Source: Candidatus Latescibacterota bacterium
Lineage (GTDB): Bacteria; Latescibacterota; UBA2968; SICM01
Length of the DNA stretch: 64,000 nucleotides
Reading direction: 5' to 3'
NCBI GenBank assembly: GCA_965217865.1
Contig: CBDCJO010000002.1
Location: 899,178-963,177, forward strand
Within the stretch, counting starts at the first letter, position 1. Every line of letters starts with the position of its first letter. The position numbers and the translations under genes are program-made. The notes beneath the pieces are model-generated. The model searched no databases. It was not told the origin of the DNA and saw nothing but the letters and a program-made list of their open reading frames with translations. This document shows positions 1 through 64,000 of the stretch, piece after piece.

Positions 1-356
1 TAATTTGCGACGATGACGAACAACCCCAGAACCGAAATTGTGGTTGAGCCGATTAGAGTAGTGAGCACAGTGACGGAGAGTTTGAATGAGATGGGACTTA
101 ATCCGTGCAGAAGCATGATTAAGCCAACAACAATGAGCCAACCGACAATGAGCCAATATAAGCGGTTTGCGTACGTTTTACGTTGATCGCGGTCCTGAGT
201 GAGATCGTTGATTTCGGCTTCAAGTCGTTGGTTATAAAGTCGAAGCCGTTGGTTATCAAGTTCTTTTTTCTCGTCATCGAACAGACTGACGTCTTGCTGA
301 TCAGGTTCTGGAAGCTTATCAGTCCGGACGGTGCGAAGGTCTTTAAGTTCCGGCAT
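1..356 (-). CDS. hypothetical small membrane protein, 3' end outside the window; candidate toxin partner (PanT-like) of the upstream Panacea-domain gene
   Basis: My own minus-strand translation from the ATG at 356 gives MPELKDLRTVRTDKLPEPDQQDVSLFDDEKKELDNQRLRLYNQRLEAEINDLTQDRDQRKTYANRLYWLIVGWLIVVGLIMLLHGLSPISFKLSVTVLTTLIGSTTISVLGLFVIVAN... It stays open to position 1, so it has no stop in the window and is absent from the ORF track. The start overlaps the 343..852 gene by 14 nt. The N-terminus is charged and coiled-coil-like, followed by two hydrophobic helices. Confidence 0.45.
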   Translation of the reverse strand, partial: MPELKDLRTVRTDKLPEPDQQDVSLFDDEKKELDNQRLRLYNQRLEAEINDLTQDRDQRKTYANRLYWLIVGWLIVVGLIMLLHGLSPISFKLSVTVLTTLIGSTTISVLGLFVIVAN

Positions 357-852
357 TTGCCGAGATCTTCTGTGCAAAGTGTTTCTTGATGATGTTATTC
401 GGAATCACCAAGTTATAGCCATAGGGATTCTTTTTCCTTATTGTATCCCAAGGCCCCCCAGGTTCGTGTGTGAGTTGCGATAGCGACAGCCCAGGCATGT
501 GACCATAGACCTCCCACGCTCGTTCGATGAGTTCCATCGCGAAAGTATCCTCGGGAGGGACGCGCGGCGTGTTCCACTGTAACCTTCTGTGCTCACCGAC
601 ATCCATAGTTTCTAAGGGCCCCATGATGGGCCTACTCCCCCAGACTTTCACTACTTGGTAAAGATCTGGAAAAACCGGTCCCCATCTCCAAGCCTGTGCG
701 TTCTCGGCGCTCAAGGCCCCCTTATCGAATCCGAGGTGCCACCCGTGACTGAAGTACACCAGTTTCTGGATTTTCATCGCGTCTACCGTTTCGCCTGAAG
801 ACTTAGCGATATCCAGGAAACTATTAGCGACTGCTTCGGCCAAGTACGGCAT
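343..852 (-). CDS. Panacea (DUF4065) domain protein, SocA/GepA-like putative antitoxin
   Basis: 169 aa. The segment DAMKIQKLVYFSHGWHLGFDKGALSAENAQAWRWGPVFPDLY matches the conserved core of DUF4065/Panacea proteins as I remember it. The gene is translationally coupled to the downstream small ORF. Confidence 0.7.
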   Translation of the reverse strand: MPYLAEAVANSFLDIAKSSGETVDAMKIQKLVYFSHGWHLGFDKGALSAENAQAWRWGPVFPDLYQVVKVWGSRPIMGPLETMDVGEHRRLQWNTPRVPPEDTFAMELIERAWEVYGHMPGLSLSQLTHEPGGPWDTIRKKNPYGYNLVIPNNIIKKHFAQKISANAGT

Positions 853-1958
853 GATCTTCTCTCCCTTCTAACTTTGAATCAGTTCCTTATACATCAACCG
901 TTTTCCGATCATCCCCGCAACAACGGATTGCATCTGCTTCACGGTATCCACGTCCCGAATACTGCAACGTCCAGCGAATTCATTGACGTAACGCTGCAGA
1001 TGCTTGAGGCTCATTTTGTGATAGGTGCCATAATAGCCACGCTTCAGCAATGCCCAAAAGCTTTCCATACCGTTCGTGTGAGCCTTTTTTCTTACAAACT
1101 CGCCAACGCTGTGCTTCACGGATTTGTGATCAAAGCCGTACATGTTCTGATAGGCCGTTGCATCATCCGTATAGACCGTTGCGCCATCCTTCACATTGTT
1201 GTGGACAAAACCCTGAAGGGTCGCGCCGTCCGTGTGTTCAACTACTTGAGTTCTTACTTTTCGCGTCTTACGATCCTTCGCACCCGCCACGGCAACCTTG
1301 CCTACTGTGCCTCGCCCCGCGTGCAACTTCTTATTTGCATGCTTGTTCTTTTCCCTGCCACCGATATAGGTCTCATCAACCTCAACGGGACCCTCGAACT
1401 TTACCGCCATATCCGTCCCCCATGTTTCACGTAGGCGGTGGAGCATGAACCATGCGGTCTTTTGCGTCACCTTCAAATCCCGATGGAGCTTCATACTGGA
1501 AACACCTTTGAGATGTGTGACACAGATGTAAATCGCAAAGACCCACTTGCGAAGTGGCAGGCGAGATTTCTCTATGACAGTGCCAGTCTTGACGCTGAAG
1601 TAAGACCGGCAATCCGTGCACCAGTAAGGCATGGGCTTGGTATTGGGTACCTCGCGCGTCTTGACGCTTCCACAATGACCACAGCAACGATCCCCATTCC
1701 AGAGCTGCTTTTCAAACCAAATCACCGCGGCCGCTTCATCTGGAAACATGTCGGCCAATTCGAGAATCGAAATTCCCTTGCGGTGAGACTTTCCAGGCGC
1801 TTTCTGTGACATGGCAATTGTCCTTTTTGTTGTTTACTCTCTGTTCTAACAAACAATTTTAAATATAAACAATTGCCTTGCGTTTGTCAAGTTAAATATG
1901 TAATTCCCTTTAAAAGACATGTCCAATTGATGCGGGAATATCACACGGAGACTGCGTT
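853..1958 (-). mobile_element. IS1595-family insertion sequence; this is the maximal interval between neighbouring genes, and the true ends are unresolved
   Basis: The interval contains a single IS1595/ISXO2-like transposase gene. I could not identify clean terminal inverted repeats or a target-site duplication by eye. Confidence 0.45.
868..1812 (-). CDS. IS1595 family transposase (N-terminal zinc ribbon plus ISXO2-like DDE domain)
   Basis: 314 aa. Zinc-ribbon segment CCGHCGS...WCTDCRSYFSVKTGT, followed by KWVFAIY, TAWFMLHRLRE and EVDETYIGGREKNKH. These are typical of IS1595-family transposases. Confidence 0.85.
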   Translation of the reverse strand: MSQKAPGKSHRKGISILELADMFPDEAAAVIWFEKQLWNGDRCCGHCGSVKTREVPNTKPMPYWCTDCRSYFSVKTGTVIEKSRLPLRKWVFAIYICVTHLKGVSSMKLHRDLKVTQKTAWFMLHRLRETWGTDMAVKFEGPVEVDETYIGGREKNKHANKKLHAGRGTVGKVAVAGAKDRKTRKVRTQVVEHTDGATLQGFVHNNVKDGATVYTDDATAYQNMYGFDHKSVKHSVGEFVRKKAHTNGMESFWALLKRGYYGTYHKMSLKHLQRYVNEFAGRCSIRDVDTVKQMQSVVAGMIGKRLMYKELIQS

Positions 1959-2861
1959 ATGAGACAGTTTCAAGGTATTCTTACCCCTCTGATTACTTCA
2001 TTCGATGAGGACGGTAAAATATATGAAAAAGGGATCCGGAACCTTATCGAGTTTCTGGGCGAAGGGGGGATTAACGGTGTCTTTGCAGTCGGATCCTACG
2101 GCCAGTTTCCGATGATGACGGTTGAAGAGCGCATGCAGGTAGCGGAGGTCATCGTGGGGGAGGCGAAGGCGAGAGAGATGAAGGTGATCGTTCAGGTCGG
2201 GGCTCCGGGTCAGAGGGAGGCGATCACTCTTGCCAAGCACGCCGCGTCAATCGGTGCAGATGCCGTTGCGTGTGTGATTCCGTTCTATTACTCCGGGGTC
2301 GGATACAGCGAGGACATCCTTCTCGGACATTATGAGATGCTGGTAAAGTCGGTCGATGTACCGGTCCATTTTTACAACAACCCGAAAACGACGGGTTACG
2401 CGCTTACCCCCCAGATGCTGGCGTCCCTGATCGATGTGGGTGTCCGCGGCATCAAGGACAGCGGTGCGAACCTGGTTCTTTTCGGAGAGATGATGAACGT
2501 GGTCAACAGGAAGTGCCCTGAGTTCGACCTTATGCCCGGCTCCGCCGCAGTGCTGTTGGCCGGGTTGGTGCTCGGCGCCGAGGCCTGCGTTGCGGGAACC
2601 TCTGCGGCTTTTCCGGAACTTGCCGTTGCATGCTATCGTGCTATCAAGGAGGGAGATTTTTCAAAGGCAGGAGCGCTGCAGCTGAAGATTCTTGAGGCAC
2701 GATCGATCCAGGGTTCGAACGGGCTTCGCGCCGCGGCCTGTTACGATCTGCTCAAGATGCGGGGGATCGACGTCGGAACATCCCGAAAACCGTGGAGACG
2801 ATGGACTCCCGACGAGATCGCGAAAATTCGGAAACGACTCGAAGAAACCGGCCTTCCATGA
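1959..2861 (+). CDS. dihydrodipicolinate synthase / N-acetylneuraminate lyase family class I aldolase
   Basis: 300 aa. Segments TPLITSFDEDGKI, GINGVFAVGSYGQFPMMTVEER and the Schiff-base lysine context RGIKDSGAN. Confidence 0.75.
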   Translation: MRQFQGILTPLITSFDEDGKIYEKGIRNLIEFLGEGGINGVFAVGSYGQFPMMTVEERMQVAEVIVGEAKAREMKVIVQVGAPGQREAITLAKHAASIGADAVACVIPFYYSGVGYSEDILLGHYEMLVKSVDVPVHFYNNPKTTGYALTPQMLASLIDVGVRGIKDSGANLVLFGEMMNVVNRKCPEFDLMPGSAAVLLAGLVLGAEACVAGTSAAFPELAVACYRAIKEGDFSKAGALQLKILEARSIQGSNGLRAAACYDLLKMRGIDVGTSRKPWRRWTPDEIAKIRKRLEETGLP

Positions 2862-3547
2862 AATGCGCAACAGTGGGTCGCAGTATTGTCGGGTGCGTCA
2901 TTCTGGACTTCGACGGTATTATTCTGCAATCGACGAACATCAAAACTGATGTATTCAGAGAAATATTCTCGCGCTACCCCGATGTAGAAAAAGAAGCCCT
3001 GGAATTCCATCTGTCCCACAAGGGGATGTCCCGGTACGAAAAGTTCGGACACTTCGTCAATAATCTTCTTGGTCTTCGAGATTCGAAGATGGTTGACTCC
3101 CTGGCTGAAGAATTCGGCGATCTGGTTGAAGAAAGGCTCCTTTCCTGTCCGTTTGTACCCGGTTCGCAGGAATTCCTTGTCCGCTGGCACGGGAAGCTGC
3201 CTCTGTTTGTCGCCTCCACATCGCCTCCCGCGGAACTGAACCGAATTGTCAAAAACAGAAATCTTGACATGTACTTTCATCAGGTCCTTGCCGATCCGGG
3301 TCCGAAGGCCCCTCTTTTGAAGGAGATCCTCCGTCAAACGGGTATCGAATCGGCCAGGGCCGTTTTTATTGGGGATTCTCCCACAGACTTTCAAGCCGCC
3401 ATGGAGGTTGGTGTATCTTTTATCGGAGTGGGGGACTGTCCGGAATTCCGCGAGAACAGCGCCCCGAGTTTTTGTAATCTTTTCGAAGTGGACGAATATT
3501 TAGTCAGCAATTATGGTATTGCTCAATCGGCGGAGGGTGCAAGGTGA
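2858..3547 (+). CDS. HAD-superfamily hydrolase (phosphatase, subfamily IA-like)
   Basis: The ATG at 2858 overlaps the upstream TGA (ATGA). HAD motif I is VILDFDGIILQS and the C-terminal motif is VFIGDSPTDFQAA. The track ORF from 2792 is an upstream extension that overlaps the dapA-like gene. Confidence 0.7.
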   Translation: MKCATVGRSIVGCVILDFDGIILQSTNIKTDVFREIFSRYPDVEKEALEFHLSHKGMSRYEKFGHFVNNLLGLRDSKMVDSLAEEFGDLVEERLLSCPFVPGSQEFLVRWHGKLPLFVASTSPPAELNRIVKNRNLDMYFHQVLADPGPKAPLLKEILRQTGIESARAVFIGDSPTDFQAAMEVGVSFIGVGDCPEFRENSAPSFCNLFEVDEYLVSNYGIAQSAEGAR

Positions 3548-5184
3548 AAGTCGTCTCTTTCGTTGGTGGTCTAACCCATCTGTATAACCAGGGAATATTA
3601 AAAAAATGTGTTCCTGAACTGAAGGTCGTAGCCCTTCTTTTCGATCATCTTAAGTACCTTACTGAGCTGGAAGCTGTACGAGATCTAGGAATCGATATCG
3701 TTTTACACGACAGGAAGCACCTGGATGAATCGTTATGGGACCCCCGGCCGGACCTGTTATTTTTAGCCACGGCTTATCCGGAACCTTTCCGTTGCGGACT
3801 GGTAGGCCGGGCCATCCGACTCGGTATTCCCGTTGCGGCCATCGAAGAGGTCAACCAGATGGCAAATCAGAATGGAAGGAGCACACACTATTTCCTGCCC
3901 GTGGACCAACTGGGGGTGGCCTCTTCTTTCGAGGCCGAACGATTTAGAGAAATGGGTTTTCTTTCTGAGCAGATCGTTCTGACGGGCTGGCCATTTTTCT
4001 CGAATAATAAGGGTTCAGCACTTCAGCCCCGGGAAAAACTGAGAAAGGGGCTGGGTATCTTACCTGACTCCAGTGTGGCTCTTCTCATCTTGAGTCTCGT
4101 CAAGGAGAAGAACCTCCAGTGTTTCGAGACGCTGCGAATGAGGAAGGAATTGCTGAAACTTTCCGCCAGGGGAATTCCGGAGAGGATGACACTCGTCGTC
4201 AAGCCTCATCCGGCGGAGGACAGGGACTTTGTGGCGAAGACGGTTAAAAGCTATGCCCCCCGAGCAATTTTGCTTCAGAGCGAAACGCCCATTGAGGAGG
4301 CTCTGTCGATCAGCGACCTGGTCATCAGCCTGGGCAATTCCCAAGTGGTGTTCGAGGCGATGCTGCGGGGACTTCCTCTGGTCATCGTGCCTCTCGGGCT
4401 GACCACGATGTTCGACGATTCGATGCCGGAACTGATCGTTCGGTCTCCGGAAGATATGGGGTCGTTGTGCAGGCAGACTCTCAAAGACACACCGGATTAT
4501 ACCAATCTTCTTTCCCATCACGTCCCCTTCTCCCCTGAAGAATCTCTCGAGAGAACGGCCCATTTTATTCGACAGGTCATTTCGAACCCCCGGTTGATGC
4601 CGAAATGGACTAAATCCCTTGATCTGTGCCTCCAGATGCAGTTTGTGGGGATGGAGGTTGAGGCCCGGGAGGAACTGAAGGCGTTCGCTCAAGATGAATC
4701 TCTGCCGAATGAATTCAAGGTTATCCTGGAGCTTCTTGAAAGGCTTTTCGATCAGGAGGCTAAACCTTCGGATATCCGGGTTTTGATTGAGGCCTTCCAG
4801 GGTCACAAAATCCGCCAATGGCATATTCAAGCCTTGTGGATTCGCCAAATGTATTCTTCGCGGAAAGATCGTATTTTGATTCAATCAGGCCTTCCGCTGG
4901 TTCAGTCGTTCGACGGATCGGTCAATGCACATTACTTTATTCACGAACTCCTGATGCGAATGGACCTGGAATATGCCGGAGGTGATGAATCCGAAGCGGA
5001 CCGGCTGCGCGAATGGTTTGAGAGGGACTTCTACTTTTTGGATGATTTCCGCAAAAGAGATTTTCGTCTTCGGCTTTTTAAGGATGGCAGATTCGACGGC
5101 CATGTGGTTCGGTATTTGTTTTCGAAAGGGTTTGGAGTGGGACGTCGAATGGCCAGGATTGTGGGCGCAGGAGTCAGAAAATGA
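3544..5184 (+). CDS. hypothetical protein; N-terminal half possibly a GT-B/TagF-KpsS-like sugar or phosphosugar transferase fold, C-terminal helical domain unknown
   Basis: 546 aa with a GTG start that overlaps the upstream stop. The segments LVVKPHPAED and DLVISLGNSQVVFEAMLRGLPLVIV resemble the C-terminal Rossmann half of GT-B enzymes. I recognise no family for residues ~330-546. Confidence 0.35.
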   Translation: MKVVSFVGGLTHLYNQGILKKCVPELKVVALLFDHLKYLTELEAVRDLGIDIVLHDRKHLDESLWDPRPDLLFLATAYPEPFRCGLVGRAIRLGIPVAAIEEVNQMANQNGRSTHYFLPVDQLGVASSFEAERFREMGFLSEQIVLTGWPFFSNNKGSALQPREKLRKGLGILPDSSVALLILSLVKEKNLQCFETLRMRKELLKLSARGIPERMTLVVKPHPAEDRDFVAKTVKSYAPRAILLQSETPIEEALSISDLVISLGNSQVVFEAMLRGLPLVIVPLGLTTMFDDSMPELIVRSPEDMGSLCRQTLKDTPDYTNLLSHHVPFSPEESLERTAHFIRQVISNPRLMPKWTKSLDLCLQMQFVGMEVEAREELKAFAQDESLPNEFKVILELLERLFDQEAKPSDIRVLIEAFQGHKIRQWHIQALWIRQMYSSRKDRILIQSGLPLVQSFDGSVNAHYFIHELLMRMDLEYAGGDESEADRLREWFERDFYFLDDFRKRDFRLRLFKDGRFDGHVVRYLFSKGFGVGRRMARIVGAGVRK

Positions 5185-7016
5185 CTTTTTTCTTAAGGCG
5201 ACTTGAATCATTAATTTGCCATGAAAAATGGCACTGGGCATTTCCGATTGCACTTTGTGTCTTCTGGGCGATTTTCTGTTTGCCTACCGTGTTCTATAAC
5301 CTGGATGACACACGCATGATTGCTTATTTCAGCCACGATGACATATATCTGCTCGACACCATCTGGTATTTTTATAGCGGCGAATATAATCCTGAAACCA
5401 TTCAGGCCGGAAGTATAGAAGGTATGCGGGACTATGGTCTATTGTTTCGCTATATCGTCGATCTATCACGTATTTTCATCGAACCCTTTACAGAAATTAC
5501 GCCCGGCCTTCTGTGGGGAATCGTTCGATCACTATACCTCACCTGTGGTTTACTTGCCATCCTGGCATTATGGCGAATGGCCATACGGCACTTCGGCAAG
5601 GGCTGGGTGCCAGTCATCAGTGTGTTGGGCCTTGCTCTTTGTCCGTCGTTTGTCTGGCATTTGGACTTTTGCAAACCCGAACCGATCACGCTTCTTCTGA
5701 CGATTGTTGCATTCGACCACATATTGCGCATCGTCGAGCATGGCTCAGTAAGAAGTATCATAATCGCTTCAGCCTGTGCCGTTGGCGCAATTGTGGTCAA
5801 ACTTGTTGGTATTTTTATTTTGCCAATAATCATGTTGGCAATTTTTTTTCATTGGTGGCTTTCAAAGGATCGTTACAACCCAACGGTGTGGGTGGGTTTT
5901 TTCATGATTGTTGGGGGTATCATATGGGGGATCAGGATAAATTCTCTAGGCCGAATTATTGAATCTTCGCAGCGAGGTATTATCTTTTCGCAGATATTTT
6001 CCGCAATTGTATTGGTTCTTGGTTCGAGTGCAGCTTTTTTCGTTGTTTTTGGATTCCGTTGGCTCCTTGATCCTAAAGATTTTATATCAAAATTCATCGA
6101 GATTTCGAGTTACTCCCTATTTTCAAAAGCGAATCCCATCGGGGATCCGATCGGGTATGGGAAGGCCCTATTTCTCAATATTGGCGAATTCGTCTACACC
6201 ATCAGTGGGCTCAGGCTGCTTCTGTTTGGATGGTACAACAACCCTAATGTGGCTGAACCCAAAATTGCAGGTGACATCTTCACCCCTTTCGGCCTGGTGT
6301 TAATTCTCTGGTTTGTCGTCATAGAATTTAGAGGATTTGGGGGGAAGTGGAACATCGGAGATATCAAGTTTTTTAAACGATCGCATTTAGCCCTATTTTT
6401 TGTGGGTTTTGCATCCTATATGGTTTTAACATCATTCCGCAGCACACGTCACATGCACCATTTGATGTATTTGGTTCCCCCCGGTTTTTTGCTCATCGGC
6501 CAAATACCCCAGTTGATCAAAAAGAGGGGCAATTATCAAAAAGATATATTCATTCTCGTTGTCCTTCTTGTCGCGACCTTTTCCCTGAATGGGCAAACCG
6601 CCATTCGATGGCGGCTTAATAAGCTTGAACAGGGAAGGGGGTCCGATGATATTGTGTGGCAGGTCCAAAAATGGTGGCGAGACAATGTGTCTGTAGATAC
6701 GCCAATCGTCGCTGATCTTCCTTGGAAATCTTATCTGCCTCCCGAATACCAAAATGTTTCCTTCTTTAACTCCCGAGCACATAATGGGAAGGATTATTCG
6801 CGAGCACATGCATCGTTACTTGAGAAGATTGATATGAGAAAACCGGAAATGGTTTACTACAATGCCGGTTCACGGGGAATTCAACCCCCCATGAATAATC
6901 TTCCTGGATATAAAATTCAACAGATCGCCAGCTTTCAGGGAAATTATTATACAAGATATAGAAACAACGGCGATAGATTCATTGTTTATAAAATAAAACC
7001 GATTTCTGATATTTGA
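5181..7016 (+). CDS. GT-C-like polytopic membrane glycosyltransferase (ArnT/PMT-like) with a C-terminal soluble domain
   Basis: 611 aa with many hydrophobic helices. An acidic motif follows the first helix (YNLDDTRMIAYFSHDD). The gene overlaps the upstream gene by 4 nt and precedes an ArnC/Dpm1-like GT2 gene. Confidence 0.5.
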   Translation: MTFFLRRLESLICHEKWHWAFPIALCVFWAIFCLPTVFYNLDDTRMIAYFSHDDIYLLDTIWYFYSGEYNPETIQAGSIEGMRDYGLLFRYIVDLSRIFIEPFTEITPGLLWGIVRSLYLTCGLLAILALWRMAIRHFGKGWVPVISVLGLALCPSFVWHLDFCKPEPITLLLTIVAFDHILRIVEHGSVRSIIIASACAVGAIVVKLVGIFILPIIMLAIFFHWWLSKDRYNPTVWVGFFMIVGGIIWGIRINSLGRIIESSQRGIIFSQIFSAIVLVLGSSAAFFVVFGFRWLLDPKDFISKFIEISSYSLFSKANPIGDPIGYGKALFLNIGEFVYTISGLRLLLFGWYNNPNVAEPKIAGDIFTPFGLVLILWFVVIEFRGFGGKWNIGDIKFFKRSHLALFFVGFASYMVLTSFRSTRHMHHLMYLVPPGFLLIGQIPQLIKKRGNYQKDIFILVVLLVATFSLNGQTAIRWRLNKLEQGRGSDDIVWQVQKWWRDNVSVDTPIVADLPWKSYLPPEYQNVSFFNSRAHNGKDYSRAHASLLEKIDMRKPEMVYYNAGSRGIQPPMNNLPGYKIQQIASFQGNYYTRYRNNGDRFIVYKIKPISDI

Positions 7017-7046
7017 CGAATATCAATAGTCGATATATGGACCTGA

Positions 7047-7832
7047 ATGGAGATGAAAATGAATGAGGACCAACTATCTTTAACCTGTTTCTTTCCTTGT
7101 TATAACGATGCCTATACCATCGCGAGCCTCATAGGGGCCGCGGATGTGGTTGCTCGAGAATTCACTCCCGACTATGAGATCATTGTTGTTGATGATGGAA
7201 GCACAGACAGCAGCCGGGAACTTCTGATTGACCTCCAGGAAAGGTACGTCAATCTTAAATTAATTTTCCACAAAAAAAACGTTGGATATGGGGGTGCCTT
7301 ACAAACGGGCTTTCGTGCTGCGAAAAAAGATCTGGTGTTTTATACGGATGGAGATGGCCAGTACGATGTATTTGAACTTCGAAAATTCCTGAAAGTCATT
7401 CAAGATGGTGTTGATGTCATAAACGGTTATAAGATCGATCGTGCAGATCCCTTACATCGAATCATTATTGGAAAGATATATCTCTATCTTATGAGGTTGC
7501 TTTTTAATTTCAAAATTCGTGACGTCGATTGCGATTTTCGACTGATGCGGCGAAAAGTTTTTGACAAAATATCATTAGAACACACAAGTGGCGTTATCTG
7601 TATTGAATTGGTTAAAAAGCTTGAATTGAAGAAGTATCGGTTTGTGGATTTTCCAGTCCATCATTACCATCGCATGCATGGAAAATCACAGTTTTTCAAC
7701 TTTAGAAGGCTTTTCCGGACTGGCATAAATATTCTCCGGCTCTGGACGACGGTAATTCTAAAGCCCAACTTCCGTCGAATGTTCAATCTAAAGGTTGAAC
7801 ATGCTGCGATAGAAGGATTCCATGGCAATTGA
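7047..7832 (+). CDS. GT2 glycosyltransferase, polyprenyl-phosphate sugar synthase-like (ArnC/Dpm1-like)
   Basis: FFPCYNDAYTIASLI...YEIIVVDDGSTDSS and YTDGDGQYD (DXD motif). The start could also be the ATG at 7053 or 7059. Confidence 0.8.
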   Translation: MEMKMNEDQLSLTCFFPCYNDAYTIASLIGAADVVAREFTPDYEIIVVDDGSTDSSRELLIDLQERYVNLKLIFHKKNVGYGGALQTGFRAAKKDLVFYTDGDGQYDVFELRKFLKVIQDGVDVINGYKIDRADPLHRIIIGKIYLYLMRLLFNFKIRDVDCDFRLMRRKVFDKISLEHTSGVICIELVKKLELKKYRFVDFPVHHYHRMHGKSQFFNFRRLFRTGINILRLWTTVILKPNFRRMFNLKVEHAAIEGFHGN

Positions 7833-8817
7833 TTATGAAGCATATCAGGGGAAGAAGGTACTAATAACAGGTGGATTGGGATTTATAGGCAGCAATCTGG
7901 CAATTCGCTTGGTGGAGTTAGGGGCTAATCTGACTTTAGTGGACTCCATGATTCCGGATTACGGCGGGAATTTATTTAATATCCATCCTGTTCGAGATCG
8001 AGTTAACGTTAACTTTTCAGATGTCCGTGATGAACACAGCATGGATTTCCTCGTCCGCAATCAAGATTTTCTATTTAATCTGGCAGGCCAGGTTAGTCAC
8101 ATCGATAGTATGGGGGATCCATACACCGATCTTGAAATCAACGTCCGGAGTCAAATATCAATCCTTGAGGCATGCCGAAAGAATAATCCCAATATCCGCA
8201 TCGTTCTTACAAGCACGCGGCAAGTATATGGAAGGCCGGATCATTTACCCGTAAAGGAAAGTCATCCGCTTCTTCCCACTGATGTTAATGGAATTAATAA
8301 GATGGCTGGGGAATGGTATCATCTTCTTTATCATAAGGTATTTGGAATTCGATCGGTCGCTTTGCGTCTGACGAACACCTATGGACCCCGACAACTGGTG
8401 AAACACAACCGGCAGGGATTTATACCTTGGTTCATTCGTCAAGCCGTTCGGGAGGAAGAAATAAAAATCTATGGCGACGGAAATCAATTACGGGATGTGA
8501 ATTATGTTGATGATGTGGTTTCTGCATTGATCGGGGCTGGCGTTTCTCCCACAGCATACGGAGAAATATTCAACCTGGGAAGCAACCCTGTATCATTATT
8601 AGATTTGGTGAGAATGATCATTGAGGTTAATGGGAAAGGGAATTATCAATTTGTAGCCTTTCCACCAGAGAAAAAAAAGATTGATATCGGAAGTGTTTAT
8701 GCGGATTACGGAAAAATTCGGGACCAGCTTGGCTGGAACCCAGAAATTGATTTGAGGAATGGATTAGAGAGAACCATTTCATACTACAAAGAGTATGGAA
8801 ATCAGTACTGGGAGTAA
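7822..8817 (+). CDS. extended SDR, NAD-dependent sugar epimerase/dehydratase family, with an atypical active site
   Basis: KVLITGGLGFIGSNL Rossmann motif. At the position where the other SDRs in this window have YxxxK, this protein reads PTDVNGINKMAGE (Asn in place of Tyr). Confidence 0.75.
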   Translation: MAIDYEAYQGKKVLITGGLGFIGSNLAIRLVELGANLTLVDSMIPDYGGNLFNIHPVRDRVNVNFSDVRDEHSMDFLVRNQDFLFNLAGQVSHIDSMGDPYTDLEINVRSQISILEACRKNNPNIRIVLTSTRQVYGRPDHLPVKESHPLLPTDVNGINKMAGEWYHLLYHKVFGIRSVALRLTNTYGPRQLVKHNRQGFIPWFIRQAVREEEIKIYGDGNQLRDVNYVDDVVSALIGAGVSPTAYGEIFNLGSNPVSLLDLVRMIIEVNGKGNYQFVAFPPEKKKIDIGSVYADYGKIRDQLGWNPEIDLRNGLERTISYYKEYGNQYWE

Positions 8818-8825
8818 GATTAATA

Positions 8826-9926
8826 ATGGTCATACCATTTGGCGATCTCAAGCGTCATTATTTTTCTATAAGAAAACAGGTAGAAAGAGCAGTCCGATCG
8901 GTCTTAGAATCGGGATGGTTTATTCTGGGTGAGAGATGCAAGGCTTTTGAAGATGCCTTCTCCACATATTGCGGTTGCAAATTTGGTGTTGGAGTTGGGT
9001 CGGGAACCGAAGCCCTTCACTTGGGGCTTGTGGCGTGTGGTGTTAGGCCGGGGGATGAGGTTATTACGGTGGCCAACACTTGTGTTCCTACCATATCAGC
9101 GATTTCTTCCGCGGGTGCCCGACCGGTTTTTGTAGATGTTCACCCTCAGAGTTACAACATGGATCCAACACAAATTAAACCTAAGATTACTTCCAAGACA
9201 CGGGCCATCTTGCCAGTACATCTCTATGGACAAGCCGCCGATTTAGACCCCATTCTTTCTATAGCCCGAGAAAGAAACCTGAAAATCGTCGAAGACTGTG
9301 CACAGGCACATGGCACTGAATACAAAGGTCAAAAAGTCGGATCGTTTGGAGATGTGGGATGTTTTAGCTTTTATCCCAGTAAGAACCTGGGTGCGTTTGG
9401 AGACGGTGGAATGGTCGTCACGAGTGCCCCCGAAATCGCAGAAAACCTTAAAATGCTCAGAAATTACGGACAGAGCCGTCGATACCATCACGACATCAAA
9501 GGTTATAATAGCCGTCTGGATGAGATTCAGGCTTCGATTCTCCATACGAAGTTATCATACTTGGATGGTTGGAACTCCCGGCGCAACGAGATAGCAGGCT
9601 TTTATCGAGAGCATGTTAATCATCCCGATATTATTCATCCCTGTGAGATGGGTTATGGAAGGCATAATTTCCACCTTTATGTGGTCCGGGTTCCTGAGAG
9701 GGACGGTTTAAAGATACGCTTAAAAGAAAAGGGGATTGGTACAGAGATTCATTTTCCGATACCCATTCATCACCAGAAGGCATACTCTGACCTGAATATT
9801 CCAGGGGATTCATTACCCGTGACTGAAAGATTTTGTGGCGAAATCCTCAGCTTACCGAATTATCCTGAGCTTAATGAAGAAGAGATAGGATATATCGCTC
9901 AAACGATCCAGGAAGAGGTAGGATAG
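8826..9926 (+). CDS. DegT/DnrJ/EryC1/StrS family sugar aminotransferase
   Basis: GSGTEALHL, VEDCAQAHG, and SFYPSKNLGAFGDGGMV containing the PLP lysine. Confidence 0.85.
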   Translation: MVIPFGDLKRHYFSIRKQVERAVRSVLESGWFILGERCKAFEDAFSTYCGCKFGVGVGSGTEALHLGLVACGVRPGDEVITVANTCVPTISAISSAGARPVFVDVHPQSYNMDPTQIKPKITSKTRAILPVHLYGQAADLDPILSIARERNLKIVEDCAQAHGTEYKGQKVGSFGDVGCFSFYPSKNLGAFGDGGMVVTSAPEIAENLKMLRNYGQSRRYHHDIKGYNSRLDEIQASILHTKLSYLDGWNSRRNEIAGFYREHVNHPDIIHPCEMGYGRHNFHLYVVRVPERDGLKIRLKEKGIGTEIHFPIPIHHQKAYSDLNIPGDSLPVTERFCGEILSLPNYPELNEEEIGYIAQTIQEEVG

Positions 9927-9929
9927 CTT

Positions 9930-10664
9930 TTGCATGTCGATGAATATAAACGGATGTATAATATTGAAGACACCTATTGGTGGTATCGGGGTCTTCATGA
10001 GTTTATCATTTCCACCCTTCTGAATTTTTTTCCTGACATAAAAAATAAACTCCTATTGGATGTGGGTTGTGGCACGGGGGGGCTTTTGGAAAATCTCAGA
10101 GATTTCTGTCCTAAGTCATTCGGGACTGAAATATCGCCGGAAGGACTTAAGTTTTGTGGCGTTAGAAATCTTTCGGGATTATTCAGGGGGTCCGCAACCA
10201 CGTTGGCTTTGAAGGATAATATAGGAGACGGTGTAATCTGCCTGGATGTTATCCAGCACAAGCGTATTCAAAGCGATATGGAGGCGCTAAGGGAATTTCA
10301 TCGAATTTTGAAACCCGGCGGGATTTTAATCCTAAATTTGCCGGCATTTTCTTTATTAAAAGGGGCTCACGATCTGGTGGTCCAAACTCGTGAACGGTAT
10401 ACCATGAATCTCATGAAACATCGTCTTGATTATATTGGATTTAAGATTCTCAAAATGACGTATAGGAATGCTATACTTTTTCCCTTAATCATGATAAAAC
10501 GTTTGCTGGACTCGTTGTCCAATGCCCCACCCAGGTCGGATCTAAAACCACTCCCACCATGGCTCAATCGTATTCTATTTAAATTGGTTTGTATGGAAAA
10601 TTTGGCACTAGCACATATCAATGTTCCATTTGGTTCTTCATTATTTTGTATAGCTCAGAAATAA
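9930..10664 (+). CDS. class I SAM-dependent methyltransferase
   Basis: LLDVGCGTGGLLENL (motif I) and LKPGGILILNLP. TTG start. Confidence 0.7.
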   Translation: MHVDEYKRMYNIEDTYWWYRGLHEFIISTLLNFFPDIKNKLLLDVGCGTGGLLENLRDFCPKSFGTEISPEGLKFCGVRNLSGLFRGSATTLALKDNIGDGVICLDVIQHKRIQSDMEALREFHRILKPGGILILNLPAFSLLKGAHDLVVQTRERYTMNLMKHRLDYIGFKILKMTYRNAILFPLIMIKRLLDSLSNAPPRSDLKPLPPWLNRILFKLVCMENLALAHINVPFGSSLFCIAQK

Positions 10665-10684
10665 TGTATCGAGGTTAGGTTTTC

Positions 10685-11893
10685 GTGCCAGGCGATGTTA
10701 AACAGGCCGTTATTCTCGCGGGAGGAAAGGGAACCCGCCTTGGCGGTTTGACACGCTATCGTCCAAAACCAATGATAGAAGTGGCAGGTAAGCCTTTTTT
10801 ATGCCATTTGCTCACCCTTCTCCGACAACGAGGAATCAAGGAAGTGTTGCTGCTGACAGGATTCCTCGGGGAGTCCATTCTTGATTATATTGGAAATGGG
10901 GAGAGGTGGGGCTTAAATGTGACATATTCACACACCCCGGTGGAAGATAAAACTGGACGTCGACTTGCGTCCGTTGTGGATCGGTTTGATGGAGAGTTTC
11001 TATTGATGTACGCAGATGTCTACTGGCCGCTTCCGCTTGAGAGGATGGCCAAAAGCTTTGATGAAAATCCTCAGGCTTTGGCCCTGGTGGCCGCCTACAC
11101 CAACCGAGAGAGGATTACCCGGAACAACCTGAGGGTGGACGAAGCCGATAACGTTCAGCTCTATGATAAAACCAGAAGAGGAGCTGGCCTGACCCACGTC
11201 GATTCGGGTTACCTGCTCTGCAGGCGTGAAATCGTGGATTATTTCCCGCCTGGGAATTTTTCTCTTGAAGAGGCCGTATATCCTAGATTGGTTCAGGATG
11301 GCCGGATGGCGGCATTTCCCACAGAACAGCGTCATTTCAGCATCGATACTCCTGAAAAGATCGAGAGCGCGGAGATATTCTTTGATTCGGGAAGGACGGT
11401 GTTCATCGATCGTGACGGAACGATCAACCGGTCAGCCGCCCGTTGGGATTATATCCGATCCTGGGAGGCATTCGAGTTTCTGGAAGGCGCGGTGGAGGGC
11501 ATCCGCACCTTGAAGAAGAAGGGATTCCGTGTCATCGTGGTGACCAATCAGGCGGGAATTGCCAGGGGCGAGATGAGCTTAGAACAGGTCGATGAAATTC
11601 ATGAAAAAATGAAAGAGGCTCTAAATCGCGCGGGAGCGCCGGTGGATGCCGTTTATACCTGTCCCCACGGCTGGGACGATGGTTGTTTTTGTCGCAAACC
11701 GAGTCCAGGCTTGCTCTACCGGGCGGCCAACGAACTGGCGTTTGACCTTAGCCATGCGGTCCTGATCGGGGACCAGCCAACCGATTTGGAGGCGGCTGAG
11801 CGTGCGGGTATCCCTGGGATCCAAGTGACTGAGGAGTATTCACTTCTTGATGTTTGTAAATCACAAATTAGCCCGTATGCGAATGACAGATAA
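10685..11893 (+). CDS. bifunctional sugar-1-phosphate nucleotidyltransferase (HddC-like) / D,D-heptose 1,7-bisphosphate phosphatase (GmhB-like) fusion
   Basis: N-terminus has AVILAGGKGTRLGGLTRYRPKPMIEVAGKPFL. C-terminus has the HAD motif VFIDRDGTINR, VVTNQAGIARG and the GmhB-type Cys cluster CPHGWDDGCFCRKPSPG. Confidence 0.7.
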   Translation: MPGDVKQAVILAGGKGTRLGGLTRYRPKPMIEVAGKPFLCHLLTLLRQRGIKEVLLLTGFLGESILDYIGNGERWGLNVTYSHTPVEDKTGRRLASVVDRFDGEFLLMYADVYWPLPLERMAKSFDENPQALALVAAYTNRERITRNNLRVDEADNVQLYDKTRRGAGLTHVDSGYLLCRREIVDYFPPGNFSLEEAVYPRLVQDGRMAAFPTEQRHFSIDTPEKIESAEIFFDSGRTVFIDRDGTINRSAARWDYIRSWEAFEFLEGAVEGIRTLKKKGFRVIVVTNQAGIARGEMSLEQVDEIHEKMKEALNRAGAPVDAVYTCPHGWDDGCFCRKPSPGLLYRAANELAFDLSHAVLIGDQPTDLEAAERAGIPGIQVTEEYSLLDVCKSQISPYANDR

Positions 11894-11899
11894 CGACAT

Positions 11900-12643
11900 A
11901 TGAGTTATAGTCAAAACGGTCATAAAACAATCCTGAGAAGGGTAGTCCGATGGGCAAACAAGCCCATTAAGACATTTTTTCCATCTACTTCCCAGAAAAC
12001 GGTTGCCTGTTTGCGGGTATGGCAAGCCAGTCTGGAACAGTTGAAAGCGAACAATTTCGGTTCCTGCCTTGGTGAGGAAAAGGCGACCTTTTTTCGAGGC
12101 CAGGTGGCAGAGGCGCTATCTGTACCGGGGGATATTATCGAATGCGGTGTATTTCAGGGCGGAAGCCTGATGATGATCGCAGACGCTTGCAGGCAGGCGA
12201 ATGTGCACAAGCGGATCTATGCATTGGACAGCTTTACCGGATTAAACCCGGACGAGTTCCAAGGTGATTTGCAGCGAGGCTTAGTAAAAACAGAGTTAGG
12301 CAATTTTCGCCATAACTCATTGACTTTAGTCAGGATTAAGGCGAGACGCTTAAGGCTACATCCTGACATTAGATTTGTGAAAGGCTATTTTAAAAATACA
12401 TTGAAAAGCCAACTAAATCGAACTCAATCAATCTGCTTTGCACATATCGATTGCGACCTGTACGATCCGGTTAGACTCTGTGCCGAACAGATTTATTCAA
12501 AGATGTCGCCCGGAGGAATCATGTTATTCGATGACCTTACGACAAGTTATAAAGGAGCGAGAGACGCATTCGAGGAGTTCACTTCTCGGGTCAATTATCG
12601 GAAGGTGACCCTCGAAGCCGGGATGGGAAGTATTATCATATAA
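11900..12643 (+). CDS. TylF/macrocin-O-methyltransferase-like class I SAM methyltransferase
   Basis: IIECGVFQGGSLMMIA, YALDSFTGL, HIDCDLYDP, GGIMLFDD. Confidence 0.65.
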   Translation: MSYSQNGHKTILRRVVRWANKPIKTFFPSTSQKTVACLRVWQASLEQLKANNFGSCLGEEKATFFRGQVAEALSVPGDIIECGVFQGGSLMMIADACRQANVHKRIYALDSFTGLNPDEFQGDLQRGLVKTELGNFRHNSLTLVRIKARRLRLHPDIRFVKGYFKNTLKSQLNRTQSICFAHIDCDLYDPVRLCAEQIYSKMSPGGIMLFDDLTTSYKGARDAFEEFTSRVNYRKVTLEAGMGSIII

Positions 12644-12689
12644 TTCACCGTTTATGGTGTAATTTCATGAAAGTATTTGGACTTGGATA

Positions 12690-12741
12690 CCCCTTCCTTT
12701 GGAAGGGGAGGAAAAGTTTAGCTTGCCGAAGGCAAGCTAAA
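12690..12741 (+). repeat. IS200 left-end hairpins
   Basis: ccccttcc-ttt-ggaagggg (12690..12708) and tttagcttgcc-gaa-ggcaagctaaa (12717..12741). Both are perfect stems. Confidence 0.85.
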
Positions 12742-12797
12742 AGGCTGTCTTATCGTGTGCAGACCACTGAGACACAAATCGACTCAGGAGGCATACG

Positions 12798-13244
12798 ATG
12801 GGACTCCGACGGACCAGTCACGCAGTCTATGATAGCCAGTATCCTCTGGTATGGGCACCGAAGTATCGGAAATGGATTCTGCGAGGTGACCTTCGAGAGT
12901 ATGTGGGCAAGCTGTTTCATCGGATAGCAGAGGATTTTGGTTTTGACATCCAAGAGATGGAAGTGGCCGAAGATCATGTGCATATTTTCTTGTCGTTTCC
13001 TCCCCGGTATTCGATTTCTAAGGTAGTGGGCATTTTGAAGAGTATTTCGGGCAGCGGGGTCTTCCGAGAACATCCAGAGGTGAAACGGGAGTTATGGGGT
13101 GGAGAATTCTGGGAAGATGGTTATTTTGCCCGCACCGTAGGCGACAAGGTGACTTCTGAAGTGATTGAGCAATATATTCGGTATCATCGTCAAGAGCAGA
13201 AAGGGCCCCTACAGTTGGATCTGTTTGGGGATGGGAGTGGTTAA
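12798..13244 (+). CDS. tnpA: IS200/IS605 family transposase TnpA (Y1 HUH)
   Basis: 148 aa. YPLVWAPKYRKWIL, HUH motif DHVHIFLSFPP, WEDGYFARTVG. An AGGAGG Shine-Dalgarno sequence lies 6 nt upstream. Confidence 0.9.
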   Translation: MGLRRTSHAVYDSQYPLVWAPKYRKWILRGDLREYVGKLFHRIAEDFGFDIQEMEVAEDHVHIFLSFPPRYSISKVVGILKSISGSGVFREHPEVKRELWGGEFWEDGYFARTVGDKVTSEVIEQYIRYHRQEQKGPLQLDLFGDGSG

Positions 13245-13246
13245 TG

Positions 13247-13265
13247 CCCCGCCCTTTGAGCGGGG
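13247..13265 (+). repeat. IS200 right-end hairpin
   Basis: ccccgc-cctttga-gcgggg immediately after the tnpA stop. The decayed copy carries the perfect version ccccgccc-aaa-gggcgggg. Confidence 0.75.
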
Positions 13266-13292
13266 TGGTTTACTTCTCCTTATAAGCCATCC

Positions 13293-14065
13293 ATGTTTTC
13301 AGAAATGCGAAAAAAGATTCGACGTTCCATGAGCCTTGCTGCTAGGGGTTATCAGGTTGCCGGGGCCAAAGTTTCGGTAACATATCCGCTGATAAATTTC
13401 AACTTACAAATTTTTTTCGAAGATGCCTTGGATTGGCAGCATAGACTATCACGAGCAGGGGCGAGTGTTCCTTTTGGAAATTATTATGAATTCGGCGTTT
13501 TCCGGGGGGATACGATTGTGACTTTTTACCGTGCGCTGGAAAGATTCCAAAAAAAAACCGGTCTGTGGGCGTAGGAATAAAAATGTATGCTTTTGACAGT
13601 TTTAAAGGTTTACCGGCGTCTGAGAATATCTATGACAAAACCCCATTTTGGGAGGCGGGTCAATACGCTTGTTCCGAAGAAGAATTTTTACACATTCTTA
13701 AATCGAAGAGTCTCGATACTCAAAATGTTGTTTGTGTCCCGGGGTTTTACGAAGAAAGCCTTACCCAGGAACTTGCGGACTCATTATCCGATGAACGCCC
13801 CAGTATTATCACCATGGACTGCGACCTGTACAGTTCGACCATTACGGTGCTTGAATGGTTAAGGCCATTATTAAGGCACGGGACTTTGTTTTATTTCGAC
13901 GATATATGGTCATTCAGCGGCCATCCCGATTTTGGAGAATTGCGTGCGATAAACGAGTTCAATCAGAAAGATCGGGGAAAAAGCGTTGAACATCATTTCG
14001 GCCTGGGCACAAAACGGATATGGATATATACCAATCCATTCGAATATATGAAGTACGGGAGATAA
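13293..14065 (+). pseudogene. TylF-like SAM methyltransferase split into two ORFs by a -1 frame change at an A9 tract (pseudogene, phase-variable gene or recoded gene)
   Basis: ORF 13293..13574 ends ...EFGVFRGDTIVTFYRALERFQKK. ORF 13565..14065 continues KMYAFDSFKGLP...MDCDLYSS...LFYFDDIW. Joined, they align colinearly with the 11900..12643 paralogue (ECGVFQGGS...YALDSFTGL...DCDLYDP...MLFDD). Confidence 0.6.
13549..13557 (+). repeat. A9 homopolymer at the frame junction
   Basis: The sequence ttcc-aaaaaaaaa-ccgg was counted directly. In the upstream frame the codons read caa aaa aaa acc, which is an A_AAA_AAA heptamer. Confidence 0.9.
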
Positions 14066-14081
14066 TTTCGGAGATTGCGGT

Positions 14082-15185
14082 ATGAGGGTACTGGTTACCG
14101 GGGGGTGTGGGTTCATCGGGTCCTGCCTGACTGATGAACTGGTCAGGCGTGGCCATAAGGTAACAGTGTTCGACCGGGAAGAACCTTCCCTGAATCGAAA
14201 CCAACACGCGGATTATCTGTGCGGAGATATCTGCGGCGACCTGGACGGATTACTGGAGCGGAGATTCGATATCGTTTTCCATTACGCCGCGGAAGTGGGA
14301 TCCGGCCTATCCATGGCCGAACCCCTTAAGTTTGTGCGCATAAACTCGTATGGAACGGCCAACCTGATGGAGGCCATCCGGCGTGAAGGGTCGGTCCGAA
14401 AGGTGATCGTCGCATCCAGTTCTACGGTGATGGGCGAATCGACATGTCGCTGTCCTGAGCACGGAATCGTCTATCCCGGGCTTCGGCCGGCGGATCAGGT
14501 TCAGAGAGGGGAATGGGAGCTGAAATGTCCGGATTGTGAAGGAACCGTGGATCCCGTAGCGATGTCGGAGGATCGTCCACTGCGACCGGCTTCGGTTTAC
14601 GGTATGACCAAGAAGGACCAGGAGGAGATGTGCCTGCTGCTCGGCCGGTCCTGGAAACTGCCGGTCGTGGCTTTTCGATTCTTTGCGGTATATGGACCCC
14701 GCCAATCCCTTCGTAATCCATACACAGGTGTTCTGGCGCTTTTTGCCACCCGCCTATTTTCGGGTCATCCGATCTTTCACTATGAGGACGGGGGTCAGCT
14801 CAAGGACTATATCTTCGTCGATGACATCGTACGTGCCAATATGATTGCGATGGAGACCGATGCCGCTGATGGTATGGTCTTCAATTTGGGGAGTGGGCAG
14901 CCGTACACCATCCGACAGGTCGCGGAAAAGCTGCGGGCCTTGATTAACCCGGAATTGGAAATTGTATGTACCGGGCAATATCGTGCCAGCGACAGTCGCC
15001 ACGGCTGGGCGGATATATCCCTGGCCCAAAAATGCCTGGGATGGGTGCCGGAGGTATGTTTTGCCGATGGTCTGAACGAACTCGTTGAGTGGCTCGGAAC
15101 CCTTCCTGACGAGGTTATTTCCGAAGCTGTTGAGAACTTTCAGGAAGCTGAGCGTTACGCAGAATCGTTGGGGATGGCGCTGTGA
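14082..15185 (+). CDS. extended SDR sugar epimerase/dehydratase with a Cys4 zinc-ribbon-like insertion
   Basis: VLVTGGCGFIGSCL and VYGMTK (YxxxK). An insertion of about 45 aa, CRCPEHG...ELKCPDCEG, lies between the Ser region and YxxxK. Confidence 0.75.
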   Translation: MRVLVTGGCGFIGSCLTDELVRRGHKVTVFDREEPSLNRNQHADYLCGDICGDLDGLLERRFDIVFHYAAEVGSGLSMAEPLKFVRINSYGTANLMEAIRREGSVRKVIVASSSTVMGESTCRCPEHGIVYPGLRPADQVQRGEWELKCPDCEGTVDPVAMSEDRPLRPASVYGMTKKDQEEMCLLLGRSWKLPVVAFRFFAVYGPRQSLRNPYTGVLALFATRLFSGHPIFHYEDGGQLKDYIFVDDIVRANMIAMETDAADGMVFNLGSGQPYTIRQVAEKLRALINPELEIVCTGQYRASDSRHGWADISLAQKCLGWVPEVCFADGLNELVEWLGTLPDEVISEAVENFQEAERYAESLGMAL

Positions 15186-16168
15186 TCATTTCTCAGACAC
15201 CTTTTCGGATCAGTTTCGTGGGCGGGGGAACCGATATCCCCAGTTTTTATAAAAATTGCGGGGGGGGTGCGGTGGTCAGCACCACGATCGACAAGTACAT
15301 CTATGTGACGGTTAAACCTCAAAATCGACTCTACGAGCATCGCTTTCGCATCGGATATTCAGTGACTGAAAACGTGGACTCTGTCGAAGAGATTAATAAT
15401 CCAATTGTCCGAGAGGCCCTCAAGCTCCTGGATATCGAAGATCCAATGGAGATTACGGTCCTGTCCGAGATTCCTGCGCGAACCGGGCTCGGATCTTCCA
15501 GTTCATTCGCCGTCGGCATTCTGAACGCACTCCATGCCTTCAAGGGAAAGGTCGCGACTCCTGAGCAGCTGGCAAGGGAGGCCTGTCAGATCGAGATCGA
15601 CCGCTTAAATCGGCCGATCGGAAAGCAGGATCACTATGCAGCGGCTTACGGAGGCCTTAATCGGATTCAATTTGATGCAGACGAGTTTGTCAGGGTCGAA
15701 CCCATTATTTGCAATCCCGAGAAGCGGGATGCTCTTTTTGCCCATCTGCTCCTTTTTTACACGGGCATTACTCGGGATGCGGACGATGTTCTGAAATCAC
15801 AACAATCCAATGCGAATCATAACCAAAAAAGATTGGGAAAGATGACCCAGCTCGTCGAACCCTTCGTCGCAGAATTACAATTTCCCGATGGAGAACTATC
15901 CCGGCTGGGGAAGTTGCTGCATCAGGGATGGAAATATAAACAATCTCTTGCACAGTCCATTACATCCCCTGAAATCGATGATTACTATGAAACAGCGATG
16001 TCATCGGGATCGACCGGCGGGAAGCTTCTGGGTGCGGGAAGCGGGGGCTTCCTATTGCTCTTCGCGGAACCCTCTCAACAGGAATCTGTTCGAAGGGCAC
16101 TCGGTGAACTTATGGAGCTGCCGATCGAATACGAACCTTATGGCAGCCGAATTGTTTTCGTGAGATAA
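15182..16168 (+). CDS. hddA: GHMP-family sugar kinase, D-glycero-alpha-D-manno-heptose 7-phosphate kinase-like
   Basis: TPFRISFVGGGTDIPSFY at the N-terminus, GHMP motif PARTGLGSSSSFAVG, and GAGSGGFLLLF at the C-terminus. Confidence 0.65.
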   Translation: MIISQTPFRISFVGGGTDIPSFYKNCGGGAVVSTTIDKYIYVTVKPQNRLYEHRFRIGYSVTENVDSVEEINNPIVREALKLLDIEDPMEITVLSEIPARTGLGSSSSFAVGILNALHAFKGKVATPEQLAREACQIEIDRLNRPIGKQDHYAAAYGGLNRIQFDADEFVRVEPIICNPEKRDALFAHLLLFYTGITRDADDVLKSQQSNANHNQKRLGKMTQLVEPFVAELQFPDGELSRLGKLLHQGWKYKQSLAQSITSPEIDDYYETAMSSGSTGGKLLGAGSGGFLLLFAEPSQQESVRRALGELMELPIEYEPYGSRIVFVR

Positions 16169-16170
16169 CC

Positions 16171-17139
16171 GTGCACTCTCTGAAGGGCAAAAAAGTTCTC
16201 GTCACCGGCGGTGCAGGAAACATCGGATCCTATATTATCGATGCTCTGAAGGCAGAGGATCCGGAACAAATCGTTTGTGTTGACAACATGTTTAATGGCA
16301 GGATGGACCATGTCGCCCAACATATAGACCAATCCTATTTCAAGTTTTATAACGTGGATGTAGCCGATTATTCGAGCCTTGCATACGTGTTCCGAACACA
16401 TCTTCCCGATCATATTTTTCATCAGGCCTCGATGCTGATTCAGGACAGCGAGACACTCCCCCATAAGGCCATTCAAACGAATATCGTCGGAACTTTTAAC
16501 ATCGTTCAGCTTGGGAATGAGTTCGAAATAAAAAAGATGTGTTATGCATCTTCGGCCTCGATATTCGGCCAGCCCAAATATCTGCCGGTTGATGAAGACC
16601 ACCCGGTTGCCTACAAACAAAACTATCTTTACGGGGCAACCAAAATCGCCAATGAAGCGATCGTGGGCACCCATGCCCGATTTGACTGGGTCGGACTCCG
16701 ATATTACAACGTGTTCAGCGAGAGGCAATCGACCTCGGCTTTCTACACACAGGTTATCAATTATCTCTACAATAATATTTCCAACGGAAAGCCTGTCGAA
16801 ATTCATAATGACGGATCACAAACCGTGGACTTGATTCATGCAGCGGACATTGCTGAAGCCAACATCGCATCCATGAAATCCGGGATTTCGGGCGAGTTAT
16901 TCAATGTCGGGACGGGTGTCCAGACCAGTGTGCTCGATCTCGCTGGGAATCTTATGAAAGTCATGGGGACGAATGTTGAGATAAAGTCCATTCCACATCA
17001 CGACTCCGATCGGCATGTCACCCTACGTCAAAGCAGTACCAAAAAGATCAGGGAAATGTTGGGATTTAATTCGAGGATAGGGTTAGAGGAAGGCCTGAAG
17101 CGTTTTGTTGAATACCGACAAAGCCGGGAAAAAGCCTAG
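16171..17139 (+). CDS. extended SDR, NAD-dependent sugar epimerase/dehydratase
   Basis: KVLVTGGAGNIGSYI and LYGATKIANE. GTG start 2 nt after the hddA-like stop. Confidence 0.75.
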   Translation: MHSLKGKKVLVTGGAGNIGSYIIDALKAEDPEQIVCVDNMFNGRMDHVAQHIDQSYFKFYNVDVADYSSLAYVFRTHLPDHIFHQASMLIQDSETLPHKAIQTNIVGTFNIVQLGNEFEIKKMCYASSASIFGQPKYLPVDEDHPVAYKQNYLYGATKIANEAIVGTHARFDWVGLRYYNVFSERQSTSAFYTQVINYLYNNISNGKPVEIHNDGSQTVDLIHAADIAEANIASMKSGISGELFNVGTGVQTSVLDLAGNLMKVMGTNVEIKSIPHHDSDRHVTLRQSSTKKIREMLGFNSRIGLEEGLKRFVEYRQSREKA

Positions 17140-17149
17140 GAGAAAGATA

Positions 17150-18001
17150 TTGATCCTGGGGGGAGGGGGGATGTTCGCCTGGGATATGCATCGTGTCCTT
17201 TGCAGCGATCCGAATCTTGAATCCGTTTCGGTTCCCCATTCCCGTTTGGATATCACCGATTTCAAAGCCGTCCGGAAATTTCTTAGGTCGGAAAACCTTT
17301 TTGCCGTCGTCAATACGGTGGGCCCCCTTGTGGATTTCTGCGAGGAGAGACCGGATACCGCTCAAAGACTCAACGTAGAGTCGGTCGCAAATTGTGCATC
17401 CGTATGTGAAGAGATCGGTGTTCGTTTCGTACACTTGAGCACGTGCGGACTATTCGGGGACGAAAAGAGGTTCTACTCGGAGACCGATCCCGTGAAATTG
17501 AAGACGGTATACGCCAGGACCAAGTATGAAGGTGAGCTCGCCGCGGCGAGAAACTGCAGGGATGTTCTCATCGTTCGGCCTGGCTGGATGTACGGAGGAA
17601 CCCCGGAACACAAGAAGAACTTCGTGACGGCTCGGATTAGAGAAGCCCGGGGTCAGGACAAAATGTATGGTGCGGGAGACAAGTTCGGAAGTCCGACGTG
17701 GACCCGCGATGCGGCCGAGGCGGTAAAGCAACTTCTGCTGAATGAGGAACTTCGGGGTGTTATTCATGTATGTAATACGGGGGGAGCGTCCCGCGCCGAA
17801 TATGTGGGCGAGATCATGAAACTTGCGGGTGTGCAAATCCCGGTTGAAGAGGTAGACTCCAGTGCCTTTCCCCGGAGCGCATCCGTGCCGGACTGTGAAA
17901 TGCTGGATAATTCACTTCTAAACCGAACTCTTGGAAGGCCCATGCACGATTGGAAGGACGCCCTGGAGCGGTACCTCAGAGAGCTCAACCAGGATGATTA
18001 A
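17150..18001 (+). CDS. RmlD-like NAD(P)-dependent sugar 4-ketoreductase
   Basis: ILGGGGMFA and VYARTKYEGE. I chose the TTG at 17150 because AGGAG sits 7 nt upstream and this start removes the overlap. The track ORF starts at 17105. Confidence 0.6.
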   Translation: MILGGGGMFAWDMHRVLCSDPNLESVSVPHSRLDITDFKAVRKFLRSENLFAVVNTVGPLVDFCEERPDTAQRLNVESVANCASVCEEIGVRFVHLSTCGLFGDEKRFYSETDPVKLKTVYARTKYEGELAAARNCRDVLIVRPGWMYGGTPEHKKNFVTARIREARGQDKMYGAGDKFGSPTWTRDAAEAVKQLLLNEELRGVIHVCNTGGASRAEYVGEIMKLAGVQIPVEEVDSSAFPRSASVPDCEMLDNSLLNRTLGRPMHDWKDALERYLRELNQDD

Positions 18002-19042
18002 GTGGACGATTTTGTCTCTGTCATAATTCCCACTTATAACGCCGAGCGCTTTATTGGAAAGGCCATTCGCAGCGTTCTGCTACAAACCCATAGGGATTTT
18101 GAGCTGATCGTGATCGATAATGCGAGCATGGATAACACCGCGGGAGTTGTAGAGGAATTTGCATCAAGGGATGTGCGAATCAGGCTTATCCGGAACGAAA
18201 AAAATATCGGCTTCCAGAGATCCGTCAACAGGGCCCTCAAGGCGGCCCGTTACGAATACATCGCCAAAATCGACGCTCCGGATTGGATGCCTCCCTATCG
18301 ACTGGCTGAACAGAAGGAATATTTAGACGGCCATCCGGAAGTGGCCGTGGTTGGTGGAGATGTCGAGTCCTACGATGAAGGCCTTAACAAAATTGAAATC
18401 AGGCGATTATCGGATCATTACCTGCCCGTTGAGCTATTGTTTGGCTGTTACATCTCACATTCCGCCGTGATGTATCGAAAGTCGGTGGTCATGAACTACG
18501 GGGGCTACGATGAGGAGCTGGTTCGGGCTGAGGATTACGACCTCTGGACCAAGTTTCTGTTAGACGGATTTTATCTGGAAAATCTTCCCCGGGTTATGAG
18601 CTTTGAACGGGTTTTCAAGGGACAGGGTGCGGACTTTTTAAAGAAGGAAGAGCGCCAGACCGGTCGCCGCGCACAGCTTAGGGTTTTGGATGCAGTATGC
18701 CCTCCGGGCTTCGCCCAACCCATACGAAAAGTCGCAACGGACAGCATCAATGATCAGTTCCCCTTAAAAGATATCTATGATGCAACACGCTATTTTTGCT
18801 CCGATTTTTTGACAGACCTTCAGGGGTTCTATCCGTATCAATTAAACCGTCGGGCTGAGCTCATTCTAAAAACCATGATCGGGGATTTTGTTCGAAACAA
18901 TCTGCTTCATCCCAAAGGGTGGGCTGCTCTTCGAGCAGCCCGGGCAGAGGGTTGGGATGTCATTCCGCTGATGACTCCGGAGGGGATTTGGCAATCTCTG
19001 AGGAGATGGCTCGGAGACGTAAAAAGAGGACTGTTCACTTAA
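18002..19042 (+). CDS. GT2 family glycosyltransferase
   Basis: VSVIIPTYNAERFIGKAIRSVLLQTHRDFELIVIDNASMDNT. Confidence 0.8.
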   Translation: MDDFVSVIIPTYNAERFIGKAIRSVLLQTHRDFELIVIDNASMDNTAGVVEEFASRDVRIRLIRNEKNIGFQRSVNRALKAARYEYIAKIDAPDWMPPYRLAEQKEYLDGHPEVAVVGGDVESYDEGLNKIEIRRLSDHYLPVELLFGCYISHSAVMYRKSVVMNYGGYDEELVRAEDYDLWTKFLLDGFYLENLPRVMSFERVFKGQGADFLKKEERQTGRRAQLRVLDAVCPPGFAQPIRKVATDSINDQFPLKDIYDATRYFCSDFLTDLQGFYPYQLNRRAELILKTMIGDFVRNNLLHPKGWAALRAARAEGWDVIPLMTPEGIWQSLRRWLGDVKRGLFT

Positions 19043-19061
19043 ATTCGATGAGGGAATCGGA

Positions 19062-19523
19062 TTGAATACTTCAAAAATAGAGGGCGTTCGAATCATACCC
19101 TTGCAGCAGATCCCGGATGAACGGGGCAAGGTCATGCATATGATGAAGGCCACGGATCCCCATTTCGAGCGGTTCGGGGAGATCTACTTCTCGGTCGCGT
19201 GGCCAGGTGCGATCAAGGCCTGGCATCTCCATAAGAGGATGACCATCAACAATGCGGTCGTGTCGGGTCGGGCTAAATTGGTCATATACGATGATCGAAA
19301 AGACTCACCGACCCGTGGAATCCTGGAGGAGATCTATTTGGGGGAGGATAACTATGTACTGGTTCAGATACCTCCTGGGATCGTTAACGGCTACAAGACC
19401 TATGGAGATAAGCCGGTCATTCTTGCTAATTGCGCGACCGAGCCCCACGATCCCGAAGAGATTATTCGAATCGATCCGTATACTCCGGATATTCCGTATG
19501 ATTGGGGCTTGAAACATCAATAA
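19062..19523 (+). CDS. RmlC-like cupin, NDP-4-keto-sugar 3,5-epimerase or ketoisomerase family
   Basis: 153 aa. IPDERGKVMHMM, IKAWHLHKRM, and a beta-rich pattern typical of dTDP-4-dehydrorhamnose 3,5-epimerase-like proteins. Confidence 0.6.
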   Translation: MNTSKIEGVRIIPLQQIPDERGKVMHMMKATDPHFERFGEIYFSVAWPGAIKAWHLHKRMTINNAVVSGRAKLVIYDDRKDSPTRGILEEIYLGEDNYVLVQIPPGIVNGYKTYGDKPVILANCATEPHDPEEIIRIDPYTPDIPYDWGLKHQ

Positions 19524-19615
19524 ATGATCGCTTTGAGAAGACCATAAAAAGTGTGATGTGATTTCAAACTTTGTAACCGCAATAAAATAGTCATCCTTCA
19601 GGAGAGTGCTTATCC

Positions 19616-20806
19616 TTGATCGGGTGTTCCCTTTCTGTCTATGATCATTCTCGGTGTTATCTTTTCGCCCTCGGCCGCAACGCGATGTTCGCAGCCTGTC
19701 AGGCGGTTGGCCTTAAGGAAGGCGATGAGGTCCTTTCACCCGCCTTCGATGGCGATGGCACCCTGCAGCCCTTTACCGCCTTCGGCTGTCGGATCGTGTT
19801 TTATCGATCTGATCCGAATACTTTTGCGGCTGATGTGAATGATATCCGGCAGAAGATCTCAGAGCGAACACGGCTCATTCACGTGATCCACCACTTCGGC
19901 ATGCCCCAACCCTGGAGAGAGCTGGAGTCTCTTCGACGGGAAAGGGGAATTCCGACCCTGGAGGACAACGCCTATTCGCTTTTTTCATCCATCGAGGGAC
20001 AGCCGTTCGGTACTTTTGGGGATCTGGCTATATTTTCGCTTCGCAAAGAGCTCCCTCTTGTAGATGGTGGGATGTTACGTATCAACAACCTGAAGTTTTC
20101 GTGGTCGCGACCGGCACGCCGAGTTCGGTGGTTTTACCCCACTGAAAGGGGTACTCTGCTTTCGCAGGTCCAGGATGAGTTGAGGCGCCAGTTTTTAGTG
20201 CCAATCCCTGCAGTAAGACTTGCTCGTCTGATAGGATTTCTTCCAGATCAGAAACCTCAAGCCCTGCCTCCCCTTTTTTCCGATCCCGAAGCCCCGTATC
20301 CGGTTTGGCCTGATCGCGATAAGATAGGGGAGGAGTTTTCCTGTGACTATATTCGTCCGATTTCCCTACTGGGGCGCAAGCAGCTTTGCCGATGGAGTCG
20401 GGGTGATTTTGAACGCCTCTCGGTGCGGAGAATAATGGCCTATCGGACCCTTGTACCCCTCCTACAGAACGTCCCCGGGCTTACTGTGCTGAACCCCGAA
20501 CTTCCGGATGGCATCGTGCCCTTTTGCCTCAATTTGCGATTAGAAAAACGCAGGGATGAAGTTCTCATAGCACTCCAAAAGTCATATAACGTGATGGCAT
20601 GGCCGACTTTACCGGGTACTGTGCTGGAGCAGGTGGAAAATTTTCCAGAGGTTCGACAGTTGGGAAGGAAGCTGCTGCAGTTCATATTTCCCAAGGGATT
20701 GAACTGGCCGCTCGCTTACGACGGGATCCTAAAACAGTTCGCCGTGGATTTGAAACGAATTTGGGAGCGTGAATCTCCCTGCGAAGGTAAGACCGGAAAA
20801 AACTAA
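19616..20806 (+). CDS. divergent DegT-like PLP-fold enzyme with a short N-terminus
   Basis: GRNAMFAACQAVGLKEGDEVLSP, LEDNAYSL, and GTFGDLAIFSLRKELPLVDGGML with a Lys retained. Confidence 0.45.
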   Translation: MIGCSLSVYDHSRCYLFALGRNAMFAACQAVGLKEGDEVLSPAFDGDGTLQPFTAFGCRIVFYRSDPNTFAADVNDIRQKISERTRLIHVIHHFGMPQPWRELESLRRERGIPTLEDNAYSLFSSIEGQPFGTFGDLAIFSLRKELPLVDGGMLRINNLKFSWSRPARRVRWFYPTERGTLLSQVQDELRRQFLVPIPAVRLARLIGFLPDQKPQALPPLFSDPEAPYPVWPDRDKIGEEFSCDYIRPISLLGRKQLCRWSRGDFERLSVRRIMAYRTLVPLLQNVPGLTVLNPELPDGIVPFCLNLRLEKRRDEVLIALQKSYNVMAWPTLPGTVLEQVENFPEVRQLGRKLLQFIFPKGLNWPLAYDGILKQFAVDLKRIWERESPCEGKTGKN

Positions 20807-21933
20807 TGGAGATTGTATGGCTCGAAAGCGAGGGTGAATTTCGGGGGATTGCACACGAATGGGATAAGGCCTTGCGAAAATCCGGAGAAGATATTCCGTT
20901 TCTCCTGTCGGATTTTATCCTGACCTGGTGGAAATATTTTTCGGATGGACGTTCCCTGAGAATTTTCGTCGTTTTTGAAGGTAAGGATATTGTCGGAGGT
21001 TTGCCTTTATACCTGGAGAAAAACAGAAATTCCCGCGTTTTGAGATATCCCGGGTCGGCGGATTTTGGGGTGGCCAATTATACGAATTTCCTGTCGGTGA
21101 AGCCTTTGGATAAGACTCTGGATCTGTTTTTGAGGTCGCTTTGCAACCGCAATGAGTGGGATCTCCTTCAGATGGAGCAGCTTAAGGTTCCGTTTGAAAC
21201 ATGGAAAAATTTAGAGAAAACATTTGATGATTATGGATTTCTCCTATTGAAACAAAGTCAATTGGCCTCTCTTTCGATCGAGGTACCCGAATCCCTGGAC
21301 GGTTTTCTGATGGAGAGGAGTAAAAATCTTCGAAAGAAGGTTCGGAGGTCCTATCGACTCGCTGAGGATGCGGGCAAGCTGGTCCTGGATAAAGTTCGGG
21401 GTTCGGAAAACGTTGAGGATCTTTTTCGACTTTATGTGGACCTCTCCAAATCATCTTACGCTGAACGGGAAAAAGAGAGCGCATTCGAGGATAGCCGATT
21501 ACGTGATTTTTTCGGGGACCTCCTTAAACGCTTTGAGGAATCAGGATTTTTAGATGCGTATGCATTGAAACTGAATCAGGACATCATCGCAATTGCCTTT
21601 TGTTACACGCTTCAAAACAACCTCAATTATATTCTCACGACTTTTGATTACCGTTTTTCGGAACTGAGACCGGGACATTTATTAACCAGCCAGTTATTAA
21701 GGGCCGCAATTCAAAGAAAATCTCCGGTTATGGATTTCTTTACAGGCGAAAAAATGTACAAGAAGCTATGGACAAATCGACAGGACCCGATATTTAAGTT
21801 CACAATCGGCCGGAATACGTTTCGGAATCGAGCTGTCAGAAATAAAGAAAGGTTGTATAGAAAATTAGGGTCCATACACGCCTTAAAGGTGGTTAAAAGT
21901 GAAGTAAGCAAAGTGATGGGGCACAATAATTAA
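20806..21933 (+). CDS. GNAT-fold acyltransferase of the CelD/BcsL-like (FemAB-like) type
   Basis: 375 aa. The N-terminal EWDKAL...PFLLSDFILTWWKYF and the C-terminal ELRPGHLL...YKKLW resemble CelD-type GNAT proteins found in exopolysaccharide loci. This is recollection only. Confidence 0.45.
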   Translation: MEIVWLESEGEFRGIAHEWDKALRKSGEDIPFLLSDFILTWWKYFSDGRSLRIFVVFEGKDIVGGLPLYLEKNRNSRVLRYPGSADFGVANYTNFLSVKPLDKTLDLFLRSLCNRNEWDLLQMEQLKVPFETWKNLEKTFDDYGFLLLKQSQLASLSIEVPESLDGFLMERSKNLRKKVRRSYRLAEDAGKLVLDKVRGSENVEDLFRLYVDLSKSSYAEREKESAFEDSRLRDFFGDLLKRFEESGFLDAYALKLNQDIIAIAFCYTLQNNLNYILTTFDYRFSELRPGHLLTSQLLRAAIQRKSPVMDFFTGEKMYKKLWTNRQDPIFKFTIGRNTFRNRAVRNKERLYRKLGSIHALKVVKSEVSKVMGHNN

Positions 21934-22026
21934 TGACACAACGGAATTGCGACCTAGATCAAAGGTAAACAATATCCGAAACATTGGATCGAACCTGAAG
22001 CAGATATTAGCGCTTCGAGGAAATTT

Positions 22027-23040
22027 GTGACGGATGGTCATAAAGCGTATCGTTGGATGAATGGATTAAAAATCCGACCCGGGTTGGCGGCGGGCCGAAA
22101 CTATCTGAGACACAATCTGATTCGCAGGTTCGATCCTCGATCCAGGGTTTTTATCCTTGTCTATCATCGGGTGCTGCCGGATAGAAGTCGTTTCGATCCT
22201 TTCGGCGTCGTTATATCAGAAGCTACTTTTCGAAGTCAAATCGAACATATCAAGGTGAACTTCCCCATCATTACGCTGGGGGAACTCGCCAATCAGTATA
22301 AAGAGGGCCGGTATGAAGCTTCAATTCAGGTTATCCTGACTTTTGACGATGGATATCTGGATAACTATACGCATGCTTTTCCCGTCCTGAGTCAATTGGG
22401 GGTTCGAGCTACTTTTTTCCTCATTACCGATTTTGTGGGAACCGAACGACCGCTATGGGACTATGAATTGGGCAGAGCCGTATTACGTTCTTCAAAGCCG
22501 GATGTTCACACCCTTGATCTGCCTTTTTTGGGAAAGATGATTCGCCTCTCATCAGAGTCGGATCTGGCGTGGTTGACAAGGCTCAATGAAGGATTCAAGT
22601 CGTTGATCGATTCTCAGCGGAGGGCCGCGCTCAGGTCCCTTTTTCAACAGTATGATTTTGCTCCCGATTCCACACCGGAGTGCGACCGGTCTCTCGCATG
22701 GGACCAGGTTGAGGAGATGCGGGATTCAGGGATGGAGATCGGGGCTCACAGCTGTTCGCATCCATCCCTCGCGAGAATTTCGACAGAAGCAGCTATTCTT
22801 GAAATTGACAGATCCAAAGAGGTGATCGAATCAAAGCTGGGTCAACCCTGTCTCAGTTTCGCATTCCCTTATGGCAGCGACCGGGATTTCAGTGACGACT
22901 TGATCCAACACGTTGAGAAAACAGGTTATGATTGTTGCGTTTTGAATGTGCGTGGTTATAATTGCGCTTCGACCTCACGATTTCGCCTTCGCAGGATCAT
23001 CGCATCAGAACAGACGGAACTAAAACAGGCCATCGGATAA
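22027..23040 (+). CDS. polysaccharide deacetylase (NodB homology domain)
   Basis: LTFDDGYLDNYTHAFPVLSQLGVRATFFL and GAHSCSHPSL. Confidence 0.8.
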   Translation: MTDGHKAYRWMNGLKIRPGLAAGRNYLRHNLIRRFDPRSRVFILVYHRVLPDRSRFDPFGVVISEATFRSQIEHIKVNFPIITLGELANQYKEGRYEASIQVILTFDDGYLDNYTHAFPVLSQLGVRATFFLITDFVGTERPLWDYELGRAVLRSSKPDVHTLDLPFLGKMIRLSSESDLAWLTRLNEGFKSLIDSQRRAALRSLFQQYDFAPDSTPECDRSLAWDQVEEMRDSGMEIGAHSCSHPSLARISTEAAILEIDRSKEVIESKLGQPCLSFAFPYGSDRDFSDDLIQHVEKTGYDCCVLNVRGYNCASTSRFRLRRIIASEQTELKQAIG

Positions 23041-23043
23041 GGA

Positions 23044-23988
23044 ATGGAAATGTCGACAATGATCGACGCGAACTACCCACTGGTGTCTATTGTGATACCG
23101 ACGTGTAACATGGTAAAATGGCTGCCGGATGCCCTCGACAGCGTATTGGAGCAGACCTACCCCAATTGGGAATGCATCATCGTTGATGGCGGTTCAACAG
23201 ACGAAACAGAAGCCGTCGTCCAATCCTATTCGTCGAGAGATAAAAGAATCAGGTTTATTCAAGAGCCGGACGAAGGGCCGGCCAAAGCTCGAAATTTGGG
23301 TATCCAATCAAGCCAAGGAGACCTGATCGCGTTTCTGGATGCAGATGATCAGTGGCTTCCCACCAAGCTTATGAAACAGGTCAAGACCCTGATCGATTCC
23401 CCCGAGGCCGGACTCTGTTGTGCCTACCACGAAGAGGTAGACGAACATTTAAATCTTCTGAATCCATGGCCGAAGGTGAAGGAGATGGGCCGATATCCTG
23501 ACGAGATCCGCCCGGAAATGCTTATTGAGAGGAATTGTGTTCCTGGTTCCGCATCAAGTTCGGTCGTGAGACGGAAGGTTTTTGAGGAAATAGGCCTATT
23601 CGACAGCCTGATGCGAAGGTGCGAAGACTCCGACATGTGGTATCGAATCGCTTTGAAATACCCCATCATACAGGAAAGGGAGGTGCTGGTAAGGCTTAGA
23701 AAACATCCGAATGCTATAGATCCGCTAGCTGCACTTACAGGATATGTTTCCCGGTTAAAAAAATCCAGAGAATTCGCGCCTAAGTCCCATTTGGAATTAA
23801 TCAGGGATGAGATCCATAAATTAAATTGGAAAATCCTTGGCATTTATGGTCGCAGGCTTATGATCTTTTGGGGGATCGGCCTATTTGCCAAACTTGCTTT
23901 TGAAAACCCTTTCAAGACTATAGCAAGTATCAATTCAGAGCTTCGAAAATATTCCGATCGCAATTCTTCTAGAAGGTTCAGAATGTGA
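23044..23988 (+). CDS. GT2 family glycosyltransferase
   Basis: VSIVIPTCNMVKWLPDALDSVLEQTYPNWECIIVDGGSTDET and FLDADD. Confidence 0.8.
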   Translation: MEMSTMIDANYPLVSIVIPTCNMVKWLPDALDSVLEQTYPNWECIIVDGGSTDETEAVVQSYSSRDKRIRFIQEPDEGPAKARNLGIQSSQGDLIAFLDADDQWLPTKLMKQVKTLIDSPEAGLCCAYHEEVDEHLNLLNPWPKVKEMGRYPDEIRPEMLIERNCVPGSASSSVVRRKVFEEIGLFDSLMRRCEDSDMWYRIALKYPIIQEREVLVRLRKHPNAIDPLAALTGYVSRLKKSREFAPKSHLELIRDEIHKLNWKILGIYGRRLMIFWGIGLFAKLAFENPFKTIASINSELRKYSDRNSSRRFRM

Positions 23989-24023
23989 TGGTCTGATTTT
24001 GACCACACTTGTAAATTTCAAGG

Positions 24024-25196
24024 ATGAATATCTTAATCTGTAGTTTTTCTTTCCCTCCCAGACCCGGAGGTGTCAGCCAGGTTACCCGGGCTCATGCGAG
24101 GGGTCTGGTTCAACGGGGCCATGAGGTTACGGTTGCATCGGAAGACGTCCCGGGTCAGAACGGTATTGATTTTCCGGAGGATTTGAAAGTTCATCGATTT
24201 AAGATCTCGGGTAACGCCAATCCGCGGTCAAAATACAAGGGGGATATAGATGAGTACCTGAGTTTCATCGGATCATTTACAGGAGATCTGATTTGTTGTC
24301 ATTGCTGGCAGACGTGGTCCACGGATCTTGCGATTAAGGCGTTTTCCAAGACGCGATCGAGGAAGATCCTGATCAGTCACGGGGTCTCCGCCAATACAAA
24401 ACTGGGATGGCCGAGGGCATTCCCCACGTGGCTGCTATGGCGTCCCTATCTCTTATGGGAGATGCCGAGAATATTAAAGGCATATGATCATCTCATTCTG
24501 TTAAGCGACCGTTCCGATAAAGACCGGTTTTACGACCGGTATATGGCCGACCGGATGGGTTATCGAAATATCTCGGTCATTCCAAACGGCGTTGATTTAC
24601 ACGCACACGATAAAGCACCTCTGGATTTTCGGGAAAGGTACGGGATCGATACGCAAAGATTGGTGCTCTGCGTTGGATCCTATTACGATTTAAAAAATCA
24701 AAGAATGGCGCTCGATGCTTTCATTTCCGCGAATCCCGAGGACACAACCCTCGTTTTTATCGGTCCCTCCAGGAATCGATACACTCTCGAAATCGAAAAC
24801 AGATGGGTTCAAGGGAGCAAAACCTTAGAAGGTGCTCGAATGATCTGCCTTGATAACCTCTCGATGGAGACTATCCTTTCGGCATATAAGACGGCGGACC
24901 TCTACCTCTGCGCTTCCAGAACGGAATGTTTCCCTCTGGCTATCCTAGATGCCATGGCTTCAAAGACACCGTTTATCTCGACGGATGTGGGCTGTATAGG
25001 GGACCTCCCTGGAGGGATTGTGGTGCACGACCAGAAAGAAATGGCTCGGGAAATGGGCATCCTGTATAAAGATGAGCGTCGAAGAAAAGGTCTGGGTGAG
25101 GAAGGGCGTTCGGCGTGTGAATCTACATACAACTGGCCCAGGGTCATCGATGCGTACGAGTCATTATTTGAAAACGTCCTTATGAACAATAATTGA
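24024..25196 (+). CDS. GT4 (GT-B) glycosyltransferase
   Basis: NILICSFSFPPRPGGVSQVTRAHARGLVQRGHEVTV, and the C-terminal segment ECFPLAILDAMASKTPFISTDVG. Confidence 0.8.
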   Translation: MNILICSFSFPPRPGGVSQVTRAHARGLVQRGHEVTVASEDVPGQNGIDFPEDLKVHRFKISGNANPRSKYKGDIDEYLSFIGSFTGDLICCHCWQTWSTDLAIKAFSKTRSRKILISHGVSANTKLGWPRAFPTWLLWRPYLLWEMPRILKAYDHLILLSDRSDKDRFYDRYMADRMGYRNISVIPNGVDLHAHDKAPLDFRERYGIDTQRLVLCVGSYYDLKNQRMALDAFISANPEDTTLVFIGPSRNRYTLEIENRWVQGSKTLEGARMICLDNLSMETILSAYKTADLYLCASRTECFPLAILDAMASKTPFISTDVGCIGDLPGGIVVHDQKEMAREMGILYKDERRRKGLGEEGRSACESTYNWPRVIDAYESLFENVLMNNN

Positions 25197-25209
25197 ACCG
25201 GAAAACTGT

Positions 25210-26439
25210 ATGTGGATTCGGAATCAAGCTAAGTCAATATTGACAAACACACCGGCATGGCGGGCCTACAGGAAAAATCAGATCCAAGAATTGTATTTAA
25301 GCCGTGCTCGTCATTACAACGATTTGGATGGAGGAGGAATTCCCCAGCGTGAGGATTTGGTCAAGATATTGCGCAAACGTCTGAATATCCGGGGCTGGTC
25401 AGCGGAAAACAAGAAGATCGGTCAGGTCCATACGCTTGCAGTTATCCCCTCTGTTGGATGGCATGCCACTCTGGTTGAAACCCTTCGAGAAATCGGGAAA
25501 GTTTCAACGTTTTCATTTGAGGGAGAACGGTATTTCTGGAGAAACCGCAGCAAGAAAGACTGGTTGACGATCAGACAAAAGGCAAACCGGGAAATTCTTG
25601 ATAAAATTAAGATAGAAAACAAGAAACACCCGATCGATTGGGTTTTTTTCTATACGCAAGGCCTGCACATCCTCAAGGATACGGTCCGAAACATTCATGA
25701 CGATTTCGGGATCCCTACGGTCATGATGTGTTTGGACGATAAGCACTCATGGGAGGGGGAGAGGCTGGGAGGCCAGAGGACCGGTCAGATCGATCTGGTG
25801 TCAGAGTTCGATCTCTACTGGACGAGCGCCCGCGTTTGTCTTTCCTGGATCTGGGCTGAGGGGGGCAGGCCAATCTATATGCCCGAGGGATGCGATCCGG
25901 TTAGATTCATCCCGAAAGACGTGGAACAGGACATCGCTGTCAGCTTTGTAGGTCGCGCTTACGGGTTCAGAAAGGACCTCATAAATTTTTTACAAAGGTA
26001 CGGGATTCCTGTGGCCCCATTTGGTTCCGGGTGGAGCGATACCTCTGATTTTAATGATTCAAAAGGGTTGGTCGATGTGTTCAACCGAAGCCAGATCAAC
26101 CTGGGACACGGAGGAATTGGATATTCGGAGGATCTGACGAATCTCAAAGGCCGAGATTTTGAGGTTCCCTGTACCGGGGGAGGAATGTATCTGACCACAT
26201 TTAACAGCGATTTGGCTCAGCACTTTGCGATTGGCCAGGAGATCGCGTGTTATCACGGGCGTGAAGAACTGGTCGACCTGGTTCATTATTACCTCCGAAG
26301 GCCGAATGAGAGGATGGAAATGGCCCGCCGGGCCCGAGTGCGATGCTTGCGGGAACATCGATGGATTCATCGATACATCCAAATTCTTCAAATTCTGGGA
26401 ATTTTTGACGAGACGGTCGTTGCGCCCGCGGTGCCCTAA
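25210..26439 (+). CDS. CgeB-family (DUF3880 / Glyco_trans_1_2-like) glycosyltransferase
   Basis: VSFVGRAYGFRKDLINFLQRYGIPV, LKGRDFEVPCTGGGMYLT, ELVDLVHYYLRRPNERMEMARRARVRCLREH. Confidence 0.55.
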   Translation: MWIRNQAKSILTNTPAWRAYRKNQIQELYLSRARHYNDLDGGGIPQREDLVKILRKRLNIRGWSAENKKIGQVHTLAVIPSVGWHATLVETLREIGKVSTFSFEGERYFWRNRSKKDWLTIRQKANREILDKIKIENKKHPIDWVFFYTQGLHILKDTVRNIHDDFGIPTVMMCLDDKHSWEGERLGGQRTGQIDLVSEFDLYWTSARVCLSWIWAEGGRPIYMPEGCDPVRFIPKDVEQDIAVSFVGRAYGFRKDLINFLQRYGIPVAPFGSGWSDTSDFNDSKGLVDVFNRSQINLGHGGIGYSEDLTNLKGRDFEVPCTGGGMYLTTFNSDLAQHFAIGQEIACYHGREELVDLVHYYLRRPNERMEMARRARVRCLREHRWIHRYIQILQILGIFDETVVAPAVP

Positions 26440-26525
26440 AGCGATATCCAATCATTTGACTCAGGGAAACTATAACAAAAGCGAAAGAAGGAATAGCGTA
26501 AGCCAATTTTCGTTGGCCTTCAAAT

Positions 26526-27638
26526 TTGAAGATGCACGACAAAAAAATCATACCCAGGAAGGTGCAATGGCTTTGCTGGCAGCCTACACCCTATAACGAT
26601 TATCTTTTTCGCTCGATATCCCAAGAGCCTGAGATCGACCTAACCGTTTATTTCCGGGAGGAAAGCCTGGCTTCACATCCGTGGAAATCTCAGATGGGTA
26701 AGGGCTTTCGATGGCGGTTATATCAAAAAACATTCGGCGTTGACCCCCAACTCATCTACGCGGCCTTGAAGGATAGCGGAAGCTTTTTTGTGATAGCAGG
26801 ATGGGACGAGCCGACGTGTCAGATCGTGATCAATCTTCTGACCTTGCGGCGGCGCCCCTTTGCGATATGGACGGATACCCCTGACCTAGATGTGCCGCGG
26901 CCTTGGTGGAAGGAATATCCCCGGCGCCTCTGGTTAAAGGAAACCTTTCGGTCAGCGAAGGCTGTGATGGGAACGGGAAGGCCAGGGATCGACGCCTTAA
27001 AAGCGATGGGGTGTCCATCTCATAAACTGACTTCATTTCCGTTTTACGTAGATCTCACGGAATCGTGGGCGGATTATGCCTTGAAACCCGGACTGGATAG
27101 GGGGCTCACTTTTCTTGCATCGGGCCAATTGATCAAGCGCAAAGGTTACGATCTCATGATCAAAGCCTTTGGGAAGCAAAAAGATCATGCTTTTCCCTGG
27201 AGGCTTTTCCTGGCCGGCGATGGACCCGAAAAGGCATCTCTCAAAAGACTTGCAGAAGAGGAGGGGATCATCGACCGCGTGAATTTTATGGGTTGGCTAG
27301 AAGAAAAGGATATGCGGGAGCTTCGCGCCAGAAGTCATGTTTATATACACCCGGCTCGGAACGATCCCTTTCCAGTGGCTGTTTTACAGGCCATGGCATC
27401 TCGATTAGCGGTTATCGGAACTTTGGAAAGCGGCTCGGTTTCCGATCGGGTCCATTCTGGCGTTAATGGCTGGACCTATAAAGCGGATAATTTGGTGGAA
27501 TTATCCCAATGCATTGCCCTCTTCCTGGATTGTCCGGAAAAAGCAGCCTCCATGGGTAAGGAAGCACGTAAAACTGCAGAGAAATGGCCGGTTGAAGAGG
27601 GGGTAAGGACAATCAAAAAAATCGTTGGAATAGGCTAA
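26526..27638 (+). CDS. GT4 (GT-B) glycosyltransferase
   Basis: FLASGQLIKRKGYDLMIKAF and DPFPVAVLQAMASRLAVIGT. The start may be the ATG at 26532. Confidence 0.75.
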   Translation: MKMHDKKIIPRKVQWLCWQPTPYNDYLFRSISQEPEIDLTVYFREESLASHPWKSQMGKGFRWRLYQKTFGVDPQLIYAALKDSGSFFVIAGWDEPTCQIVINLLTLRRRPFAIWTDTPDLDVPRPWWKEYPRRLWLKETFRSAKAVMGTGRPGIDALKAMGCPSHKLTSFPFYVDLTESWADYALKPGLDRGLTFLASGQLIKRKGYDLMIKAFGKQKDHAFPWRLFLAGDGPEKASLKRLAEEEGIIDRVNFMGWLEEKDMRELRARSHVYIHPARNDPFPVAVLQAMASRLAVIGTLESGSVSDRVHSGVNGWTYKADNLVELSQCIALFLDCPEKAASMGKEARKTAEKWPVEEGVRTIKKIVGIG

Positions 27639-28050
27639 ATCATTCTACGAATTATCATGATTTGCATTGGGATCTTTATTGGTCATTGTCCCGGAAATAG
27701 AGTTACATAATTTTTCGATCTTTTGGAGGATGGACTCAGCGGTAGCCGTCAATACGACCCCGATCCTGGGGGACCCCAAAAACGCTATTCAAAGATTCCT
27801 GGACCGGGAGGAGATTTGGGATCAGATGAAGAAATCGGCAGAGACAAGAAAGGAGTGAACCCCATTCTTCTTCGGGCTTAAAGGACATGCACAGGCACGC
27901 TAACACGCCGGCTGCGGCTCGTGCCTACTTCCCTCGACCAAACCGACTATGGCGGTTCGCAACCGGGAATCGTTATGGGAAGTGCAAATACCAAAAGGAT
28001 AATGCTTTCAGTTGTTACAGATAAAAACTGACTTTCAAGGAGTGAAAAAA

Positions 28051-28827
28051 TTGAAAGTTCCTAACCTACAAAATTACCAAGATCACCGGGAAAGAGTGGC
28101 TGACTATTCAGATAGTTCAAAATGGAGCTCGTCATTTCACACGAGTAGTTATCGGCAGCTATCTGAGATGTATATGATTTGTAACTTGGTATCAGAATTA
28201 TATCGATCCAAGTTCATCGGTTTCTCTGTTGATGATATTTCGTCTGTACTGGATGTAGGCTGTGGATGCGGCTTCGGCTCCCGCATGTGGTCTCCAATTG
28301 CAAAGGAGGTATTTGCCTTCGATTTGGGAAGGGAGGGTATCGATATTGCTCGATTGAAATGGTCACATTTGGGAAACTTACATTTCTTTGTTGGCGATGG
28401 TATTTATCCAGACAGAATTACAGAGTTGAAAGGACGGATTTTTGATTTGTGCCTCATACGTGAATTTCTTCCATTCACACGATACTTAAAGGTAGAAGGG
28501 AAACCAGTTAATCATAGGCAGTTATTAATGAAGTACATGGATTTTTTAAGACCAGGAGGTTTATGTATCATTTGGCATCACTTGCGTCGATACAGATGGG
28601 AAACAGAAGGCCTTTTGAAATTTAATGAAATATCGAATGAATATTTAAATGTCTATGGACCTGTTGACCCACACCTATATTACCATTTCCCTGCCGGAAA
28701 AGGTTCCATACCTAGAGCTTTCTCGAGACTCACTTTCTTTGATTTTATAAAATTTGCATGTGTAGTATCGAAAATTACATGGTTGACTTCAAGAAAACCT
28801 TTTAAACTAATTGCTATAGTGAAGTAA
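28051..28827 (+). CDS. class I SAM-dependent methyltransferase in a visibly AT-rich segment
   Basis: VLDVGCGCGFGS and LRPGGLCIIW. I chose the TTG at 28051, which has AGGAG 8 nt upstream; the track ORF starts at 28012. The last codons and the stop (gtg aag taa) lie inside the terminal sequence of the decayed IS200 copy. Confidence 0.6.
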   Translation: MKVPNLQNYQDHRERVADYSDSSKWSSSFHTSSYRQLSEMYMICNLVSELYRSKFIGFSVDDISSVLDVGCGCGFGSRMWSPIAKEVFAFDLGREGIDIARLKWSHLGNLHFFVGDGIYPDRITELKGRIFDLCLIREFLPFTRYLKVEGKPVNHRQLLMKYMDFLRPGGLCIIWHHLRRYRWETEGLLKFNEISNEYLNVYGPVDPHLYYHFPAGKGSIPRAFSRLTFFDFIKFACVVSKITWLTSRKPFKLIAIVK

Positions 28828-29058
28828 ATCACCCCGCCCAAAGGGCGGGGCATTAACCACTCCCCTCCCCAAACAGATCCAACTGTAGGGGCCCTTTCTG
28901 CTCTTGAAGATGAAACCGAATATATCCTCTGATCACTTTAGAAGTTACCTTTTCGACTACGGTACGGACAAAACAGCCTTTTAGCTTACCCTCAGCAAGC
29001 TAAACTTTTCCTCCCCTTCCAAAGGAAGGGGTATCCAAGTTCAAATACTTTCATGAAA
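28820..29058 (-). mobile_element. decayed, internally deleted IS200/IS605 derivative (both ends retained, tnpA mostly deleted)
   Basis: The reverse complement aligns to 12663..~12745 (both left-end hairpins) and then jumps to ~13130..13275 (the 3' end of tnpA plus the right-end hairpin), with scattered mismatches. The shared peptide MKVF[G/E]LGYPFLWKGRKSLAC in track ORFs 12667..12927 and 28992..29186 is a read-through artefact of the same repeat. Confidence 0.8.
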
Positions 29059-29300
29059 AGCCACTGAGCATGCATTCCTATGGGCACTTCCCATAACATG
29101 AAGATACCCGCTGCGCGGAATTCGCCACTTAACCTTCGGCACACTGGCCGCGCCAGGGGTAGGGATCTCAGAATCATTGTGCGCAATGCCAGCCTTACCC
29201 GCCAAAGGCAAAAGCGTCTACGACAATGAACAGCTATCCGTTTATAAAGATCTTTTCGAGCGATTGGCCATTTGCCATTTTTTCAATATAATTCGAAATT

Positions 29301-30368
29301 ATGAAAGGTATATCCGATCGGATCCGGAGGATTTTGCTTGCAGGAACAGGTCAATATGAATGGTACGCCTCCGCGTGGGTCCGAGCCCTCAAGGCGCTTG
29401 ACCTTGAAGTCATACATTATGACTGGACCGAATATTGGTCGAAGGGTACCCTGGGAGACTTTGAGAGGCGGTTTATGTATGGACTGGCTCTATATCGTAT
29501 AAACAGGGCTTTGGTCGAATGTGTAGCAAACGTGAAGCCGGATCTGGTACTGATATTTGCGGGGATGCCGATATGGCCGGAGACGATAAAAAGCCTGCGT
29601 CAAGATTTTTGGGTGGCTGGATATCACAATGATGATCCCTTTGGTTCAAACGGAGATAGATCCTACTTTCGTATTTTTAAAAAGGCCATCCCCTTTTATT
29701 GCAGCCATCATGTCTACAGACAGGAAAATATTCAAGAATATCACAGGTTGGGCGTAAAGCATGTTAAGCAATTAAAAAGTTACTACCTGCCATGGATCGA
29801 TCAGCCTCCGAAGCTGACTTCGGAGGATAAAATGTGTTTTGGCCACGAGATCGTTTTCGTAGGGCACGCTGAAAAGGACACGCGGATTCAATATATTCGT
29901 GACCTTCTGGAGGCCGGATTGCCTCTAAAACTTTTCGGGGAGGAAAGATATTGGAGGCGATATTTGCCCACGCAGTTATATCGGCGGCTGAGCCCAATTC
30001 GCGAGGTATTCAATACCGATTATCGAAAAGTTTTAGCCGGGTCAAAAATCTGCCTATGTTTTTTTAGTGGACGCAATCGGGATCAGTATACGCGCAGGGT
30101 TTTCGAGATTCCCGCGTGCGGCGGCTTTTTGATGTGCCAGCGGACGGATGTCATGGGGGAATTATACGAGGAAGAAATCGAGGCCGAATGTTTTTCCTCT
30201 TCGGCGGAACTGATTCGAAAATGCCGATTTTATCTTGAAAACGATCACCTCCGGGGGGAAATTGCCGCGGCTGGACATCGTCGCTGCATCGAGAGTGGAT
30301 ATGACGTGGTAAGTCGAATGCGACAGTGGTTGGCCGATACGAATGGATTCATGGAAAAGGGTCTTTAA
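29301..30368 (+). CDS. CgeB-family (DUF3880 / Glyco_trans_1_2-like) glycosyltransferase
   Basis: IVFVGHAEKDTRIQYIRDLLEAGLPLKLFG, RVFEIPACGGFLMCQRTD, ELIRKCRFYLENDHLRGEIAAAGHRRC. Confidence 0.55.
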   Translation: MKGISDRIRRILLAGTGQYEWYASAWVRALKALDLEVIHYDWTEYWSKGTLGDFERRFMYGLALYRINRALVECVANVKPDLVLIFAGMPIWPETIKSLRQDFWVAGYHNDDPFGSNGDRSYFRIFKKAIPFYCSHHVYRQENIQEYHRLGVKHVKQLKSYYLPWIDQPPKLTSEDKMCFGHEIVFVGHAEKDTRIQYIRDLLEAGLPLKLFGEERYWRRYLPTQLYRRLSPIREVFNTDYRKVLAGSKICLCFFSGRNRDQYTRRVFEIPACGGFLMCQRTDVMGELYEEEIEAECFSSSAELIRKCRFYLENDHLRGEIAAAGHRRCIESGYDVVSRMRQWLADTNGFMEKGL

Positions 30369-30434
30369 CGGCTGAAATGTCGGAGGACTTACCTCACTTT
30401 ATCGGAATTTACCCACATTCGGGAGAGCCGGTTC

Positions 30435-32090
30435 ATGGTAATTGATCGTGCGGTTGGTATGTTTGCTTCATTCGGAAAATTTGTCGAAAGGTTTGTATTT
30501 CGTGGCGAGGCCAGCCCCACGTGGGACATTCGACGATCGGGAATCGTCTGTGCATTGCTCTTTGTTTTAGCCCTGAGGATCCGCCTGCCTTATATTTCAA
30601 TCGGCTTGCCGTATATGCATTTCTGGGACGAGTCGGAATTGGCTCGAGAGTCCGCATACATGTATGAAAACTGGACCGCAAAACCACAACGACCGACATA
30701 TGCATCCACGCACTACTACGCCCTTACCGGATGGTACGTCATCTGTCAAATATTCCAGTGGCCCCTTAAATTCCCCTACAATATTTATCATGCGAACGAT
30801 ATTGCAGATGTGAGTCAATTCCAGGTGAACTCCTCCTTTATTTACTATTCTGGACGGTTGTTGCAATCGTGTGTTGTCTCTCTGGGAATCGTACTTGTAT
30901 ATCTTTTGGCCATCAGATGTTCCTGTCTTGCGGTCGCGCTGTGGGCGTTTTTCTTCCTTTGCCTGAATTACGCAGAGTTTATTCAATCGCTTTATATGAA
31001 CGTACACACCTTTGCGACGGTGTTCTGCGTGGCTGGACTGTATTGCTTACAATTATCCGCAGATTCCAAAAGGCCCGGGGAAAAATATTATTTGATTCTT
31101 CTGAGCGGGGTTTTCTTCGGAATTGGTGGAGGAACCAATTTTTTTCCGCTTGTTGCAAGCGGGCTTGCCGTTTTGTTTATTTGCCGTTCGCGCGATCTGA
31201 ATCTCGGCATCCTTCTCCCATTCATGATCGTTGTTTTGACCTGTTTCGTTTTAAGCAGCCCCTATCTCTTTCTGGATCGCCCGTTATCGAGCGGAGACGG
31301 GCTCTCTCCGTTGGGATGGGTTGTTGCTAACCTGGAGTCGTATGCGAAAATGGGTGGGGCCCTTGTCCTTGCGACGAAAATACAGTCCTGTTTAAGTTAT
31401 TTGGTTTCGTTCGTTTTCGGTTGGATCATGTCTGTTTTCATGATATTCGGAATGGCTCGGTTGCTTTCCACGGAAAAGCTTCGACAGACCGTGCTTCTGG
31501 AGATCGTTCTCCTATCGTTTATGGCCGTCTGGTCCCTCTCAAGGCAGTCCCAACTCTACCACCGCCATCTTGCACTTGCACTCCCTAGGGTGCGCAATCC
31601 TTGTCGCCCTCGGGATCGACTGGGCCATCGGGTGGGGAATTCGCGTATACCGACGGTTTTCTCCGGTTATGAGGAAACAAGAACGCGAGCCATTCGATGG
31701 ATACTGGAAATGGCTGAAACCAATCCTCCCAAACCGGTTCTTGTTGATTCTAGATTATGGCGAGAGCCAAGCGCAGTACAGGCCGATCACCCTAATGTAA
31801 AACTTTTTGATGATCGTCCAACAATCGTCGATTACAGCAAAGAAAAAGGATTGGGTTATGTCGTAGGTTTTCCAAAGGCATCCTTCGGAGCTAAACTGAA
31901 GCCAACGCGAGAACAAATCATAAAGGTATTCAAACGAAGCCCGGAACAGGAGCGGCTGCGGGAGGCGATGCAAAGGATCGTTGGGGCTTCCCAAAATATC
32001 GGAAAGCACAGTGGGATGTTTTATCGTCCCGCGCGTTATCCGACGATCGATCCGGAGGTTGTGGTGGTTTTATTGCATGGGGTGGGGTAG
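30435..32090 (+). CDS. GT-C-like polytopic membrane glycosyltransferase (ArnT/PMT-like) with a C-terminal soluble domain
   Basis: 551 aa. An acidic motif follows the first helix (YMHFWDESELARE), then about 10 hydrophobic segments and a hydrophilic tail. GGAGAG Shine-Dalgarno upstream. Confidence 0.5.
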   Translation: MVIDRAVGMFASFGKFVERFVFRGEASPTWDIRRSGIVCALLFVLALRIRLPYISIGLPYMHFWDESELARESAYMYENWTAKPQRPTYASTHYYALTGWYVICQIFQWPLKFPYNIYHANDIADVSQFQVNSSFIYYSGRLLQSCVVSLGIVLVYLLAIRCSCLAVALWAFFFLCLNYAEFIQSLYMNVHTFATVFCVAGLYCLQLSADSKRPGEKYYLILLSGVFFGIGGGTNFFPLVASGLAVLFICRSRDLNLGILLPFMIVVLTCFVLSSPYLFLDRPLSSGDGLSPLGWVVANLESYAKMGGALVLATKIQSCLSYLVSFVFGWIMSVFMIFGMARLLSTEKLRQTVLLEIVLLSFMAVWSLSRQSQLYHRHLALALPRVRNPCRPRDRLGHRVGNSRIPTVFSGYEETRTRAIRWILEMAETNPPKPVLVDSRLWREPSAVQADHPNVKLFDDRPTIVDYSKEKGLGYVVGFPKASFGAKLKPTREQIIKVFKRSPEQERLREAMQRIVGASQNIGKHSGMFYRPARYPTIDPEVVVVLLHGVG

Positions 32091-32122
32091 TTTTTGGCAA
32101 TTGGAGATAAAATAACAGAACA

Positions 32123-33334
32123 GTGAACATGGCAAACAGCCTTGAACCATCATTTCGAATCGGAGTCGGTGGATTTGAGATAACCGACCGTGCCAGAGAC
32201 TATGTGAACAAGGTTCTTGACAGCAACCGTCTTTCTCACGGAAAGTTTTCCCAGACCTTTGAAAACGCCTTTGCCCGGTTGCACGATGTCAGGTATGCGG
32301 TTTTCTGCAACAGCGGTACTTCCGCCCTGCATATCGCCTTAGCTTGTTTGAAGGAGACTGAAAAGTGGGAGGAGGGGGACGAAGTTGTCCTGCCTGCGGT
32401 GACGTTCGTGGCCACTTCAAACATGGTGCTGATCAACAATCTCACACCCGTTTTCGTGGATGTCGACCCGAGGACCTACAACATCGATCCAGAAAAGATT
32501 GAGGAGAAGATCACCGATCGTACGCGTGCTGTCATGCCCGTGCACCTCTTTGGTCAACCCTGCGAAATGGATCCGATTATGGAGATCACAAGACGCCGTG
32601 GTCTGCGCGTGATCGAAGATTCCGCCGAAACCATGTTCGCACGGTACAAAGGAAAACCCGTCGGGTCGTGGGGGGACATGGCATGTTTTTCAACCTATAT
32701 AGCACACCTCCTTATCACCGGGGTGGGGGGAATGGCGGTGACGAATAATCCCGATTATGCCATCATCATGAGAAGTTTGATGAATCATGGACGTGATTCG
32801 GTCTATCTGAACATCGACGAACGGGAAGAATCTTCGGATGCCCGTCTAAAACTAGCAGAAGGTCGTTTTCGTTTTGTACGTTTTGGCCACAGCTTTCGCG
32901 CGACGGAATTAGAGGCGGCCCTTGGCCTGGCTCAGCTTGAAGAAATGGACGGGCTTCTTGAACGCCGTAAACGCAACTCCCAATCATTACTTAGAGGATT
33001 GGTAAAATTCAGTGAGTTCCTTCAACTTCCTGCGTGGCCTGACCATGCCGATCACGTCTTCATGATGTTTCCTATCGTCATACGAGATTCCGCAATCAAG
33101 AAGAGAGATCTGATATCCTTTCTTGAAAATCATGGGGTGGAAACAAGAGATATGCTGCCTTTGCTAAACCAGCCTATATACCAGGAACGGTATGGCGATC
33201 TCGAGAGTCAGTACCCCGTGGCGAAATGGATTAACCGTTCAGGTTTTTATATAGGATGCCACCCTTATCTTGGCGAAGAACAGATTGACTATGTGATCAC
33301 TCAATTTGAAAAGTTTTTTTCGAGGAGGGGATAA
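32123..33334 (+). CDS. DegT-family PMP-dependent NDP-4-keto-6-deoxy-sugar 3-dehydratase (ColD/E1-like), His in place of the Schiff-base Lys
   Basis: [27 protein letters not shown] aligns without gaps up to the catalytic position with [28 protein letters not shown] of the 8826 aminotransferase, placing H where that enzyme has K. The gene lies directly upstream of gmd. The start may be the ATG at 32129. Confidence 0.6.
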
Positions 33335-34347
33335 TGGAAGGGAAAAAGGCGCTGATCACCGGGGTTACCGGTCAAGACGGGTCGTATCTTTGTGAATTTC
33401 TCCTGGAAAAGGGCTATGAGGTCCACGGAATCATTCGTCGGTCGAGTTCGTTTAATACCAGCCGAGTGATGCATATTTTCCAGGATCCACACGAAAAAGA
33501 GACACGGTTTTCCCTTCACTACGGCGACTTGAATGATGCCTCTTCGATCAGTCGGTTGATTTCCAAAATCAAGCCAGATGAGATATATAATCTGGGTGCG
33601 CAAAGTCACGTGCGGGTCAGTTTTGACATTCCTGAATACACGACCGAAATCGATGCCCTGGGGACGTTGCGAATCCTTGATGCGATCAGGGAAGAAGGGG
33701 TTGTGACGAAGTTTTACCAGGCTTCGAGCAGCGAATTGTTCGGAAAAACGGTTGAAGTTCCTCAGAAAGAGACAACCCCTTTTGCCCCCCAGAGTCCCTA
33801 TGCTTGTGCCAAGCTTTATGCCTTATGGATTACGAGAAATTACCGTGAAGCTTACAACATATATGCATGCAATGGGATCCTTTTTAATCACGAGTCTCCC
33901 AGACGAGGCGAGACGTTCGTCACGCGTAAAATCACGAGAGGAATCGCCAGGATTCTCGCAAAGAAAGATGAGAAAATCTTTCTGGGAAACCTCGATTCAA
34001 AACGAGACTGGGGGTATGCAAAGGACTATGTTCGGGCTATGTGGCTTATGATGCAACAGGATGAACCGGATGATTACGTTATTGCTACGGGAGAAACCCA
34101 TTCTGTGCGTGAATATCTTGATGAGGCGTTTTCACTGGTTGGTTTGCGCTGGGAGGATTATGTCGAAATCGATCCTCGCTACTTCCGTCCGCTGGAGGTG
34201 GATATCTTGATGGGTGATGCATCCAAGGCTGAGAAAAAATTCGGATGGAAGCCGACCGTATCTTTCGAGCAACTGGTAAAAATAATGCTGGAGGCGGACC
34301 TCAAAGCGGAGGGGATGGATCCGGGGGATGTCATTCTGGAAAAATAA
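33334..34347 (+). CDS. gmd: GDP-mannose 4,6-dehydratase
   Basis: [69 protein letters not shown]. An AGGAGG Shine-Dalgarno precedes it, and the ATG overlaps the upstream TAA. Confidence 0.9.
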
Positions 34348-35302
34348 ACGCGTGGTGGTCACAGGCGGCTCAGGATTCATCGGAAGCCATCTGGTGGAAC
34401 GGCTTCTAGAGGCGGGAGCTCTCGTTACAGTACCGGTGCGGGGCGAAGAAAGCCATCTGGGGTTTTTGAAGGCCGTCCGCGAGGATGTTAAGATCTGTAT
34501 CGGCGACCTGATGGAAATCGACGCATGTTTAATGGCGATCGAAGGCCATGAGATCGTGATGAACCTGGCCGCCCGTGTCGGCGGTGTTGATTTCAATATC
34601 CGACATCCGGGTTCGATATTTCGGAATAATTTGCAATTGTTCATGAATGTTCTCGAGGCCTCCCGGAAGTGCGGGGTGGAGAGATTCCTCGTCACAAGTT
34701 CAGCCTGTGTGTATCCTCGATTTTGCACCATTCCAACCCCGGAAGAAGAAGGAGTGCTGGATCGCCCGGAACCCACGAACGAAGGTTACGGCTGGGCCAA
34801 ACGGATGGAGGAGTTTCTGGGCGATGCCTACGCCCGAGAATTCGGGATGAAGATCGCTGTTGCCAGGCCATACAATGCGTATGGTCCCCGTGACAATTTT
34901 AACCCGGACTCTTCCCACGTCATCCCCGCTTTGATTAAACGGATCTTCGACGGAGAAAATCCCTTAGTGGTCTGGAGTGACGGTACGCCATCGAGATCTT
35001 TTCTATTTGTGAGTGACTTTGTCCGGGGGTTGATGGAGGTTGCCGAAAAATATACGGAAAGCGATCCGTTGAACCTTGGAGCGGATGAGGAGATCAATAT
35101 TCGAAACCTGTCTGAACTATTGGTCGAATTAAGTGGAAAGGATATCCGAATAAAATTTGATGCCTCGAAGCCGGGAGGTCAACCCCGGAGAAAATGTGAT
35201 ATCCGAAAGGCCTACGAGAAAATCGGATTTCGCGCGCAGGTTCCCCTGCGAGAGGGTTTAAGACGAACGATCGATTGGTACAAATCCGAGTTTTCCGGGT
35301 GA
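34328..35302 (+). CDS. GDP-L-fucose synthase / GDP-L-colitose synthase-like epimerase-reductase (extended SDR)
   Basis: [23 protein letters not shown]...[29 protein letters not shown]. The gene overlaps the 3' end of gmd by 20 nt. Confidence 0.6.
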
Positions 35303-35307
35303 ATAGA

Positions 35308-36006
35308 ATGAGAGTATCGCTTGTCATCTTGACCTTGAATGAAATTGACGGGCTACGTGCGCTCTACGATCGTATCCCGATTCAGGGCGTGGATGAGGTT
35401 TTTGCGGTTGACGGGGGATCGACTGACGGCACTCGAGAATTTTATCGTGACATGGGATTGAAAGTCATCGATCAGAGGTCCCGGGGGCGGGGGGAGGCCT
35501 TCAGAATCGCGTTTCAACATGCTTCAGGAGATGCGCTTATTTTTTATAGTCCAGATGGAAACGAAGATCCAACCGATATCCCGAAGTTTGCTCCGCTATT
35601 AAAAGAGGGTTATGATCTCGTGATTGCCTCCCGTATGATGCGAGGGGCCCGCAACGAGGAGGATGAAGATTTGTTTCGGTGGCGCAAATGGGCAAACCAG
35701 ATGTTTACGCGCAAGGCCAATTTTCTGTGGAACCGGGGCGGGACTTTCGTTACGGATACGATCAACGGTTTTCGAGCGATAAACAGAACGGCCTTTGAAA
35801 AAATAAAATTGGATAGCGTGGGGTACACGATAGAGTATCAGATGAGTATTCGAGCCATGAAGCTGGGTTTACGGATTGCAGAATTTCCGACCTTTGAAGG
35901 ATCGCGAATCGGGGGCGAAAGCTATGCGAAATCCTTTCCATTAGGGATTCAGATGCTTAAGACATTGTGGTCTGAAATGTGGACCGGGAATTCGTTTGAA
36001 TCCTGA
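35308..36006 (+). CDS. GT2 glycosyltransferase, polyprenyl-phosphate sugar synthase-like
   Basis: MRVSLVILTLNEIDGL...VFAVDGGSTDGT and YSPDGNEDP. I chose the ATG at 35308, just after the upstream stop; the track ORF starts at 35275. Confidence 0.7.
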   Translation: MRVSLVILTLNEIDGLRALYDRIPIQGVDEVFAVDGGSTDGTREFYRDMGLKVIDQRSRGRGEAFRIAFQHASGDALIFYSPDGNEDPTDIPKFAPLLKEGYDLVIASRMMRGARNEEDEDLFRWRKWANQMFTRKANFLWNRGGTFVTDTINGFRAINRTAFEKIKLDSVGYTIEYQMSIRAMKLGLRIAEFPTFEGSRIGGESYAKSFPLGIQMLKTLWSEMWTGNSFES

Positions 36007-36085
36007 GCCGGAAAGACACGCAAAAATCATCCTTGGCTATACGGAAAGGATTGGTCCAGGCTGAACTATTTTCCCTCAATGAACA

Positions 36086-37270
36086 GTGTCTGATGATGGC
36101 CCCCCTATGATTCCCGTAAAGCCTCTAAATTTGTGGATCGATGCCAGCAACTGCAGGGACGGGGGTGGGATCACGCATTTGTTGGAGGTTGTGCCCCGGT
36201 TGGCGGAATATTGGCCTCGTGGAAAGCTCAAAGTCTTTGCCGGAAGAAATGAGCGCCAATTATTGAGAAGACGATCCGAGACAATCAAACTGCCAGAAAT
36301 TCCAGATCTGGATGAAGGACTATCGAAACGCTTGAGGTGGCAGAAATACGGTTATCCCAAGCTTATCCAGGATGAAAATCATGGAGGAATCGCGTATGCC
36401 CCCGGAGGTATTTTAACCGCATCCTTCCAAAAAGATATTGCAGCGGTGACCATGTGTCGAAATATGTTGCCTTTTGAAGCCCGCGAAGCGATTCGATACG
36501 GGTTTTCAAGAATGCTATTGCGGCTTGCCCTATTGCGAAGAGGCCAGTTACAATCTTTCCGGCGTGCGAACGGCGTCATTTTCATTTCCAGATATGCGGA
36601 AAAGAGGGTAGGGAGCATTCTTCCCGATGGAATTTGTAGCACCACGATCCCTCACGGAATAGGGGATGAATTTAGACATCCACCAGAAGACGAGCGAATT
36701 CTCCAAACACCACGCCGGCTGCTCTATGTATCAATTATAGACGTGTATAAGCATCAATGTAAGGTTGTGGAAGCACTAAAACTCCTCGTATCCCGAGGAC
36801 ACGATCTCACCCTTGATCTGGTCGGTGGTGAGTACCCACCGGCCAGAAAACGTCTCGATCGAGCTATAAATCGGACTGGGCAGAAGGACCGGGTAAATGT
36901 CCGCGGAAAGATTGATCATGGAGAATTGCCCGGGATTTACCGGGGAGGGGACATTTTTATATTTGCTTCAAGTTGCGAGAATCTTCCGAATATCCTTCTG
37001 GAGTCCATGGCATCCGGGCTGCCAATCGCGTGTTCCGATCGAGGACCGATGGGGGAAATTTCGCTAGATTCTGCCATCTATTTTGATCCAGAAAATCCCA
37101 CCAGCATAGCTGATGCTGTTGAGAAGTTAATCGAAGGTCCGGAACTGCGCAAGCGGTGCGCAAATCGGGCGTTTGAAATCGCGGCAGAATATTCCTGGGA
37201 AAGATGCGCTCGACAAACTTTTGAATTTCTTATAGAGGCTTGGAACCGGAAGCAAGCAGAGCCTGTCTAA
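36086..37270 (+). CDS. GT4 (GT-B) glycosyltransferase
   Basis: FASSCENLPNILLESMASGLPIACSDRGPMGE. The ATG at 36107 is an equally plausible start. Confidence 0.75.
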   Translation: MSDDGPPMIPVKPLNLWIDASNCRDGGGITHLLEVVPRLAEYWPRGKLKVFAGRNERQLLRRRSETIKLPEIPDLDEGLSKRLRWQKYGYPKLIQDENHGGIAYAPGGILTASFQKDIAAVTMCRNMLPFEAREAIRYGFSRMLLRLALLRRGQLQSFRRANGVIFISRYAEKRVGSILPDGICSTTIPHGIGDEFRHPPEDERILQTPRRLLYVSIIDVYKHQCKVVEALKLLVSRGHDLTLDLVGGEYPPARKRLDRAINRTGQKDRVNVRGKIDHGELPGIYRGGDIFIFASSCENLPNILLESMASGLPIACSDRGPMGEISLDSAIYFDPENPTSIADAVEKLIEGPELRKRCANRAFEIAAEYSWERCARQTFEFLIEAWNRKQAEPV

Positions 37271-37294
37271 CACTTGGAAGGGATCCTAGTCCTT

Positions 37295-39199
37295 ATGTGT
37301 GGGATTGCAGGTGCCATAAATTGGGGAGATCGAAATACATTACTCCGAATGGCCCAGGTCCTGGCACATCGGGGCCCTGATGATGAAGGGTTATGGGAAG
37401 AGCGATCTGTCGATGGCACCTGGGTGGGGTTGGGACATCGCCGACTCAGCGTGTTGGACTTAAGTTCGGCGGGCCACCAACCGATGTCAAATGAGGATGA
37501 ACGGTTCTGGATCGTTTATAACGGGGAAATCTACAACTATCTTGACTTGAAGAAAGAATTGCTCCGGAACGGGCATCGGTTCAAATCCACCTCGGACACG
37601 GAAGTCATCCTGCATCTCTATGAGATGCACAAAGAGGGTTGTCTGGAGCATATCCGGGGGATGTTCGCAATCGGTATTTGGGATCGGAAGAAGTGCGAAC
37701 TCTTCCTGGCGAGGGATCGGTTGGGGATCAAGCCCCTGTACTACACGGAGCAGAAAGGCCGTTTGCTTTTTGCCTCCGAGCTGAAAGCGATCCTCACACA
37801 TCCGGAGATCAGTCGGGAAGTTGATTATGAGGCATTAAACGATTATTTGACATACCTTTATATTCCTCCCCCCAGGACAATCTTCAAGGGCATTCAGAAG
37901 CTTCTCCCGGGACATTATCTTGTCTGGCGAGAAGGGAAGATCGTTCAAGAGAAACGGTACTGGGAAATCCCGAAAGGGACGATCGAGGGAGACGAAGGGG
38001 AACTGGTTGAACAGCTTCGGTCGCTTTTAGAGGAATCCGTCCGACTTCGGATGACCAGTGATGTTCCCCTGGGCGCTTTCCTGAGCGGCGGGATCGATTC
38101 AAGCAGTATCGTCGGGTTGATGGCCCAAGAGGCAGCCCAACCGGTCAAGACATTCAGCATTGGTTTCAGCGAGAGGGCTAGGTTGTATAATGAGTTGGGT
38201 TATGCACGTCGTGTCGCGGAGTATTTTGGCACGGATCACCACGAAATCATTGTTGAGCCCGACGCCGCAAGTCTTCTCCCAAAGGTTGTAGAGGGATTCG
38301 ACGAGCCGTTCGGTAATCCCACTGCATTTTTAGTCCATCTCCTGTCGGGGTTTACCAGGGAACACGTAACGGTTGCATTGGCAGGAGATGGAGGAGACGA
38401 AGTATTCGGCGGTTACCCCCGGTATCAAGGAGCGGCTCTTTCGGGAATTTACAGGTTGGTTCCCAGTTGGGTTCGCAGGCTTACTTTCGAAACGGCTGCC
38501 AGGTATATTCCCGAATCATCCCGCGGAAGGCACGGATTAAGACGGTTCAGGGAATTCGCAGAAGGAAATCGACTGTCTCGGGAGGCTATGTACTCCAGCT
38601 GGGTGACATACTATTCAGAGGATATGAAGTCCTCTCTGTATTCACCAGAGGCTCAGAATAATATCGGGGGGAAGGATTCGTACGGTTTTCTGGAAGGACT
38701 ATTCGATGAAGCAAAAACACGTGACCGCCGTGAATTCTTCGATCAGATCACGGTTGTCGATTTGCTGTCATTCTTGCCCTGTAATCTTCTTGCATACACC
38801 GATCGGATGAGCATGGCCCATTCCCTGGAGGTCAGAGTCCCTTTTGTGGATCATAAGCTGGTGGAGTTTGTCACGAAGCTTCCCCATACCCTCCGGCTCA
38901 GGGGATTCCAAGGTAAGTACATTCTAAAGAGAGCTATCGGAGATCTCCTACCAAAGTCGATCTTAAAACGAAGAAAGTTGGGTTTCAATCCCCCGATGGG
39001 CGTATGGCTGAAAGAGGATCTACAAGATCTCGTCAGGGATTGCCTCTCGGAGGATGTGGTTAGAAGAAGGGGTTACTTCAGGCCGGAGGCGATAGATTCT
39101 ATGTTGGATTTATATTCTTCCGGAAAGCGGGACCTTTCGCTGCACATATGGGCACTGCTGGTACTCGAGATTTGGCATCGCACCTATATCGACAAATAA
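37295..39199 (+). CDS. asnB: asparagine synthase (glutamine-hydrolysing) family amidotransferase
   Basis: MCGIAGAI places the Ntn nucleophile Cys at residue 2, which is why I chose the start at 37295. Also SGGIDSS (PP-loop) and AGDGGDEVFGGY. Confidence 0.85.
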   Translation: MCGIAGAINWGDRNTLLRMAQVLAHRGPDDEGLWEERSVDGTWVGLGHRRLSVLDLSSAGHQPMSNEDERFWIVYNGEIYNYLDLKKELLRNGHRFKSTSDTEVILHLYEMHKEGCLEHIRGMFAIGIWDRKKCELFLARDRLGIKPLYYTEQKGRLLFASELKAILTHPEISREVDYEALNDYLTYLYIPPPRTIFKGIQKLLPGHYLVWREGKIVQEKRYWEIPKGTIEGDEGELVEQLRSLLEESVRLRMTSDVPLGAFLSGGIDSSSIVGLMAQEAAQPVKTFSIGFSERARLYNELGYARRVAEYFGTDHHEIIVEPDAASLLPKVVEGFDEPFGNPTAFLVHLLSGFTREHVTVALAGDGGDEVFGGYPRYQGAALSGIYRLVPSWVRRLTFETAARYIPESSRGRHGLRRFREFAEGNRLSREAMYSSWVTYYSEDMKSSLYSPEAQNNIGGKDSYGFLEGLFDEAKTRDRREFFDQITVVDLLSFLPCNLLAYTDRMSMAHSLEVRVPFVDHKLVEFVTKLPHTLRLRGFQGKYILKRAIGDLLPKSILKRRKLGFNPPMGVWLKEDLQDLVRDCLSEDVVRRRGYFRPEAIDSMLDLYSSGKRDLSLHIWALLVLEIWHRTYIDK

Positions 39200-39259
39200 T
39201 AGTAACACCGTTCCTACTATTCTTTTTAAATCAAACAACTCAATAGGGCTTTATTCAAG

Positions 39260-41287
39260 ATGCCAGCAACCCCCTCCTCTCATTCGAAAAGATGGTGGCA
39301 ATTCCTTCTCCTCTATTTTCATACGCTTCGTTACCTCCGCCCTTCTCAGGTTGTATACAAACCCGTATTCATGGCAAAATATTTTCTTTTTAACCGCCAT
39401 CCGCAGATGTGGGGAAAGATTTACTCCTGCCGCTTTGGTTCGGATCCCAGATCTCCTGATTTGAACAATATGCACTTTCTTCGAGGGCTCCGTGAGCAAA
39501 ATTCATATCCCCCTTTCCGGGATAATGCGTGGAATTTAAGGCAGGCAGAAAAACTGCTTCAGGATGAGTTTCACTTCCTGAATCGCTCTCACCGATTTAA
39601 CGGAACGATAGATTGGGAATACCGGGGGATCAACCTTCTCTGGTGCTATCAGCTTCACTATTTCAACTACGCATGGAATCTAGGTGTGGCCTATCTCGAG
39701 AATAATGACCGGAAATTTTATCAAAAATTCAAGACCATAGTCGAAAGCTGGATCGAACAAAACCGTCTGGGCAAACTCGACGGTTGGCATCCCTATACCA
39801 TATCCCTCCGCGCCGTAAACTGGATTTATGCTTACGAAATGTTCCAGTCGGAGATGATGCAAGACGATAAATTTCTGCATAAGTTTCTTCGATCGCTTTA
39901 TACGCAGCTTGATTTCCTTTTCCACAACCTTGAATACCAAGGTTATGGAAATCACCTTTTGGCCAACATAAAAGCTTTGATCTTCGGAGGTCTCTTTTTC
40001 AAAGGAATAATTCCCGAGCGATGGCTTCGGACGGGCGTAAGGCTGTTGCATCAGGAGATAGATGAGCAGATTCTGGAAGACGGAGGGCACTTTGAACGGA
40101 GTCCAATGTATCACCTTATCGTCATGAAGGACTTGATGGAATGCTTTATTGCCTTGAGAAACGAAGGTCAACCGGATTATCCCTGTCTGAAGAGGGCAAT
40201 CGGGGACATGGCCGATTTTGCCGAGGGGATCCGCCAACCGGATGGACGCCTCCCACTTTTGAACGATTCGGCATATGATCTGATGCCGAACCCCAAAGAA
40301 CTGATTGGGATGGCAAGAAATATTTGTGAAAATGAAAATATTTCAGAAGCGCAAAGTTTTTCAACCCTGCTTTTAGGCCATGTGAAAACGGGTCTGGAAC
40401 AAATACCGAAGCACGATAAATCCCGATCCGTGGCGTTGAAGGATTCAGGATATTTTGTTATGCGAGGGAATGGATCATTTTTGATCCTTGATTGTGGGCC
40501 TGTGTGCCCCGACTACCTTCCTCCCCACGGCCACGCGGATACATTGAGTTATGAATTTTGGTTAAACGGTGTCCGGATGATTACGGACAGCGGTGTTTAC
40601 GAATACACGGCAGGGGAATGGCGAGACTTCTTTAGAAGCACGCGGGCACATAATACCGTGGTTATTGATGGGGGAGATCAATCTGAAGTTTGGGGAAGTT
40701 TTCGGGTCGCCAGGCGAGCCTACCCCCGGGATTTGATCTGGATCACGACAGATGAAATGGATTATTTTTCCGGTGGACATGATGGCTATCAACGCTTGGC
40801 CGAACCCACATTTCATCACAGGCGGGTATTGGGGCTTAAGGACAAGTTCTGGGTAATCCTTGACCGGATTTCTGGCAGGGGCATTCACCGGGCAGACAGT
40901 TTCATCCACTTCCATCCCGATGTATCGGTCGATTTATCCACCCCAGGACAACTCAGCGTATCCTGTAACCAACAGAAGATGACGGTATTCGCATTTGACT
41001 ATGATAAAATCGGTTTTTTCTCAGGCCAGGTCGACCCTGTTCAAGGGTGGTACTCTCCGGAGTTCGGTCTTAAACAGTCAAGGCAGACTTTTTGTCTGAC
41101 GAGGGTATGTCCGACTCCCTTTTTTGTTGGGTATATCCTGGCCTCGGGGGAAGTCTCCCAGGCGGAGGTCTTTTATGAGTTGGAAGAAGCGGCTGAGCGG
41201 TATACCGTGAGGATAGATGATTCACGATGGTTGATTGATATAAGTATTAACGAATCCAATCTCAGGGTTAAGGAACAAGCCGCATAA
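39260..41287 (+). CDS. heparinase II/III-like / alginate-lyase-fold protein
   Basis: WHPYTISLRAVNW, GNHLLAN, HGHADTLSYEFWLNGVRMITDSGVYEYT, RSTRAHNTVVIDG. Confidence 0.7.
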   Translation: MPATPSSHSKRWWQFLLLYFHTLRYLRPSQVVYKPVFMAKYFLFNRHPQMWGKIYSCRFGSDPRSPDLNNMHFLRGLREQNSYPPFRDNAWNLRQAEKLLQDEFHFLNRSHRFNGTIDWEYRGINLLWCYQLHYFNYAWNLGVAYLENNDRKFYQKFKTIVESWIEQNRLGKLDGWHPYTISLRAVNWIYAYEMFQSEMMQDDKFLHKFLRSLYTQLDFLFHNLEYQGYGNHLLANIKALIFGGLFFKGIIPERWLRTGVRLLHQEIDEQILEDGGHFERSPMYHLIVMKDLMECFIALRNEGQPDYPCLKRAIGDMADFAEGIRQPDGRLPLLNDSAYDLMPNPKELIGMARNICENENISEAQSFSTLLLGHVKTGLEQIPKHDKSRSVALKDSGYFVMRGNGSFLILDCGPVCPDYLPPHGHADTLSYEFWLNGVRMITDSGVYEYTAGEWRDFFRSTRAHNTVVIDGGDQSEVWGSFRVARRAYPRDLIWITTDEMDYFSGGHDGYQRLAEPTFHHRRVLGLKDKFWVILDRISGRGIHRADSFIHFHPDVSVDLSTPGQLSVSCNQQKMTVFAFDYDKIGFFSGQVDPVQGWYSPEFGLKQSRQTFCLTRVCPTPFFVGYILASGEVSQAEVFYELEEAAERYTVRIDDSRWLIDISINESNLRVKEQAA

Positions 41288-41344
41288 ATATTGACATTAC
41301 AATCAGATAGGCTCCACACAACGTAACAGGCCTGGGTTGAAATC

Positions 41345-42874
41345 GTGACGCATTCATTCAAATTACCTCATTTATTGATCATTGTTGTGGGATTGTTTCT
41401 GTTGGGAATTGGTCTATTTCAGGATTTTCCCGATTTGTTGAACTGGTACTATGACGATTCATTTTTTTATTTTAAGATCGCCCAAAATGTCGCCCATCAT
41501 GGCGTTTTTTCATTTGACGGGATAAATTTGACAAATGGATTTCATCCCCTCTGGCTTCTGACCCTTGTTCCTCCAATGTACCTTCTTGAAGGTAGTTCCC
41601 CCGAGGTTATCACCCGGATTCTCTTTCTGGGTGAGTCCGGGCTTCTGATTGTTACGCTGGTTCTTCTGAACAGGATATGCCGGAAAATCTTCAATCGTGA
41701 TCGTTATGCCGGTTTTTTGTCATTGTCTTTATATCTTTTCTTGACAGGGCTTGATAGCTATGGCCAAGAGGCCCATCTTTATGGATTTTTATGTGTGCTG
41801 CTCCTTTCAATTCTGCAATCAAAAAGCGAGTACCATTATAAAGAGGTTGTCTCAATTGCCTGCCTTGTGTGTTTGTTGTTTCTGACACGGATTGACTCTT
41901 TAATATTTTTCTTCCCCGTTTTTATATTTATTTCCAATTTTAAAACAAGGTCCAAAATTGAATTTCGGCAACACGTTACTGTATATATCTTAGTCTTCGC
42001 CGTAATCCTCCTCTATTTCGGAATTAACATATGGGTATTTGGACACATAAAGACGATATCAGCACATTTAAAGACCAACTGGGATATTGGATCCAATATC
42101 AATAGTTATAAATTATGGTTTTTCTGTTATAATGAGAAAGTTCTGGCATCGTGGTTGATGGCGTTACTTGGCCTGGTATTCTATTTCAGGCGGTTGCCAG
42201 GATACATAATCATCTTGTGTGCTGGCGTGATCACGTATTACCTATTACTCGTCCTGTTCAACACAATCGCTATTGGATCCTGGTATCTTGTCGTTCCTTA
42301 TACGCTTACCTCTATTTTATTCGTAATGTTGACAAAAGATGTATATACGTATTTCAGCCGACGCATCGGTATTTTAAAAAAGGTCAATCCATGTTTGATC
42401 TTAGCTGTTTTTGTGATCGCCTTTATGATCGTGCACTTCATAATACCTCTAAGGTTAATTCCGATGAGAGGAAGATCAGATGGATATCGGATTGCTATAG
42501 ATTTGAGACGCTTTGATAAGAGAAGCACTTTATATTCAGTCAATGGCTGCGGTATTATGTCATTCTTTTCTGAGAGAAGGATTATTAATGGTGATGGATT
42601 GGTTAATAACTTCGAGTATCAAAATTATTTAAATGGGAAAAAATTGGAGGAATACTTTAACCAGCAAAGGGTTGAATATTATATCGAATATTTCTTTGAA
42701 AATAAGCAACGATATGATGGTGCATTTCACAATTTAATGGTTTCATCCAACTACGCGCCAGACATGGCGACCTTCACTACTGGCGGAAATTCGTTAGAGT
42801 TCAAACCCAACCAATTGGTGTATAATAGAAATAACGCTCTGATTTTCAAACTTGATCATGGCATCCTTCATTAA
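41345..42874 (+). CDS. polytopic membrane protein, GT-C-like (possible polymerase or periplasmic glycosyltransferase); AT-rich
   Basis: 509 aa. An acidic motif follows the first helix (NWYYDDSFFYFKIAQNVAHHG), then about 10 hydrophobic helices and a C-terminal soluble domain. GTG start. Confidence 0.4.
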   Translation: MTHSFKLPHLLIIVVGLFLLGIGLFQDFPDLLNWYYDDSFFYFKIAQNVAHHGVFSFDGINLTNGFHPLWLLTLVPPMYLLEGSSPEVITRILFLGESGLLIVTLVLLNRICRKIFNRDRYAGFLSLSLYLFLTGLDSYGQEAHLYGFLCVLLLSILQSKSEYHYKEVVSIACLVCLLFLTRIDSLIFFFPVFIFISNFKTRSKIEFRQHVTVYILVFAVILLYFGINIWVFGHIKTISAHLKTNWDIGSNINSYKLWFFCYNEKVLASWLMALLGLVFYFRRLPGYIIILCAGVITYYLLLVLFNTIAIGSWYLVVPYTLTSILFVMLTKDVYTYFSRRIGILKKVNPCLILAVFVIAFMIVHFIIPLRLIPMRGRSDGYRIAIDLRRFDKRSTLYSVNGCGIMSFFSERRIINGDGLVNNFEYQNYLNGKKLEEYFNQQRVEYYIEYFFENKQRYDGAFHNLMVSSNYAPDMATFTTGGNSLEFKPNQLVYNRNNALIFKLDHGILH

Positions 42875-42988
42875 TTATTGCCTTTCGTTTAGACCATTTG
42901 AAACAATAAAAAACTCCCCTTGGTTAATAATTCTTTGTGGTTCTGAGAATCTCCCATAGCTTTAAAAGGTTCCATTCCATACAAAAAA

Positions 42989-43873
42989 ATGGCATCTCAA
43001 AGTCTTTATCTCTTTAAGGCCATGCGGCCGCACCAGTGGACCAAAAATCTGCTTTTGTTCGCAGGGGTCCTGTTTTCCAAGCACCTGTTTGAATTCGAAA
43101 AACTTTTAGTAGCCTCCGGAGCTTTTGTCGTCTTCTGTCTGGTCGCGGGGGGTATCTATATCTTCAACGACTTGCTTGATCTCGAACAGGACCGGAGGCA
43201 TCCACTCAAACGAGGACGGCCTTTGGCTTCGGGTTTGCTTAAGCCATCGGTCGCCCTTGTTGGAAGTGGCCTCGCTCTTGCAATCGGGCTTTTGGGAGCG
43301 TTTCGCCTGAGCTTTTCCTTCGGTGGAATGGTCGGTATCTATTTAGTCCAAAATCTTCTATATACCAAGTTTCTCAAGAACATCGTGATCATCGATGTGA
43401 TGATGATCGGGTTCGGTTTTGTTCTGAGGGCTGTGTCGGGAGCGGTGGTGGTGGATGTCGAGGTTTCTTCGTGGCTGATATTGTGCACGTTTCTCCTGTC
43501 ATTGTTCCTAGGTTTTAGCAAGCGACGACAGGAACTGGTGAAACTTGGTGAAGGAGGCGAGGAACATCGCCCCATTCTTGCAGAATACAGCCCGCACTTC
43601 CTGGATGTCATGATCAGCATCGTTACCGGAGCAACGATAATGTCTTATGCGCTCTACACGATGTCGGAACAGACAATCCAGAAATTTCAAACGTCCCGCC
43701 TCATCCTGACGATCCCTTTCATCATCTACGGTATCTTTCGATACCTCTACCTGATGTATAAACAGGAGAAGGGGGATAACCCCACGAAGATTCTGCTCAC
43801 AGATTTGACGATACAGTTAGACATCTTTCTCTGGATCGTAGCGGTGGTCGGGATTATTTATTTGCGAATATAG
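42989..43873 (+). CDS. UbiA-family prenyl-phosphate phosphoribosyltransferase (decaprenyl-phosphate 5-phosphoribosyltransferase-like)
   Basis: MRPHQWTKNLLLFAGVLFS, NDLLDLEQDRRHPLKRGRPLASG, and a second Asp-poor helix bundle. This pattern is typical of the Rv3806c-like branch of the UbiA family. Confidence 0.65.
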   Translation: MASQSLYLFKAMRPHQWTKNLLLFAGVLFSKHLFEFEKLLVASGAFVVFCLVAGGIYIFNDLLDLEQDRRHPLKRGRPLASGLLKPSVALVGSGLALAIGLLGAFRLSFSFGGMVGIYLVQNLLYTKFLKNIVIIDVMMIGFGFVLRAVSGAVVVDVEVSSWLILCTFLLSLFLGFSKRRQELVKLGEGGEEHRPILAEYSPHFLDVMISIVTGATIMSYALYTMSEQTIQKFQTSRLILTIPFIIYGIFRYLYLMYKQEKGDNPTKILLTDLTIQLDIFLWIVAVVGIIYLRI

Positions 43874-43919
43874 CTAAAAGGGGCAAGGAAGCATCGCGCC
43901 GCTTCGAAAAGAGATCAGA

Positions 43920-45173
43920 GTGGATATCCTGTTCGTTTCCCAATATTTTCCACCGGAGACCGTCGCGCCGGCAATCCGGACCTATGAAATCAGCAAAAAC
44001 TGGGTGAAACACGGGCATTCGGTGATGGTGCTTACAGCGTTTCCCCATCATCCGGCGGGAACGATATTTGAGGGATATCGGGGGAGGGGATTGCTCCGCG
44101 AAAGCGTCGATGGGATTCGGGTGACCCGATCGTATGTGTATGCGACGGCGAATCAGGGGTTCACAAAAAGGACATTGAGCTATATCTCCTTTATGTGCTC
44201 AGCAATTTTGGTGAGCCCCTTTTTGAGAAGCTCCCCACAAGTCATCGTTGCGACATCGCCTCAGTTCCTCGTGGGGGTTGCGGGTTACATCATCAGCAGG
44301 TTGAGAAGAATTCCTTTTGTTTTTGAGGTTCGAGACCTCTGGCCGGAATCGATCATTGCCGTTGGGGCCTTGAGAAACCCTCTAATTATTCGTATTTTGA
44401 CGAAAATTGAGTATTTTTTATATACCCAAGCTTCCTTAATTATTGGTGTCGCGGAGTCCACCCGGAGGATTCTGGTCAGCAGGGGTGTTTCTTCCAAAAA
44501 GATTGAAATTGTTCCGAATGGTGTGGACCGGGGCCTGTTTTGCTCTAAAACGGATGGGTTGGAGGTACGTCGAAGGTATAAAATCGCGGGAAAATTTGTG
44601 GTTTCATACATCGGAACTCACGGGATGGCCCACGCCCTCCACCGGGTCCTGGAGGCGGCGGATCTTCTCCGGGAGGAGAAAAATATCCATTTCCTTTTCG
44701 TCGGAGAAGGTGCGGAAAAAGATGGATTAATCAAATACGGCAAGTCCCTTGGGTTAGAGAACTTGACGTTTACCGGAAGGCAAGCGCACCATATGATCCC
44801 GGCATTTTTGAATGCGTCGGATGTTTCTCTGGTTCATCTCAGAGATGCCCCATTGTTTTCGTGTGTCCTTCCTTCCAAGATGTTTGAGATTATGGCCGCA
44901 GGACATCCCCTCATCCTGAGCGTCCGGGGAGAGGCAAAGGAGCTTGTGGAGAAAATTAATGCCGGGCTGTGTGTTGAGCCAGAAAATCCGATACAGCTTC
45001 AGGAGGCAATTCTTCGGCTCCACCGAGATAAAGAGTTGAGGAGATGTCTGGGAGATAACGGCCATCGATATGTGATGGCAAATCATTCCCGAGAGGGTTT
45101 GGCCTTGAAATATGAGCGACTTCTCACCAGGTTAACTGAGGGATTCCCATACGGGAAAAAGATGGTTTCCTAA
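43920..45173 (+). CDS. GT4 glycosyltransferase, WcaI-like
   Basis: MDILFVSQYFPPETVAPAIRTYEISKNWVKHGHSVMVLTAFPHHP and the EX7E-like C-terminal region. GTG start. Confidence 0.75.
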   Translation: MDILFVSQYFPPETVAPAIRTYEISKNWVKHGHSVMVLTAFPHHPAGTIFEGYRGRGLLRESVDGIRVTRSYVYATANQGFTKRTLSYISFMCSAILVSPFLRSSPQVIVATSPQFLVGVAGYIISRLRRIPFVFEVRDLWPESIIAVGALRNPLIIRILTKIEYFLYTQASLIIGVAESTRRILVSRGVSSKKIEIVPNGVDRGLFCSKTDGLEVRRRYKIAGKFVVSYIGTHGMAHALHRVLEAADLLREEKNIHFLFVGEGAEKDGLIKYGKSLGLENLTFTGRQAHHMIPAFLNASDVSLVHLRDAPLFSCVLPSKMFEIMAAGHPLILSVRGEAKELVEKINAGLCVEPENPIQLQEAILRLHRDKELRRCLGDNGHRYVMANHSREGLALKYERLLTRLTEGFPYGKKMVS

Positions 45174-45201
45174 CCTGGGATTCAATGGTTGTTCCAAAGT
45201 C

Positions 45202-46245
45202 ATGATGCACCCATTTCTGTATACATTTCTAATTGCGCTGACCATCTCCCTTTTGGTCACTCCACTCATGCGGGTCTTGGCCTTAAAGGTTAAGATGGTC
45301 GACCTTCCAAACGCCCGAAAGATCCACAGCCGGCCGGTTCCATATCTTGGAGGCGTGGCCATCAGCTTGGCCTTCGTATTCAGCATCCTGATCGGACAAC
45401 GGTTGTTCCAGGGGTTTCAAACCTTTCAATCCCTGTATTCCATCTTATTGGCGTGCGGGGTCATCGTTCTCCTGGGGTTATACGATGATCACAGGGGATC
45501 ATCCGCATGGATCAAAGTTATCTTCCAGTCAACGGCTGCCATCATCGTTATCAACGCCGGGATTCAGATCGATATGATCAAGATCCCTTTTTTTCAATAC
45601 ATCCATCTGGGACTCTGGAGTTGGCCGGTCACTTGCCTCTGGATCGTTGGCCTATGCAATGCCGTCAACCTCATCGATGGGTTGGACGGACTGGCAGCTG
45701 GAGTTGCCATGATCGCGTCCTTTTCCCTTTTCGCCACCTCAATTCGGTGGGGCGAGATTGAGGTTGCTTTGCTCTGCATCGCTATGGCGGGAAGTTTGCT
45801 AGGGTTTTTGCGTTACAATTTTCATCCTGCACGTATCTTCATGGGGGACGCCGGTGCTCTCCTGCTTGGATTCCTCCTGGGGGTTCTGAGCATCATGGAA
45901 GGATCTAAAAGCACATCCGCCATCGCCGTTCTCATCCCCATTACTGCCCTTGGGATACCCATCCTGGACACCGGAGTAGCCATACTCCGCCGCCTCCGAA
46001 AGGGGGATCCCCTTTTCGTGGCAGACCAGGAGCACCTCCATCATCATCTGCTCCATATCGGGCTATCCCATCGTCAAGCCGTCATTCTAATATACCTGGC
46101 GTCCATTTACCTCGGCATCCTTTCCTTTGCGATGACATTCCTCCTTCCCGACCTGCGTGCGGTTATCTTCGTCGTCATGGTCGTGAGCGGGACGCTGGTT
46201 GTAAGGCGGTGGGTAAAATTGTATCAAGCTTCGTTGAACAGGTGA
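45202..46245 (+). CDS. WecA/WbpL/MraY-family polyprenyl-phosphate HexNAc-1-phosphate transferase (initiating enzyme)
   Basis: VDLPNARKIHSRPVPYLGGVAI, YDDHRG, NAVNLIDGLDGLAAG, NFHPARIFMGDAG. Confidence 0.85.
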   Translation: MMHPFLYTFLIALTISLLVTPLMRVLALKVKMVDLPNARKIHSRPVPYLGGVAISLAFVFSILIGQRLFQGFQTFQSLYSILLACGVIVLLGLYDDHRGSSAWIKVIFQSTAAIIVINAGIQIDMIKIPFFQYIHLGLWSWPVTCLWIVGLCNAVNLIDGLDGLAAGVAMIASFSLFATSIRWGEIEVALLCIAMAGSLLGFLRYNFHPARIFMGDAGALLLGFLLGVLSIMEGSKSTSAIAVLIPITALGIPILDTGVAILRRLRKGDPLFVADQEHLHHHLLHIGLSHRQAVILIYLASIYLGILSFAMTFLLPDLRAVIFVVMVVSGTLVVRRWVKLYQASLNR

Positions 46246-46648
46246 GTTTGACAAAAGCCGGCAAAAAACAACCAATCATTTTCCCCAAATGATGGGTCGG
46301 GCAAGTCAAGACCATTCCTCCCCAACTCCCCCTTTTCTCGCCGGACAGGAAATATTTTCACAGTCCGGGATCTTTTCTCAAACGATTCAACTGCAACCGG
46401 GGTCACTCGGCCTACCATTTTCCAGTCTGAAACAAACCCAAATTCACGCGTTTGCCGCAGCAAAAGGCAGATTCAGCAATGAGCTTGTGTTATCGAGCTC
46501 CACCAATCCTAAAAAGTGCTTAACCTCTGGTTTCATATGGCACATGCATTGCTTTTTCATACGATGTCGGATTTGTTCTGAATGAATAAGGGATTTCCCC
46601 CTGGGTCTGACTCCTAAGTGTGGTATCAAGCGAAGAAAGGAAAGGAAT

Positions 46649-46867
46649 ATGGATCTCAATTGGGTCTTTTATGCTGTCGTCCTATTTGTGGTCGGGGGGA
46701 GTTATTTTTTTAACGCAATCGCAAGCCGGATTCAGATCGGGCGATCCAAGACCGAACATATTGCTGTTGCACCTCTCCAAAACAAATCACCTTCAAAAGA
46801 AATCCCCTTGGTCGACCCATTTCCCCATCTCTCCTCGCCTAAACCGCTTTCCTCGGTTCAGTCTTAA
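46649..46867 (+). CDS. hypothetical small protein with an N-terminal transmembrane helix
   Basis: 72 aa. GGAAAGGAA lies upstream of the ATG, and there is one TM helix (WVFYAVVLFVVGGSYFF). No homologue recognised. It lies in an otherwise ORF-poor 780-nt gap. Confidence 0.25.
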   Translation: MDLNWVFYAVVLFVVGGSYFFNAIASRIQIGRSKTEHIAVAPLQNKSPSKEIPLVDPFPHLSSPKPLSSVQS

Positions 46868-47033
46868 ATCTTCCAGTGATATTGCGTGAAAATTGTGAGT
46901 TTCCGCGTGCCAAGGAGCTGGCCTCGCTGTATATTTGTGGATGTATGGTGATGTAATTGCTGGCATCTTCGCCGCCACCTTCCTAAAACGCTTTCTAATT
47001 CGAGTTCCAGACAAGATTTTCTGAAAGATCTCA

Positions 47034-48269
47034 TTGAGCCATCGAATTTTTCTGATTCTTCCGACCACCACCTACCGGGCAAGTGCATTCCTTAAGGCGG
47101 CCCGGAAGTTGGACATAGAGATCGTTGTGGGATCGGACCGTCGCCAAGCCCTTGCGGATCAGACTCCAGGGAAGAGCCTTGCTCTCGATTTTCAGGACCC
47201 GGAGAAGGCCGTCCGTGAGATCGTCGAATTTTTCAAAGCCGATCCGCCAAAGGCCGTACTTGGGGTGGATGATGATAGCGTCCTCCTCGCATCCATGGCA
47301 AGCGAAGCCCTTTCTCTGCCACATAACACCGTCGCGGCGATCCTGGCCACCCGCAACAAGTACCGGATGCGGAGCATCACGGAAAAGGCGGGAATTCCAT
47401 CACCAGACTTTTTCCTTTTCCCGATAGACTCCGATCCCGTCTCGGTCTCCCGATCAGTGAAATTTCCTTGCGTCCTCAAACCGCTCTCTCTTTCAACCAG
47501 CCGCGGGGTTATCCGGGCGAACAATGCGGATGAATTGGAGTCCGCTTTCAAACGGATTGCGAGGATATTATCCGGCAAAAAGACGATTGTGAAAGGGGGC
47601 CGAACCGACGATGGCCTCCTGGTAGAAGACTACATCCCGGGAGCCGAGATCGCCCTGGAAGGAATGCTGTCCCGGGACGGTCTCCGGGTTCTGGCGCTTT
47701 TCGACAAGCCGGATCCCCTGGAAGGACCATTCTTTGAGGAGACCCTCTACATTACGCCATCTCGGCTTGCCGTCACCCTTCAGGATAAGATCAAGGACCG
47801 GACGGCTGAGGCCGCCAAGGCGCTCGGCCTTCGGGATGGCCCGATACACGCCGAATTACGTCTCAACGATGCGGGGGTCTGGATCGTGGAGATCGCCGCC
47901 CGTTCGATCGGAGGCCTGTGTTCCCGGACGTTGCGGTTCGGAACAGGCATGTCCCTTGAAGAAGTGATCCTGCGAAACGCAATCGGCTCACCCGCGGCCT
48001 CGATGGAACGGGATGGTGCAGCGGCCGGTGTGATGATGATGCCCATACCACAGAAGGGATTGTTACGAGGGATTAAGGGATTGGAGGCAGCGAGAATGGT
48101 CCCGGATATCGAAGAGATCTCGATTACCATCCCGACCAACCAGGCTGTGGTGCCGCTGCCGGAAGGGTCCAGATATCTGGGGTTCATCTTCGCCCGAGGG
48201 GAGTCTCCCTCGCTGGTGGAGGAGGCCCTCCGGGAGTCTTACGGGCAGATCGAGGTGATCATCGAATGA
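47034..48269 (+). CDS. ATP-grasp domain protein, substrate unknown
   Basis: FPCVLKPLSLSTSRGVIRANN, LVEDYIPGAEIALEGML, GPIHAELRLNDAGVWIVEIAARSIGG. TTG start. Confidence 0.7.
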   Translation: MSHRIFLILPTTTYRASAFLKAARKLDIEIVVGSDRRQALADQTPGKSLALDFQDPEKAVREIVEFFKADPPKAVLGVDDDSVLLASMASEALSLPHNTVAAILATRNKYRMRSITEKAGIPSPDFFLFPIDSDPVSVSRSVKFPCVLKPLSLSTSRGVIRANNADELESAFKRIARILSGKKTIVKGGRTDDGLLVEDYIPGAEIALEGMLSRDGLRVLALFDKPDPLEGPFFEETLYITPSRLAVTLQDKIKDRTAEAAKALGLRDGPIHAELRLNDAGVWIVEIAARSIGGLCSRTLRFGTGMSLEEVILRNAIGSPAASMERDGAAAGVMMMPIPQKGLLRGIKGLEAARMVPDIEEISITIPTNQAVVPLPEGSRYLGFIFARGESPSLVEEALRESYGQIEVIIE

Positions 48270-48305
48270 ACGGAAGGGAAAGTGAGGAGAGAACTTGCAC
48301 GGGGT

Positions 48306-49793
48306 TTAAACAAGAGCAAACTGCTCTTCGGAGGGTTCCGCTCAGCAGTACCACGGTTCCGTCATGTACGGAATCGTAACGGGTGAACGCTTAAAATACG
48401 GGTCGGGCAATGACTCCGACCGATGTAGGGCTTTCTGCACACAGGTCCAGATGGTATCGAAAACATCCCTTCGACAGGCATTCCCCGCCTGTCCTTCGCA
48501 AATCAGGTTCCTGACATCGTGGTAGAGCCGGTCCACCCCAGGATCCTGATGGCTCCAATCATAACTCAGTCGCTCCTCTTCAAAAGGACCCATCAAGGAC
48601 CTGACTTCAGGTAGCTCCAGAAGTTTGGAATGTGCGGGGATCAACAATCGTATCGCCAGCTGTATCGGAGATACGGAATCGATCAGATCGAGAGTCGTCA
48701 ACAACTCCAACAGCTCCAGATAGCCGTCGAGGGTTATCCACGGAGAGAATGGGACAAAGGTGGGGTTCAAGTTGAGACCGAGGTGGTTAAAAATCTTTAC
48801 GACCCCGATAAAGTCCTCCCGGGTATGGCCTTTGTCCAATATCGCGAGCACCCTGTCATCTATCGATTCTACGGCCGTTGTCACCATCGCGCAACCCGTT
48901 TCACGCAGGGTTGGGAGATGCTTGGTGTATTTCAGCAGGTGCTCGACTTTGATCGTAACATCGTAGGAAACGGCTGGAAATTCTTCGTGAAGGGCTTGGA
49001 TGAGGGGGATGGCGTGGCCGATGCCGTTGAAGAAATCAGGATCACCAAATGTGATGTGCTCCGCGCCTGCCTCCACCTGTTGTCGAATGTCCTGAAGGAC
49101 AACCTCGGACTGGACGATACGGAATTTCCCTCGATAGACCGGCACGATCGGGCAGTGACGACAGAGGTGTTTACACCCTCGGCTGGCCTCAACATAACCG
49201 ACCGTTCTGGACTGCTGTTCTCCGACGTGAAGTCTCGCATAATGGGACAGGGGGGGAAGTCCCTGCCGATCCGGCACAATAAACTCCTGACGTCGGATTG
49301 AAATCAACGGTTCCAACTGCCCTTCAGGAGGTTCCTGATCTCCGGAGTCGAGCAGCCGTCTGCAAAGGCTGGCCAATCCCTCCTCGAATTCCCCTCCGAG
49401 AATGGTATCCGCTCCTGTACGCCGCAGGTGGGCCTGATTCATCGGGGCATACAGGCCGTAGCAGCAGATATGTGCACGGGGATTGAGACTTTTTACTTTG
49501 GGGATGAGGAGCACTGTGAGCCGGGTGGCGGTGTGCATCGGAACGAAGAACGCCACCATGTCCGAACCTTCAATCCTGCGCTGAGGAAAGTCATCGACGG
49601 ACAAGTCCGCACAGATAACATCTACACCCTCGGCTCTGAGCCAAGCAGCCGGGGATGCCAGACCAAATGGCTGTCGGCCCAGCTCATACGTCGAGATCAG
49701 GAGAACTTTCAACGGTGGGCTTGCGGTATCGCTAGGCTGGTTATGCGGGGGATTACTTGGATGGCTGATAATAGGGATTGTTCCCACTCGCAT
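48306..49793 (-). CDS. B12-binding-domain radical SAM protein with a C-U-A-E-P tail; TGA at 48342..48344 read as selenocysteine
   Basis: N-terminal B12-binding-like Rossmann segment (KVLLISTYELGRQPFGL...MVAFFVPMH) and radical SAM motif EASRGCKHLCRHCPIV. The track ORF ends ...MTEPWYC-TGA. Continuing in frame gives AEPSEEQFALV then TAA (48306..48308), so the tail reads YCUAEP. Confidence 0.65.
48312..48328 (-). promoter_or_regulatory. SECIS-like hairpin downstream of the in-frame UGA
   Basis: The minus-strand RNA reads AAGAGCA-GUU-UGCUCUU, a 7-bp stem with a 3-nt G/U loop that starts 13 nt after the UGA. This spacing is similar to the ~11 nt reported for the minimal E. coli fdhF SECIS. No U-tract follows, so it is a poor terminator. 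Confidence 0.4.
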
Positions 49794-50334
49794 GGTCTGT
49801 CACATCGAAGACTTCGGTGATTTCCGGAACGGATTCCTTGATCATCACTTCGATCCCCTGTTTCAGAGTGACATCAACCATGCCACAGCCCTGGCATCCG
49901 CCTCCAAGTTGGAGGAAGACGACATTGTCTTTGATGTCGATCAGGGAAACGTACCCGCCGTGGTTGGCCACACCCGGATTGATCTTCTCATCGATCACGG
50001 TCTGCACTCTCTGGGCGATAGGTCCTGACAAATTTTGTGGAAGTTTTTTCGGGGCATCTATCTTGAACCCGCTGGCCATGTCTTCCTCGACGTAGTCAAC
50101 CGTCGCTTCTTCGAGATGCTGGAGGCTATCGGGATCGATGTAGAGGTCGAAACCCTCGAAATTTACGACGGTGTCCACCTGCTCTTCCTGGCCATCGAGA
50201 ATGAATGCGAGCTGGTAATTTACTTTTAGGGGCGACTGGGCCTCGGCCTTGATACGCAACCCTTTCACGGGTTTCCCGGTGTCCGCGATGAGTTGGACGA
50301 TCTTTGTTTTTGCCGCCTCGGTGATTGTGACCAT
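49753..50334 (-). CDS. nfuA: NfuA-like Fe-S cluster carrier (degenerate A-type N-domain plus Nfu C-domain)
   Basis: 193 aa. The N-terminus MVTITEAAKTKIVQL is HesB/IscA-like without the Cys triad. The C-terminus carries GGCQGCGMVDVTLKQGIE (CxxC Nfu motif). Confidence 0.75.
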   Translation of the reverse strand: MVTITEAAKTKIVQLIADTGKPVKGLRIKAEAQSPLKVNYQLAFILDGQEEQVDTVVNFEGFDLYIDPDSLQHLEEATVDYVEEDMASGFKIDAPKKLPQNLSGPIAQRVQTVIDEKINPGVANHGGYVSLIDIKDNVVFLQLGGGCQGCGMVDVTLKQGIEVMIKESVPEITEVFDVTDHASGNNPYYQPSK

Positions 50335-50364
50335 CCCAAACCTCCTGTGGGGTCTAAGAAGCCG

Positions 50365-50393
50365 TTGACTCCGTGGGTTCCCAATGTTATATA
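50365..50393 (+). promoter_or_regulatory. near-consensus sigma70-type promoter upstream of the csp gene
   Basis: TTGACT (50365..50370), a 17-nt spacer, then TATATA (50388..50393). This implies a leader of about 235 nt before the ATG at 50633. Confidence 0.4.
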
Positions 50394-50632
50394 TTTACTA
50401 TATTTTTCTTTCTTGTCAACTATTTAGTCATGCAGGGCCTCACCGGAAGGCGGAAATTATTTAAAATGCGGTTGTAAATTCGGATCGGCCTGCATTTTCC
50501 ACGTGCGCGGTGCGGAATTGGAATGTATATTATGGCTGGGTTTACCCGGGAACTGATTGATTCAGCCCAATTTGAAATCAAATTGAGACGTTATGGATTT
50601 AGCATCACCACACCAAGGAGAGATAAAGCATC

Positions 50633-50896
50633 ATGTGGGGTTGGTTTCGGAGGATTTTTCAAGGCGGTTCTCTCACTTCTTCCCCTCCACTTCTACAAGG
50701 CACGATCAAGCGGATTATTCGGGATAGGGGATTTGGGTTCATTCGAACGAGTGGAGGAAAAGAGGTCTTCTTTCACAGATCAGCGCTGATTGACGTGAAT
50801 TTGGGATCTCTTTCGGAAGGGCAGAGCGTCGAATTTGAGGTGGAGGAAGGTCCAAAGGGTCCCAGGGCTTCCAGGGTTCGTGCGGTTGACCATTAA
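50633..50896 (+). CDS. cold-shock domain protein with a 22-aa N-terminal extension
   Basis: GTIKRIIRDRGFGFIRTSGGKEVFFHRSAL contains the RNP1/RNP2-like motifs. An AAGGAG Shine-Dalgarno lies upstream of the ATG. There is no alternative in-frame start codon close to the CSD core. Confidence 0.75.
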   Translation: MWGWFRRIFQGGSLTSSPPLLQGTIKRIIRDRGFGFIRTSGGKEVFFHRSALIDVNLGSLSEGQSVEFEVEEGPKGPRASRVRAVDH

Positions 50897-52008
50897 TGGC
50901 TTAGGATCTCCTTTGCGAATGATTTAAGGATTTCCACGATCCTTTCTGCAACGTTTCCATCCCATAAGTCGGGAACTCCTCCCTCTTTGTAACACCCATC
51001 GAGTACCCGGAAGGCCTCTCGAATGATTATATCCGGTTCTGAACCGACCAGGGTATTTGTCCCCACCGAGATGGTCTCCGGACGTTCGGTATTTTCACGA
51101 ACCGTTAGACACGGGATGCCCAGGCAGGTTGTCTCCTCTTGTATTCCGCCGGAATCTGTAATCACGAGGCGGGCTTCTTTCTGGAGTTTGATGGATTCGA
51201 CATAACCGACCGGTTCGGTCGTAATCAGGTTGGGCATCTGATCGATATCTTTTTGCAAGCCGTGTGTCTCCAATGCCAAACGGGTCCTGGGGTGCAATGA
51301 GAAGAGGAGAGGGATGCGCTTCTGGATATCGCTGAGGGCAGACAGGATCGCTTTCAGTTTTTCCGGATGGTCGACATTGGATGGACGGTGGAGGGTGACG
51401 AAGCCATAGTCTTGGGGGTGGACCCCCAAAGTAGACAGGACGGGCGAGTTTTCGGCAGCTTCCATGGTGTTGAAGAGTGTATCGACCATCACGTTTCCCA
51501 CACGGTGGATCTTCTCCGGAGGGATCCCTTCTCGGGTCAAGTTTGCCCCTGCCTCTTCCGAGGTGGTGAGGAGGAGGTCCGATAGCGTGTCCGTTATCAT
51601 CCGGTTGATCTCTTCGGGCATCCTCCTGTCGAAGCTGCGAAGGCCCGCCTCTACGTGTGCGACCGGGATATGGAGCATCGCACCGCAGAGCGCACAGGCG
51701 AGGGTCGCGTTGACGTCGCCAACGACCAGAATGAGATCGGTTTTTTGATCGTTCAGGATTTTTTCAAAGGCCATCATCGTTTTTGCGGTCTGAACCGCTT
51801 GTGTTCCAGATCCGATCCCCAGATGGTGGTCCGGTTCGGGAAGTTCCAGGTCGCGGAAAAAGATAGCGGACATCTGCCAGTCGTAGTGTTGATCCGTGTG
51901 AACAAAGGAAGGTAAAAACGCATCCGGGTCCTTTCTAAGGGCCCGGAGGATCGGGGCAATTTTCATAAAGTTTGGCCGCGCACCCGCGACGAGGGTGATG
52001 CTCAGCAT
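50893..52008 (-). CDS. wecB: UDP-N-acetylglucosamine 2-epimerase (non-hydrolysing)
   Basis: ITLVAGARPNFMKIAPI, VVGDVNATLACALC, HVEAGLRSFDRRMPEEINR, TDSGGIQEE. Confidence 0.85.
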   Translation of the reverse strand: MLSITLVAGARPNFMKIAPILRALRKDPDAFLPSFVHTDQHYDWQMSAIFFRDLELPEPDHHLGIGSGTQAVQTAKTMMAFEKILNDQKTDLILVVGDVNATLACALCGAMLHIPVAHVEAGLRSFDRRMPEEINRMITDTLSDLLLTTSEEAGANLTREGIPPEKIHRVGNVMVDTLFNTMEAAENSPVLSTLGVHPQDYGFVTLHRPSNVDHPEKLKAILSALSDIQKRIPLLFSLHPRTRLALETHGLQKDIDQMPNLITTEPVGYVESIKLQKEARLVITDSGGIQEETTCLGIPCLTVRENTERPETISVGTNTLVGSEPDIIIREAFRVLDGCYKEGGVPDLWDGNVAERIVEILKSFAKEILSH

Positions 52009-52166
52009 GAAGTGCGGTCCTTTGGTGTTGAATGAGCCGTTAGCTGGACGGTCCGTGCAGCCTTTTCTTTTGAGACCGGTTGTACCATAGGCAAAAATGG
52101 ATTAAAAGCAAAAAAATTTGCGTTAAACAGCCCAAGATGTCAAGTTCATAACAGGTCGGAGGTTTC

Positions 52167-52511
52167 ATGGCTGATAAAGCCCTTATGTCGGTTCTGATGC
52201 CCGTTATGCTTGCCCTGTGCGTCCTGGCCTGCCAGGGGGCCGGTGCACGCGAGTCTAAGATCAAAGTGGACAGTGTGGTATGCGGCATGTGCGAGAAGAC
52301 GGTAAAGACCGCGCTCGGGGATGTGGAGGGGGTCCATCAGGTCGCCGTCGATATGGATGAAAAGGTAGTTACAGTAAAGTATGACGAGTCCAAGGTCCTC
52401 CTCAAAGAGTTGGAAAAGGCTATCGCGACGGTTGGTTATAATGCGAACGACACAAAGGCGGAGCCAGAAGCCTATGCCGATCTCCCGATGTGTTGTAAAA
52501 TAAACGGTTAA
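52167..52511 (+). CDS. heavy-metal-associated (HMA) domain lipoprotein / periplasmic metallochaperone
   Basis: Signal peptide with a lipobox-like VLAC, HMA motif VCGMCEKTVKTAL, and a C-terminal MCC. Confidence 0.65.
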   Translation: MADKALMSVLMPVMLALCVLACQGAGARESKIKVDSVVCGMCEKTVKTALGDVEGVHQVAVDMDEKVVTVKYDESKVLLKELEKAIATVGYNANDTKAEPEAYADLPMCCKING

Positions 52512-52573
52512 AGAGCTAAGAGGAAACCTGTTTTGCCGAATTTTGCAATCCTGTATAAGGTACAGGAGATTCG

Positions 52574-54283
52574 ATGAATATTCCGACCCATGACGTCCTG
52601 GTTGTGGGAGGGGGTGGTGCAGGTTTGCGGGCCGCCATCGCTTCGGTCGAAGCTAACGATCGCATCAGTGTCGGGGTGGTGTCCAAGGTCTATCCCATGC
52701 GGAGCCACACGGTTTCGGCCGAGGGGGGGACAGCTGCGGTGATGCGGGAGGACGACGATCTGGACTCGCATGCGTACGACACCATCAAAGGAAGTGATTT
52801 TCTGGCGGACCAGGATGTGGTGGAGACTTTTGTTAAAGAGGCCCGGGATGAGGTGATTCAGATGGAGCACTGGGGTTGTCCCTGGAGTCGGGATCCCGAC
52901 GGTCGTGTGAGCGTGAGGGCTTTCGGGGGTATGAGTGTGAAGCGGACACTGTTCGCCGCGGATAAGACGGGGTTCCACATGCTGCACACCCTATTCCAGA
53001 CCTCCATGAAGTATGAACGCATCAGGCGATACGATGAGTGGTTTGTGACGTCTCTAATCCTGGAGGATGATAAAATATGCGGTGTGGTGGCTCTGAACCT
53101 CCTTTCGGGGGGTATTCACGCCATACCGGCGAAGGCCGTTATCATTTGCACAGGGGGGGCCGGAAGGATCTTTCCATTCACCACGAATGCAGCCATCAAG
53201 ACCGGAGACGGAATGGCGCTGGCCTATCGGGCGGGGTGCGCGTTGAAAGACCTGGAATTCGTTCAATATCACCCCACCGGTCTCCCCGGCACGGGGATCC
53301 TCATGACAGAGGCCTCAAGGGGAGAGGGCGGCTATCTGCACAACAACAAAGGTGAGCGATATTTGAGCGAGTATGTCCCCGGAAAGATGGAGTTGGGCCC
53401 CAGGGATATCCTTTCCCGCGCATTTATCCACGAAACGAGGGAGGGGAGGGTCTTTGAGGGCCCCCACGGGACGTATGTCCATCTGGATTTGCGACATCTC
53501 GGGGAAAGGACCATCGACGAGAAGCTGCCATTTGTGAGGGAGCTCACCCGAAACTATGTGGGGATCGATCCGGTCTACGAGCCGATTCCGGTCAGGCCGG
53601 TGGTTCATTACATGATGGGTGGCGTGCATACGGATATCCACGGGGCGACACCCATTCACGGCTTGTATGCAGCGGGGGAGGCCGCCTGTGTGACCATGAA
53701 CGGTGCGAATCGCCTGGGGTCCAATTCCCTCTCCGAGTGTCTCGTCTTCGGGGCAAGGGCCGGTCGGGCGGCGGCAGATTATTCGGAGGGGCAGGGCCCT
53801 CCCGATAGCCTCATCCTGGGAAAGATTACCGAAGCGGAAAGAAACCGAATCGAAACGGATTACCTTCATCGGCAAAACGGGAAAGACCGAGTGGCCGATA
53901 TCCGAAACGAGCTGCAGGCCTCCCTGGAGAAGGGAGCGGGTATATTCCGTGAAGATGGAGAAATCAAACAAACGTGCGAAACGATTCGAGGACTCAAAGA
54001 ACGCTTTGAGCGGGTCGGGCTGGATGATCGGTCAGGGGTTTTCAATACGGAACTCATCTCTGCCCTCGAACTGGGATATATGCTTGACGTCGCCGAAGCC
54101 CTCGCCCATTCAGCCCTTTTGAGACAAGAATCGAGAGGATCCCACGCCCGTTCGGATTTCGAAGAACGAGACGACGATCGTTTTCTCAATCATTCTCTTG
54201 CGTATCGGACGCCAGATGGACCCCGTATCGAATACCTGCCGGTGTCGATCACCCGATGGCAACCTGAAGAGCGGAAATATTAG
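52574..54283 (+). CDS. frdA: fumarate reductase / succinate dehydrogenase flavoprotein subunit (E. coli Frd type)
   Basis: [17 protein letters not shown] and [11 protein letters not shown], which contains the His for covalent FAD. The gene is followed by frdB, frdC and frdD homologues. Confidence 0.85.
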
Positions 54284-54306
54284 AGTGAAAGAAAGAAAGG
54301 GCACGC

Positions 54307-55053
54307 ATGAGCACTAAGACCATCACCTTGAAGGTGACGCGATATCGGCCGGAACAGGAGGAGGCCCCGACAGAGCAATCCTATCAAATCCCGTATCGGG
54401 ATGATTGGGTTGTCCTCGACGCCCTCAACTATGTCAAAGATCGGGTTGACGGTACCCTATCATATCGCTGGTCCTGCCGGATGGGGGTGTGCGGAAGTTG
54501 TGGTATGATGGTCAACGGAGAACCTAAACTGACGTGTTCCGCCTTCCTGAAGGATTACTATCCGGACGAGGTACGGGTTGAGCCGCTCGTCAATTTTCCG
54601 ATCGTTAGGGATCTTGTGATCGATATGACGGACTTTATGAATAAGCTCAAGGCCGTGAAACCATGGGTCATGCGACAGCGGGAGAAACCCGTGACAGAAG
54701 GAGAGCATCTCCAATCACCGGCTCAGCTAAAGACTTTCAAACAATTTAGCATGTGCATCAACTGTATGCTTTGTTATGCCGCGTGTCCGGTCTACGGCCT
54801 GGAGCCTGAGTTCATCGGGCCCGCCGCCATCGCCCTGGCGCACCGATACAATATCGACTCCAGGGACGAGGGTTGGGAAGAAAGAAAGCCGATCGTCGCG
54901 AGCAGCGAGGGGATCTGGGAGTGTACCTACATCGGCGAGTGCAGTGTGGTCTGTCCTAAGGAGGTAGATCCTGCGGCGGCCATCCAGCGAACCAAGGTTG
55001 CGACGACCACGGACTGGGTCAAGTCGATTCTCTTGCCGTGGGGGAGAAGTTGA
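54307..55053 (+). CDS. frdB: fumarate reductase iron-sulfur subunit
   Basis: [41 protein letters not shown]. Confidence 0.85.
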
Positions 55054-55463
55054 TGGAGATGGAATCCGAATACAGGTACCGGACCTATAACCGTCCGATA
55101 CCCGCCACTTGGTGGCTGCGCAACCGCAGGTATTTTTTGTTTATGATACGGGAACTGACCAGCGTGTTTGTCGCTCTGTTCGTCCTGTTGTATCTCTACG
55201 AAATCTTTTTGTTGACCAAGGGGCCGGCCGTGTACGGAAAGTTCCAGGAATCCCTGCGGTCGGGCCCGTTCATCGCGTTTTATGTTATCGTCCTCCTCTT
55301 CGCAATCTTCCACAGCATCACGTGGCTGGGTTTGGTCCCCAAGATTCAGATCGTCCGTCTAGGCCGTATGACGGTCCCTCCGATTTTGGTCGCAGTGGGC
55401 TCGTATATCGCCTGGATCGTCGCCTCGGCCGTCGTCGCCACTTTTTTCTTTACCCTGACGTGA
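55053..55463 (+). CDS. frdC: fumarate reductase membrane anchor subunit C
   Basis: RPIPATWWLRNRRYFLFMIRELTSVFVALF parallels E. coli FrdC [25 protein letters not shown]. The ATG at 55053 overlaps the frdB TGA and has GGGGAG upstream. The track ORF starts at 55038. Confidence 0.75.
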   Translation: MEMESEYRYRTYNRPIPATWWLRNRRYFLFMIRELTSVFVALFVLLYLYEIFLLTKGPAVYGKFQESLRSGPFIAFYVIVLLFAIFHSITWLGLVPKIQIVRLGRMTVPPILVAVGSYIAWIVASAVVATFFFTLT

Positions 55464-55474
55464 GAGGCTGAATC

Positions 55475-55834
55475 GTGTACAAACAGAATAAAAGCGAACC
55501 GTTTTGGTGGGGGATGTTTTCCCTGGGAGGGGTTGTGGCTGCGCTCCTGGTGCCGATCCATATCTTCCTCGACGGTCTGGCCGTGCCACTGGGTCTGTTG
55601 GAGGAAGATACCCTGGGTTACGAGCGGATGCGAGCCTTGATCTCGCATCCGCTTGCAAAGATCTATCTTTCTGTACTGGTGATCCTCCCCCTCTATCACG
55701 CCGCCCACAGGATCCGCTTTTCCCTCTACGAACTGGGAATCAGGGAGTTCCGGCTCTCCATGGATGCCCTCTGTTACGGCGGGGCGCTCGTAGGGACGGC
55801 GATCGCAGGATATATCTTGTGGGGCCTTTTATAA
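55475..55834 (+). CDS. frdD: fumarate reductase membrane anchor subunit D
   Basis: SEPFWWGMFSLGGVVAALLVPIHIF parallels E. coli FrdD [22 protein letters not shown]. 119 aa with three TM helices. GTG start. Confidence 0.75.
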   Translation: MYKQNKSEPFWWGMFSLGGVVAALLVPIHIFLDGLAVPLGLLEEDTLGYERMRALISHPLAKIYLSVLVILPLYHAAHRIRFSLYELGIREFRLSMDALCYGGALVGTAIAGYILWGLL

Positions 55835-55879
55835 GACCGGTTCTCGTGCTTCGTGCCCGATGTCAGAACGCCAGATCTC

Positions 55880-55911
55880 AAAAAAGCCCGGTTGATCCGC
55901 CGGGCTTTTTT
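55880..55911. terminator. bidirectional rho-independent terminator between frdD and the convergent orf164
   Basis: aaaaagcccgg-ttgatccg-ccgggcttttt. The GC core is gcccgg/ccgggc, flanked by an A6 run on one side and a T6 run on the other. Confidence 0.65.
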
Positions 55912-55951
55912 CCTTATGGGTCCACGCATAACGTGTGGGATTCTTGGATGA

Positions 55952-56446
55952 TCACTCCAAGGGTTGTTCGGCTTGATCCGGGGGTCTCTCTTTAAGATTT
56001 CGATCCATAATGGTACGGGCGCAGGTATTCCAACGGAGGACTGCGTCCTCGTCGCCGGGGCGATGTACCTTCTCCGCTTTTTCGAACCAGTCCATTGCTT
56101 CGCGCAGAAGATCGAATGCATCAAATCCGGAGCCGGGATATCCTCTATTAAGTCTGGCCTTGGCCTGCCGTTCATAGATGATCCCGGTATAGTAGGCCCG
56201 CTGATAGTCGTCGTGCAGCCTTGGGATCAATTCCATGGGTTGAATTATCCCGATGTTCGCCTGTCCAAACTGGTCGGTAAAAGCCAAAATCAGCCCGATG
56301 AGCGCCTGCTGATTTTCGGGATCTATATTCAGGATGTCCTGACTGATGCTCACCGCGACCGCGGGCTCGTTGAGGAGTCTGTAGCGTTCGACCCGCTCGA
56401 GAGCGTGAGGAATGGCTTCTTTTGAAATGGTTTTGATCTCGAACAT
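55952..56446 (-). CDS. hypothetical helical protein downstream of sdhB
   Basis: 164 aa, same strand as sdhCAB and 51 nt after the sdhB stop. It appears helical and TPR-like from its composition. No family recognised. Confidence 0.45.
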   Translation of the reverse strand: MFEIKTISKEAIPHALERVERYRLLNEPAVAVSISQDILNIDPENQQALIGLILAFTDQFGQANIGIIQPMELIPRLHDDYQRAYYTGIIYERQAKARLNRGYPGSGFDAFDLLREAMDWFEKAEKVHRPGDEDAVLRWNTCARTIMDRNLKERPPDQAEQPLE

Positions 56447-56497
56447 TACTTATCCCACGTGTAGGTTCAGGTCGGGTTACCTCCGGACGATGGTCCG

Positions 56498-57241
56498 CTA
56501 TATCTGAAGTACCGCCCTTATATATTCCCGATTGAGAAAAGCGATGTGTGAAACGGATATCTCTTTGGGGCAGACCGCTTCGCACTCGTATTCATTGGTG
56601 CAGTTTCCAAAGCCTTCGGCCTTCATGGATTCTACGAGGGACAAAACCCTTCTGCGACGCTCGGATTTCCCCTGGGGGAGTATGCCCAGATGTTTCACTT
56701 TTGCCCCGACAAAGAGCATGGCCGCGGCGTTCTTGCACGAGGCCACACAAGCTCCACAACCAATGCAGGCAGCGGCATCCATGGCTTCTTCGCCCGTTTC
56801 CTGAGGGATCAGGACGGCGTTGCCGTCCGGAGCCGAACCGGTGTTCACCGAGACATAACCGCCGGTCTGCAATATTCGATCGAAGGCCGAGCGATCAACA
56901 ACCAGATCCTTCACGACCGGAAATGCCGCCGCGTGCCAAGGTTCGATATGAATGGTTTCCCCTTCATTAAAACTCCGCATGAAGAGCTGGCAGGTGGTGG
57001 TCCCCTTCCCCGGGCCGTGGGCAACGCCGTTGATGACAAGACCGCAGGTGCCGCAGATCCCTTCCCGACAATCGCTGTCAAAAGCGACAGGGTCTTCCCC
57101 CTTCAATGCCAACCGCTCATTCAGCACATCCAGCATCTCCAGGAAGGACATGCCCGGAGATACATCGGTTGCCGGGTAAACGACCATTTTCCCTTTATCC
57201 AGAGCATCCTTCTGTCGCCAGATCCTGAGCATAAAATTCAT
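56498..57241 (-). CDS. sdhB: succinate dehydrogenase / fumarate reductase iron-sulfur subunit (type B complex)
   Basis: [42 protein letters not shown] chose the ATG at 57241 (MNFMLRIW), 8 nt after the sdhA stop; the track ORF extends to 57343, inside sdhA. Confidence 0.8.
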
Positions 57242-57249
57242 GCCCTTGC

Positions 57250-59172
57250 TCACTTGTAGCTCCTTTGAGAAAGCGAGACGTTTTCGAAAACCAAGGGCTC
57301 TTTGTGGAGGGAGGGTGGGTCCCCAACGCCATTGAATTCCCAAGCGGCCACATGAGCAAATCGATCATCGTCTCTCAGCGCTTCGCCATCCGGGGTCTGG
57401 TGTTCTTCCCGAAAGTGGGCCCCGCAAGACTCTTCCCGCAGAAGGGCATCGTGGATCATAAGCTCACCAAACTCCATGAAGTCGGCCACCCGCCCCGCCC
57501 GCTCGAGTGTCTGATTGAACTCGCCGTATGACCCGGTGACCGTCAGGTCCGACCAGAACGCTTCTCTAATCTCGGCCACCTTTTCCACCGCCTGTTTGAG
57601 GCCAGCTTCATTTCGGGACATACCGCAGTAATCCCAAAGGAGCAGGCCCAGTTGTCGGTGGAAGTCGTCCACGGTGCGATTACCGTTGATTGCCAGCAAT
57701 TTGCCGATCCTATCGGAAACAGATTTTTCAGCTTCCTTAAAGGCCGGATTGTCTGTGTCGACCTTTTTCATCGAGGAGGCCAGGTAACCCCCGATGGTAT
57801 AGGGGATGGTGAAATAACCATCCGCGAGTCCCTGCATCAAGGCGCTTGCCCCAAGGCGGTTGGCACCGTGGTCCGAAAAATTGGCCTCCCCTATGACGAA
57901 TAAGCCCGGTATGTTGCTCATCAAGTCGTAGTCCACCCAGAGACCGCCCATCGTATAGTGAACGGCTGGGTAGATACGCATGGGTGTCTTGTAGGGGTCC
58001 TCGTTCGTGATCTCCTCGTACATCTTGAAAAGATTCCCGTACTTTTGTCGGATCACTTGCTCTCCGTCCCGAAGGATGGCGTCCCGGAAGTCTAGGTAAA
58101 CCGCCCGGTCCGTGGCCCCGACCCCCCGCCCATCGTCGCAGACGGCCTTTGCATTTCGGGAGGCGACATCGCGTGGCACCAGGTTCCCAAAGCTGGGATA
58201 CCTTCGCTCGAGATAGTAATCGCGTTCCTCTTCGGCTACGGATTCGGGAGGTCTCGTGTCGCCAGGCGTTTTCGGGACCCAAACCCTACCGTCGTTTCGC
58301 AGACTTTCGCTCATGAGTGTCAACTTCGACTGATGGTTTCCGGACACGGGGATACAGGTGGGATGGATCTGTGTGAAACAGGGATTGGCGAAGAAAGCCC
58401 CAATTCTATGAGCCCGCCACGAAGCCGTCACATTACAGGCCATGGCATTCGTCGATAGGAAGAAGGCGTTGCCGTATCCTCCCGTAGCGAGGACAACCGC
58501 GTCGGCCACGTAGGACTCTATCTTCCCGGTGACAAGATTCCGGGCAATAATTCCCCGTGCCGAACCTTCCACGAGGACCAGTTCCAACATCTCCCGTCGG
58601 GGGAAGAGGGTTATTTTGCCAGCGGCGACCTGGCGCATCATGGCCCCGTAGGCGCCCAGGAGCAGTTGCTGGCCCGTTTGTCCCCGGCAGTAGAACGTCC
58701 GTGAGACCTGAGCTCCTCCAAACGATCGGTTTGCCAGGGTGCCGCCGTACTCTCGAGCGAAAGGCACCCCCTGAGCCGTGCATTGATCGATGATGTTGTT
58801 GCTGACCTGAGCTAAGCGATAGACGTTGGCCTCTCTCGAACGATAATCGCCGCCTTTGATTGTATCATAGAAAAGTCGATGTACGCTGTCTCCGTCATTC
58901 TGATAATTCTTGGCCGCGTTAATGCCGCCTTGGGCAGCGATACTGTGGGCCCTACGAGGGCTGTCGTGGATGCAAAAGGATAACACGTTGTAGCCCAACT
59001 CTCCTAGAGAGGCGGCAGCGGAAGCGCCTGCAAGTCCCGTTCCAACGACGATGATGTGATGTTTCCGTTTGTTGGCCGGATTGACAAGCTTCAACTCAAA
59101 CTTGTGCTTGTCCCATTTCTGCTCCAAAGGACCGCCGGGGATGTGTCCATCGAGTGTCATCAGCATCTCCAA
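57250..59172 (-). CDS. sdhA: succinate dehydrogenase / fumarate reductase flavoprotein subunit (type B complex)
   Basis: [46 protein letters not shown] start at 59172; ATG alternatives at 59166 and 59160. Confidence 0.85.
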
Positions 59173-59173
59173 G

Positions 59174-59809
59174 CTAGGTGAAGATGGCCATCAAGATGGG
59201 GATGGAACCAAAACCCACGCCCAGGACAACCGAAAGAAGGAGGCCTAATACCTTTATTTTCTTTGAAGTTAGAGTAAGGGTTTGAAAGGCGCTGCAGAAA
59301 GCATGCCAGAGATGGAAACCGAGGACCACCATGGAAAAGACATACCAGACCAGGTAGCCTGTGGTTTGGAACGTAAGCGATACGAGATCGTAGAGGGTCC
59401 CTGAGCCGAGATCTCCATATTTGAATGTCTTCAGATGGATGACGACGAAGATCAGGATCAGGATTCCGGAAAAAAACATAGTGGAAGAAGCCCAGCTCCG
59501 TCCCCCGACCGCGCGGCTTTTCGCCTGATAGGGGATCGGACGAGCCCGTCGGTTTTCGAGGGTGACGCTTATGGCCAGATAGATATGCAACAAGAAGACG
59601 GCCAGGAGGACCAGTTCGATCGGGACCAACAGTGGGTGGCTGGTCAGGAACTCGGAATAAGCGTTGAACGCCTGACCGCCATCACCCTTGAACAACAGCG
59701 TGTTTCCGGCCAGGTGGCCGATGAGAAAACCGTAGAGCATCAGACCGGTAATGGCCATTCCGATTTTTTTACCGATCAGGGATGAGAAAAATGCCGCCAC
59801 GTTCGTCAT
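59174..59809 (-). CDS. sdhC: succinate dehydrogenase cytochrome b subunit (b558-type, five TM helices)
   Basis: 211 aa with five hydrophobic helices and conserved His candidates ([24 protein letters not shown]). It lies immediately upstream of sdhA. Confidence 0.7.
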
Positions 59810-60133
59810 TTGTTACGGTTAACCTTATCTGGAGTCTCAGGGGCCAAAATCTGAAAAAAGAGAACTAATCGATTTAAGCAATTAAAAAACATTATATTGT
59901 CGGTGTTGTTCCGCTCGATATCCCATCTAAAATAGGAGGGACATTTAAAAAAGCAAGTACTTTTCGCCCTCCAGTTTCGAACCGGGCAAAGTCGGGTCAG
60001 GGTTGATCGTGGGGGGGGGTCAATTTTTCGTGGTGGACGGCTCCTGGCACGACATGTTTTAAATCGATGCGGCTTGTCTTAAGCTTCATTTTTCATTATC
60101 ATATTCGCCTGTTGGATCGATCTTTTTGCGGAG

Positions 60134-60895
60134 GTGCGTGTGCCGTTCAATTTTAACTGGGTGATCGAGGGGGAGCTGGCCGGGATGGGAAGGCCCGGAT
60201 CGGCGATGGAACTGACGGGAGAGATGAGTCCCGTTGAGAGACGATTCCTCGGGTGGATGGCCGGATCCAGGGACCTCCGGATGGAGAGAAAGGCCCTTGC
60301 TCTCCGGATCGGCGTAGAGGAGACCGATGATTTCGAAATAGACCGGCGACTGATTCAGGTGTACAAGAAGTTCAGGGATGTTTGGGGGATTTTGGAGTCA
60401 TACCGTGAAGGGATGGGCCAAAATGGGGAGGCTTTGGATTCTTTTCGTCTCAACCCGGAGAAACTCAGGACCGATCTGTTGTTTTTGAAAGATCAGGGGA
60501 TCGGCTCTGTCGTTACACTCTCCGAAAAACCCCTAGATCCGGAAGTCTTGGCAGAATTCGATTTCGATGTTGCCCATATTCCTCTTGTGGACGGACGGGC
60601 CCCGGAGCAAGACCTCATTGATGTGTTTGTGGGCTATGTTCACCGCACTCTGAATGCAGGTATGGCGGTGGTCGTTCACTGCCTGGGGGGTTACGGGCGA
60701 ACGGGGACGACGCTGGCGTGTTACCTCCTCCATCGAGGCCGGACGGCGGAGGAGGCCATACAAGAGGTGCGATCGAAGAGACCGGGTTCAATCGAAGCGG
60801 GAGATCAGGAAGACGCGGTGCAGGTGTATGAGGGGCGGAAACTGGGGGTGGAGACGTCCGCCCCAGATTCCGGATCGCCAACCCTGGGATCGTAA
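60134..60895 (+). CDS. Cys-based dual-specificity/tyrosine protein phosphatase with an N-terminal insertion
   Basis: P-loop VVHCLGGYGRTGT (HCxxGxxR[ST]). GGAGG Shine-Dalgarno and a GTG start. Confidence 0.7.
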   Translation: MRVPFNFNWVIEGELAGMGRPGSAMELTGEMSPVERRFLGWMAGSRDLRMERKALALRIGVEETDDFEIDRRLIQVYKKFRDVWGILESYREGMGQNGEALDSFRLNPEKLRTDLLFLKDQGIGSVVTLSEKPLDPEVLAEFDFDVAHIPLVDGRAPEQDLIDVFVGYVHRTLNAGMAVVVHCLGGYGRTGTTLACYLLHRGRTAEEAIQEVRSKRPGSIEAGDQEDAVQVYEGRKLGVETSAPDSGSPTLGS

Positions 60896-60906
60896 GGAGG
60901 GGTCGA

Positions 60907-62244
60907 ATGCAGTATATCGATCTAAAGAAACTTCGGGAGGACGCGCGTAGTATTTTCGATGCTGCGCTGGAGGCGGCGGATCCCAAGATCTGCGTGCGAA
61001 ATGCGATGGGTATAGAAGGGAGGGACCTTCGCATCGGGGAGGATTCATACGATTTAGAAAAATTTTCGCAAATCCTTGTCGTGGGAGCAGGGAAGGCATC
61101 CGCCCAGATGGCCCTGGCAGTGGAAAACCTTCTGGGTGTGCAGGTGAGCGGTGGGCTGATCAACACGAAGTATGAACACGGGATACCGCTGGATCGGATC
61201 GAGATCAACGAATGCGGTCACCCGGTTCCAGACGAGGCAGGTATTGAGGGGACAGAGCGAATCATCAAATTAGTGGAAGACGCGGGTGAGCAAACGCTCG
61301 TGCTCTGTCTGGTATCGGGCGGAGGGTCCGCGTTGATGCCGGCACCCGCTGACGGAATCAGCTTCGGAGAGAAACAGGAGACAACCCGGCAACTTCTGGC
61401 TTGCGGAGCGACGATCAACGAAATGAATGCGGTTCGGAAACACCTCTCGAAGGTGAAGGGGGGGCAGCTGGCAAGGGTCGCCCACCCGGCGACGGTCGTA
61501 TCCCTGATCCTATCGGATGTGATCGGGGATCCGCTGGATGTGATTGCATCCGGTCCAACGGCTCCCGATGCGAGCGGATTTGAGGATTGTCTCGAGATTT
61601 TTCAAAAATATGGGATCCAGGGGCAGATACCCCAAGGCGTGGTGGACCGGATCCGTGAGGGGGTTGCCGGGAAGGTTCCCGAAACGCCTAAAGCCGGAGA
61701 CAGCAGCCTGAACCGGTGCACCAATCTGGTCGTGGGGAGCAATCGTGTGGCTGTTTCCGCGGCACGCGACAAGTCGAATGGGATGGGTTATCATTCCCAG
61801 ATCCTGTCCACCCGGATCGAGGGGGAGGCGCGGGAGGTGGCCAGGGTGTTTGCTGCGATCGGTAAGGAGATCCGCACGACCGGCCAACCCGTTTCACCTC
61901 CCGCTTGCGTGATCTGCGGGGGGGAAACGACAGTCACGCTCAACGGGAAGGGGAAGGGGGGGCGAAATCAAGAAATCGGCTTAGCCGCTGCTATTGAGAT
62001 CCAGGGCTGGCCGAATCTTGTCATCTTCAGCGGCGGGACAGATGGAACTGACGGGCCCACAAATGCTGCGGGCGCTCTGGCTGACGGAGAGACGATAGAC
62101 CGGGCGGACCGGTTGGGACTGTCTGCGGCGGATTTCCTGCGAGAAAACGACTCCTACCATTTCTTTGAAAAGCTGGACGACCTGCTTCTGACCGGCCCTA
62201 CGGGAACCAATGTGATGGATGTGGCGTTGATTATGGTTGGTTGA
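60907..62244 (+). CDS. glycerate 2-kinase (DUF4147 + MOFRL, GckA/TtuD type)
   Basis: VVGAGKASAQMA, LVSGGGSAL, CGGETTVTLNGKGKGGRNQE, SGGTDGTDGPT. Confidence 0.8.
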   Translation: MQYIDLKKLREDARSIFDAALEAADPKICVRNAMGIEGRDLRIGEDSYDLEKFSQILVVGAGKASAQMALAVENLLGVQVSGGLINTKYEHGIPLDRIEINECGHPVPDEAGIEGTERIIKLVEDAGEQTLVLCLVSGGGSALMPAPADGISFGEKQETTRQLLACGATINEMNAVRKHLSKVKGGQLARVAHPATVVSLILSDVIGDPLDVIASGPTAPDASGFEDCLEIFQKYGIQGQIPQGVVDRIREGVAGKVPETPKAGDSSLNRCTNLVVGSNRVAVSAARDKSNGMGYHSQILSTRIEGEAREVARVFAAIGKEIRTTGQPVSPPACVICGGETTVTLNGKGKGGRNQEIGLAAAIEIQGWPNLVIFSGGTDGTDGPTNAAGALADGETIDRADRLGLSAADFLRENDSYHFFEKLDDLLLTGPTGTNVMDVALIMVG

Positions 62245-62273
62245 TACTCCCCCCCTGCAAACCGGCATCGAAC

Positions 62274-63632
62274 ATGACAAGAGGATCCCAATTGATATTC
62301 ATGCTTTCTTTTTTAATTTTTTTGGTCGGATTCCCGTTCCTCGCAACCACGCTAAATGGAGGAACTGGAGCCCAGAGTTCGTACGCGGGTTTGACAGACG
62401 ATCGCGATCGGGCAAAATTATATTTTGAGAAGGGAGAGATCGACTCGGCCATCACCGCCTTCCAAAAGGTTGTGGATGCCAGCCCCGATGTCGCGGAATT
62501 GAGGTCCCAGCTGGGTTTTCTTTACGCAGAGGCCGGACGGATCGACGAGGCGATTTCGGTATATCGCAAGGCGCTGGAGCTGGATCCAAGCGATACCCAG
62601 AGGTGGACCGTTCTCGCCATGCTCTACTCAGGTGAGGGCCGTTTTGATGAGGCCTTGGCTTCGCTTCAAATGGCGCTGGCGCAGGACCCGAATGACCCGG
62701 AGCTGATGACCAACCTGGGGACAATCCATCTCTCCATGGCGGATACGGCCATAGCACTGGCTGCATACCGGAGGGCCATCTTCCTTTTCCCCGATAGACC
62801 CGAAGGGCACAGCGCATTCGGTTTTGTCATGGCAAATGTGGGATCCTTGGATGTGGCTGTGTCCGAATTTAAGAAGGCCATCGCTCTGGATCCAGACGAT
62901 GTGGATATTCGTGTGGGCCTTGCGGAAGTCTATTATAGAAAAGGAGATATCGACTCCTCCCTGGTGAGTTATCAGCGCCTCCTGATCATCGATCCGGATC
63001 GAGACGAAGCTCGCTATCAACTCGGCATGATATATGAGGAAAAGGAGATGCCGGACTCGGCTGTTGCCGAATTCCGTCGTTGCATCGAGGCCGCGCCGGA
63101 ATGGGTGCTTCCTCAGAGCCGCCTGGCTTCTCTATATCTCCGCTATGGGAGGCTTGAGTCGGCCCTCGCGGCCTATCAACGTTGCCTTATGCTGGTTCCT
63201 GAGGACCCTGGATTTCACAACGACATGGGGGTTATTTACACCAGGAGGGGGCAGATCGATTCGGCGATCGCGGCTTACGAGCGGTCCATCCGGTTGAGCA
63301 GGGATCCCAATTCCTTACGGGATGCGCAAATCAACCTGGGGATCGTGCGTTCGATCCAGGGGGGTGAAATGCGGGTCCGCCACATCCTGGTGAAAACCGT
63401 TGCAGAGGCCGAGGAGATCCTGAAACTCCTCGGGGAAGGAACCGATTTCGCAGAGCTTGCTCGAATACGGTCCATCGACCCGAGTGCCCCGGATGGAGGC
63501 CTTACAGGGTTCTTCTCCCAGGGGGACCTGGATCCCGAATTTGAGGCCGCGGTCATGGGGATCCAGAAGGGGGAGATCAGTAACATTGTGAAGACACAAC
63601 TTGGGTATCATATTATTCAAAGGTTGAACTGA
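62274..63632 (+). CDS. secreted TPR-repeat protein with a C-terminal PpiC/parvulin peptidyl-prolyl isomerase domain
   Basis: I chose the ATG at 62274, which gives the signal-like N-terminus MTRGSQLIFMLSFLIFLVGFPFLA. About eight TPR-like repeats follow (AIxxYxxALxLDP pattern). The C-terminus has VRHILVKT...FAELARIRSIDPS...GGLTGFF...LGYHIIQRL. The track ORF starts at 62241. Confidence 0.7.
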   Translation: MTRGSQLIFMLSFLIFLVGFPFLATTLNGGTGAQSSYAGLTDDRDRAKLYFEKGEIDSAITAFQKVVDASPDVAELRSQLGFLYAEAGRIDEAISVYRKALELDPSDTQRWTVLAMLYSGEGRFDEALASLQMALAQDPNDPELMTNLGTIHLSMADTAIALAAYRRAIFLFPDRPEGHSAFGFVMANVGSLDVAVSEFKKAIALDPDDVDIRVGLAEVYYRKGDIDSSLVSYQRLLIIDPDRDEARYQLGMIYEEKEMPDSAVAEFRRCIEAAPEWVLPQSRLASLYLRYGRLESALAAYQRCLMLVPEDPGFHNDMGVIYTRRGQIDSAIAAYERSIRLSRDPNSLRDAQINLGIVRSIQGGEMRVRHILVKTVAEAEEILKLLGEGTDFAELARIRSIDPSAPDGGLTGFFSQGDLDPEFEAAVMGIQKGEISNIVKTQLGYHIIQRLN

Positions 63633-63706
63633 AGGGAGTAAACTGATCCGGGGGGATTCGGCGATTCTGGAAGGGCCTCTCGCCCGGTTTTTCGAAATTT
63701 GGCTCT

Positions 63707-64000
63707 GTGAAACGCTATCGCATCCTGTTTCTTCTCCTCGGGTTCTTCCTGCTGGCCGTCCTGATCTATCGGACTGGCCCTCAGCTCATACTCTCATATA
63801 TCGGGATGATCGGGTGGAGGTTTATCCTGATCATCGGGGCGGCTTTTTGCTGGCAACTCGGAAACACCATCGCGTGGGGATTGGCCTTCGAACGGAAAGT
63901 GGCCCCTCCATTTGGAATCCAGTTTTTCGCCAAGTTAGGGAGCGATGCGATCAATCACATCACCCCGCTGTTGAACCTTGGAGGCGAGTTCGTAAAGCCT
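63707..64000 (+). CDS. partial flippase-like / LPG-synthase-TM (UPF0104) family membrane protein, 3' end outside the window
   Basis: My own translation from the GTG at 63707 gives VKRYRILFLLLGFFLLAVLIYRTGPQLILSYIGMIGWRFILIIGAAFCWQLGNTIAWGLAFE...LNLGGEFVKP, open to the window end. The frame opens after the stop at 63644..63646, and the exact start is uncertain. Confidence 0.4.
   Translation, partial: MKRYRILFLLLGFFLLAVLIYRTGPQLILSYIGMIGWRFILIIGAAFCWQLGNTIAWGLAFERKVAPPFGIQFFAKLGSDAINHITPLLNLGGEFVKP

Follow-up and report, generated by a model that had tools for sequence, protein, structure and literature searches.

A gene for a Panacea-domain protein at the left edge of the analysed DNA, a stretch of 64,000 nucleotides that is called the window here and maps to G000:C2:899178-963177 in the genome, is overlapped by a reading frame for a small membrane protein that is cut off by this edge. 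The locus raises the question whether the two genes represent a toxin-antitoxin (TA) pair of the PanAT type, as proposed in the original prediction, and to which larger unit such a pair would belong. We consider it likely that positions 1..1908 of the window form the larger part of a 2226-bp transporter IS of the IS1595 family, which carries a PanAT-type cargo acting as an addiction or stabilisation module.

The Panacea gene and its small membrane partner

The first gene, panA, is located on the minus strand at positions 343..852 and codes for a single-domain Panacea (DUF4065/SocA-like) antitoxin candidate of 169 amino acids, which was aligned with 24 relatives (alignment A2). Its predicted coordinates were exact, and its assignment to the Panacea proteins is borne out by a match to the Pfam profile SocA_Panacea (PF13274) with an E-value of 2.9e-13 and a score of 51.2 bits (cut-off 25.7), covering profile positions 1-112 of 113. 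An alignment with the NCBIfam profile SocA_antitoxin (NF047745; E 3.5e-30) also spans the entire protein, but an identification as the SocA protein of the SocAB type VI TA system was rejected, since the score of 105 bits falls well short of the equivalog cut-off (190) and PanA is paired with a two-TM protein rather than SocB. A PDB sequence search with the PanA profile returned a spurious match to a designed repeat as its only result, and a solved structure of a Panacea protein did not emerge from this sequence search.

The stop codon of panA (TAA, 345..343, minus strand) is located downstream of the ATG of the second gene (356..354, minus strand), and the 3' end of panA therefore overlaps with the start of panT by 14 nt (343..356, minus strand), just as it had been read before. 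This overlap is kept in close relatives (L004-L010, L013, and L014) and suggests that the translation of the two genes may be coupled. The second reading frame had been described as a two-TM ORF staying open through the window edge with its stop outside, and the genome sequence indeed closes it 7 codons (21 nt) plus the stop codon left of window position 1, where the product ends with ...VIVANYLFPKRP*. The first 118 of its 125 codons are contained in the window (1..356, minus strand; G000:C2:899157..899533), and a continuation into a long enzyme or transporter is excluded by the small and complete product of 125 amino acids.

This PanT-like toxin candidate was predicted to consist of an acidic, coiled-coil-like N-terminus followed by two hydrophobic helices, and both stretches quoted for these helices are present in the 125-aa protein. 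Residues 1-62 are charged (16 acidic and 12 basic residues), and Kyte-Doolittle values above 1.6 in 19-residue windows are found at about residues 63-93 and 95-122, where the cores of the two putative transmembrane helices comprise roughly residues 66-86 and 97-117. Basic residues precede the first helix (RK..NR) and follow the second one (KR), and according to the positive-inside rule both ends of the protein are probably cytoplasmic. An AlphaFold2 model calculated with the family alignment displays one helix from residue 20 to 86 and another from residue 95 to 120, which form a hairpin (mean pLDDT 71.6), and a Foldseek search against the PDB with this model yielded no match at E <= 10, a two-helix hairpin being an uninformative query for a fold search.

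A view on the homologues of the 125-aa protein (n=30, 44-66% identity, all unnamed) shows that the acidic N-terminus is variable, while the C-terminal half is strongly conserved and follows the pattern QDRxQRKxY..WL...LHGF...F.LS..LIGSTTxSVLGLFxIVANYLFPKR (alignment A1). Searching 1.84 billion cluster representatives with the PanT family profile produced 4173 matches at E <= 1e-3 and 2065 at E <= 1e-10, and the best 150 of the 4173 matches have sizes of 80-240 amino acids. The dN/dS values relative to related sequences are 0.16-0.32 for PanA and 0.08-0.20 for the PanT-like protein. From the close homologues, the number of profile matches, and its dN/dS values, panT is clearly distinguished from a chance reading frame.

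The order of the two genes is equally conserved. The panT homologue is immediately preceded by a panA gene in 22 of 23 species-representative genomes (L018-L039), whose loci are from Acidobacteriota, Cyanobacteria, Gammaproteobacteria, Bacteroidota, Verrucomicrobiota, and Bdellovibrionota, and the same arrangement is present in the metagenome and genome contigs L004-L010 and L012-L015 and in all metagenome contexts examined. This conserved pairing and the dN/dS values together indicate that both genes are real and under purifying selection. A transposase gene of the IS1595 type is absent within 4 kb at all of the 23 species-representative loci. The pair should therefore be regarded as an autonomous module that is independent of the IS, because PanA and PanT occur together at 22 of these 23 loci without an IS1595 transposase gene nearby. 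The reading as a PanA-PanT TA pair gains support from a pairing that is conserved across phyla and from a partner that is small and complete. Among the taxa represented at these loci are Methylomonas, Methylophilaceae, Opitutaceae and other Verrucomicrobiota, Bdellovibrionales, Alistipes, and Mucilaginibacter.

The original prediction had failed to place the toxin in any recognised family, and this part needs to be revised. Kurata et al. (2022) have validated nine toxins neutralised by PanA proteins, among them three small membrane proteins that act by membrane depolarisation (PMC8832971). Their PanT cluster T3 is represented by the pair from E. coli STEC O31 (PanA WP_000287252.1, PanT WP_000019185.1), whose toxin depolarises and permeabilises the membrane, while its toxicity is relieved by the PanA protein (PMC8832971). 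Dataset S1 of the same study also lists T3 members from Methylomonas and Mucilaginibacter, a protein of V. cholerae marked as 'Toxic', and the T3 toxin WP_133574935.1, which is paired with the PanA protein WP_133574934.1 (PMC8832971). The latter toxin, from Pedobacter metabolipauper, was retrieved (as P0200) in a search that started from the Mucilaginibacter member of the window family (L036), and it matches the profile of this family over its full length with 67.7 bits and an E-value of 4e-17 (Z = one million), including the QD..RK.Y and IVANYLF motifs. As judged from this profile match, the window PanT is homologous to cluster T3, and it is linked to the validated E. coli protein through cluster membership via this one bridging T3 member.

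A mobile element of the IS1595 family with three identical copies

Three places in the genome contain the first 900 bases of the window with 100% identity. Comparing the three places in register reveals a common unit of 2226 bp with identical limits (L002 1183..3408, corresponding to window positions -317..1908), and the three copies are 100% identical and contain panA and panT in every case. The unit is bordered by terminal inverted repeats of 26 bp, of which the left one (IRL, GGGAATTACATATTTAACTTGACAAA) is located at 1883..1908 on the minus strand, whereas its partner (IRR, GGGGATTACATATTTAACTTGACAAA; 25 of 26 positions identical) extends from -317 to -292 outside of the window. An 8-bp target-site duplication, TTTAAAAG, follows IRL at 1909..1916, and its second copy is located directly left of IRR, likewise outside of the window. 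Each of the three copies possesses its own 8-bp direct repeat, namely TTTAAAAG, CAACTATT (AATAGTTG on the genome plus strand), and ATTTAAAT. The presence of three identical units with duplications of their own shows that the Panacea/two-TM pair is the cargo of an IS1595-family element and not a neighbour of an IS, and the identity of the copies points to recent transposition. As apparent from the reconstructed empty sites, the copy in the window took the place of the final four codons of an upstream gene for a cytidylyltransferase-like protein of 231 amino acids, at a distance of 28 bp in front of the aldolase gene (1959), while the remaining two copies are intergenic. An IS insertion accordingly forms the left edge of the polysaccharide locus in the window.

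The transposase gene of the element (tnp, 868..1812, minus strand) codes for a DDE transposase of 314 amino acids, which matches PF12762 (E 1.1e-40, 139.6 bits, cut-off 27) and the NCBIfam profile transpos_IS1595 (NF033547; 186.8 bits, cut-off 75). A four-cysteine pattern (CGHC...CTDC) that may represent an N-terminal zinc ribbon is visible in the sequence, and the score with PF12760 (15.9 bits) is below the cut-off of 25.4. Members of the IS1595 family are known to share the DDE_Tnp_IS1595 domain, an N-terminal zinc finger, and 8-bp duplications (PMC8101967).

The element is organised in the order IRL, tnp, panA, panT, a tail of roughly 300 bp, and IRR. The stop codon of tnp and the ATG of panA are separated by a spacer of 15 nt (853..867, minus strand), which contains GGGAGAG as a likely ribosome-binding site. 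A promoter-like site reading into tnp (TTGACA-17-TATATT, 1862..1890, minus strand) matches the consensus at 11 of 12 positions, and its -35 hexamer falls inside IRL; it is the sole strong sigma-70-like site in sense direction, in a promoter scan in which such sites were about as numerous in the whole region as in shuffled sequence. The same scan found no separate promoter-like site ahead of panA, which suggests, together with the 15-nt gap, that tnp, panA, and panT may be co-transcribed from the IRL promoter. The tail contains a basic ORF of 50-56 codons with a KGATPExLARALLR motif that recurs in the six closest transposase relatives, and scans of this small ORF against Pfam and NCBIfam returned nothing. 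With regard to the subgroup, the element is presumably of the ISNwi1 type, which has GGnnATTA as the end sequence in ISfinder. The ends of the element, GGGGATTAC and GGGAATTAC, and those of its relatives, GGGGATTAT, resemble this consensus, which is taken as a lead only.

Some related elements were recognised on foreign contigs. Contig L011 shows the same order of tnp, panA, and panT in a decayed state with frameshifts in tnp and panA, and contig L013 contains a transposase gene of 65% identity followed by panA and panT and the end ...GGATAATCCCC. Both end in ...ATAATCCCC, as does the window element, but beyond this shared terminal motif the inverted repeats of the window element were not found in either contig with up to 5 mismatches. 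A whole lineage of PanAT-carrying ISs, as expected beforehand, is refuted by the metagenome loci with the 80 closest relatives of the transposase, where neither PanA nor this PanT is carried in a single case, while the positive control of this search worked. The closest relatives contain genes for a KilA-N protein, a 189-aa membrane protein, or a methylase-like protein instead, and the cargo is also absent from the 30 related genomes searched, where similarity to the element is confined to the transposase gene. The lack of the pair in all 80 relatives and the other cargo of the closest ones indicate that the cargo is exchangeable in this IS lineage.

Two more Panacea genes are located beside IS1595 transposase genes in the same genome (L016 and L017). 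The one at L016 overlaps by 8 nt with an ORF of 88 codons whose product would contain a coiled-coil region and one transmembrane helix, and the one at L017 is accompanied by a different partner ORF without a Pfam match and a truncated transposase gene, all inside inverted repeats starting with GGGGATTAAAAG... Three different PanA modules are therefore found beside IS1595 transposase genes in this genome, each with a different partner.

Possible functions of the pair

We infer toxicity, neutralisation, topology, co-transcription, and a benefit to the IS from family membership and gene anatomy, which leads to the following scheme. A single transcript starting at the IRL promoter would cover tnp, panA, and panT, and the 14-nt overlap would couple the synthesis of antitoxin and toxin. 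By analogy with the validated T3 protein of E. coli, PanT would insert into the inner membrane as a helical hairpin, oligomerise, and dissipate the membrane potential. PanA would bind directly to PanT and thereby keep it inactive, probably by contacting its soluble N-terminal part, whose long cytoplasmic helix may represent the handle for the antitoxin. The pair, delivered with each new insertion, would then stabilise the element or the recipient replicon and possibly contribute to phage defence as well. In the present genome, the addiction benefit should be weak, because three identical copies are available and the loss of one of them triggers no post-segregational killing.

An alternative that we regard as unlikely, but as the most serious one, sees the pair primarily as an abortive-infection or phage-defence module, in which a phage cue frees or activates the toxin and which the IS merely spreads. 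It overlaps with the preferred explanation to the extent that all parts are identical and only the selected function differs. The PanT family shows repeated weak similarities to predicted defence effectors which would fit this reading, namely to the '4TM' CBASS effector of PADLOC (13 of 22 family members, best E 5.5e-4), to the Pfam family S_4TM (PF18159; 8 of 22 members, best E 8e-4), and to the NCBIfam profile SLATT_1 (E 0.008, 16.1 bits). Moreover, Dataset S1 assigns a T3 protein to the 'S_4TM superfamily' of the CDD (PMC8832971), and TA systems have been linked to phage defence in the literature. However, all of these matches are below the curated cut-offs (26.9 bits for S_4TM, 41 bits for SLATT_1), and an hhalign comparison of the PanT family with two genuine S_4TM proteins, the only ones detected when the 168 genomes of this phylum were searched, gave a probability of 23%. 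A tblastn search with PanT against plasmids and phages yielded one marginal plasmid match (Salinibacter, 26% coverage) and no phage-borne copy, which also speaks against a primary role in defence, and no sign of a defence island was seen next to the three insertions. A kinship of PanT to the S_4TM/SLATT effectors is therefore kept as a weak lead and not as a finding.

It is quite improbable, in our opinion, that the small membrane protein is a harmless partner or membrane anchor of PanA and that the pair is not TA-like at all. Such a reading may refer to the 8 of 25 candidate PanTs that were non-toxic in E. coli in the study of Kurata et al. (PMC8832971), and to the unusual conservation of the second transmembrane helix of PanT (LIGSTTxSVLGLFxIVANYLFPKR), which would also be compatible with a specific contact to a protein or substrate in place of plain membrane disruption. 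The kinship to T3 with its validated toxic member from E. coli and the 'Toxic' member from V. cholerae argues against it, as does the strict order of antitoxin before toxin in overlapping or tightly spaced genes, which is typical of type II TA operons.

We judge it very improbable that the IS employs PanA and the membrane protein as accessory factors for its transposition or regulation and that the two do not form an independent module. The probable common operon with the transposase gene and the recurrence of the tail-ORF motif in the six closest transposase relatives would be in accord with such a role, but the pair occurs without an IS1595 transposase gene within 4 kb at 22 of the 23 species loci, and the 80 closest transposase relatives lack the pair. 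Either of the two can therefore exist without the other, the pair being found without the IS elsewhere and the relatives of the IS without the pair. The last alternative, an IS1595 element that landed by chance next to a TA pair already present in the chromosome and thereby displaced the promoter of this pair, might appeal to the distance of only 15 nt between the transposase stop and the PanA start and to the lack of a nearby transposase gene at the pair in most other genomes, but its chances are virtually nil, as it is refuted by the 2226-bp unit with panA and panT between its inverted repeats at three unrelated sites, each with an 8-bp target duplication of its own and an intact reconstructed empty site.

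Comparison with known systems

Compared with T3, the window pair shares the Panacea-only antitoxin encoded upstream of the toxin (A|T order) and the tight or overlapping spacing of the genes, and the broad and patchy distribution of T3 includes the genera Methylomonas and Mucilaginibacter, which are also represented among the loci of the window family. The overlap of 14 nt compares with spacings of -26 to +67 nt among the T3 entries examined. The window pair differs by sequence identities of only about 30-45% to the family members from Bacteroidota and Gammaproteobacteria and by its location inside an IS. These data support the view that the window pair is a further, in itself ordinary, member of the published PanAT family of the T3 type. 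What is added to the known family is the context, which is a complete and recently active IS with a PanAT pair as its sole cargo.

Many PanATs have been reported near transposase genes by Kurata et al., and cluster pT35 of their Dataset S1 ('IS1595 family transposase' beside PanA) was labelled 'False Positive Cluster' (PMC8832971). No description of PanATs as cargo of IS1595 elements was found in the literature searched. The three PanA modules beside IS1595 transposase genes in this genome, together with the neighbours of IS1595 transposase and PanA genes that were discarded as false positives (PMC8832971), lead to the idea that small ISs may move and reshuffle Panacea TA modules in addition to plasmids, prophages, and Tn3 transposons. 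A stronger version, in which transporter ISs of the IS1595 family are a regular vehicle for PanATs and have integrated them into the operon of the transposase, is put forward tentatively and appears rather doubtful to us. If true, the pair would be under control of the IRL promoter, each transposition event or burst upon entry into a new host would also install a function in addiction or defence, and such elements could be one engine of the partner swapping of Panacea proteins ('hyperpromiscuity'). The repeated association of IS1595 and Panacea genes, which the main published survey treated as noise (PMC8832971), can be tested.

Like the known transporter ISs (tIS) of the IS1595 family, the window element carries its passengers between the transposase gene and one end, and it shares an IS1595-type DDE transposase, whose N-terminus may likewise contain a zinc ribbon, 8-bp duplications, and short inverted repeats starting with GG with the family. 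It differs from the known tIS in that its cargo is a complete TA pair, which follows the transposase gene at a distance of 15 nt in the same orientation. A parallel for this arrangement is provided by Tn3-family transposons, in which type II TA pairs adjoin the transposition genes, and it has been proposed that the expression of these pairs may be linked to that of the transposase and may contribute to the stability of the transposon (Lima-Mendez et al., 2020; PMC7157771). The TA families carried by Tn3 elements are different ones, PanATs not being among them according to the discussion of Kurata et al. (PMC8832971), and the window element is a small IS of the cut-and-paste type, whereas Tn3 transposes replicatively and possesses a resolvase and a res site. 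In both cases, however, the TA genes are located directly beside the transposition genes and not among the distal passengers.

Cargo-bearing and cargo-free IS1595 siblings

The 2226-bp IS1595-family element (window -317..1908, negative positions lying left of window position 1), which carries the Panacea antitoxin gene panA and the overlapping toxin candidate gene panT as cargo, is accompanied in the same genome by other IS1595 elements. An element of ~1.81 kb is present in three near-identical copies (G000:C2:5273875-5275683, 1566612-1568419 and 3961650-3963471) and contains a cargo of its own, a 108-aa Cys-rich ORF. At least seven copies of ~1.0 kb have only the transposase part in common, at ~90% identity. 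Cargo-free and cargo-bearing siblings therefore coexist in one genome.

Tail and right end of the 2226-bp element

Directly after the panT stop, the 2226-bp element retains the relic of an HNH-nuclease C-terminus on the opposite strand (..PLSNLQLLYGACNRVK; about window -77..-30, IS positions 1937-1984). These 48 bp recur at 81% identity in the tail of the 1.81-kb element (GGTDHQDNLQLLCGACNSLKGDR), and their occurrence in both elements suggests that IS tails are shared or recycled. A small basic ORF (MPRYEFKGATPEALARALRRRP...; window -298..-128, L002 1219-1389, minus strand), which is without a match in Pfam or NCBIfam, is located downstream of panT and ahead of the right inverted repeat. Its motif KGATPExLARALLR is also found in all six of the closest transposase relatives, which stem from metagenome contigs (L043-L048), and follows the transposase gene directly on the opposite strand in five of them; in L043, a KilA-N protein has the motif as its N-terminus.

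The right inverted repeat itself contains an inward-reading, promoter-like TTGACA-17-TAGGAT (L002 1201-1229, plus strand, left of the window), recognized purely as a consensus match, whose predicted transcript would be antisense to the small basic ORF and panT. A solo fragment of the right-end region (~60 bp, 98-100% identical) stands apart from every full copy of the element at G000:C2:5133317-5133377 and may be the remnant of a deleted copy.

Insertion site at the polysaccharide locus

The insertion site comprises window 1909-1958 and the gene on the left of the element (L002 501-1199), which codes for a cytidylyltransferase-like protein of 231 aa and has had its last four codons replaced by the insertion (..ESILKDMSN to ..ESILKGGLHI). 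The polysaccharide locus now has the element at its head, between this gene and the aldolase gene (1959), and may be subject to polar effects.

Further Panacea genes in the genome

The fourth Panacea-domain gene (145 aa; G000:C2:1607973-1608410) reaches the top Pfam score for the domain in the genome (77.6 bits) and has no obvious overlapping partner; an IS3-type OrfA fragment adjoins it. The second Panacea module is adjoined by an IS1595 transposase gene (G000:C2:3473599-3475259, L016 800-2460). Its PanA gene (155 aa) shares 8 nt with an 88-aa ORF featuring a coiled-coil N-terminus and one C-terminal TM helix, and the transposase gene (310 aa) is convergent with this pair. A left end resembling GGTAATTAAAAGATAAAGGCTTGACAA is present, and a matching right end was sought at this locus and not found. 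The third Panacea gene (142 aa; G000:C2:1904789-1906779, L017 190-2180) is accompanied by an ORF of ~160 aa, which is unlike the partners of the other modules and has no Pfam match. Both genes and a truncated IS1595 transposase gene are enclosed by inverted repeats (GGGGATTAAAAGTATTAGGCTTG), and the locus resembles a decayed IS that carries cargo of another type.

Follow-up and report, generated by a model that had tools for sequence, protein, structure and literature searches.

Three translationally coupled genes in a 64,000-nucleotide stretch of DNA from a Candidatus Latescibacterota bacterium (the whole stretch is called the window below) probably encode the enzymes that turn GDP-mannose into a GDP-3,6-dideoxy-L-hexose, which would be colitose or a C4 isomer. 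The chemistry is known, but the key enzyme is a member of a large branch that is sister to the textbook enzymes. The product of the trio, colitose or an isomer, is most likely destined for a surface glycan.

Organization of the locus

The three genes, together with their upstream and downstream neighbors, are as follows:

30435..32090, + strand: multi-pass membrane protein of no known family, whose 3′ end lies 33 nt before the dehydratase gene
32123..33334, + strand: candidate DegT-fold sugar 3-dehydratase of the His type (PMP-dependent), belonging to "clade B" (Pfam, alignment, trees, AF2)
33334..34347, + strand: GDP-mannose 4,6-dehydratase, Gmd (TIGR01472 equivalog, PDB matches)
34328..35302, + strand: Fcl-type extended SDR, termed SDR3 (NCBIfam Fcl match, catalytic residues, linkage)
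35308..36006, + strand: small GT2 of the DPMS/AglJ type (Pfam GT2, NCBIfam, PDB match)

A sequence-only reading of this DNA had described the trio as a chain of open reading frames with overlapping stop and start codons. Its coordinates are correct, and both junctions overlap in the sequence. At the first junction, the dehydratase stop codon and the gmd start codon have one base in common (TAATG at 33332-33336), and at the second, gmd and the SDR3 gene overlap by 20 nt (ATG at 34328, TAA at 34345-34347). Dehydratase residues are numbered here from a 403-aa reading frame; the database version begins at ATG 32129 and has 401 aa.

The candidate dehydratase belongs to a sister clade of ColD and E1

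The first protein of the trio matches the Pfam family DegT_DnrJ_EryC1 (PF01041) with 336 bits over residues 21-395. Its His195 (codon 32705-32707, within segment 32684-32731) aligns with Lys186 of Caulobacter GDP-perosamine synthase (Per), in FSFFGNKIITTGEGG, and the same alignment column contains His188 of ColD, His220 of E1, and the Lys of the aminotransferase encoded at 8826 in the window. These alignments with Per, ColD, E1, and the 8826 protein confirm the earlier observation of a His at the position of the Schiff-base Lys. The His is kept in 120 of 120 homologues with 55-72% identity to the dehydratase. Such an invariant motif is under selection, and on the strength of this conservation the His is not a chance substitution.

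The motif of clade B is CFSTYxAHxxxTGVGG. The dehydratase reads AHLL..GVGG in this region, and ColD, E1, and the aminotransferases have xEGG where clade B has GVGG. The alignment also contains an insertion of 20-30 residues that is common to both His clades and absent from the Lys enzymes. The four-Cys [2Fe-2S] motif of E1 is absent from the dehydratase, with no Cys aligned at the E1 positions, and Cys186 is its only family-conserved Cys. No ferredoxin-reductase-like or E3-like reductase was found among the ORFs of the locus that we scanned.

The AF2 model of the dehydratase has a pLDDT of 91, and the His loop is its lowest-confidence region (block 191-200, pLDDT 62). The model superposes on DegT-family structures with TM scores of 0.82-0.95, and the best superposition is with GDP-perosamine synthase (TM 0.95, rmsd 1.9 Å), which is also the best sequence match (223 bits). 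The best NCBIfam match is RfbH, at 257 bits, below the cut-off of 423.

We placed the protein in a DegT tree of 140 rows (136 full-length cluster representatives, the query, three PDB references, and the 8826 protein of the window). The His is present in 120 of the 140 rows, and the His sequences all group in a single clade, whose sister group is the perosamine-synthase-like Lys enzymes. The support for the His clade is 99 in FastTree, and the Lys/His split has an SH-aLRT of 99 in IQ-TREE. Within the His sequences, the query falls inside clade B (support 98-100); the neighboring clade A includes ColD and E1. A separate origin of the clade-B His from perosamine synthase, the source of the best sequence and fold matches, was considered and rejected, as both the trees and the common insertion point to one origin for the His of clade B, ColD, and E1. 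Identification of the dehydratase as ColD itself is not upheld: it is 29% identical to E. coli O111 ColD, lacks the SHH...EGG motif, and lies in a separate clade. By its place in the trees, the dehydratase is not a ColD orthologue but a member of a large, uncharacterised clade that is sister to ColD and E1. The literature that we searched, which covered few subscription papers and so does not prove absence, yielded no characterised or assayed clade-B member.

Gmd and the supply of GDP-mannose

The second gene of the trio had been called a canonical GDP-mannose 4,6-dehydratase, and its product indeed exceeds the cut-off of the NCBIfam equivalog TIGR01472 (552.7 versus 415 bits). The protein is 59% identical to E. 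coli Gmd, and it matches solved GDP-mannose dehydratases in the PDB with 459-469 bits, versus 151 bits for the GDP-heptose 4,6-dehydratase of C. jejuni (7us5). The gene at 33334-34347 is the sole full-length gmd in the genome.

A search of the genome for manB and manC found, with TIGR01479, a monofunctional manC outside the window. A bifunctional ManC was rejected, as the search with the PMI cupin family PF01050 gave just two small cupin ORFs. BLAST with E. coli ManB did not find a clear phosphomannomutase, the only match being of 23% identity.

SDR3 is an Fcl-type SDR

The best NCBIfam match of SDR3 is Fcl (NF047922), with 204.7 bits, below the cut-off of 500. SDR3 shares 31% identity with Fcl and 29% with E. 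coli O111 ColC. Alignment with E. coli Fcl and O111 ColC indicates that S107, C109, Y136, K140, and H179 (E. coli Fcl numbering) are all kept in SDR3, which also contains an SSAC segment and an N-terminal insertion of ~18 residues. The description of SDR3 as an Fcl/ColC-like epimerase-reductase is therefore right in that the protein is Fcl-like and has the five catalytic residues, but it is not a ColC orthologue and scores under the Fcl cut-off. For these two reasons, the stereochemistry at C4 is not predictable. From its residues and gene context, SDR3 is probably a 5-epimerase/4-reductase acting on GDP-4-keto-3,6-dideoxymannose, a functional analogue of ColC. We found no second Fcl in the genome. 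Homologues of SDR3 are named GDP-L-fucose synthase in several sources.

The module is linked across phyla

We sampled 80 related clade-B loci from many phyla, those closest to the locus in the window. A Gmd orthologue is nearby in 40 of the 80, adjoining on the same strand in 32, and half of the 80 have no gmd within 8 kb. An SDR3 orthologue is found in 16 of these loci, and another Fcl-like SDR adjoins in 14 more. Seen from the side of SDR3, all eight sampled loci with an SDR3 orthologue contain Gmd and a His-type DegT protein, which belongs to clade B in three cases and carries a ColD-like motif in five, so that both enzyme types fill the same slot. Fusions were also found, joining a ColC/Fcl-like SDR to a clade-B protein, a clade-B protein to the small GT2, and the small GT2 to Gmd.

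A GDP-mannose-derived 3,6-dideoxyhexose as the core reading is well supported by this comparative genomics. The sequence-only reading had seen here the full enzyme set for GDP-L-colitose. The part that stands is a set for a GDP-mannose-derived 3,6-dideoxyhexose (the His, a true Gmd, an Fcl-type SDR, and linkage across phyla); the part that does not is orthology, as the dehydratase and the reductase are not orthologues of ColD and ColC (29% identity each).

Alternative products of the trio

The trio might instead act on GDP-D-glycero-D-manno-heptose, supplied by HddC/GmhB/HddA-like genes 17-22 kb upstream, and produce a GDP-3,6-dideoxyheptose as in Campylobacter jejuni HS:5. This chemistry is proven in C. 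jejuni (PMC10440746). The window contains a nucleotidyltransferase-GmhB fusion (10685) and an HddA-like kinase (15182), and a check agreed with the earlier statement that, apart from the HddC-like gene, the window contains no nucleotidyltransferase. None of the other SDRs in the window resembles 7us5 (those at 14082 and 16171 are GalE-like and the one at 7822 is RmlB/LegB-like), so the heptose module is without a dedicated dehydratase of a known type, and the argument from the 4,6-dehydratase leaves the heptose idea standing because no dedicated heptose enzyme was found in the window. However, Gmd is orthologous to GDP-mannose dehydratases, with only the low score given above to the heptose enzyme, and manC exists in the genome. 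The heptose 3-dehydratases of C. jejuni are 62-67% identical to ColD (PMC10440746), as opposed to 29% for the dehydratase here. The "HddC" domain reaches only 64 of the 300 bits set as its family cut-off, and the kinase 138 of 600. The HddC/GmhB protein of the window is matched in two of the 80 related loci (<40% identity, <150 bits) and the HddA-like kinase in none, as compared with 40 for Gmd. The alternative proposed in the sequence-only reading is thus disfavoured by Gmd orthology, by manC, and by the lack of heptose-gene linkage in relatives, and we consider it very unlikely.

Two other readings keep GDP-mannose as the source but change the product. The clade-B enzyme might act on GDP-4-keto-6-deoxymannose by something other than plain 3-deoxygenation, for example SpnQ-like transamination after dehydration to give a 4-amino-3,4,6-trideoxy sugar, or another PMP-dependent rearrangement, so that the product is not a 3,6-dideoxyhexose. 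Clade B branches off deeply as a separate group and has a GVGG motif of its own in place of EGG, its fold is nearest to an aminotransferase, and SpnQ can act as an aminotransferase under some conditions (review PMC8987622). We nevertheless think this unlikely: SDR3 and Gmd orthologues have a clade-B enzyme as neighbor in some loci and a ColD-like one in others, as would be expected if both types gave the same product; the Fcl-type 4-reductase partner requires a 4-keto and not a 4-amino product; and the Lys for normal transaminase turnover is missing in every homologue examined (120/120). It is least probable that Gmd and SDR3 make plain GDP-L-fucose with the His-type DegT protein as a catalytically dead or unrelated passenger, even though GDP-L-fucose synthase is the best family match of SDR3 and the name given to its homologues in several sources, and the genome has no other Fcl. 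Against this are the coupling of the DegT gene to gmd, the invariant His motif, which is under selection, the adjoining of His-type DegT and Gmd in eight of eight sampled SDR3-orthologue loci, and the existence of clade-B fusions with Fcl/ColC-like SDRs.

Proposed pathway to a GDP-3,6-dideoxy-L-hexose

For the GDP-3,6-dideoxy-L-hexose that we favour, GDP-mannose would be supplied by the monofunctional manC elsewhere in the genome. Gmd, as its orthology shows, converts GDP-D-mannose to GDP-4-keto-6-deoxy-D-mannose. The His-type DegT enzyme would then hold the ketosugar as a PMP ketimine, with His195 as the general base/acid, and expel the 3-OH to give GDP-4-keto-3,6-dideoxy-D-mannose. We infer this 3-dehydration from the His-for-Lys hallmark, from the insertion that ColD and E1 also have, and from phylogeny and gene linkage. 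As the dehydratase has no Fe-S cysteines, an amino acid probably serves to regenerate PMP, as it does for ColD. The Fcl-type SDR would finally epimerise C5 and reduce C4 with NAD(P)H, as suggested by the conserved Ser/Cys/Tyr/Lys/His set and by its obligate linkage to His-type DegT genes. The weakest step is the last one, in which the downstream DPMS-like GT2 probably passes the sugar on, possibly to polyprenyl phosphate. Several observations count against the pathway: the dehydratase is only 29% identical to ColD and has GVGG for xEGG, its modelled His loop is of low confidence, SDR3 scores under the Fcl cut-off and is not orthologous to ColC, half of the 80 related loci lack a gmd within 8 kb, and the genome search gave no clear phosphomannomutase.

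The small GT2 and the upstream membrane protein

The small GT2 matches AglJ (102 bits, cut-off 325) and dolichyl-phosphate hexose transferase (66 bits, cut-off 375) in NCBIfam, and its sole PDB sequence match is the dolichol-phosphate mannose synthase of P. furiosus (5mlz, 60 bits). It contains no membrane anchor. Matches were found in 26 related loci (53-67% identity for the best ten), mostly directly after SDR3. By this conservation, the small GT2 is a fourth member of the module, and its family matches hint that it is a candidate for transferring the sugar to polyprenyl phosphate. PMT_2-type GT-C genes adjoin the module in two related loci; in the window, no GT-C partner was confidently identified.

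The dehydratase, Gmd, SDR3, and the small GT2 may form a conserved four-part system that is shared by many uncultivated phyla of bacteria and archaea. In this tentative scheme, which we hold as a possibility more than an expectation, the dideoxyhexose would be placed on polyprenyl phosphate and a GT-C would then add it to a glycan outside the cytoplasm, in an Arn/Gtr-like manner distinct from the Leloir GT10/GT11 route found beside ColD-like enzymes.

The membrane protein encoded at 30435..32090 (551 aa) matches no Pfam family, even at E 0.05, and a homologue search gave just two sequences. The protein lacks ~53 residues that a homologue of 604 aa has, and its AF2 model is unusable (pLDDT 35). 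Its membership in the module is uncertain, and as a putative acceptor-side transferase, perhaps of the GT-C type, it is only a candidate.

Implications for 3,6-dideoxy sugars

Thousands of clade-B genes are called "aminotransferase" or "perosamine synthetase" in public annotation, and PGAP gives a generic name even to true ColD. If clade B is a 3-dehydratase, 3,6-dideoxy sugars would extend far beyond the few cases in enterobacteria, Vibrio, and Campylobacter, and candidate phyla and DPANN archaea would be among their bearers. Clade B would be a third natural solution to C3 deoxygenation, beside ColD and E1, and establishing the function of a single member would correct the naming throughout a very large family. 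For this genome, the prediction is a rare sugar in the product of the 44-kb glycan locus.

Comparison with known systems

Like E1 (AscC/DdhC/RfbH, the CDP-6-deoxy-L-threo-D-glycero-4-hexulose 3-dehydrase; PDB 3bcx), the dehydratase has a His at the Lys position with an Ala before it, and a GRD segment opens the common insertion. It differs in lacking the four [2Fe-2S] cysteines, in scoring under the RfbH cut-off with no E3-like reductase among the locus ORFs scanned, and in having a partner 4,6-dehydratase specific for GDP-mannose instead of CDP-glucose. For the small GT2, the likeness is to lipid-carrier glycosylation of the ArnC/ArnT, GtrB/GtrC, and DPMS types: it resembles dolichol-phosphate mannose synthase and AglJ, and two related loci have a PMT_2-type GT-C, but the protein is without a membrane anchor and under the family cut-offs, with no confident GT-C partner in the window.

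GDP-perosamine synthase (Caulobacter Per; PDB 3bn1, 3dr4) is the best sequence and fold match and has the same presumed substrate, GDP-4-keto-6-deoxymannose. Per, however, is an aminotransferase with Lys186, whereas the dehydratase has a His and the dehydratase-type insertion. SDR3 has the Ser, Cys, Tyr, Lys, and His of GDP-L-colitose synthase (ColC) and GDP-L-fucose synthase (Fcl) and sits directly 3′ of gmd, but it is only 29-31% identical to them, compared with 38% between ColC and Fcl.

The remaining comparison is with ColD (WbdK) of E. coli O55/O111 and Yersinia pseudotuberculosis (PDB 2gms, 3b8x, 3gr9) and its heptose orthologues in C. jejuni. The dehydratase is only 29% identical to ColD, lies in a separate clade, has AH...TGVGG where ColD has SHH..T(M/I)EGG, and is nearer in fold to perosamine synthase (rmsd 1.9 Å) than to ColD (3.2-3.9 Å). 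The two have in common the DegT fold, a His for the Schiff-base Lys, the absence of Fe-S cysteines, and an insertion after the HG(R/W) segment. As the gene also stands with gmd and an Fcl-type SDR, the substrate and reaction of the dehydratase are probably the same as those of ColD.

A packed gene set with an active-site histidine

The gene set comprises:

32123-33334, + strand: gene 1, DegT/DnrJ/EryC1 protein and candidate sugar 3-dehydratase, 403 aa
33334-34347, + strand: gene 2, Gmd, 337 aa
34328-35302, + strand: gene 3, SDR3, an Fcl-type extended SDR and proposed 5-epimerase/4-reductase, 324 aa
35308-36006, + strand: small GT2, most likely starting at ATG 35308, five bases past the gene 3 stop

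The sequence-only reading described genes 1-3 as chained by their stop and start codons, and the junctions bear this out. Genes 1 and 2 have a single base in common in TAATG, with a GGAGGGG stretch just upstream, and genes 2 and 3 overlap by 20 nt. As all junctions overlap or nearly abut, the four genes are packed as one translational unit. Just upstream of gene 1 is a gene (30435-32090) for a 551-aa multi-pass membrane protein, which has no Pfam family and could not be classified. Among 5.8 billion proteins it has just two homologues. Relative to a 604-aa homologue, ~53 residues (two hydrophobic helices) are missing and a divergent Arg/Pro-rich stretch stands at that place, so this gene may be damaged.

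Gene 1 matches the DegT/DnrJ/EryC1 family with 336 bits, and a 16-residue segment contains its key histidine (codon 32705-32707). This residue is aligned to Lys186 of Caulobacter GDP-perosamine synthase and, as the sequence-only reading had expected, to the PLP lysine of the window's own Lys-type aminotransferase at 8826, to His188 of ColD, and to His220 of E1. It is unchanged in 120 homologues (55-72% identity), inside an invariant FSTY..H...TG.GG frame, and is no chance substitution. The window has a third DegT-family gene, a 396-aa open reading frame at 19616-20806; its DegT match is limited to residues 20-158 (80 bits), and it is either truncated or strongly divergent.

Gene 1 belongs to a distinct clade of His enzymes

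Of the best 150 sequences found by searching 1.84 billion cluster representatives, the 136 that are full-length went into a tree, together with gene 1, 8826, and PDB references taken from tool alignments. The His-bearing sequences form a single clade, which is sister to perosamine-synthase-like Lys enzymes. Within it, clade A holds ColD and E1 (motif SFYxxHHxTxxEGG), and clade B, much larger in the sampled set, holds gene 1 (motif CFSTYxAHxxxTGVGG). FastTree support for the His-clade splits is 99 and 100, and a reduced IQ-TREE run (LG+C20+F+G4) supports clade B with 98, clade A with 91, and the split between Lys and His enzymes with 99. As a caveat, the groups were named only after the first tree, yet they agree with the motif. 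A 20-30-residue insertion after HG(R/W) is common to both His clades and absent from the Lys enzymes. Gene 1 is 29% identical to E. coli O111 ColD and, judged by its sequence, is not a ColD orthologue.

Gene 2 scores 552.7 bits on the NCBIfam Gmd equivalog (cut-off 415), shares 59% identity with E. coli Gmd, and is the sole full-length gmd in the 6.43-Mb genome. By these scores it is a genuine Gmd. A further stretch of 193 residues, outside the window (genome G000, C2:3514237-3514794), is 46% identical to the Gmd N-terminal half and represents a fragment of gmd or else a short paralogue.

SDR3 groups with the extended SDRs of the Fcl/GME type. It shares 31% identity with E. coli Fcl and 29% with E. 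coli O111 ColC (Fcl and ColC share 38%), and its Fcl score of 204.7 is below the cut-off of 500. Of the proposed colD-gmd-colC-like trio, the canonical Gmd stands and the ColD and ColC identities do not. All five Fcl catalytic residues are retained in SDR3 (Ser107, Cys109, Tyr136, Lys140, and His179), and therefore it can plausibly epimerise and reduce.

Gene linkage across relatives

Scanning one genome per GTDB species gave 506 stretches encoding gene 1 relatives, and the best 80 of these were examined. They span Elusimicrobiota, Patescibacteria, Planctomycetota, Omnitrophota, Acidobacteriota, Gemmatimonadota, Nitrospirota, and DPANN archaea. A Gmd orthologue (at least 45% identity) lies near the clade-B gene in 40 of the 80 loci and is adjacent on the same strand in 32. 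An SDR3 orthologue is nearby in 16, and another Fcl-like SDR is directly adjacent in 14 further loci. When eight SDR3 orthologues on long contigs were sampled (60-67% identical), every one adjoined both a His-type DegT gene and a Gmd orthologue (51-72% identical). The DegT gene was of clade B in three and had the ColD-like SHH...EGG motif in five. Clade-B and ColD-like enzymes thus occupy an equivalent position next to this pair of partners. No other observation argues as strongly for a shared function of the two enzyme kinds and for action of SDR3 on the 3-deoxy intermediate. Three types of fusion carry the same message: a ColC/Fcl-like SDR with a clade-B enzyme, a clade-B enzyme with the small GT2, and the small GT2 with Gmd. 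The last, 611-619 aa long, lies between a clade-B gene and an SDR3 orthologue in two metagenome loci (L107:4169-6004 and L110:4145-6004). A clade-B gene was found in only two of 40 relatives searched, both from one genus of another family; its distribution is patchy, as is usual for glycan loci. An AsnB-like amidotransferase (37274-39199) has counterparts (42-43% identical) in 14 of the 80 loci, mostly in Elusimicrobiota; in most cases they lie upstream of the dehydratase gene, and the amidotransferase may be linked in function to this glycan.

The small GT2 (232-243 aa) has a match in 26 of the 80 loci, usually directly after SDR3, and the ten best are 53-67% identical. Its best family matches, to AglJ and to dolichyl-phosphate hexose transferase, do not reach the cut-offs, and its sole sequence match among solved structures is Pyrococcus dolichol-phosphate mannose synthase. 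PMT_2-type GT-C genes adjoin the module in two related clade-B loci, whereas three of the five ColD-like loci have GT10 or GT11 genes in their stead. The pattern hints that the clade-B module may pass its sugar to a lipid carrier, though it is no proof. Within this locus, a 611-aa protein with a weak PMT_2 (GT-C) match (24 bits, cut-off 26) and a following 261-aa GT2 (5181-7832) may form another pair for lipid-carrier glycosylation. The locus closes (42989-46245) with a UbiA-family prenyltransferase (42989-43873), a GT4, and a WecA/MraY-type GT4-family initiating transferase (45202-46245). The presence of UbiA among glycan genes is reminiscent of carriers of the decaprenyl-phosphate ribosyl type.

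Substrate and proposed pathway

The sequence-only reading also raised GDP-3,6-dideoxyheptose as the product. The only nucleotidyltransferase found in the window is indeed HddC-like, fused to a GmhB-like phosphatase (10685-11893; 161 bits, cut-off 178), and together with an HddA-like GHMP kinase (15182-16168) it looks like a heptose-like activation module. These matches are distant, with 64 bits for the N-terminal HddC-like domain (cut-off 300) and 138 for the kinase (cut-off 600), and no GmhA (SIS) match was found among the scanned window ORFs of at least 150 aa. Action of the trio on GDP-heptose keeps a slim chance, as no other gene in the window is recognisable as a heptose 4,6-dehydratase. 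However, gene 2 scores 459-469 bits against solved GDP-mannose dehydratases and 151 against the C. jejuni GDP-heptose 4,6-dehydratase 7us5. Moreover, the HddC/GmhB protein has matches in only two of the 80 loci (below 40% identity and 150 bits) and the kinase in none, and the genome encodes a monofunctional ManC elsewhere (361 aa; 36% identity with E. coli ManC; a TIGR01479 score of 284 bits across the model's guanylyltransferase part). A heptose substrate is therefore very unlikely.

With GDP-mannose as the substrate, Gmd would form GDP-4-keto-6-deoxy-D-mannose. The clade-B enzyme would then form a PMP ketimine, His195 would abstract the C4' proton, and the 3-OH would be expelled; hydrolysis of the ene-amine would release GDP-4-keto-3,6-dideoxy-D-mannose and ammonia. 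PMP would be regenerated from an amino acid, as in the ColD mechanism (PMC8987622); for the clade-B enzyme this step is an inference. SDR3 would finally epimerise C5 and reduce C4. Reduction by SDR3 from the face used by Fcl and ColC would give colitose, and reduction from the other face the L-ribo isomer known from the C. jejuni heptose example. The sequence-only reading of a colitose-type enzyme set is probably right as to a 3,6-dideoxyhexose made from GDP-mannose, but the sequence does not tell which of the two isomers.

Comparison with known 3-dehydratases

The characterised GDP-sugar 3-dehydratases, among them the C. jejuni heptose enzymes (62-67% identical to ColD; PMC10440746), are all on the ColD branch. 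A 2022 review names E1, ColD, and SpnQ-type enzymes alone (PMC8987622). Our literature search for a characterised clade-B member found none. The chemistry is known; the clade-B enzyme lineage is uncharacterised and routinely mis-named. Among solved structures, GDP-perosamine synthase is the best relative of gene 1 by sequence (223 bits, followed by E1 with 183 and ColD with 155) and, in the predicted model (pLDDT 91), also by fold (3bn1; TM 0.95, rmsd 1.9 Å), with an rmsd of 3.2-3.9 Å to the ColD structures. E1 differs from the gene 1 protein in its four Fe-S cysteines, which are absent from the latter.

Follow-up and report, generated by a model that had tools for sequence, protein, structure and literature searches.

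A truncated radical SAM gene from a Latescibacterota bacterium very probably encodes a CUAEP-tail selenoprotein related to ArsL

Does the radical SAM gene on the minus strand of this Candidatus Latescibacterota contig end where its open reading frame ends, or is the terminal UGA a selenocysteine (Sec) codon? Within the window, the 64-kb stretch of genomic DNA analyzed here, the frame 49793..48342 closes with ...TIPYMTEPWYC followed by TGA (48344..48342). Translation past this codon in the same frame gives A-E-P-S-E-E-Q-F-A-L-V and then TAA at 48308..48306, which bears out the coordinates and frame of the original prediction of a recoded C-U-A-E-P tail. Read from ATG 49793, the full product comprises 483 residues, U and 11 further residues, or 495 aa (Table 1). 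The annotated ATG entails a 41-nt overlap with the upstream NfuA gene, and the match to the family profile described below starts only at residue 30 of the frame. A TTG at 49712..49710 (residue 28) opens with M-K-V-L-L-I-S, fits the family consensus MxVVLISTYELG and yields a protein of 468 aa, equal to the length of the profile; judged from these sequence features, this TTG rather than ATG 49793 is probably the true start. The radical SAM core is recognized by Pfam PF04055 (46.6 bits versus a cutoff of 29.5), and the cysteines of its C207-x3-C211-x2-C214 motif are invariant in 120 of 120 relatives.

Table 1. Positions of the features discussed, numbered from the first nucleotide of the window
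Feature	Position	Strand	Remarks
Radical SAM gene, predicted selenoprotein	48306..49793	minus	Longest ORF through UGA; 495 codons plus TAA
CxxxCxxC motif, C207/C211/C214	49152..49175	minus	Radical SAM [4Fe-4S] cluster binding; sequence SRGCKHLCRHCP
In-frame UGA, predicted selenocysteine U484	48342..48344	minus	Directly after invariant C483
Region coding for tail AEPSEEQFALV	48309..48341	minus	Translated only with UGA decoded; TAA at 48306..48308
Putative SECIS-type hairpin	48312..48328	minus	Stem AAGAGCA/UGCUCUU, 7 bp; loop GUU; 13 nt past UGA
ATP-grasp gene, predicted L-amino-acid-ligase type	47034..48269	plus	Convergent; 36 nt between the two stop codons
NfuA-type Fe-S cluster carrier gene	49753..50334	minus	Directly upstream, same strand

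The family named in the original prediction, 'CUAEP/CCAEP-tail radical SAM (seleno)protein', exists as the NCBIfam equivalog NF040546.1, and the match includes the tail. With the cutoff at 500 bits, the 495-aa protein reaches 617.4 bits and covers profile positions 1-467 of 468, versus 596.8 bits and positions 1-457 for the UGA-truncated form, so that the tail contributes 20.6 bits and positions 458-467. The C[U/C]AEP C terminus, the CxxxCxxC core and a full-length score above the cutoff are all present, and the family name already appears on the annotations of relatives P0067, P0074, P0078, P0097, P0112 and H1. Core, tail and Sec/Cys alternation are shared with NF040546 with no material difference, making the window gene a typical short-tail member. 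Members were found in Acidobacteriota, Methylomirabilota, Latescibacterota, Gemmatimonadota and Chloroflexota, and a genome scan placed the family at 598 or more loci. Overall, the sequence evidence makes us confident that this is a genuine NF040546 selenoprotein gene whose UGA (48344..48342) is decoded as selenocysteine, a confidence that covers identity and recoding and excludes the enzymology. Because Haft & Gwadz (bioRxiv 10.1101/2022.07.06.499078) had already named the family and termed it 'uncharacterized', the recoding itself is not new and was already known to NCBI curators. We found no other papers naming the CUAEP family, and a 2026 review of the prokaryotic selenoproteome contains it neither by accession nor by the name CUAEP; the earlier description of the family as uncharacterized thus holds.

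Evidence that the tail is translated comes from 80 independently fetched related genomic loci. The codon aligned to the window UGA is TGA in 65, TGC or TGT in 14 and unresolved in one. An exact C-TGA-AEP occurs in 62 loci, one further TGA locus ends at a contig edge, and two are variants (ELWYC-TGA-AEP in L071 and C-TGA-SEP in L080); the same C-TGA-AEP is also present in Thermomicrobium roseum and L086. Counting both codon types, the C[U/C]AEP motif is found in 76 of the 80 loci, the remainder being two variants, one sequence cut by a contig end and the unresolved case. Wherever sequence runs on, AEP and a conserved tail follow in frame, L080 alone having SEP, and the motif around the vicinal pair reads PY[LM]xEPW[YF]C[UC]AEPxxxQ. 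The argument that AEP after Cys-TGA is more than chance is therefore upheld by its recurrence in 62 of 80 loci, and the orthologs carry either TGA or a Cys codon at the Sec column with AEP (once SEP) downstream, as the prediction implied. Across 64 TGA loci, codon positions 1 and 2 of A-E-P are nearly invariant, with the single SEP as exception, while position 3 uses two to four bases; near-fixed first and second positions together with third-position wobble after TGA show that the tail is translated.

Protein databases present a different picture. Among the 120 closest database proteins, 114 stop at ...EPW[YF]C and six read CCAEPTEEQFAPL, so the residue probably doing the chemistry is missing from the databases. 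An identical copy of the window protein, P0001, is recorded as 483 aa, that is, cut at the UGA. Gene callers truncate this radical SAM selenoprotein at UGA. The P0001 record could also be taken at face value, with TGA a true stop after Cys483 and the downstream hairpin a terminator or mRNA-stabilizing element between convergent genes. The hairpin does lie in the 73-nt interval from TGA to the stop of the ATP-grasp gene, with GUUU after its stem, and no Sec machinery was found within the 64-kb window. Against a true stop, 64 loci from several phyla conserve the frame beyond TGA at the protein level, with third-position wobble, 14 orthologs with a sense Cys codon keep the same tail, and truncation costs 20.6 bits and 10 profile positions. 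The behavior of the hairpin, whose stem decays exactly where a Cys codon replaces TGA, leaves this reading very improbable.

The 7-bp hairpin that had been described 13 nt beyond the UGA was recovered at the same position. Its loop is GUU, or AGUUU with the A-U closing pair open, and contains G 48321 and U 48319. Related loci fall into two stem registers: short-tail genes (xEEQxAP) have a loop of 5 nt, and in long-tail genes (xxDQLxP) the loop is AGUU, of 4 nt. Stem cells are paired in 94.7% (38 sequences) and 89.4% (27 sequences) of cases in the two sets of TGA loci, percentages that are somewhat inflated by placing each sequence in the better fitting of the two registers. Double-sided compensatory cells number 19 in the 38-sequence set and 12 in the 27-sequence set. 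None of 500 shuffles reached the pairing and compensation values of the TGA loci, and slid controls gave 33-61%. In contrast, Cys-codon loci have 56% and 45% of stem cells paired, the same as shuffles, and the mean number of consecutive stem pairs is 5.6 in TGA loci versus 2.2 in Cys loci (Mann-Whitney p = 1.2e-6). Similarly, the loop G, at the third position of a Gln codon, occurs in 64 of 64 TGA loci versus 10 of 14 Cys loci, the other four having A.

Pairing and compensation in TGA loci, with decay in Cys loci, mean that the hairpin behaves as a SECIS element and not as a terminator. The terminator reading was rejected on further grounds as well: a terminator scan did not flag the window hairpin, just 2 of 62 loci have a T-run after the stem, and a longer coding tail encloses the entire hairpin in 32 of these 62. 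Rfam yielded no SECIS match at gathering thresholds, and a permissive search of 48230..48420 returned no SECIS family, just chance matches with E>1. The proposal of a SECIS at this site thus failed with respect to Rfam but stood with respect to hairpin covariation, which is specific to TGA loci. Distance from UGA to hairpin and a loop G are criteria of bSECISearch-type models. Bacterial SECIS elements of the fdhF/fdnG type share with the window hairpin a position inside the coding sequence 13 nt after UGA, compensatory changes, an apical loop ~20 nt from UGA and an invariant G and U. The window hairpin differs in its short stem (6-7 bp), its two registers and the lack of an Rfam match, and, unlike the fdhF/fdnG type, it constrains the amino acid sequence of the tail itself. 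Since this putative SECIS lies within the last 11 codons, translation would run to TAA 48308..48306 and the protein would end ...EPWYC-U-AEPSEEQFALV.

Translation of the tail does not by itself say which residue goes in, and UGA could be read through or reassigned as Trp, Cys or Gly. This, too, we consider hardly credible, given that TGA is strictly accompanied by a hairpin with the spacing of a SECIS and an invariant G in its loop, and that the non-TGA forms have Cys at this position, a classic Sec/Cys pair. Furthermore, UGA is the stop of 19 of the 58 long ORFs in the window, with sensible gene boundaries, so genome-wide reassignment of UGA was rejected. Searches of the 64-kb window revealed no tRNA-Sec (ARAGORN) and no selA, selB or selD (motif scan, or tblastn with E. 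coli SelA/B/D), a window that, out of a ~5.8-Mb genome, is too small a share for such absence to be informative. The related loci, too, gave no hit to Sec machinery. Because these genes are absent from the window searched, we only infer that the host genome can decode Sec.

With recoding so supported, what might the enzyme do? ArsL is, on sequence, the closest characterized relative of the CUAEP family. The ArsL family NF040542 is the second-best match of the window protein, at 299.2 bits over profile positions 1-420 of 423, which does not reach the cutoff of 450, and identity to proteins with the RCCLKC tail of ArsL is ~32% over 415 residues. ArsL, which forms an arsenic-carbon bond in arsinothricin biosynthesis, cleaves the C-gamma-S bond of SAM and transfers the radical thus formed, 3-amino-3-carboxypropyl (ACP), to a substrate atom on vicinal tail cysteines; these cysteines bind As(III), and removal of the tail leaves SAM cleavage intact and abolishes product formation. 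The two proteins share a Rossmann-like domain at the N terminus and a radical SAM core, each carries vicinal soft-ligand residues at its very C-terminal end, and MAFFT places the ArsL CC opposite C483-U484. The window tail is ~53 residues longer and ends in C-U-A-E-P... in place of the As(III)-binding RCCLKC, of which only the vicinal pair has an aligned counterpart, so that two tail ligands would be available where ArsL has three. Three further cysteines, C61 (92%), C110 (97%) and C301 (100%), are conserved in the CUAEP family and absent from the ArsL-type protein; the T. roseum member lacks C61.

Genomic context also separates the two families. No ars genes (arsM, arsQ, arsR, ACR3) are present in the window or recurrent across the 80 loci, whereas the Bacillus cereus gene with the RCCLKC tail has ars genes around it. 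The complete arsQML cluster is mainly proteobacterial, with ArsL orthologs themselves more widely distributed, in contrast to the range of the CUAEP family from Acidobacteriota to Chloroflexota. A PDB sequence search returned one marginal match, 9ccb, and no ArsL structure is deposited.

Structural comparison relied on an AlphaFold model of P0109, a natural Cys-type homolog (pLDDT 84.7), in which the last ~30 residues are of low confidence and unstructured. The best Foldseek match of this model is AprD4, and a Rossmann-like N-domain followed by a radical SAM barrel is shared with AprD4 and class-B enzymes (TsrM, OxsB, MgmA, TokK) at E=1e-16 to 1e-12, TM 0.59-0.67 and 13-18% sequence identity. 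The label 'B12-binding' in the original prediction is doubtful, as PF02310 scores 24.6 bits against a gathering threshold of 32.1. AprD4 and ArsL homologs are reported not to bind cobalamin (PMC12931638). In view of the sub-threshold domain and these reports, which include the best fold match, B12 dependence was dropped as unsupported and the family should not be called B12-dependent.

The rare vicinal Cys-Sec pair is shared with other CU-motif selenoproteins (HgcA variants, SAO-locus proteins, MerT variants and KCU-star), whose folds are unrelated. Haft & Gwadz (10.1101/2022.07.06.499078) linked this motif to heavy-atom chemistry or binding and noted that databases typically truncate such proteins. 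No mercury or organometallic genes were found near the window radical SAM gene.

The convergent neighbor of the radical SAM gene provides a further clue regarding function. Its product matches ATP-grasp_4 (122.2 bits), ATPgrasp_N (44.2 bits) and LAL_C2 (45.4 bits), all above cutoffs, as well as PDB 3VOT, the L-amino acid ligase BL00235 (E=3e-39), and BacD (E=5e-11), and is predicted from sequence to be of the L-amino-acid-ligase type. BL00235 makes Met-Gly and Met-Met, and Met belongs to the X-ACP amino acids (PMC6920838). Of 81 loci, 52 have an ATP-grasp gene adjoining the radical SAM gene; among the 67 with enough downstream DNA, 46 have it and 21 lack it. ATP-grasp relatives without an adjacent radical SAM gene occur at L087-L089. 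An ATP-grasp gene is also found near the ArsL-type copy on a B. cereus plasmid, although it is just 22% identical to that of the window.

On the other side, the NfuA-type gene (TIGR03341 at E=4e-47, below its cutoff; Pfam Fe-S_biosyn and NifU) is probably co-transcribed with the radical SAM gene. An NfuA gene immediately precedes the radical SAM gene in 15 of 81 loci, and in L086, and five or six loci have a complete SUF operon upstream; L086 and L089 share this Fe-S assembly linkage. DUF169 is another recurrent neighbor in relatives' loci. Homologs of YtfJ, DUF2953, the SUF genes and DUF169, which lie near relatives, were not found in the window. Neighbor clusters 1, 3-8, 10 and 11 proved to be ORFs lying antisense to, or out of frame with, high-GC genes and were dropped; a real aconitase accounts for part of cluster 1.

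Drawing on the ArsL analogy, we can sketch a tentative scheme, which we regard as possible but less likely than not. A soft heteroatom would be brought to the active site by the flexible Cys-Sec tail, perhaps with the help of C301, which is invariant in this family and specific to it. Candidates for this atom are a metalloid and, supplied by a persulfide-type donor, sulfur or selenium. Transfer of the ACP group to it would give an unusual alpha-amino acid, which the adjoining L-amino-acid ligase may condense into a dipeptide, while nearby NfuA and SUF proteins may supply or repair the Fe-S cluster(s). Against ArsL-like logic stand the score below the ArsL cutoff (299 < 450), the missing RCCLKC motif, the lack of ars genes nearby and the absence of an adjacent ATP-grasp gene in 21 of 67 loci.

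The Cys-Sec tail could alternatively be a redox arm, a selenenylsulfide/selenolthiol that donates a hydrogen atom or electrons or resolves a covalent intermediate, possibly alongside conventional 5'-deoxyadenosyl chemistry. Mammalian thioredoxin reductase, for instance, ends Gly-Cys-Sec-Gly. The term 'redox-active', applied to the tail in the original prediction, is an assumption. The pair is vicinal and sits on the flexible, low-pLDDT C terminus of the P0109 model, 14 of 79 loci have Cys in place of Sec, a pattern typical of redox selenoproteins, the gene context is free of metal or metalloid genes, and AprD4, the top structural match, is a conventional 5'-dA radical enzyme. However, in ArsL, the nearest characterized homolog, the vicinal Cys tail serves substrate binding and not redox chemistry, the conserved PY[LM]xEPW[YF]C[UC]AEPxxxQ is longer than a minimal redox dyad requires, and Haft & Gwadz tie the rare CU motif to heavy-atom binding. 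We would give a redox role a minority chance.

Less likely, in our estimation, is sulfur or selenium insertion, or a sacrificial cluster, in the manner of MiaB or LipA, with C61, C110 and C301 ligating an auxiliary Fe-S cluster that is rebuilt by NfuA/SUF and with which the Cys-Sec tail interacts. NfuA is known to repair the auxiliary cluster of LipA. The conservation of these three cysteines and their absence from the ArsL-type protein would fit, as would the NfuA gene upstream in 15 of 81 loci and the SUF operon in five or six, with L086 and L089 alike, and there are weak sequence matches and fold matches to the methylthiotransferases MiaB, MtaB and RimO. Yet C61 is missing in T. roseum, NfuA adjacency may just serve the ordinary radical SAM cluster, and at 64 of 81 loci the surrounding 7 kb are free of Fe-S assembly genes.

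In its most specific form, the ArsL-like reading is that CUAEP proteins constitute a second, far more widespread ArsL-type branch. The ACP group would be transferred to a sulfur, selenium or metalloid atom held on the Cys-Sec tail, possibly delivered by SUF/NfuA, and the resulting homocysteine-like, methionine-like, organo-selenium or organo-metalloid amino acid would be passed to the ligase to form a dipeptide. This full sequence of steps is speculative, and we think it rather improbable as it stands.

The family is large and extends across major soil and groundwater phyla, and its sole characterized relative, ArsL, performs very unusual radical chemistry. The link to ArsL, the conserved L-amino-acid-ligase partner and the recurrent NfuA/SUF neighbors, all added here, make its function directly testable. 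Experimental entry points include the cultured Sec-type organism Thermomicrobium roseum DSM 5159 and natural Cys-type variants, such as that of Nonomuraea. If the branch proposed above is real, it would represent an unrecognized small-molecule pathway in the five phyla listed above.

Re-translation of the minus strand placed the end of the radical SAM (rSAM) open reading frame, its in-frame TGA, the tail, the final TAA and the hairpin exactly where the original prediction had them (see table). The family name it gave is likewise real, belonging to NCBIfam NF040546.1, 'CUAEP/CCAEP-tail radical SAM (seleno)protein', an equivalog model with a cutoff of 500 bits. With the UGA read as Cys or Sec, the protein scores 617.4 bits over positions 1–467 of the 468 in the profile, versus 596.8 bits over positions 1–457 when it is cut at the UGA. 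The match therefore extends through the tail, which the family model includes. The second-best family is ArsL (NF040542), with 299 bits over positions 1–420 of 423, below its cutoff of 450. In Pfam, only the generic Radical_SAM domain exceeds its threshold; the label 'B12-binding' originally given to the protein is doubtful, resting on a sub-threshold match (24.6 versus 32.1 bits).

Features of the rSAM locus and its surroundings (window coordinates unless a locus is named)
Feature	Coordinates	Strand	Remarks
rSAM ORF up to UGA	49793..48342	minus	ends ...TIPYMTEPWYC
In-frame TGA after EPWYC	48344..48342	minus	from translation
Tail A-E-P-S-E-E-Q-F-A-L-V, then TAA	TAA 48308..48306	minus	same frame as rSAM ORF
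Hairpin AAGAGCA/UGCUCUU	48328..48312	minus	7 bp, loop GUU; 13 nt from UGA
ATP-grasp protein	47034..48269	plus	52/81 loci; 46/67 with enough downstream DNA; dominant partner
NfuA	49753..50334	minus	15/81 loci; directly upstream of rSAM
DUF169 (PF02596)	e.g. L010 11529..12242		11/81 loci; directly downstream of rSAM
Whole SUF operon			5-6/81 loci (Latescibacterota, Gemmatimonadota); upstream of rSAM
WecA/MraY-family glycosyl-1-phosphate transferase	45202..46245	plus	flanks NfuA-rSAM-ligase trio
WecB UDP-GlcNAc 2-epimerase	50893..52008	minus	flanks NfuA-rSAM-ligase trio
114-aa ORF, heavy-metal-associated (HMA) domain	52167..52511	plus	just upstream of frd operon; PF00403 on identical ENA contig
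Fumarate reductase/succinate dehydrogenase (frd) operon	52574..55463	plus	flavoprotein (TIGR01176, 846 bits, just under model cutoff), then Fe-S subunit and two membrane subunits
Second Fe-S-subunit-like ORF	56498..57343	minus	

The ATG at 49793 that opens the longest rSAM ORF lies within a 41-nt overlap with the upstream NfuA gene (49753..49793), and the NF040546 match begins only at residue 30. A TTG at 49712..49710 would give M-K-V-L-L-I-S, in agreement with the family consensus MxVVLISTYELG, and a protein whose 468 residues equal the HMM length exactly. The TTG is the likelier start.

Annotations place the end of 114 of the 120 closest database proteins precisely at ...EPW[YF]C, and the other six run on as CCAEPTEEQFAPL or similar. 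The comparison covered 80 genomic loci, drawn from Latescibacterota, Acidobacteriota, Methylomirabilota (NC10), Gemmatimonadota, Chloroflexota, Entotheonella, Nonomuraea and others. At the position of the window TGA, 62 loci have TGA in the standard arrangement, as do two variants (L071 and L080) and L038, which is cut by a contig end; 14 have TGC or TGT, and in one the codon is unresolved. The expectation that orthologues would carry Cys or TGA followed by a conserved AEP was thus borne out (TGA in 65 and a Cys codon in 14 of the 80), with an in-frame A-E-P and conserved tail wherever the sequence continues, L080 having S-E-P. Tails are either short, AEPTEEQ[FVL]A[PL][FVI], or long, about 25–30 residues. 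Across 64 TGA loci, the codons for Ala, Glu and Pro are almost invariant at positions 1 and 2 (sole exception L080) and take 4, 2 and 4 different bases at position 3, a pattern that marks the tail as translated. A true stop at the TGA is accordingly very improbable. Genome-wide reassignment of UGA is out, since UGA is an ordinary stop that ends 19 of 58 long ORFs in the window.

The same C-TGA-AEP arrangement occurs in two more loci, L086 and the megaplasmid of Thermomicrobium roseum DSM 5159 (NC_011961.1; L082 7935..9440). The latter gene, a Sec-type member from a cultured organism, reads ESWFC-TGA-AEPLEDP..., has a hairpin 3′ of the TGA, and is ended at the Cys in the RefSeq CDS; its neighbors encode a PLP aminotransferase, an MFS transporter and a large GNAT protein, with no ATP-grasp ligase in that place. 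Neither tRNA-Sec nor SelA, SelB or SelD is encoded within the 64-kb window, an absence that is uninformative for a genome of about 5.8 Mb. Indirect evidence suggests a working Sec system in the lineage: both the tail and the hairpin of the window have stayed intact and differ little from those of relatives with only 59–64% protein identity (for example AEPTEEQFALV in L001, L002 and L086), a degree of preservation that would be surprising without translation.

The predicted 7-bp hairpin is present, and its distance from the UGA is fixed in all TGA loci, with two registers. In short-tail genes (codons xEEQxAP; register A), positions 17–22 pair with 28–33 around a 5-nt loop, and in long-tail genes (xxDQLxP; register B), positions 16–22 pair with 27–33 around an AGUU loop. 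Sliding the 3′ partner by 1–3 columns reduced pairing in TGA loci to 33–61% of cells. Consecutive stem pairs averaged 5.6 in TGA loci versus 2.2 in Cys loci (Mann-Whitney p = 1.2e-6), and the loop G, which sits at codon position 3 of the conserved Gln, is G in 64/64 TGA loci and A in 4/14 Cys loci. Readthrough of the UGA as a standard residue would also yield a translated tail, but with this hairpin following the TGA codon we give it as little credence as a true stop.

Pairing of the hairpin stem by codon type and register (each sequence was put in its better-fitting register, by which the paired percentages are somewhat inflated)
Loci	Register	Sequences	Cells paired	Double-sided compensatory cells	Shuffles
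TGA	A	38	94.7%	19	0/500 reach observed values
TGA	B	27	89.4%	12	0/500 reach observed values
Cys codon	A	14	56.0%	3	not different
Cys codon	B	14	44.9%	6	not different

The arms covary through amino-acid changes, E-E...A-P versus G-D...V-P, so that the RNA structure constrains the protein sequence of the tail. No SECIS family in Rfam matches the hairpin. A role as terminator was rejected: the hairpin is unflagged by a terminator scan, a T-run lies 3′ of it in only 2/62 loci, and in 32/62 it lies wholly within a longer coding tail. Overall, assignment of the rSAM gene as a Sec-recoded NF040546 member with its SECIS within the last codons is strongly supported. Long tails of ~25–30 residues after Sec form a subtype in L021, L025, L028–L032, L035–L037 and other Acidobacteriota loci. 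These tails end in ...Q[AT][ED][AS]F[VI], their SECIS has the 4-nt AGUU loop, often with a 1x1 A.C mismatch, and the genes are accompanied by a divergent aconitase upstream and by G6PD and glucokinase downstream.

For the gene neighborhood, every ORF in 81 loci, the window and the 80 loci above, was clustered. The ATP-grasp gene usually lies directly downstream of rSAM on the same strand; in the window, as in its nearest relatives, the two genes converge. Loci with the whole SUF operon have the order SufC, SufB/D, cysteine desulfurase, NifU_N, FeS_assembly_P, Rrf2, NfuA, rSAM, and those of Methylomirabilota have ATP-grasp, NfuA, rSAM and sometimes DUF169 on a single strand. The DUF169 protein, with several conserved Cys, stands beside the ATP-grasp gene in some loci and replaces it in others; no homologue was found in the window. 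The remaining neighbors, among them aconitase, G6PD and glucokinase, are unrelated housekeeping genes, and no arsenic, mercury or selenium genes recur around the rSAM loci. In Gemmatimonadota and Latescibacterota-type loci (L039 12840..13965; L086 2862..3988), Spore_YtfJ and DUF2953 precede the ATP-grasp gene in conserved order; the window has no homologue of either, and in their place are two small ORFs lacking annotation (46289..46585 and 46620..46889). For ~45 kb upstream, a long same-strand ORF run has the appearance of a polysaccharide biosynthesis cluster.

The window ATP-grasp protein contains ATPgrasp_N, ATP-grasp_4 and LAL_C2 domains (Pfam), and its nearest solved structure is BL00235 (3VOT, E=3e-39), followed by other L-amino acid ligases and BacD; by these matches it is of the L-amino-acid-ligase type. 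BL00235 forms Met-Gly and Met-Met (PMC6920838). The contigs that carry the best rSAM matches also carry the best ligase matches, and in L086 the layout of the window is repeated where an Fe-S assembly operon ends. L089 has SufBD...SufE-NfuA-ligase without an rSAM gene within 4 kb. Ligase relatives of 57–58% identity in L087 (5369..6544) and L088 (5350..6525) adjoin only a FIST-domain protein, again without rSAM within 4 kb, so the ligase is not exclusively tied to rSAM by adjacency.

ArsL is the closest characterized relative of the rSAM protein, which shares about 32% identity over 415 residues with RCCLKC-tail proteins of Bacillus and Priestia plasmids. In ArsL, cleavage of SAM at its C-gamma-S bond yields a 3-amino-3-carboxypropyl (ACP) radical that is added to As(III); all three cysteines of its C-terminal RCCLKC motif bind arsenic, and without the motif SAM cleavage is kept and product formation lost. 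A MAFFT alignment sets the vicinal CC of ArsL on C483-U484 of the window protein. Unlike ArsL, the window's family extends ~53 residues further, ending in a long conserved motif, PY[LM]xEPW[YF]C[U/C]AEPxxxQ, and conserves C61 (92%), C110 (97%) and C301 (100%), which are absent from the ArsL-type protein. An RCCLKC-tail locus on B. cereus plasmid pBFR_2 (L083 1444..2667 and 6001..7275) carries an ATP-grasp gene as well, 3.3 kb upstream and only distantly akin to the window ligase (22% identity, E=4e-14); unlike the window rSAM gene, its ArsL-type gene sits among ArsR, MIP channel, GNAT, ACR3 and ArsC/D/A genes.

For a natural Cys-type member, AlphaFold gives a model of good overall confidence (pLDDT 84.7, pTM 0.87), with the class-B type of fold, a Rossmann-like N-domain and a radical SAM barrel. 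Its last ~30 residues are of low confidence and lack regular secondary structure, from which the tail is probably flexible. The best structural match is AprD4, followed by TsrM, OxsB, MgmA, TokK and MiaB. For AprD4 and for homologues of ArsL, a lack of cobalamin binding has been reported (PMC12931638).

By analogy, the enzyme may work like ArsL, a tentative proposal. The flexible tail with its Cys-Sec pair, possibly joined by C301 as third ligand, would offer a soft atom to the active site, the ACP radical from SAM would be added onto that atom, and the product, an alpha-amino acid X-CH2-CH2-CH(NH2)-COOH, would be taken up by the conserved L-amino-acid ligase. The two halves fit together because ACP transfer gives an alpha-amino acid and BL00235 prefers methionine, which has the same skeleton. 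Given the absence of ars genes and the linkage to NfuA and SUF, sulfur or selenium as the target atom is at least as plausible as a metalloid. It is just as possible that the tail acts as an arm for redox chemistry or H-atom donation, in the manner of thioredoxin reductase. That the extra cysteines hold an auxiliary cluster serviced by NfuA, as in MiaB or LipA-type enzymes, seems rather unlikely. Neither alternative excludes the ArsL-like mechanism.

The hidden Sec belongs to a family already modeled and named by NCBI. Haft & Gwadz (bioRxiv 10.1101/2022.07.06.499078) describe its structure and function as not well known; our literature search found no other paper naming it, and neither its accession nor the name CUAEP appears in a 2026 review of the prokaryotic selenoproteome, in line with the original view of its function as uncharacterized. 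Recoding in NF040546 was already known. Our analysis documents the SECIS, with two registers that covary with the amino-acid sequence of the tail. The remaining interest lies in the chemistry of the family, for which the analysis provides links with ACP-radical enzymes of the ArsL type, with a dedicated L-amino-acid ligase and with genes for Fe-S assembly.
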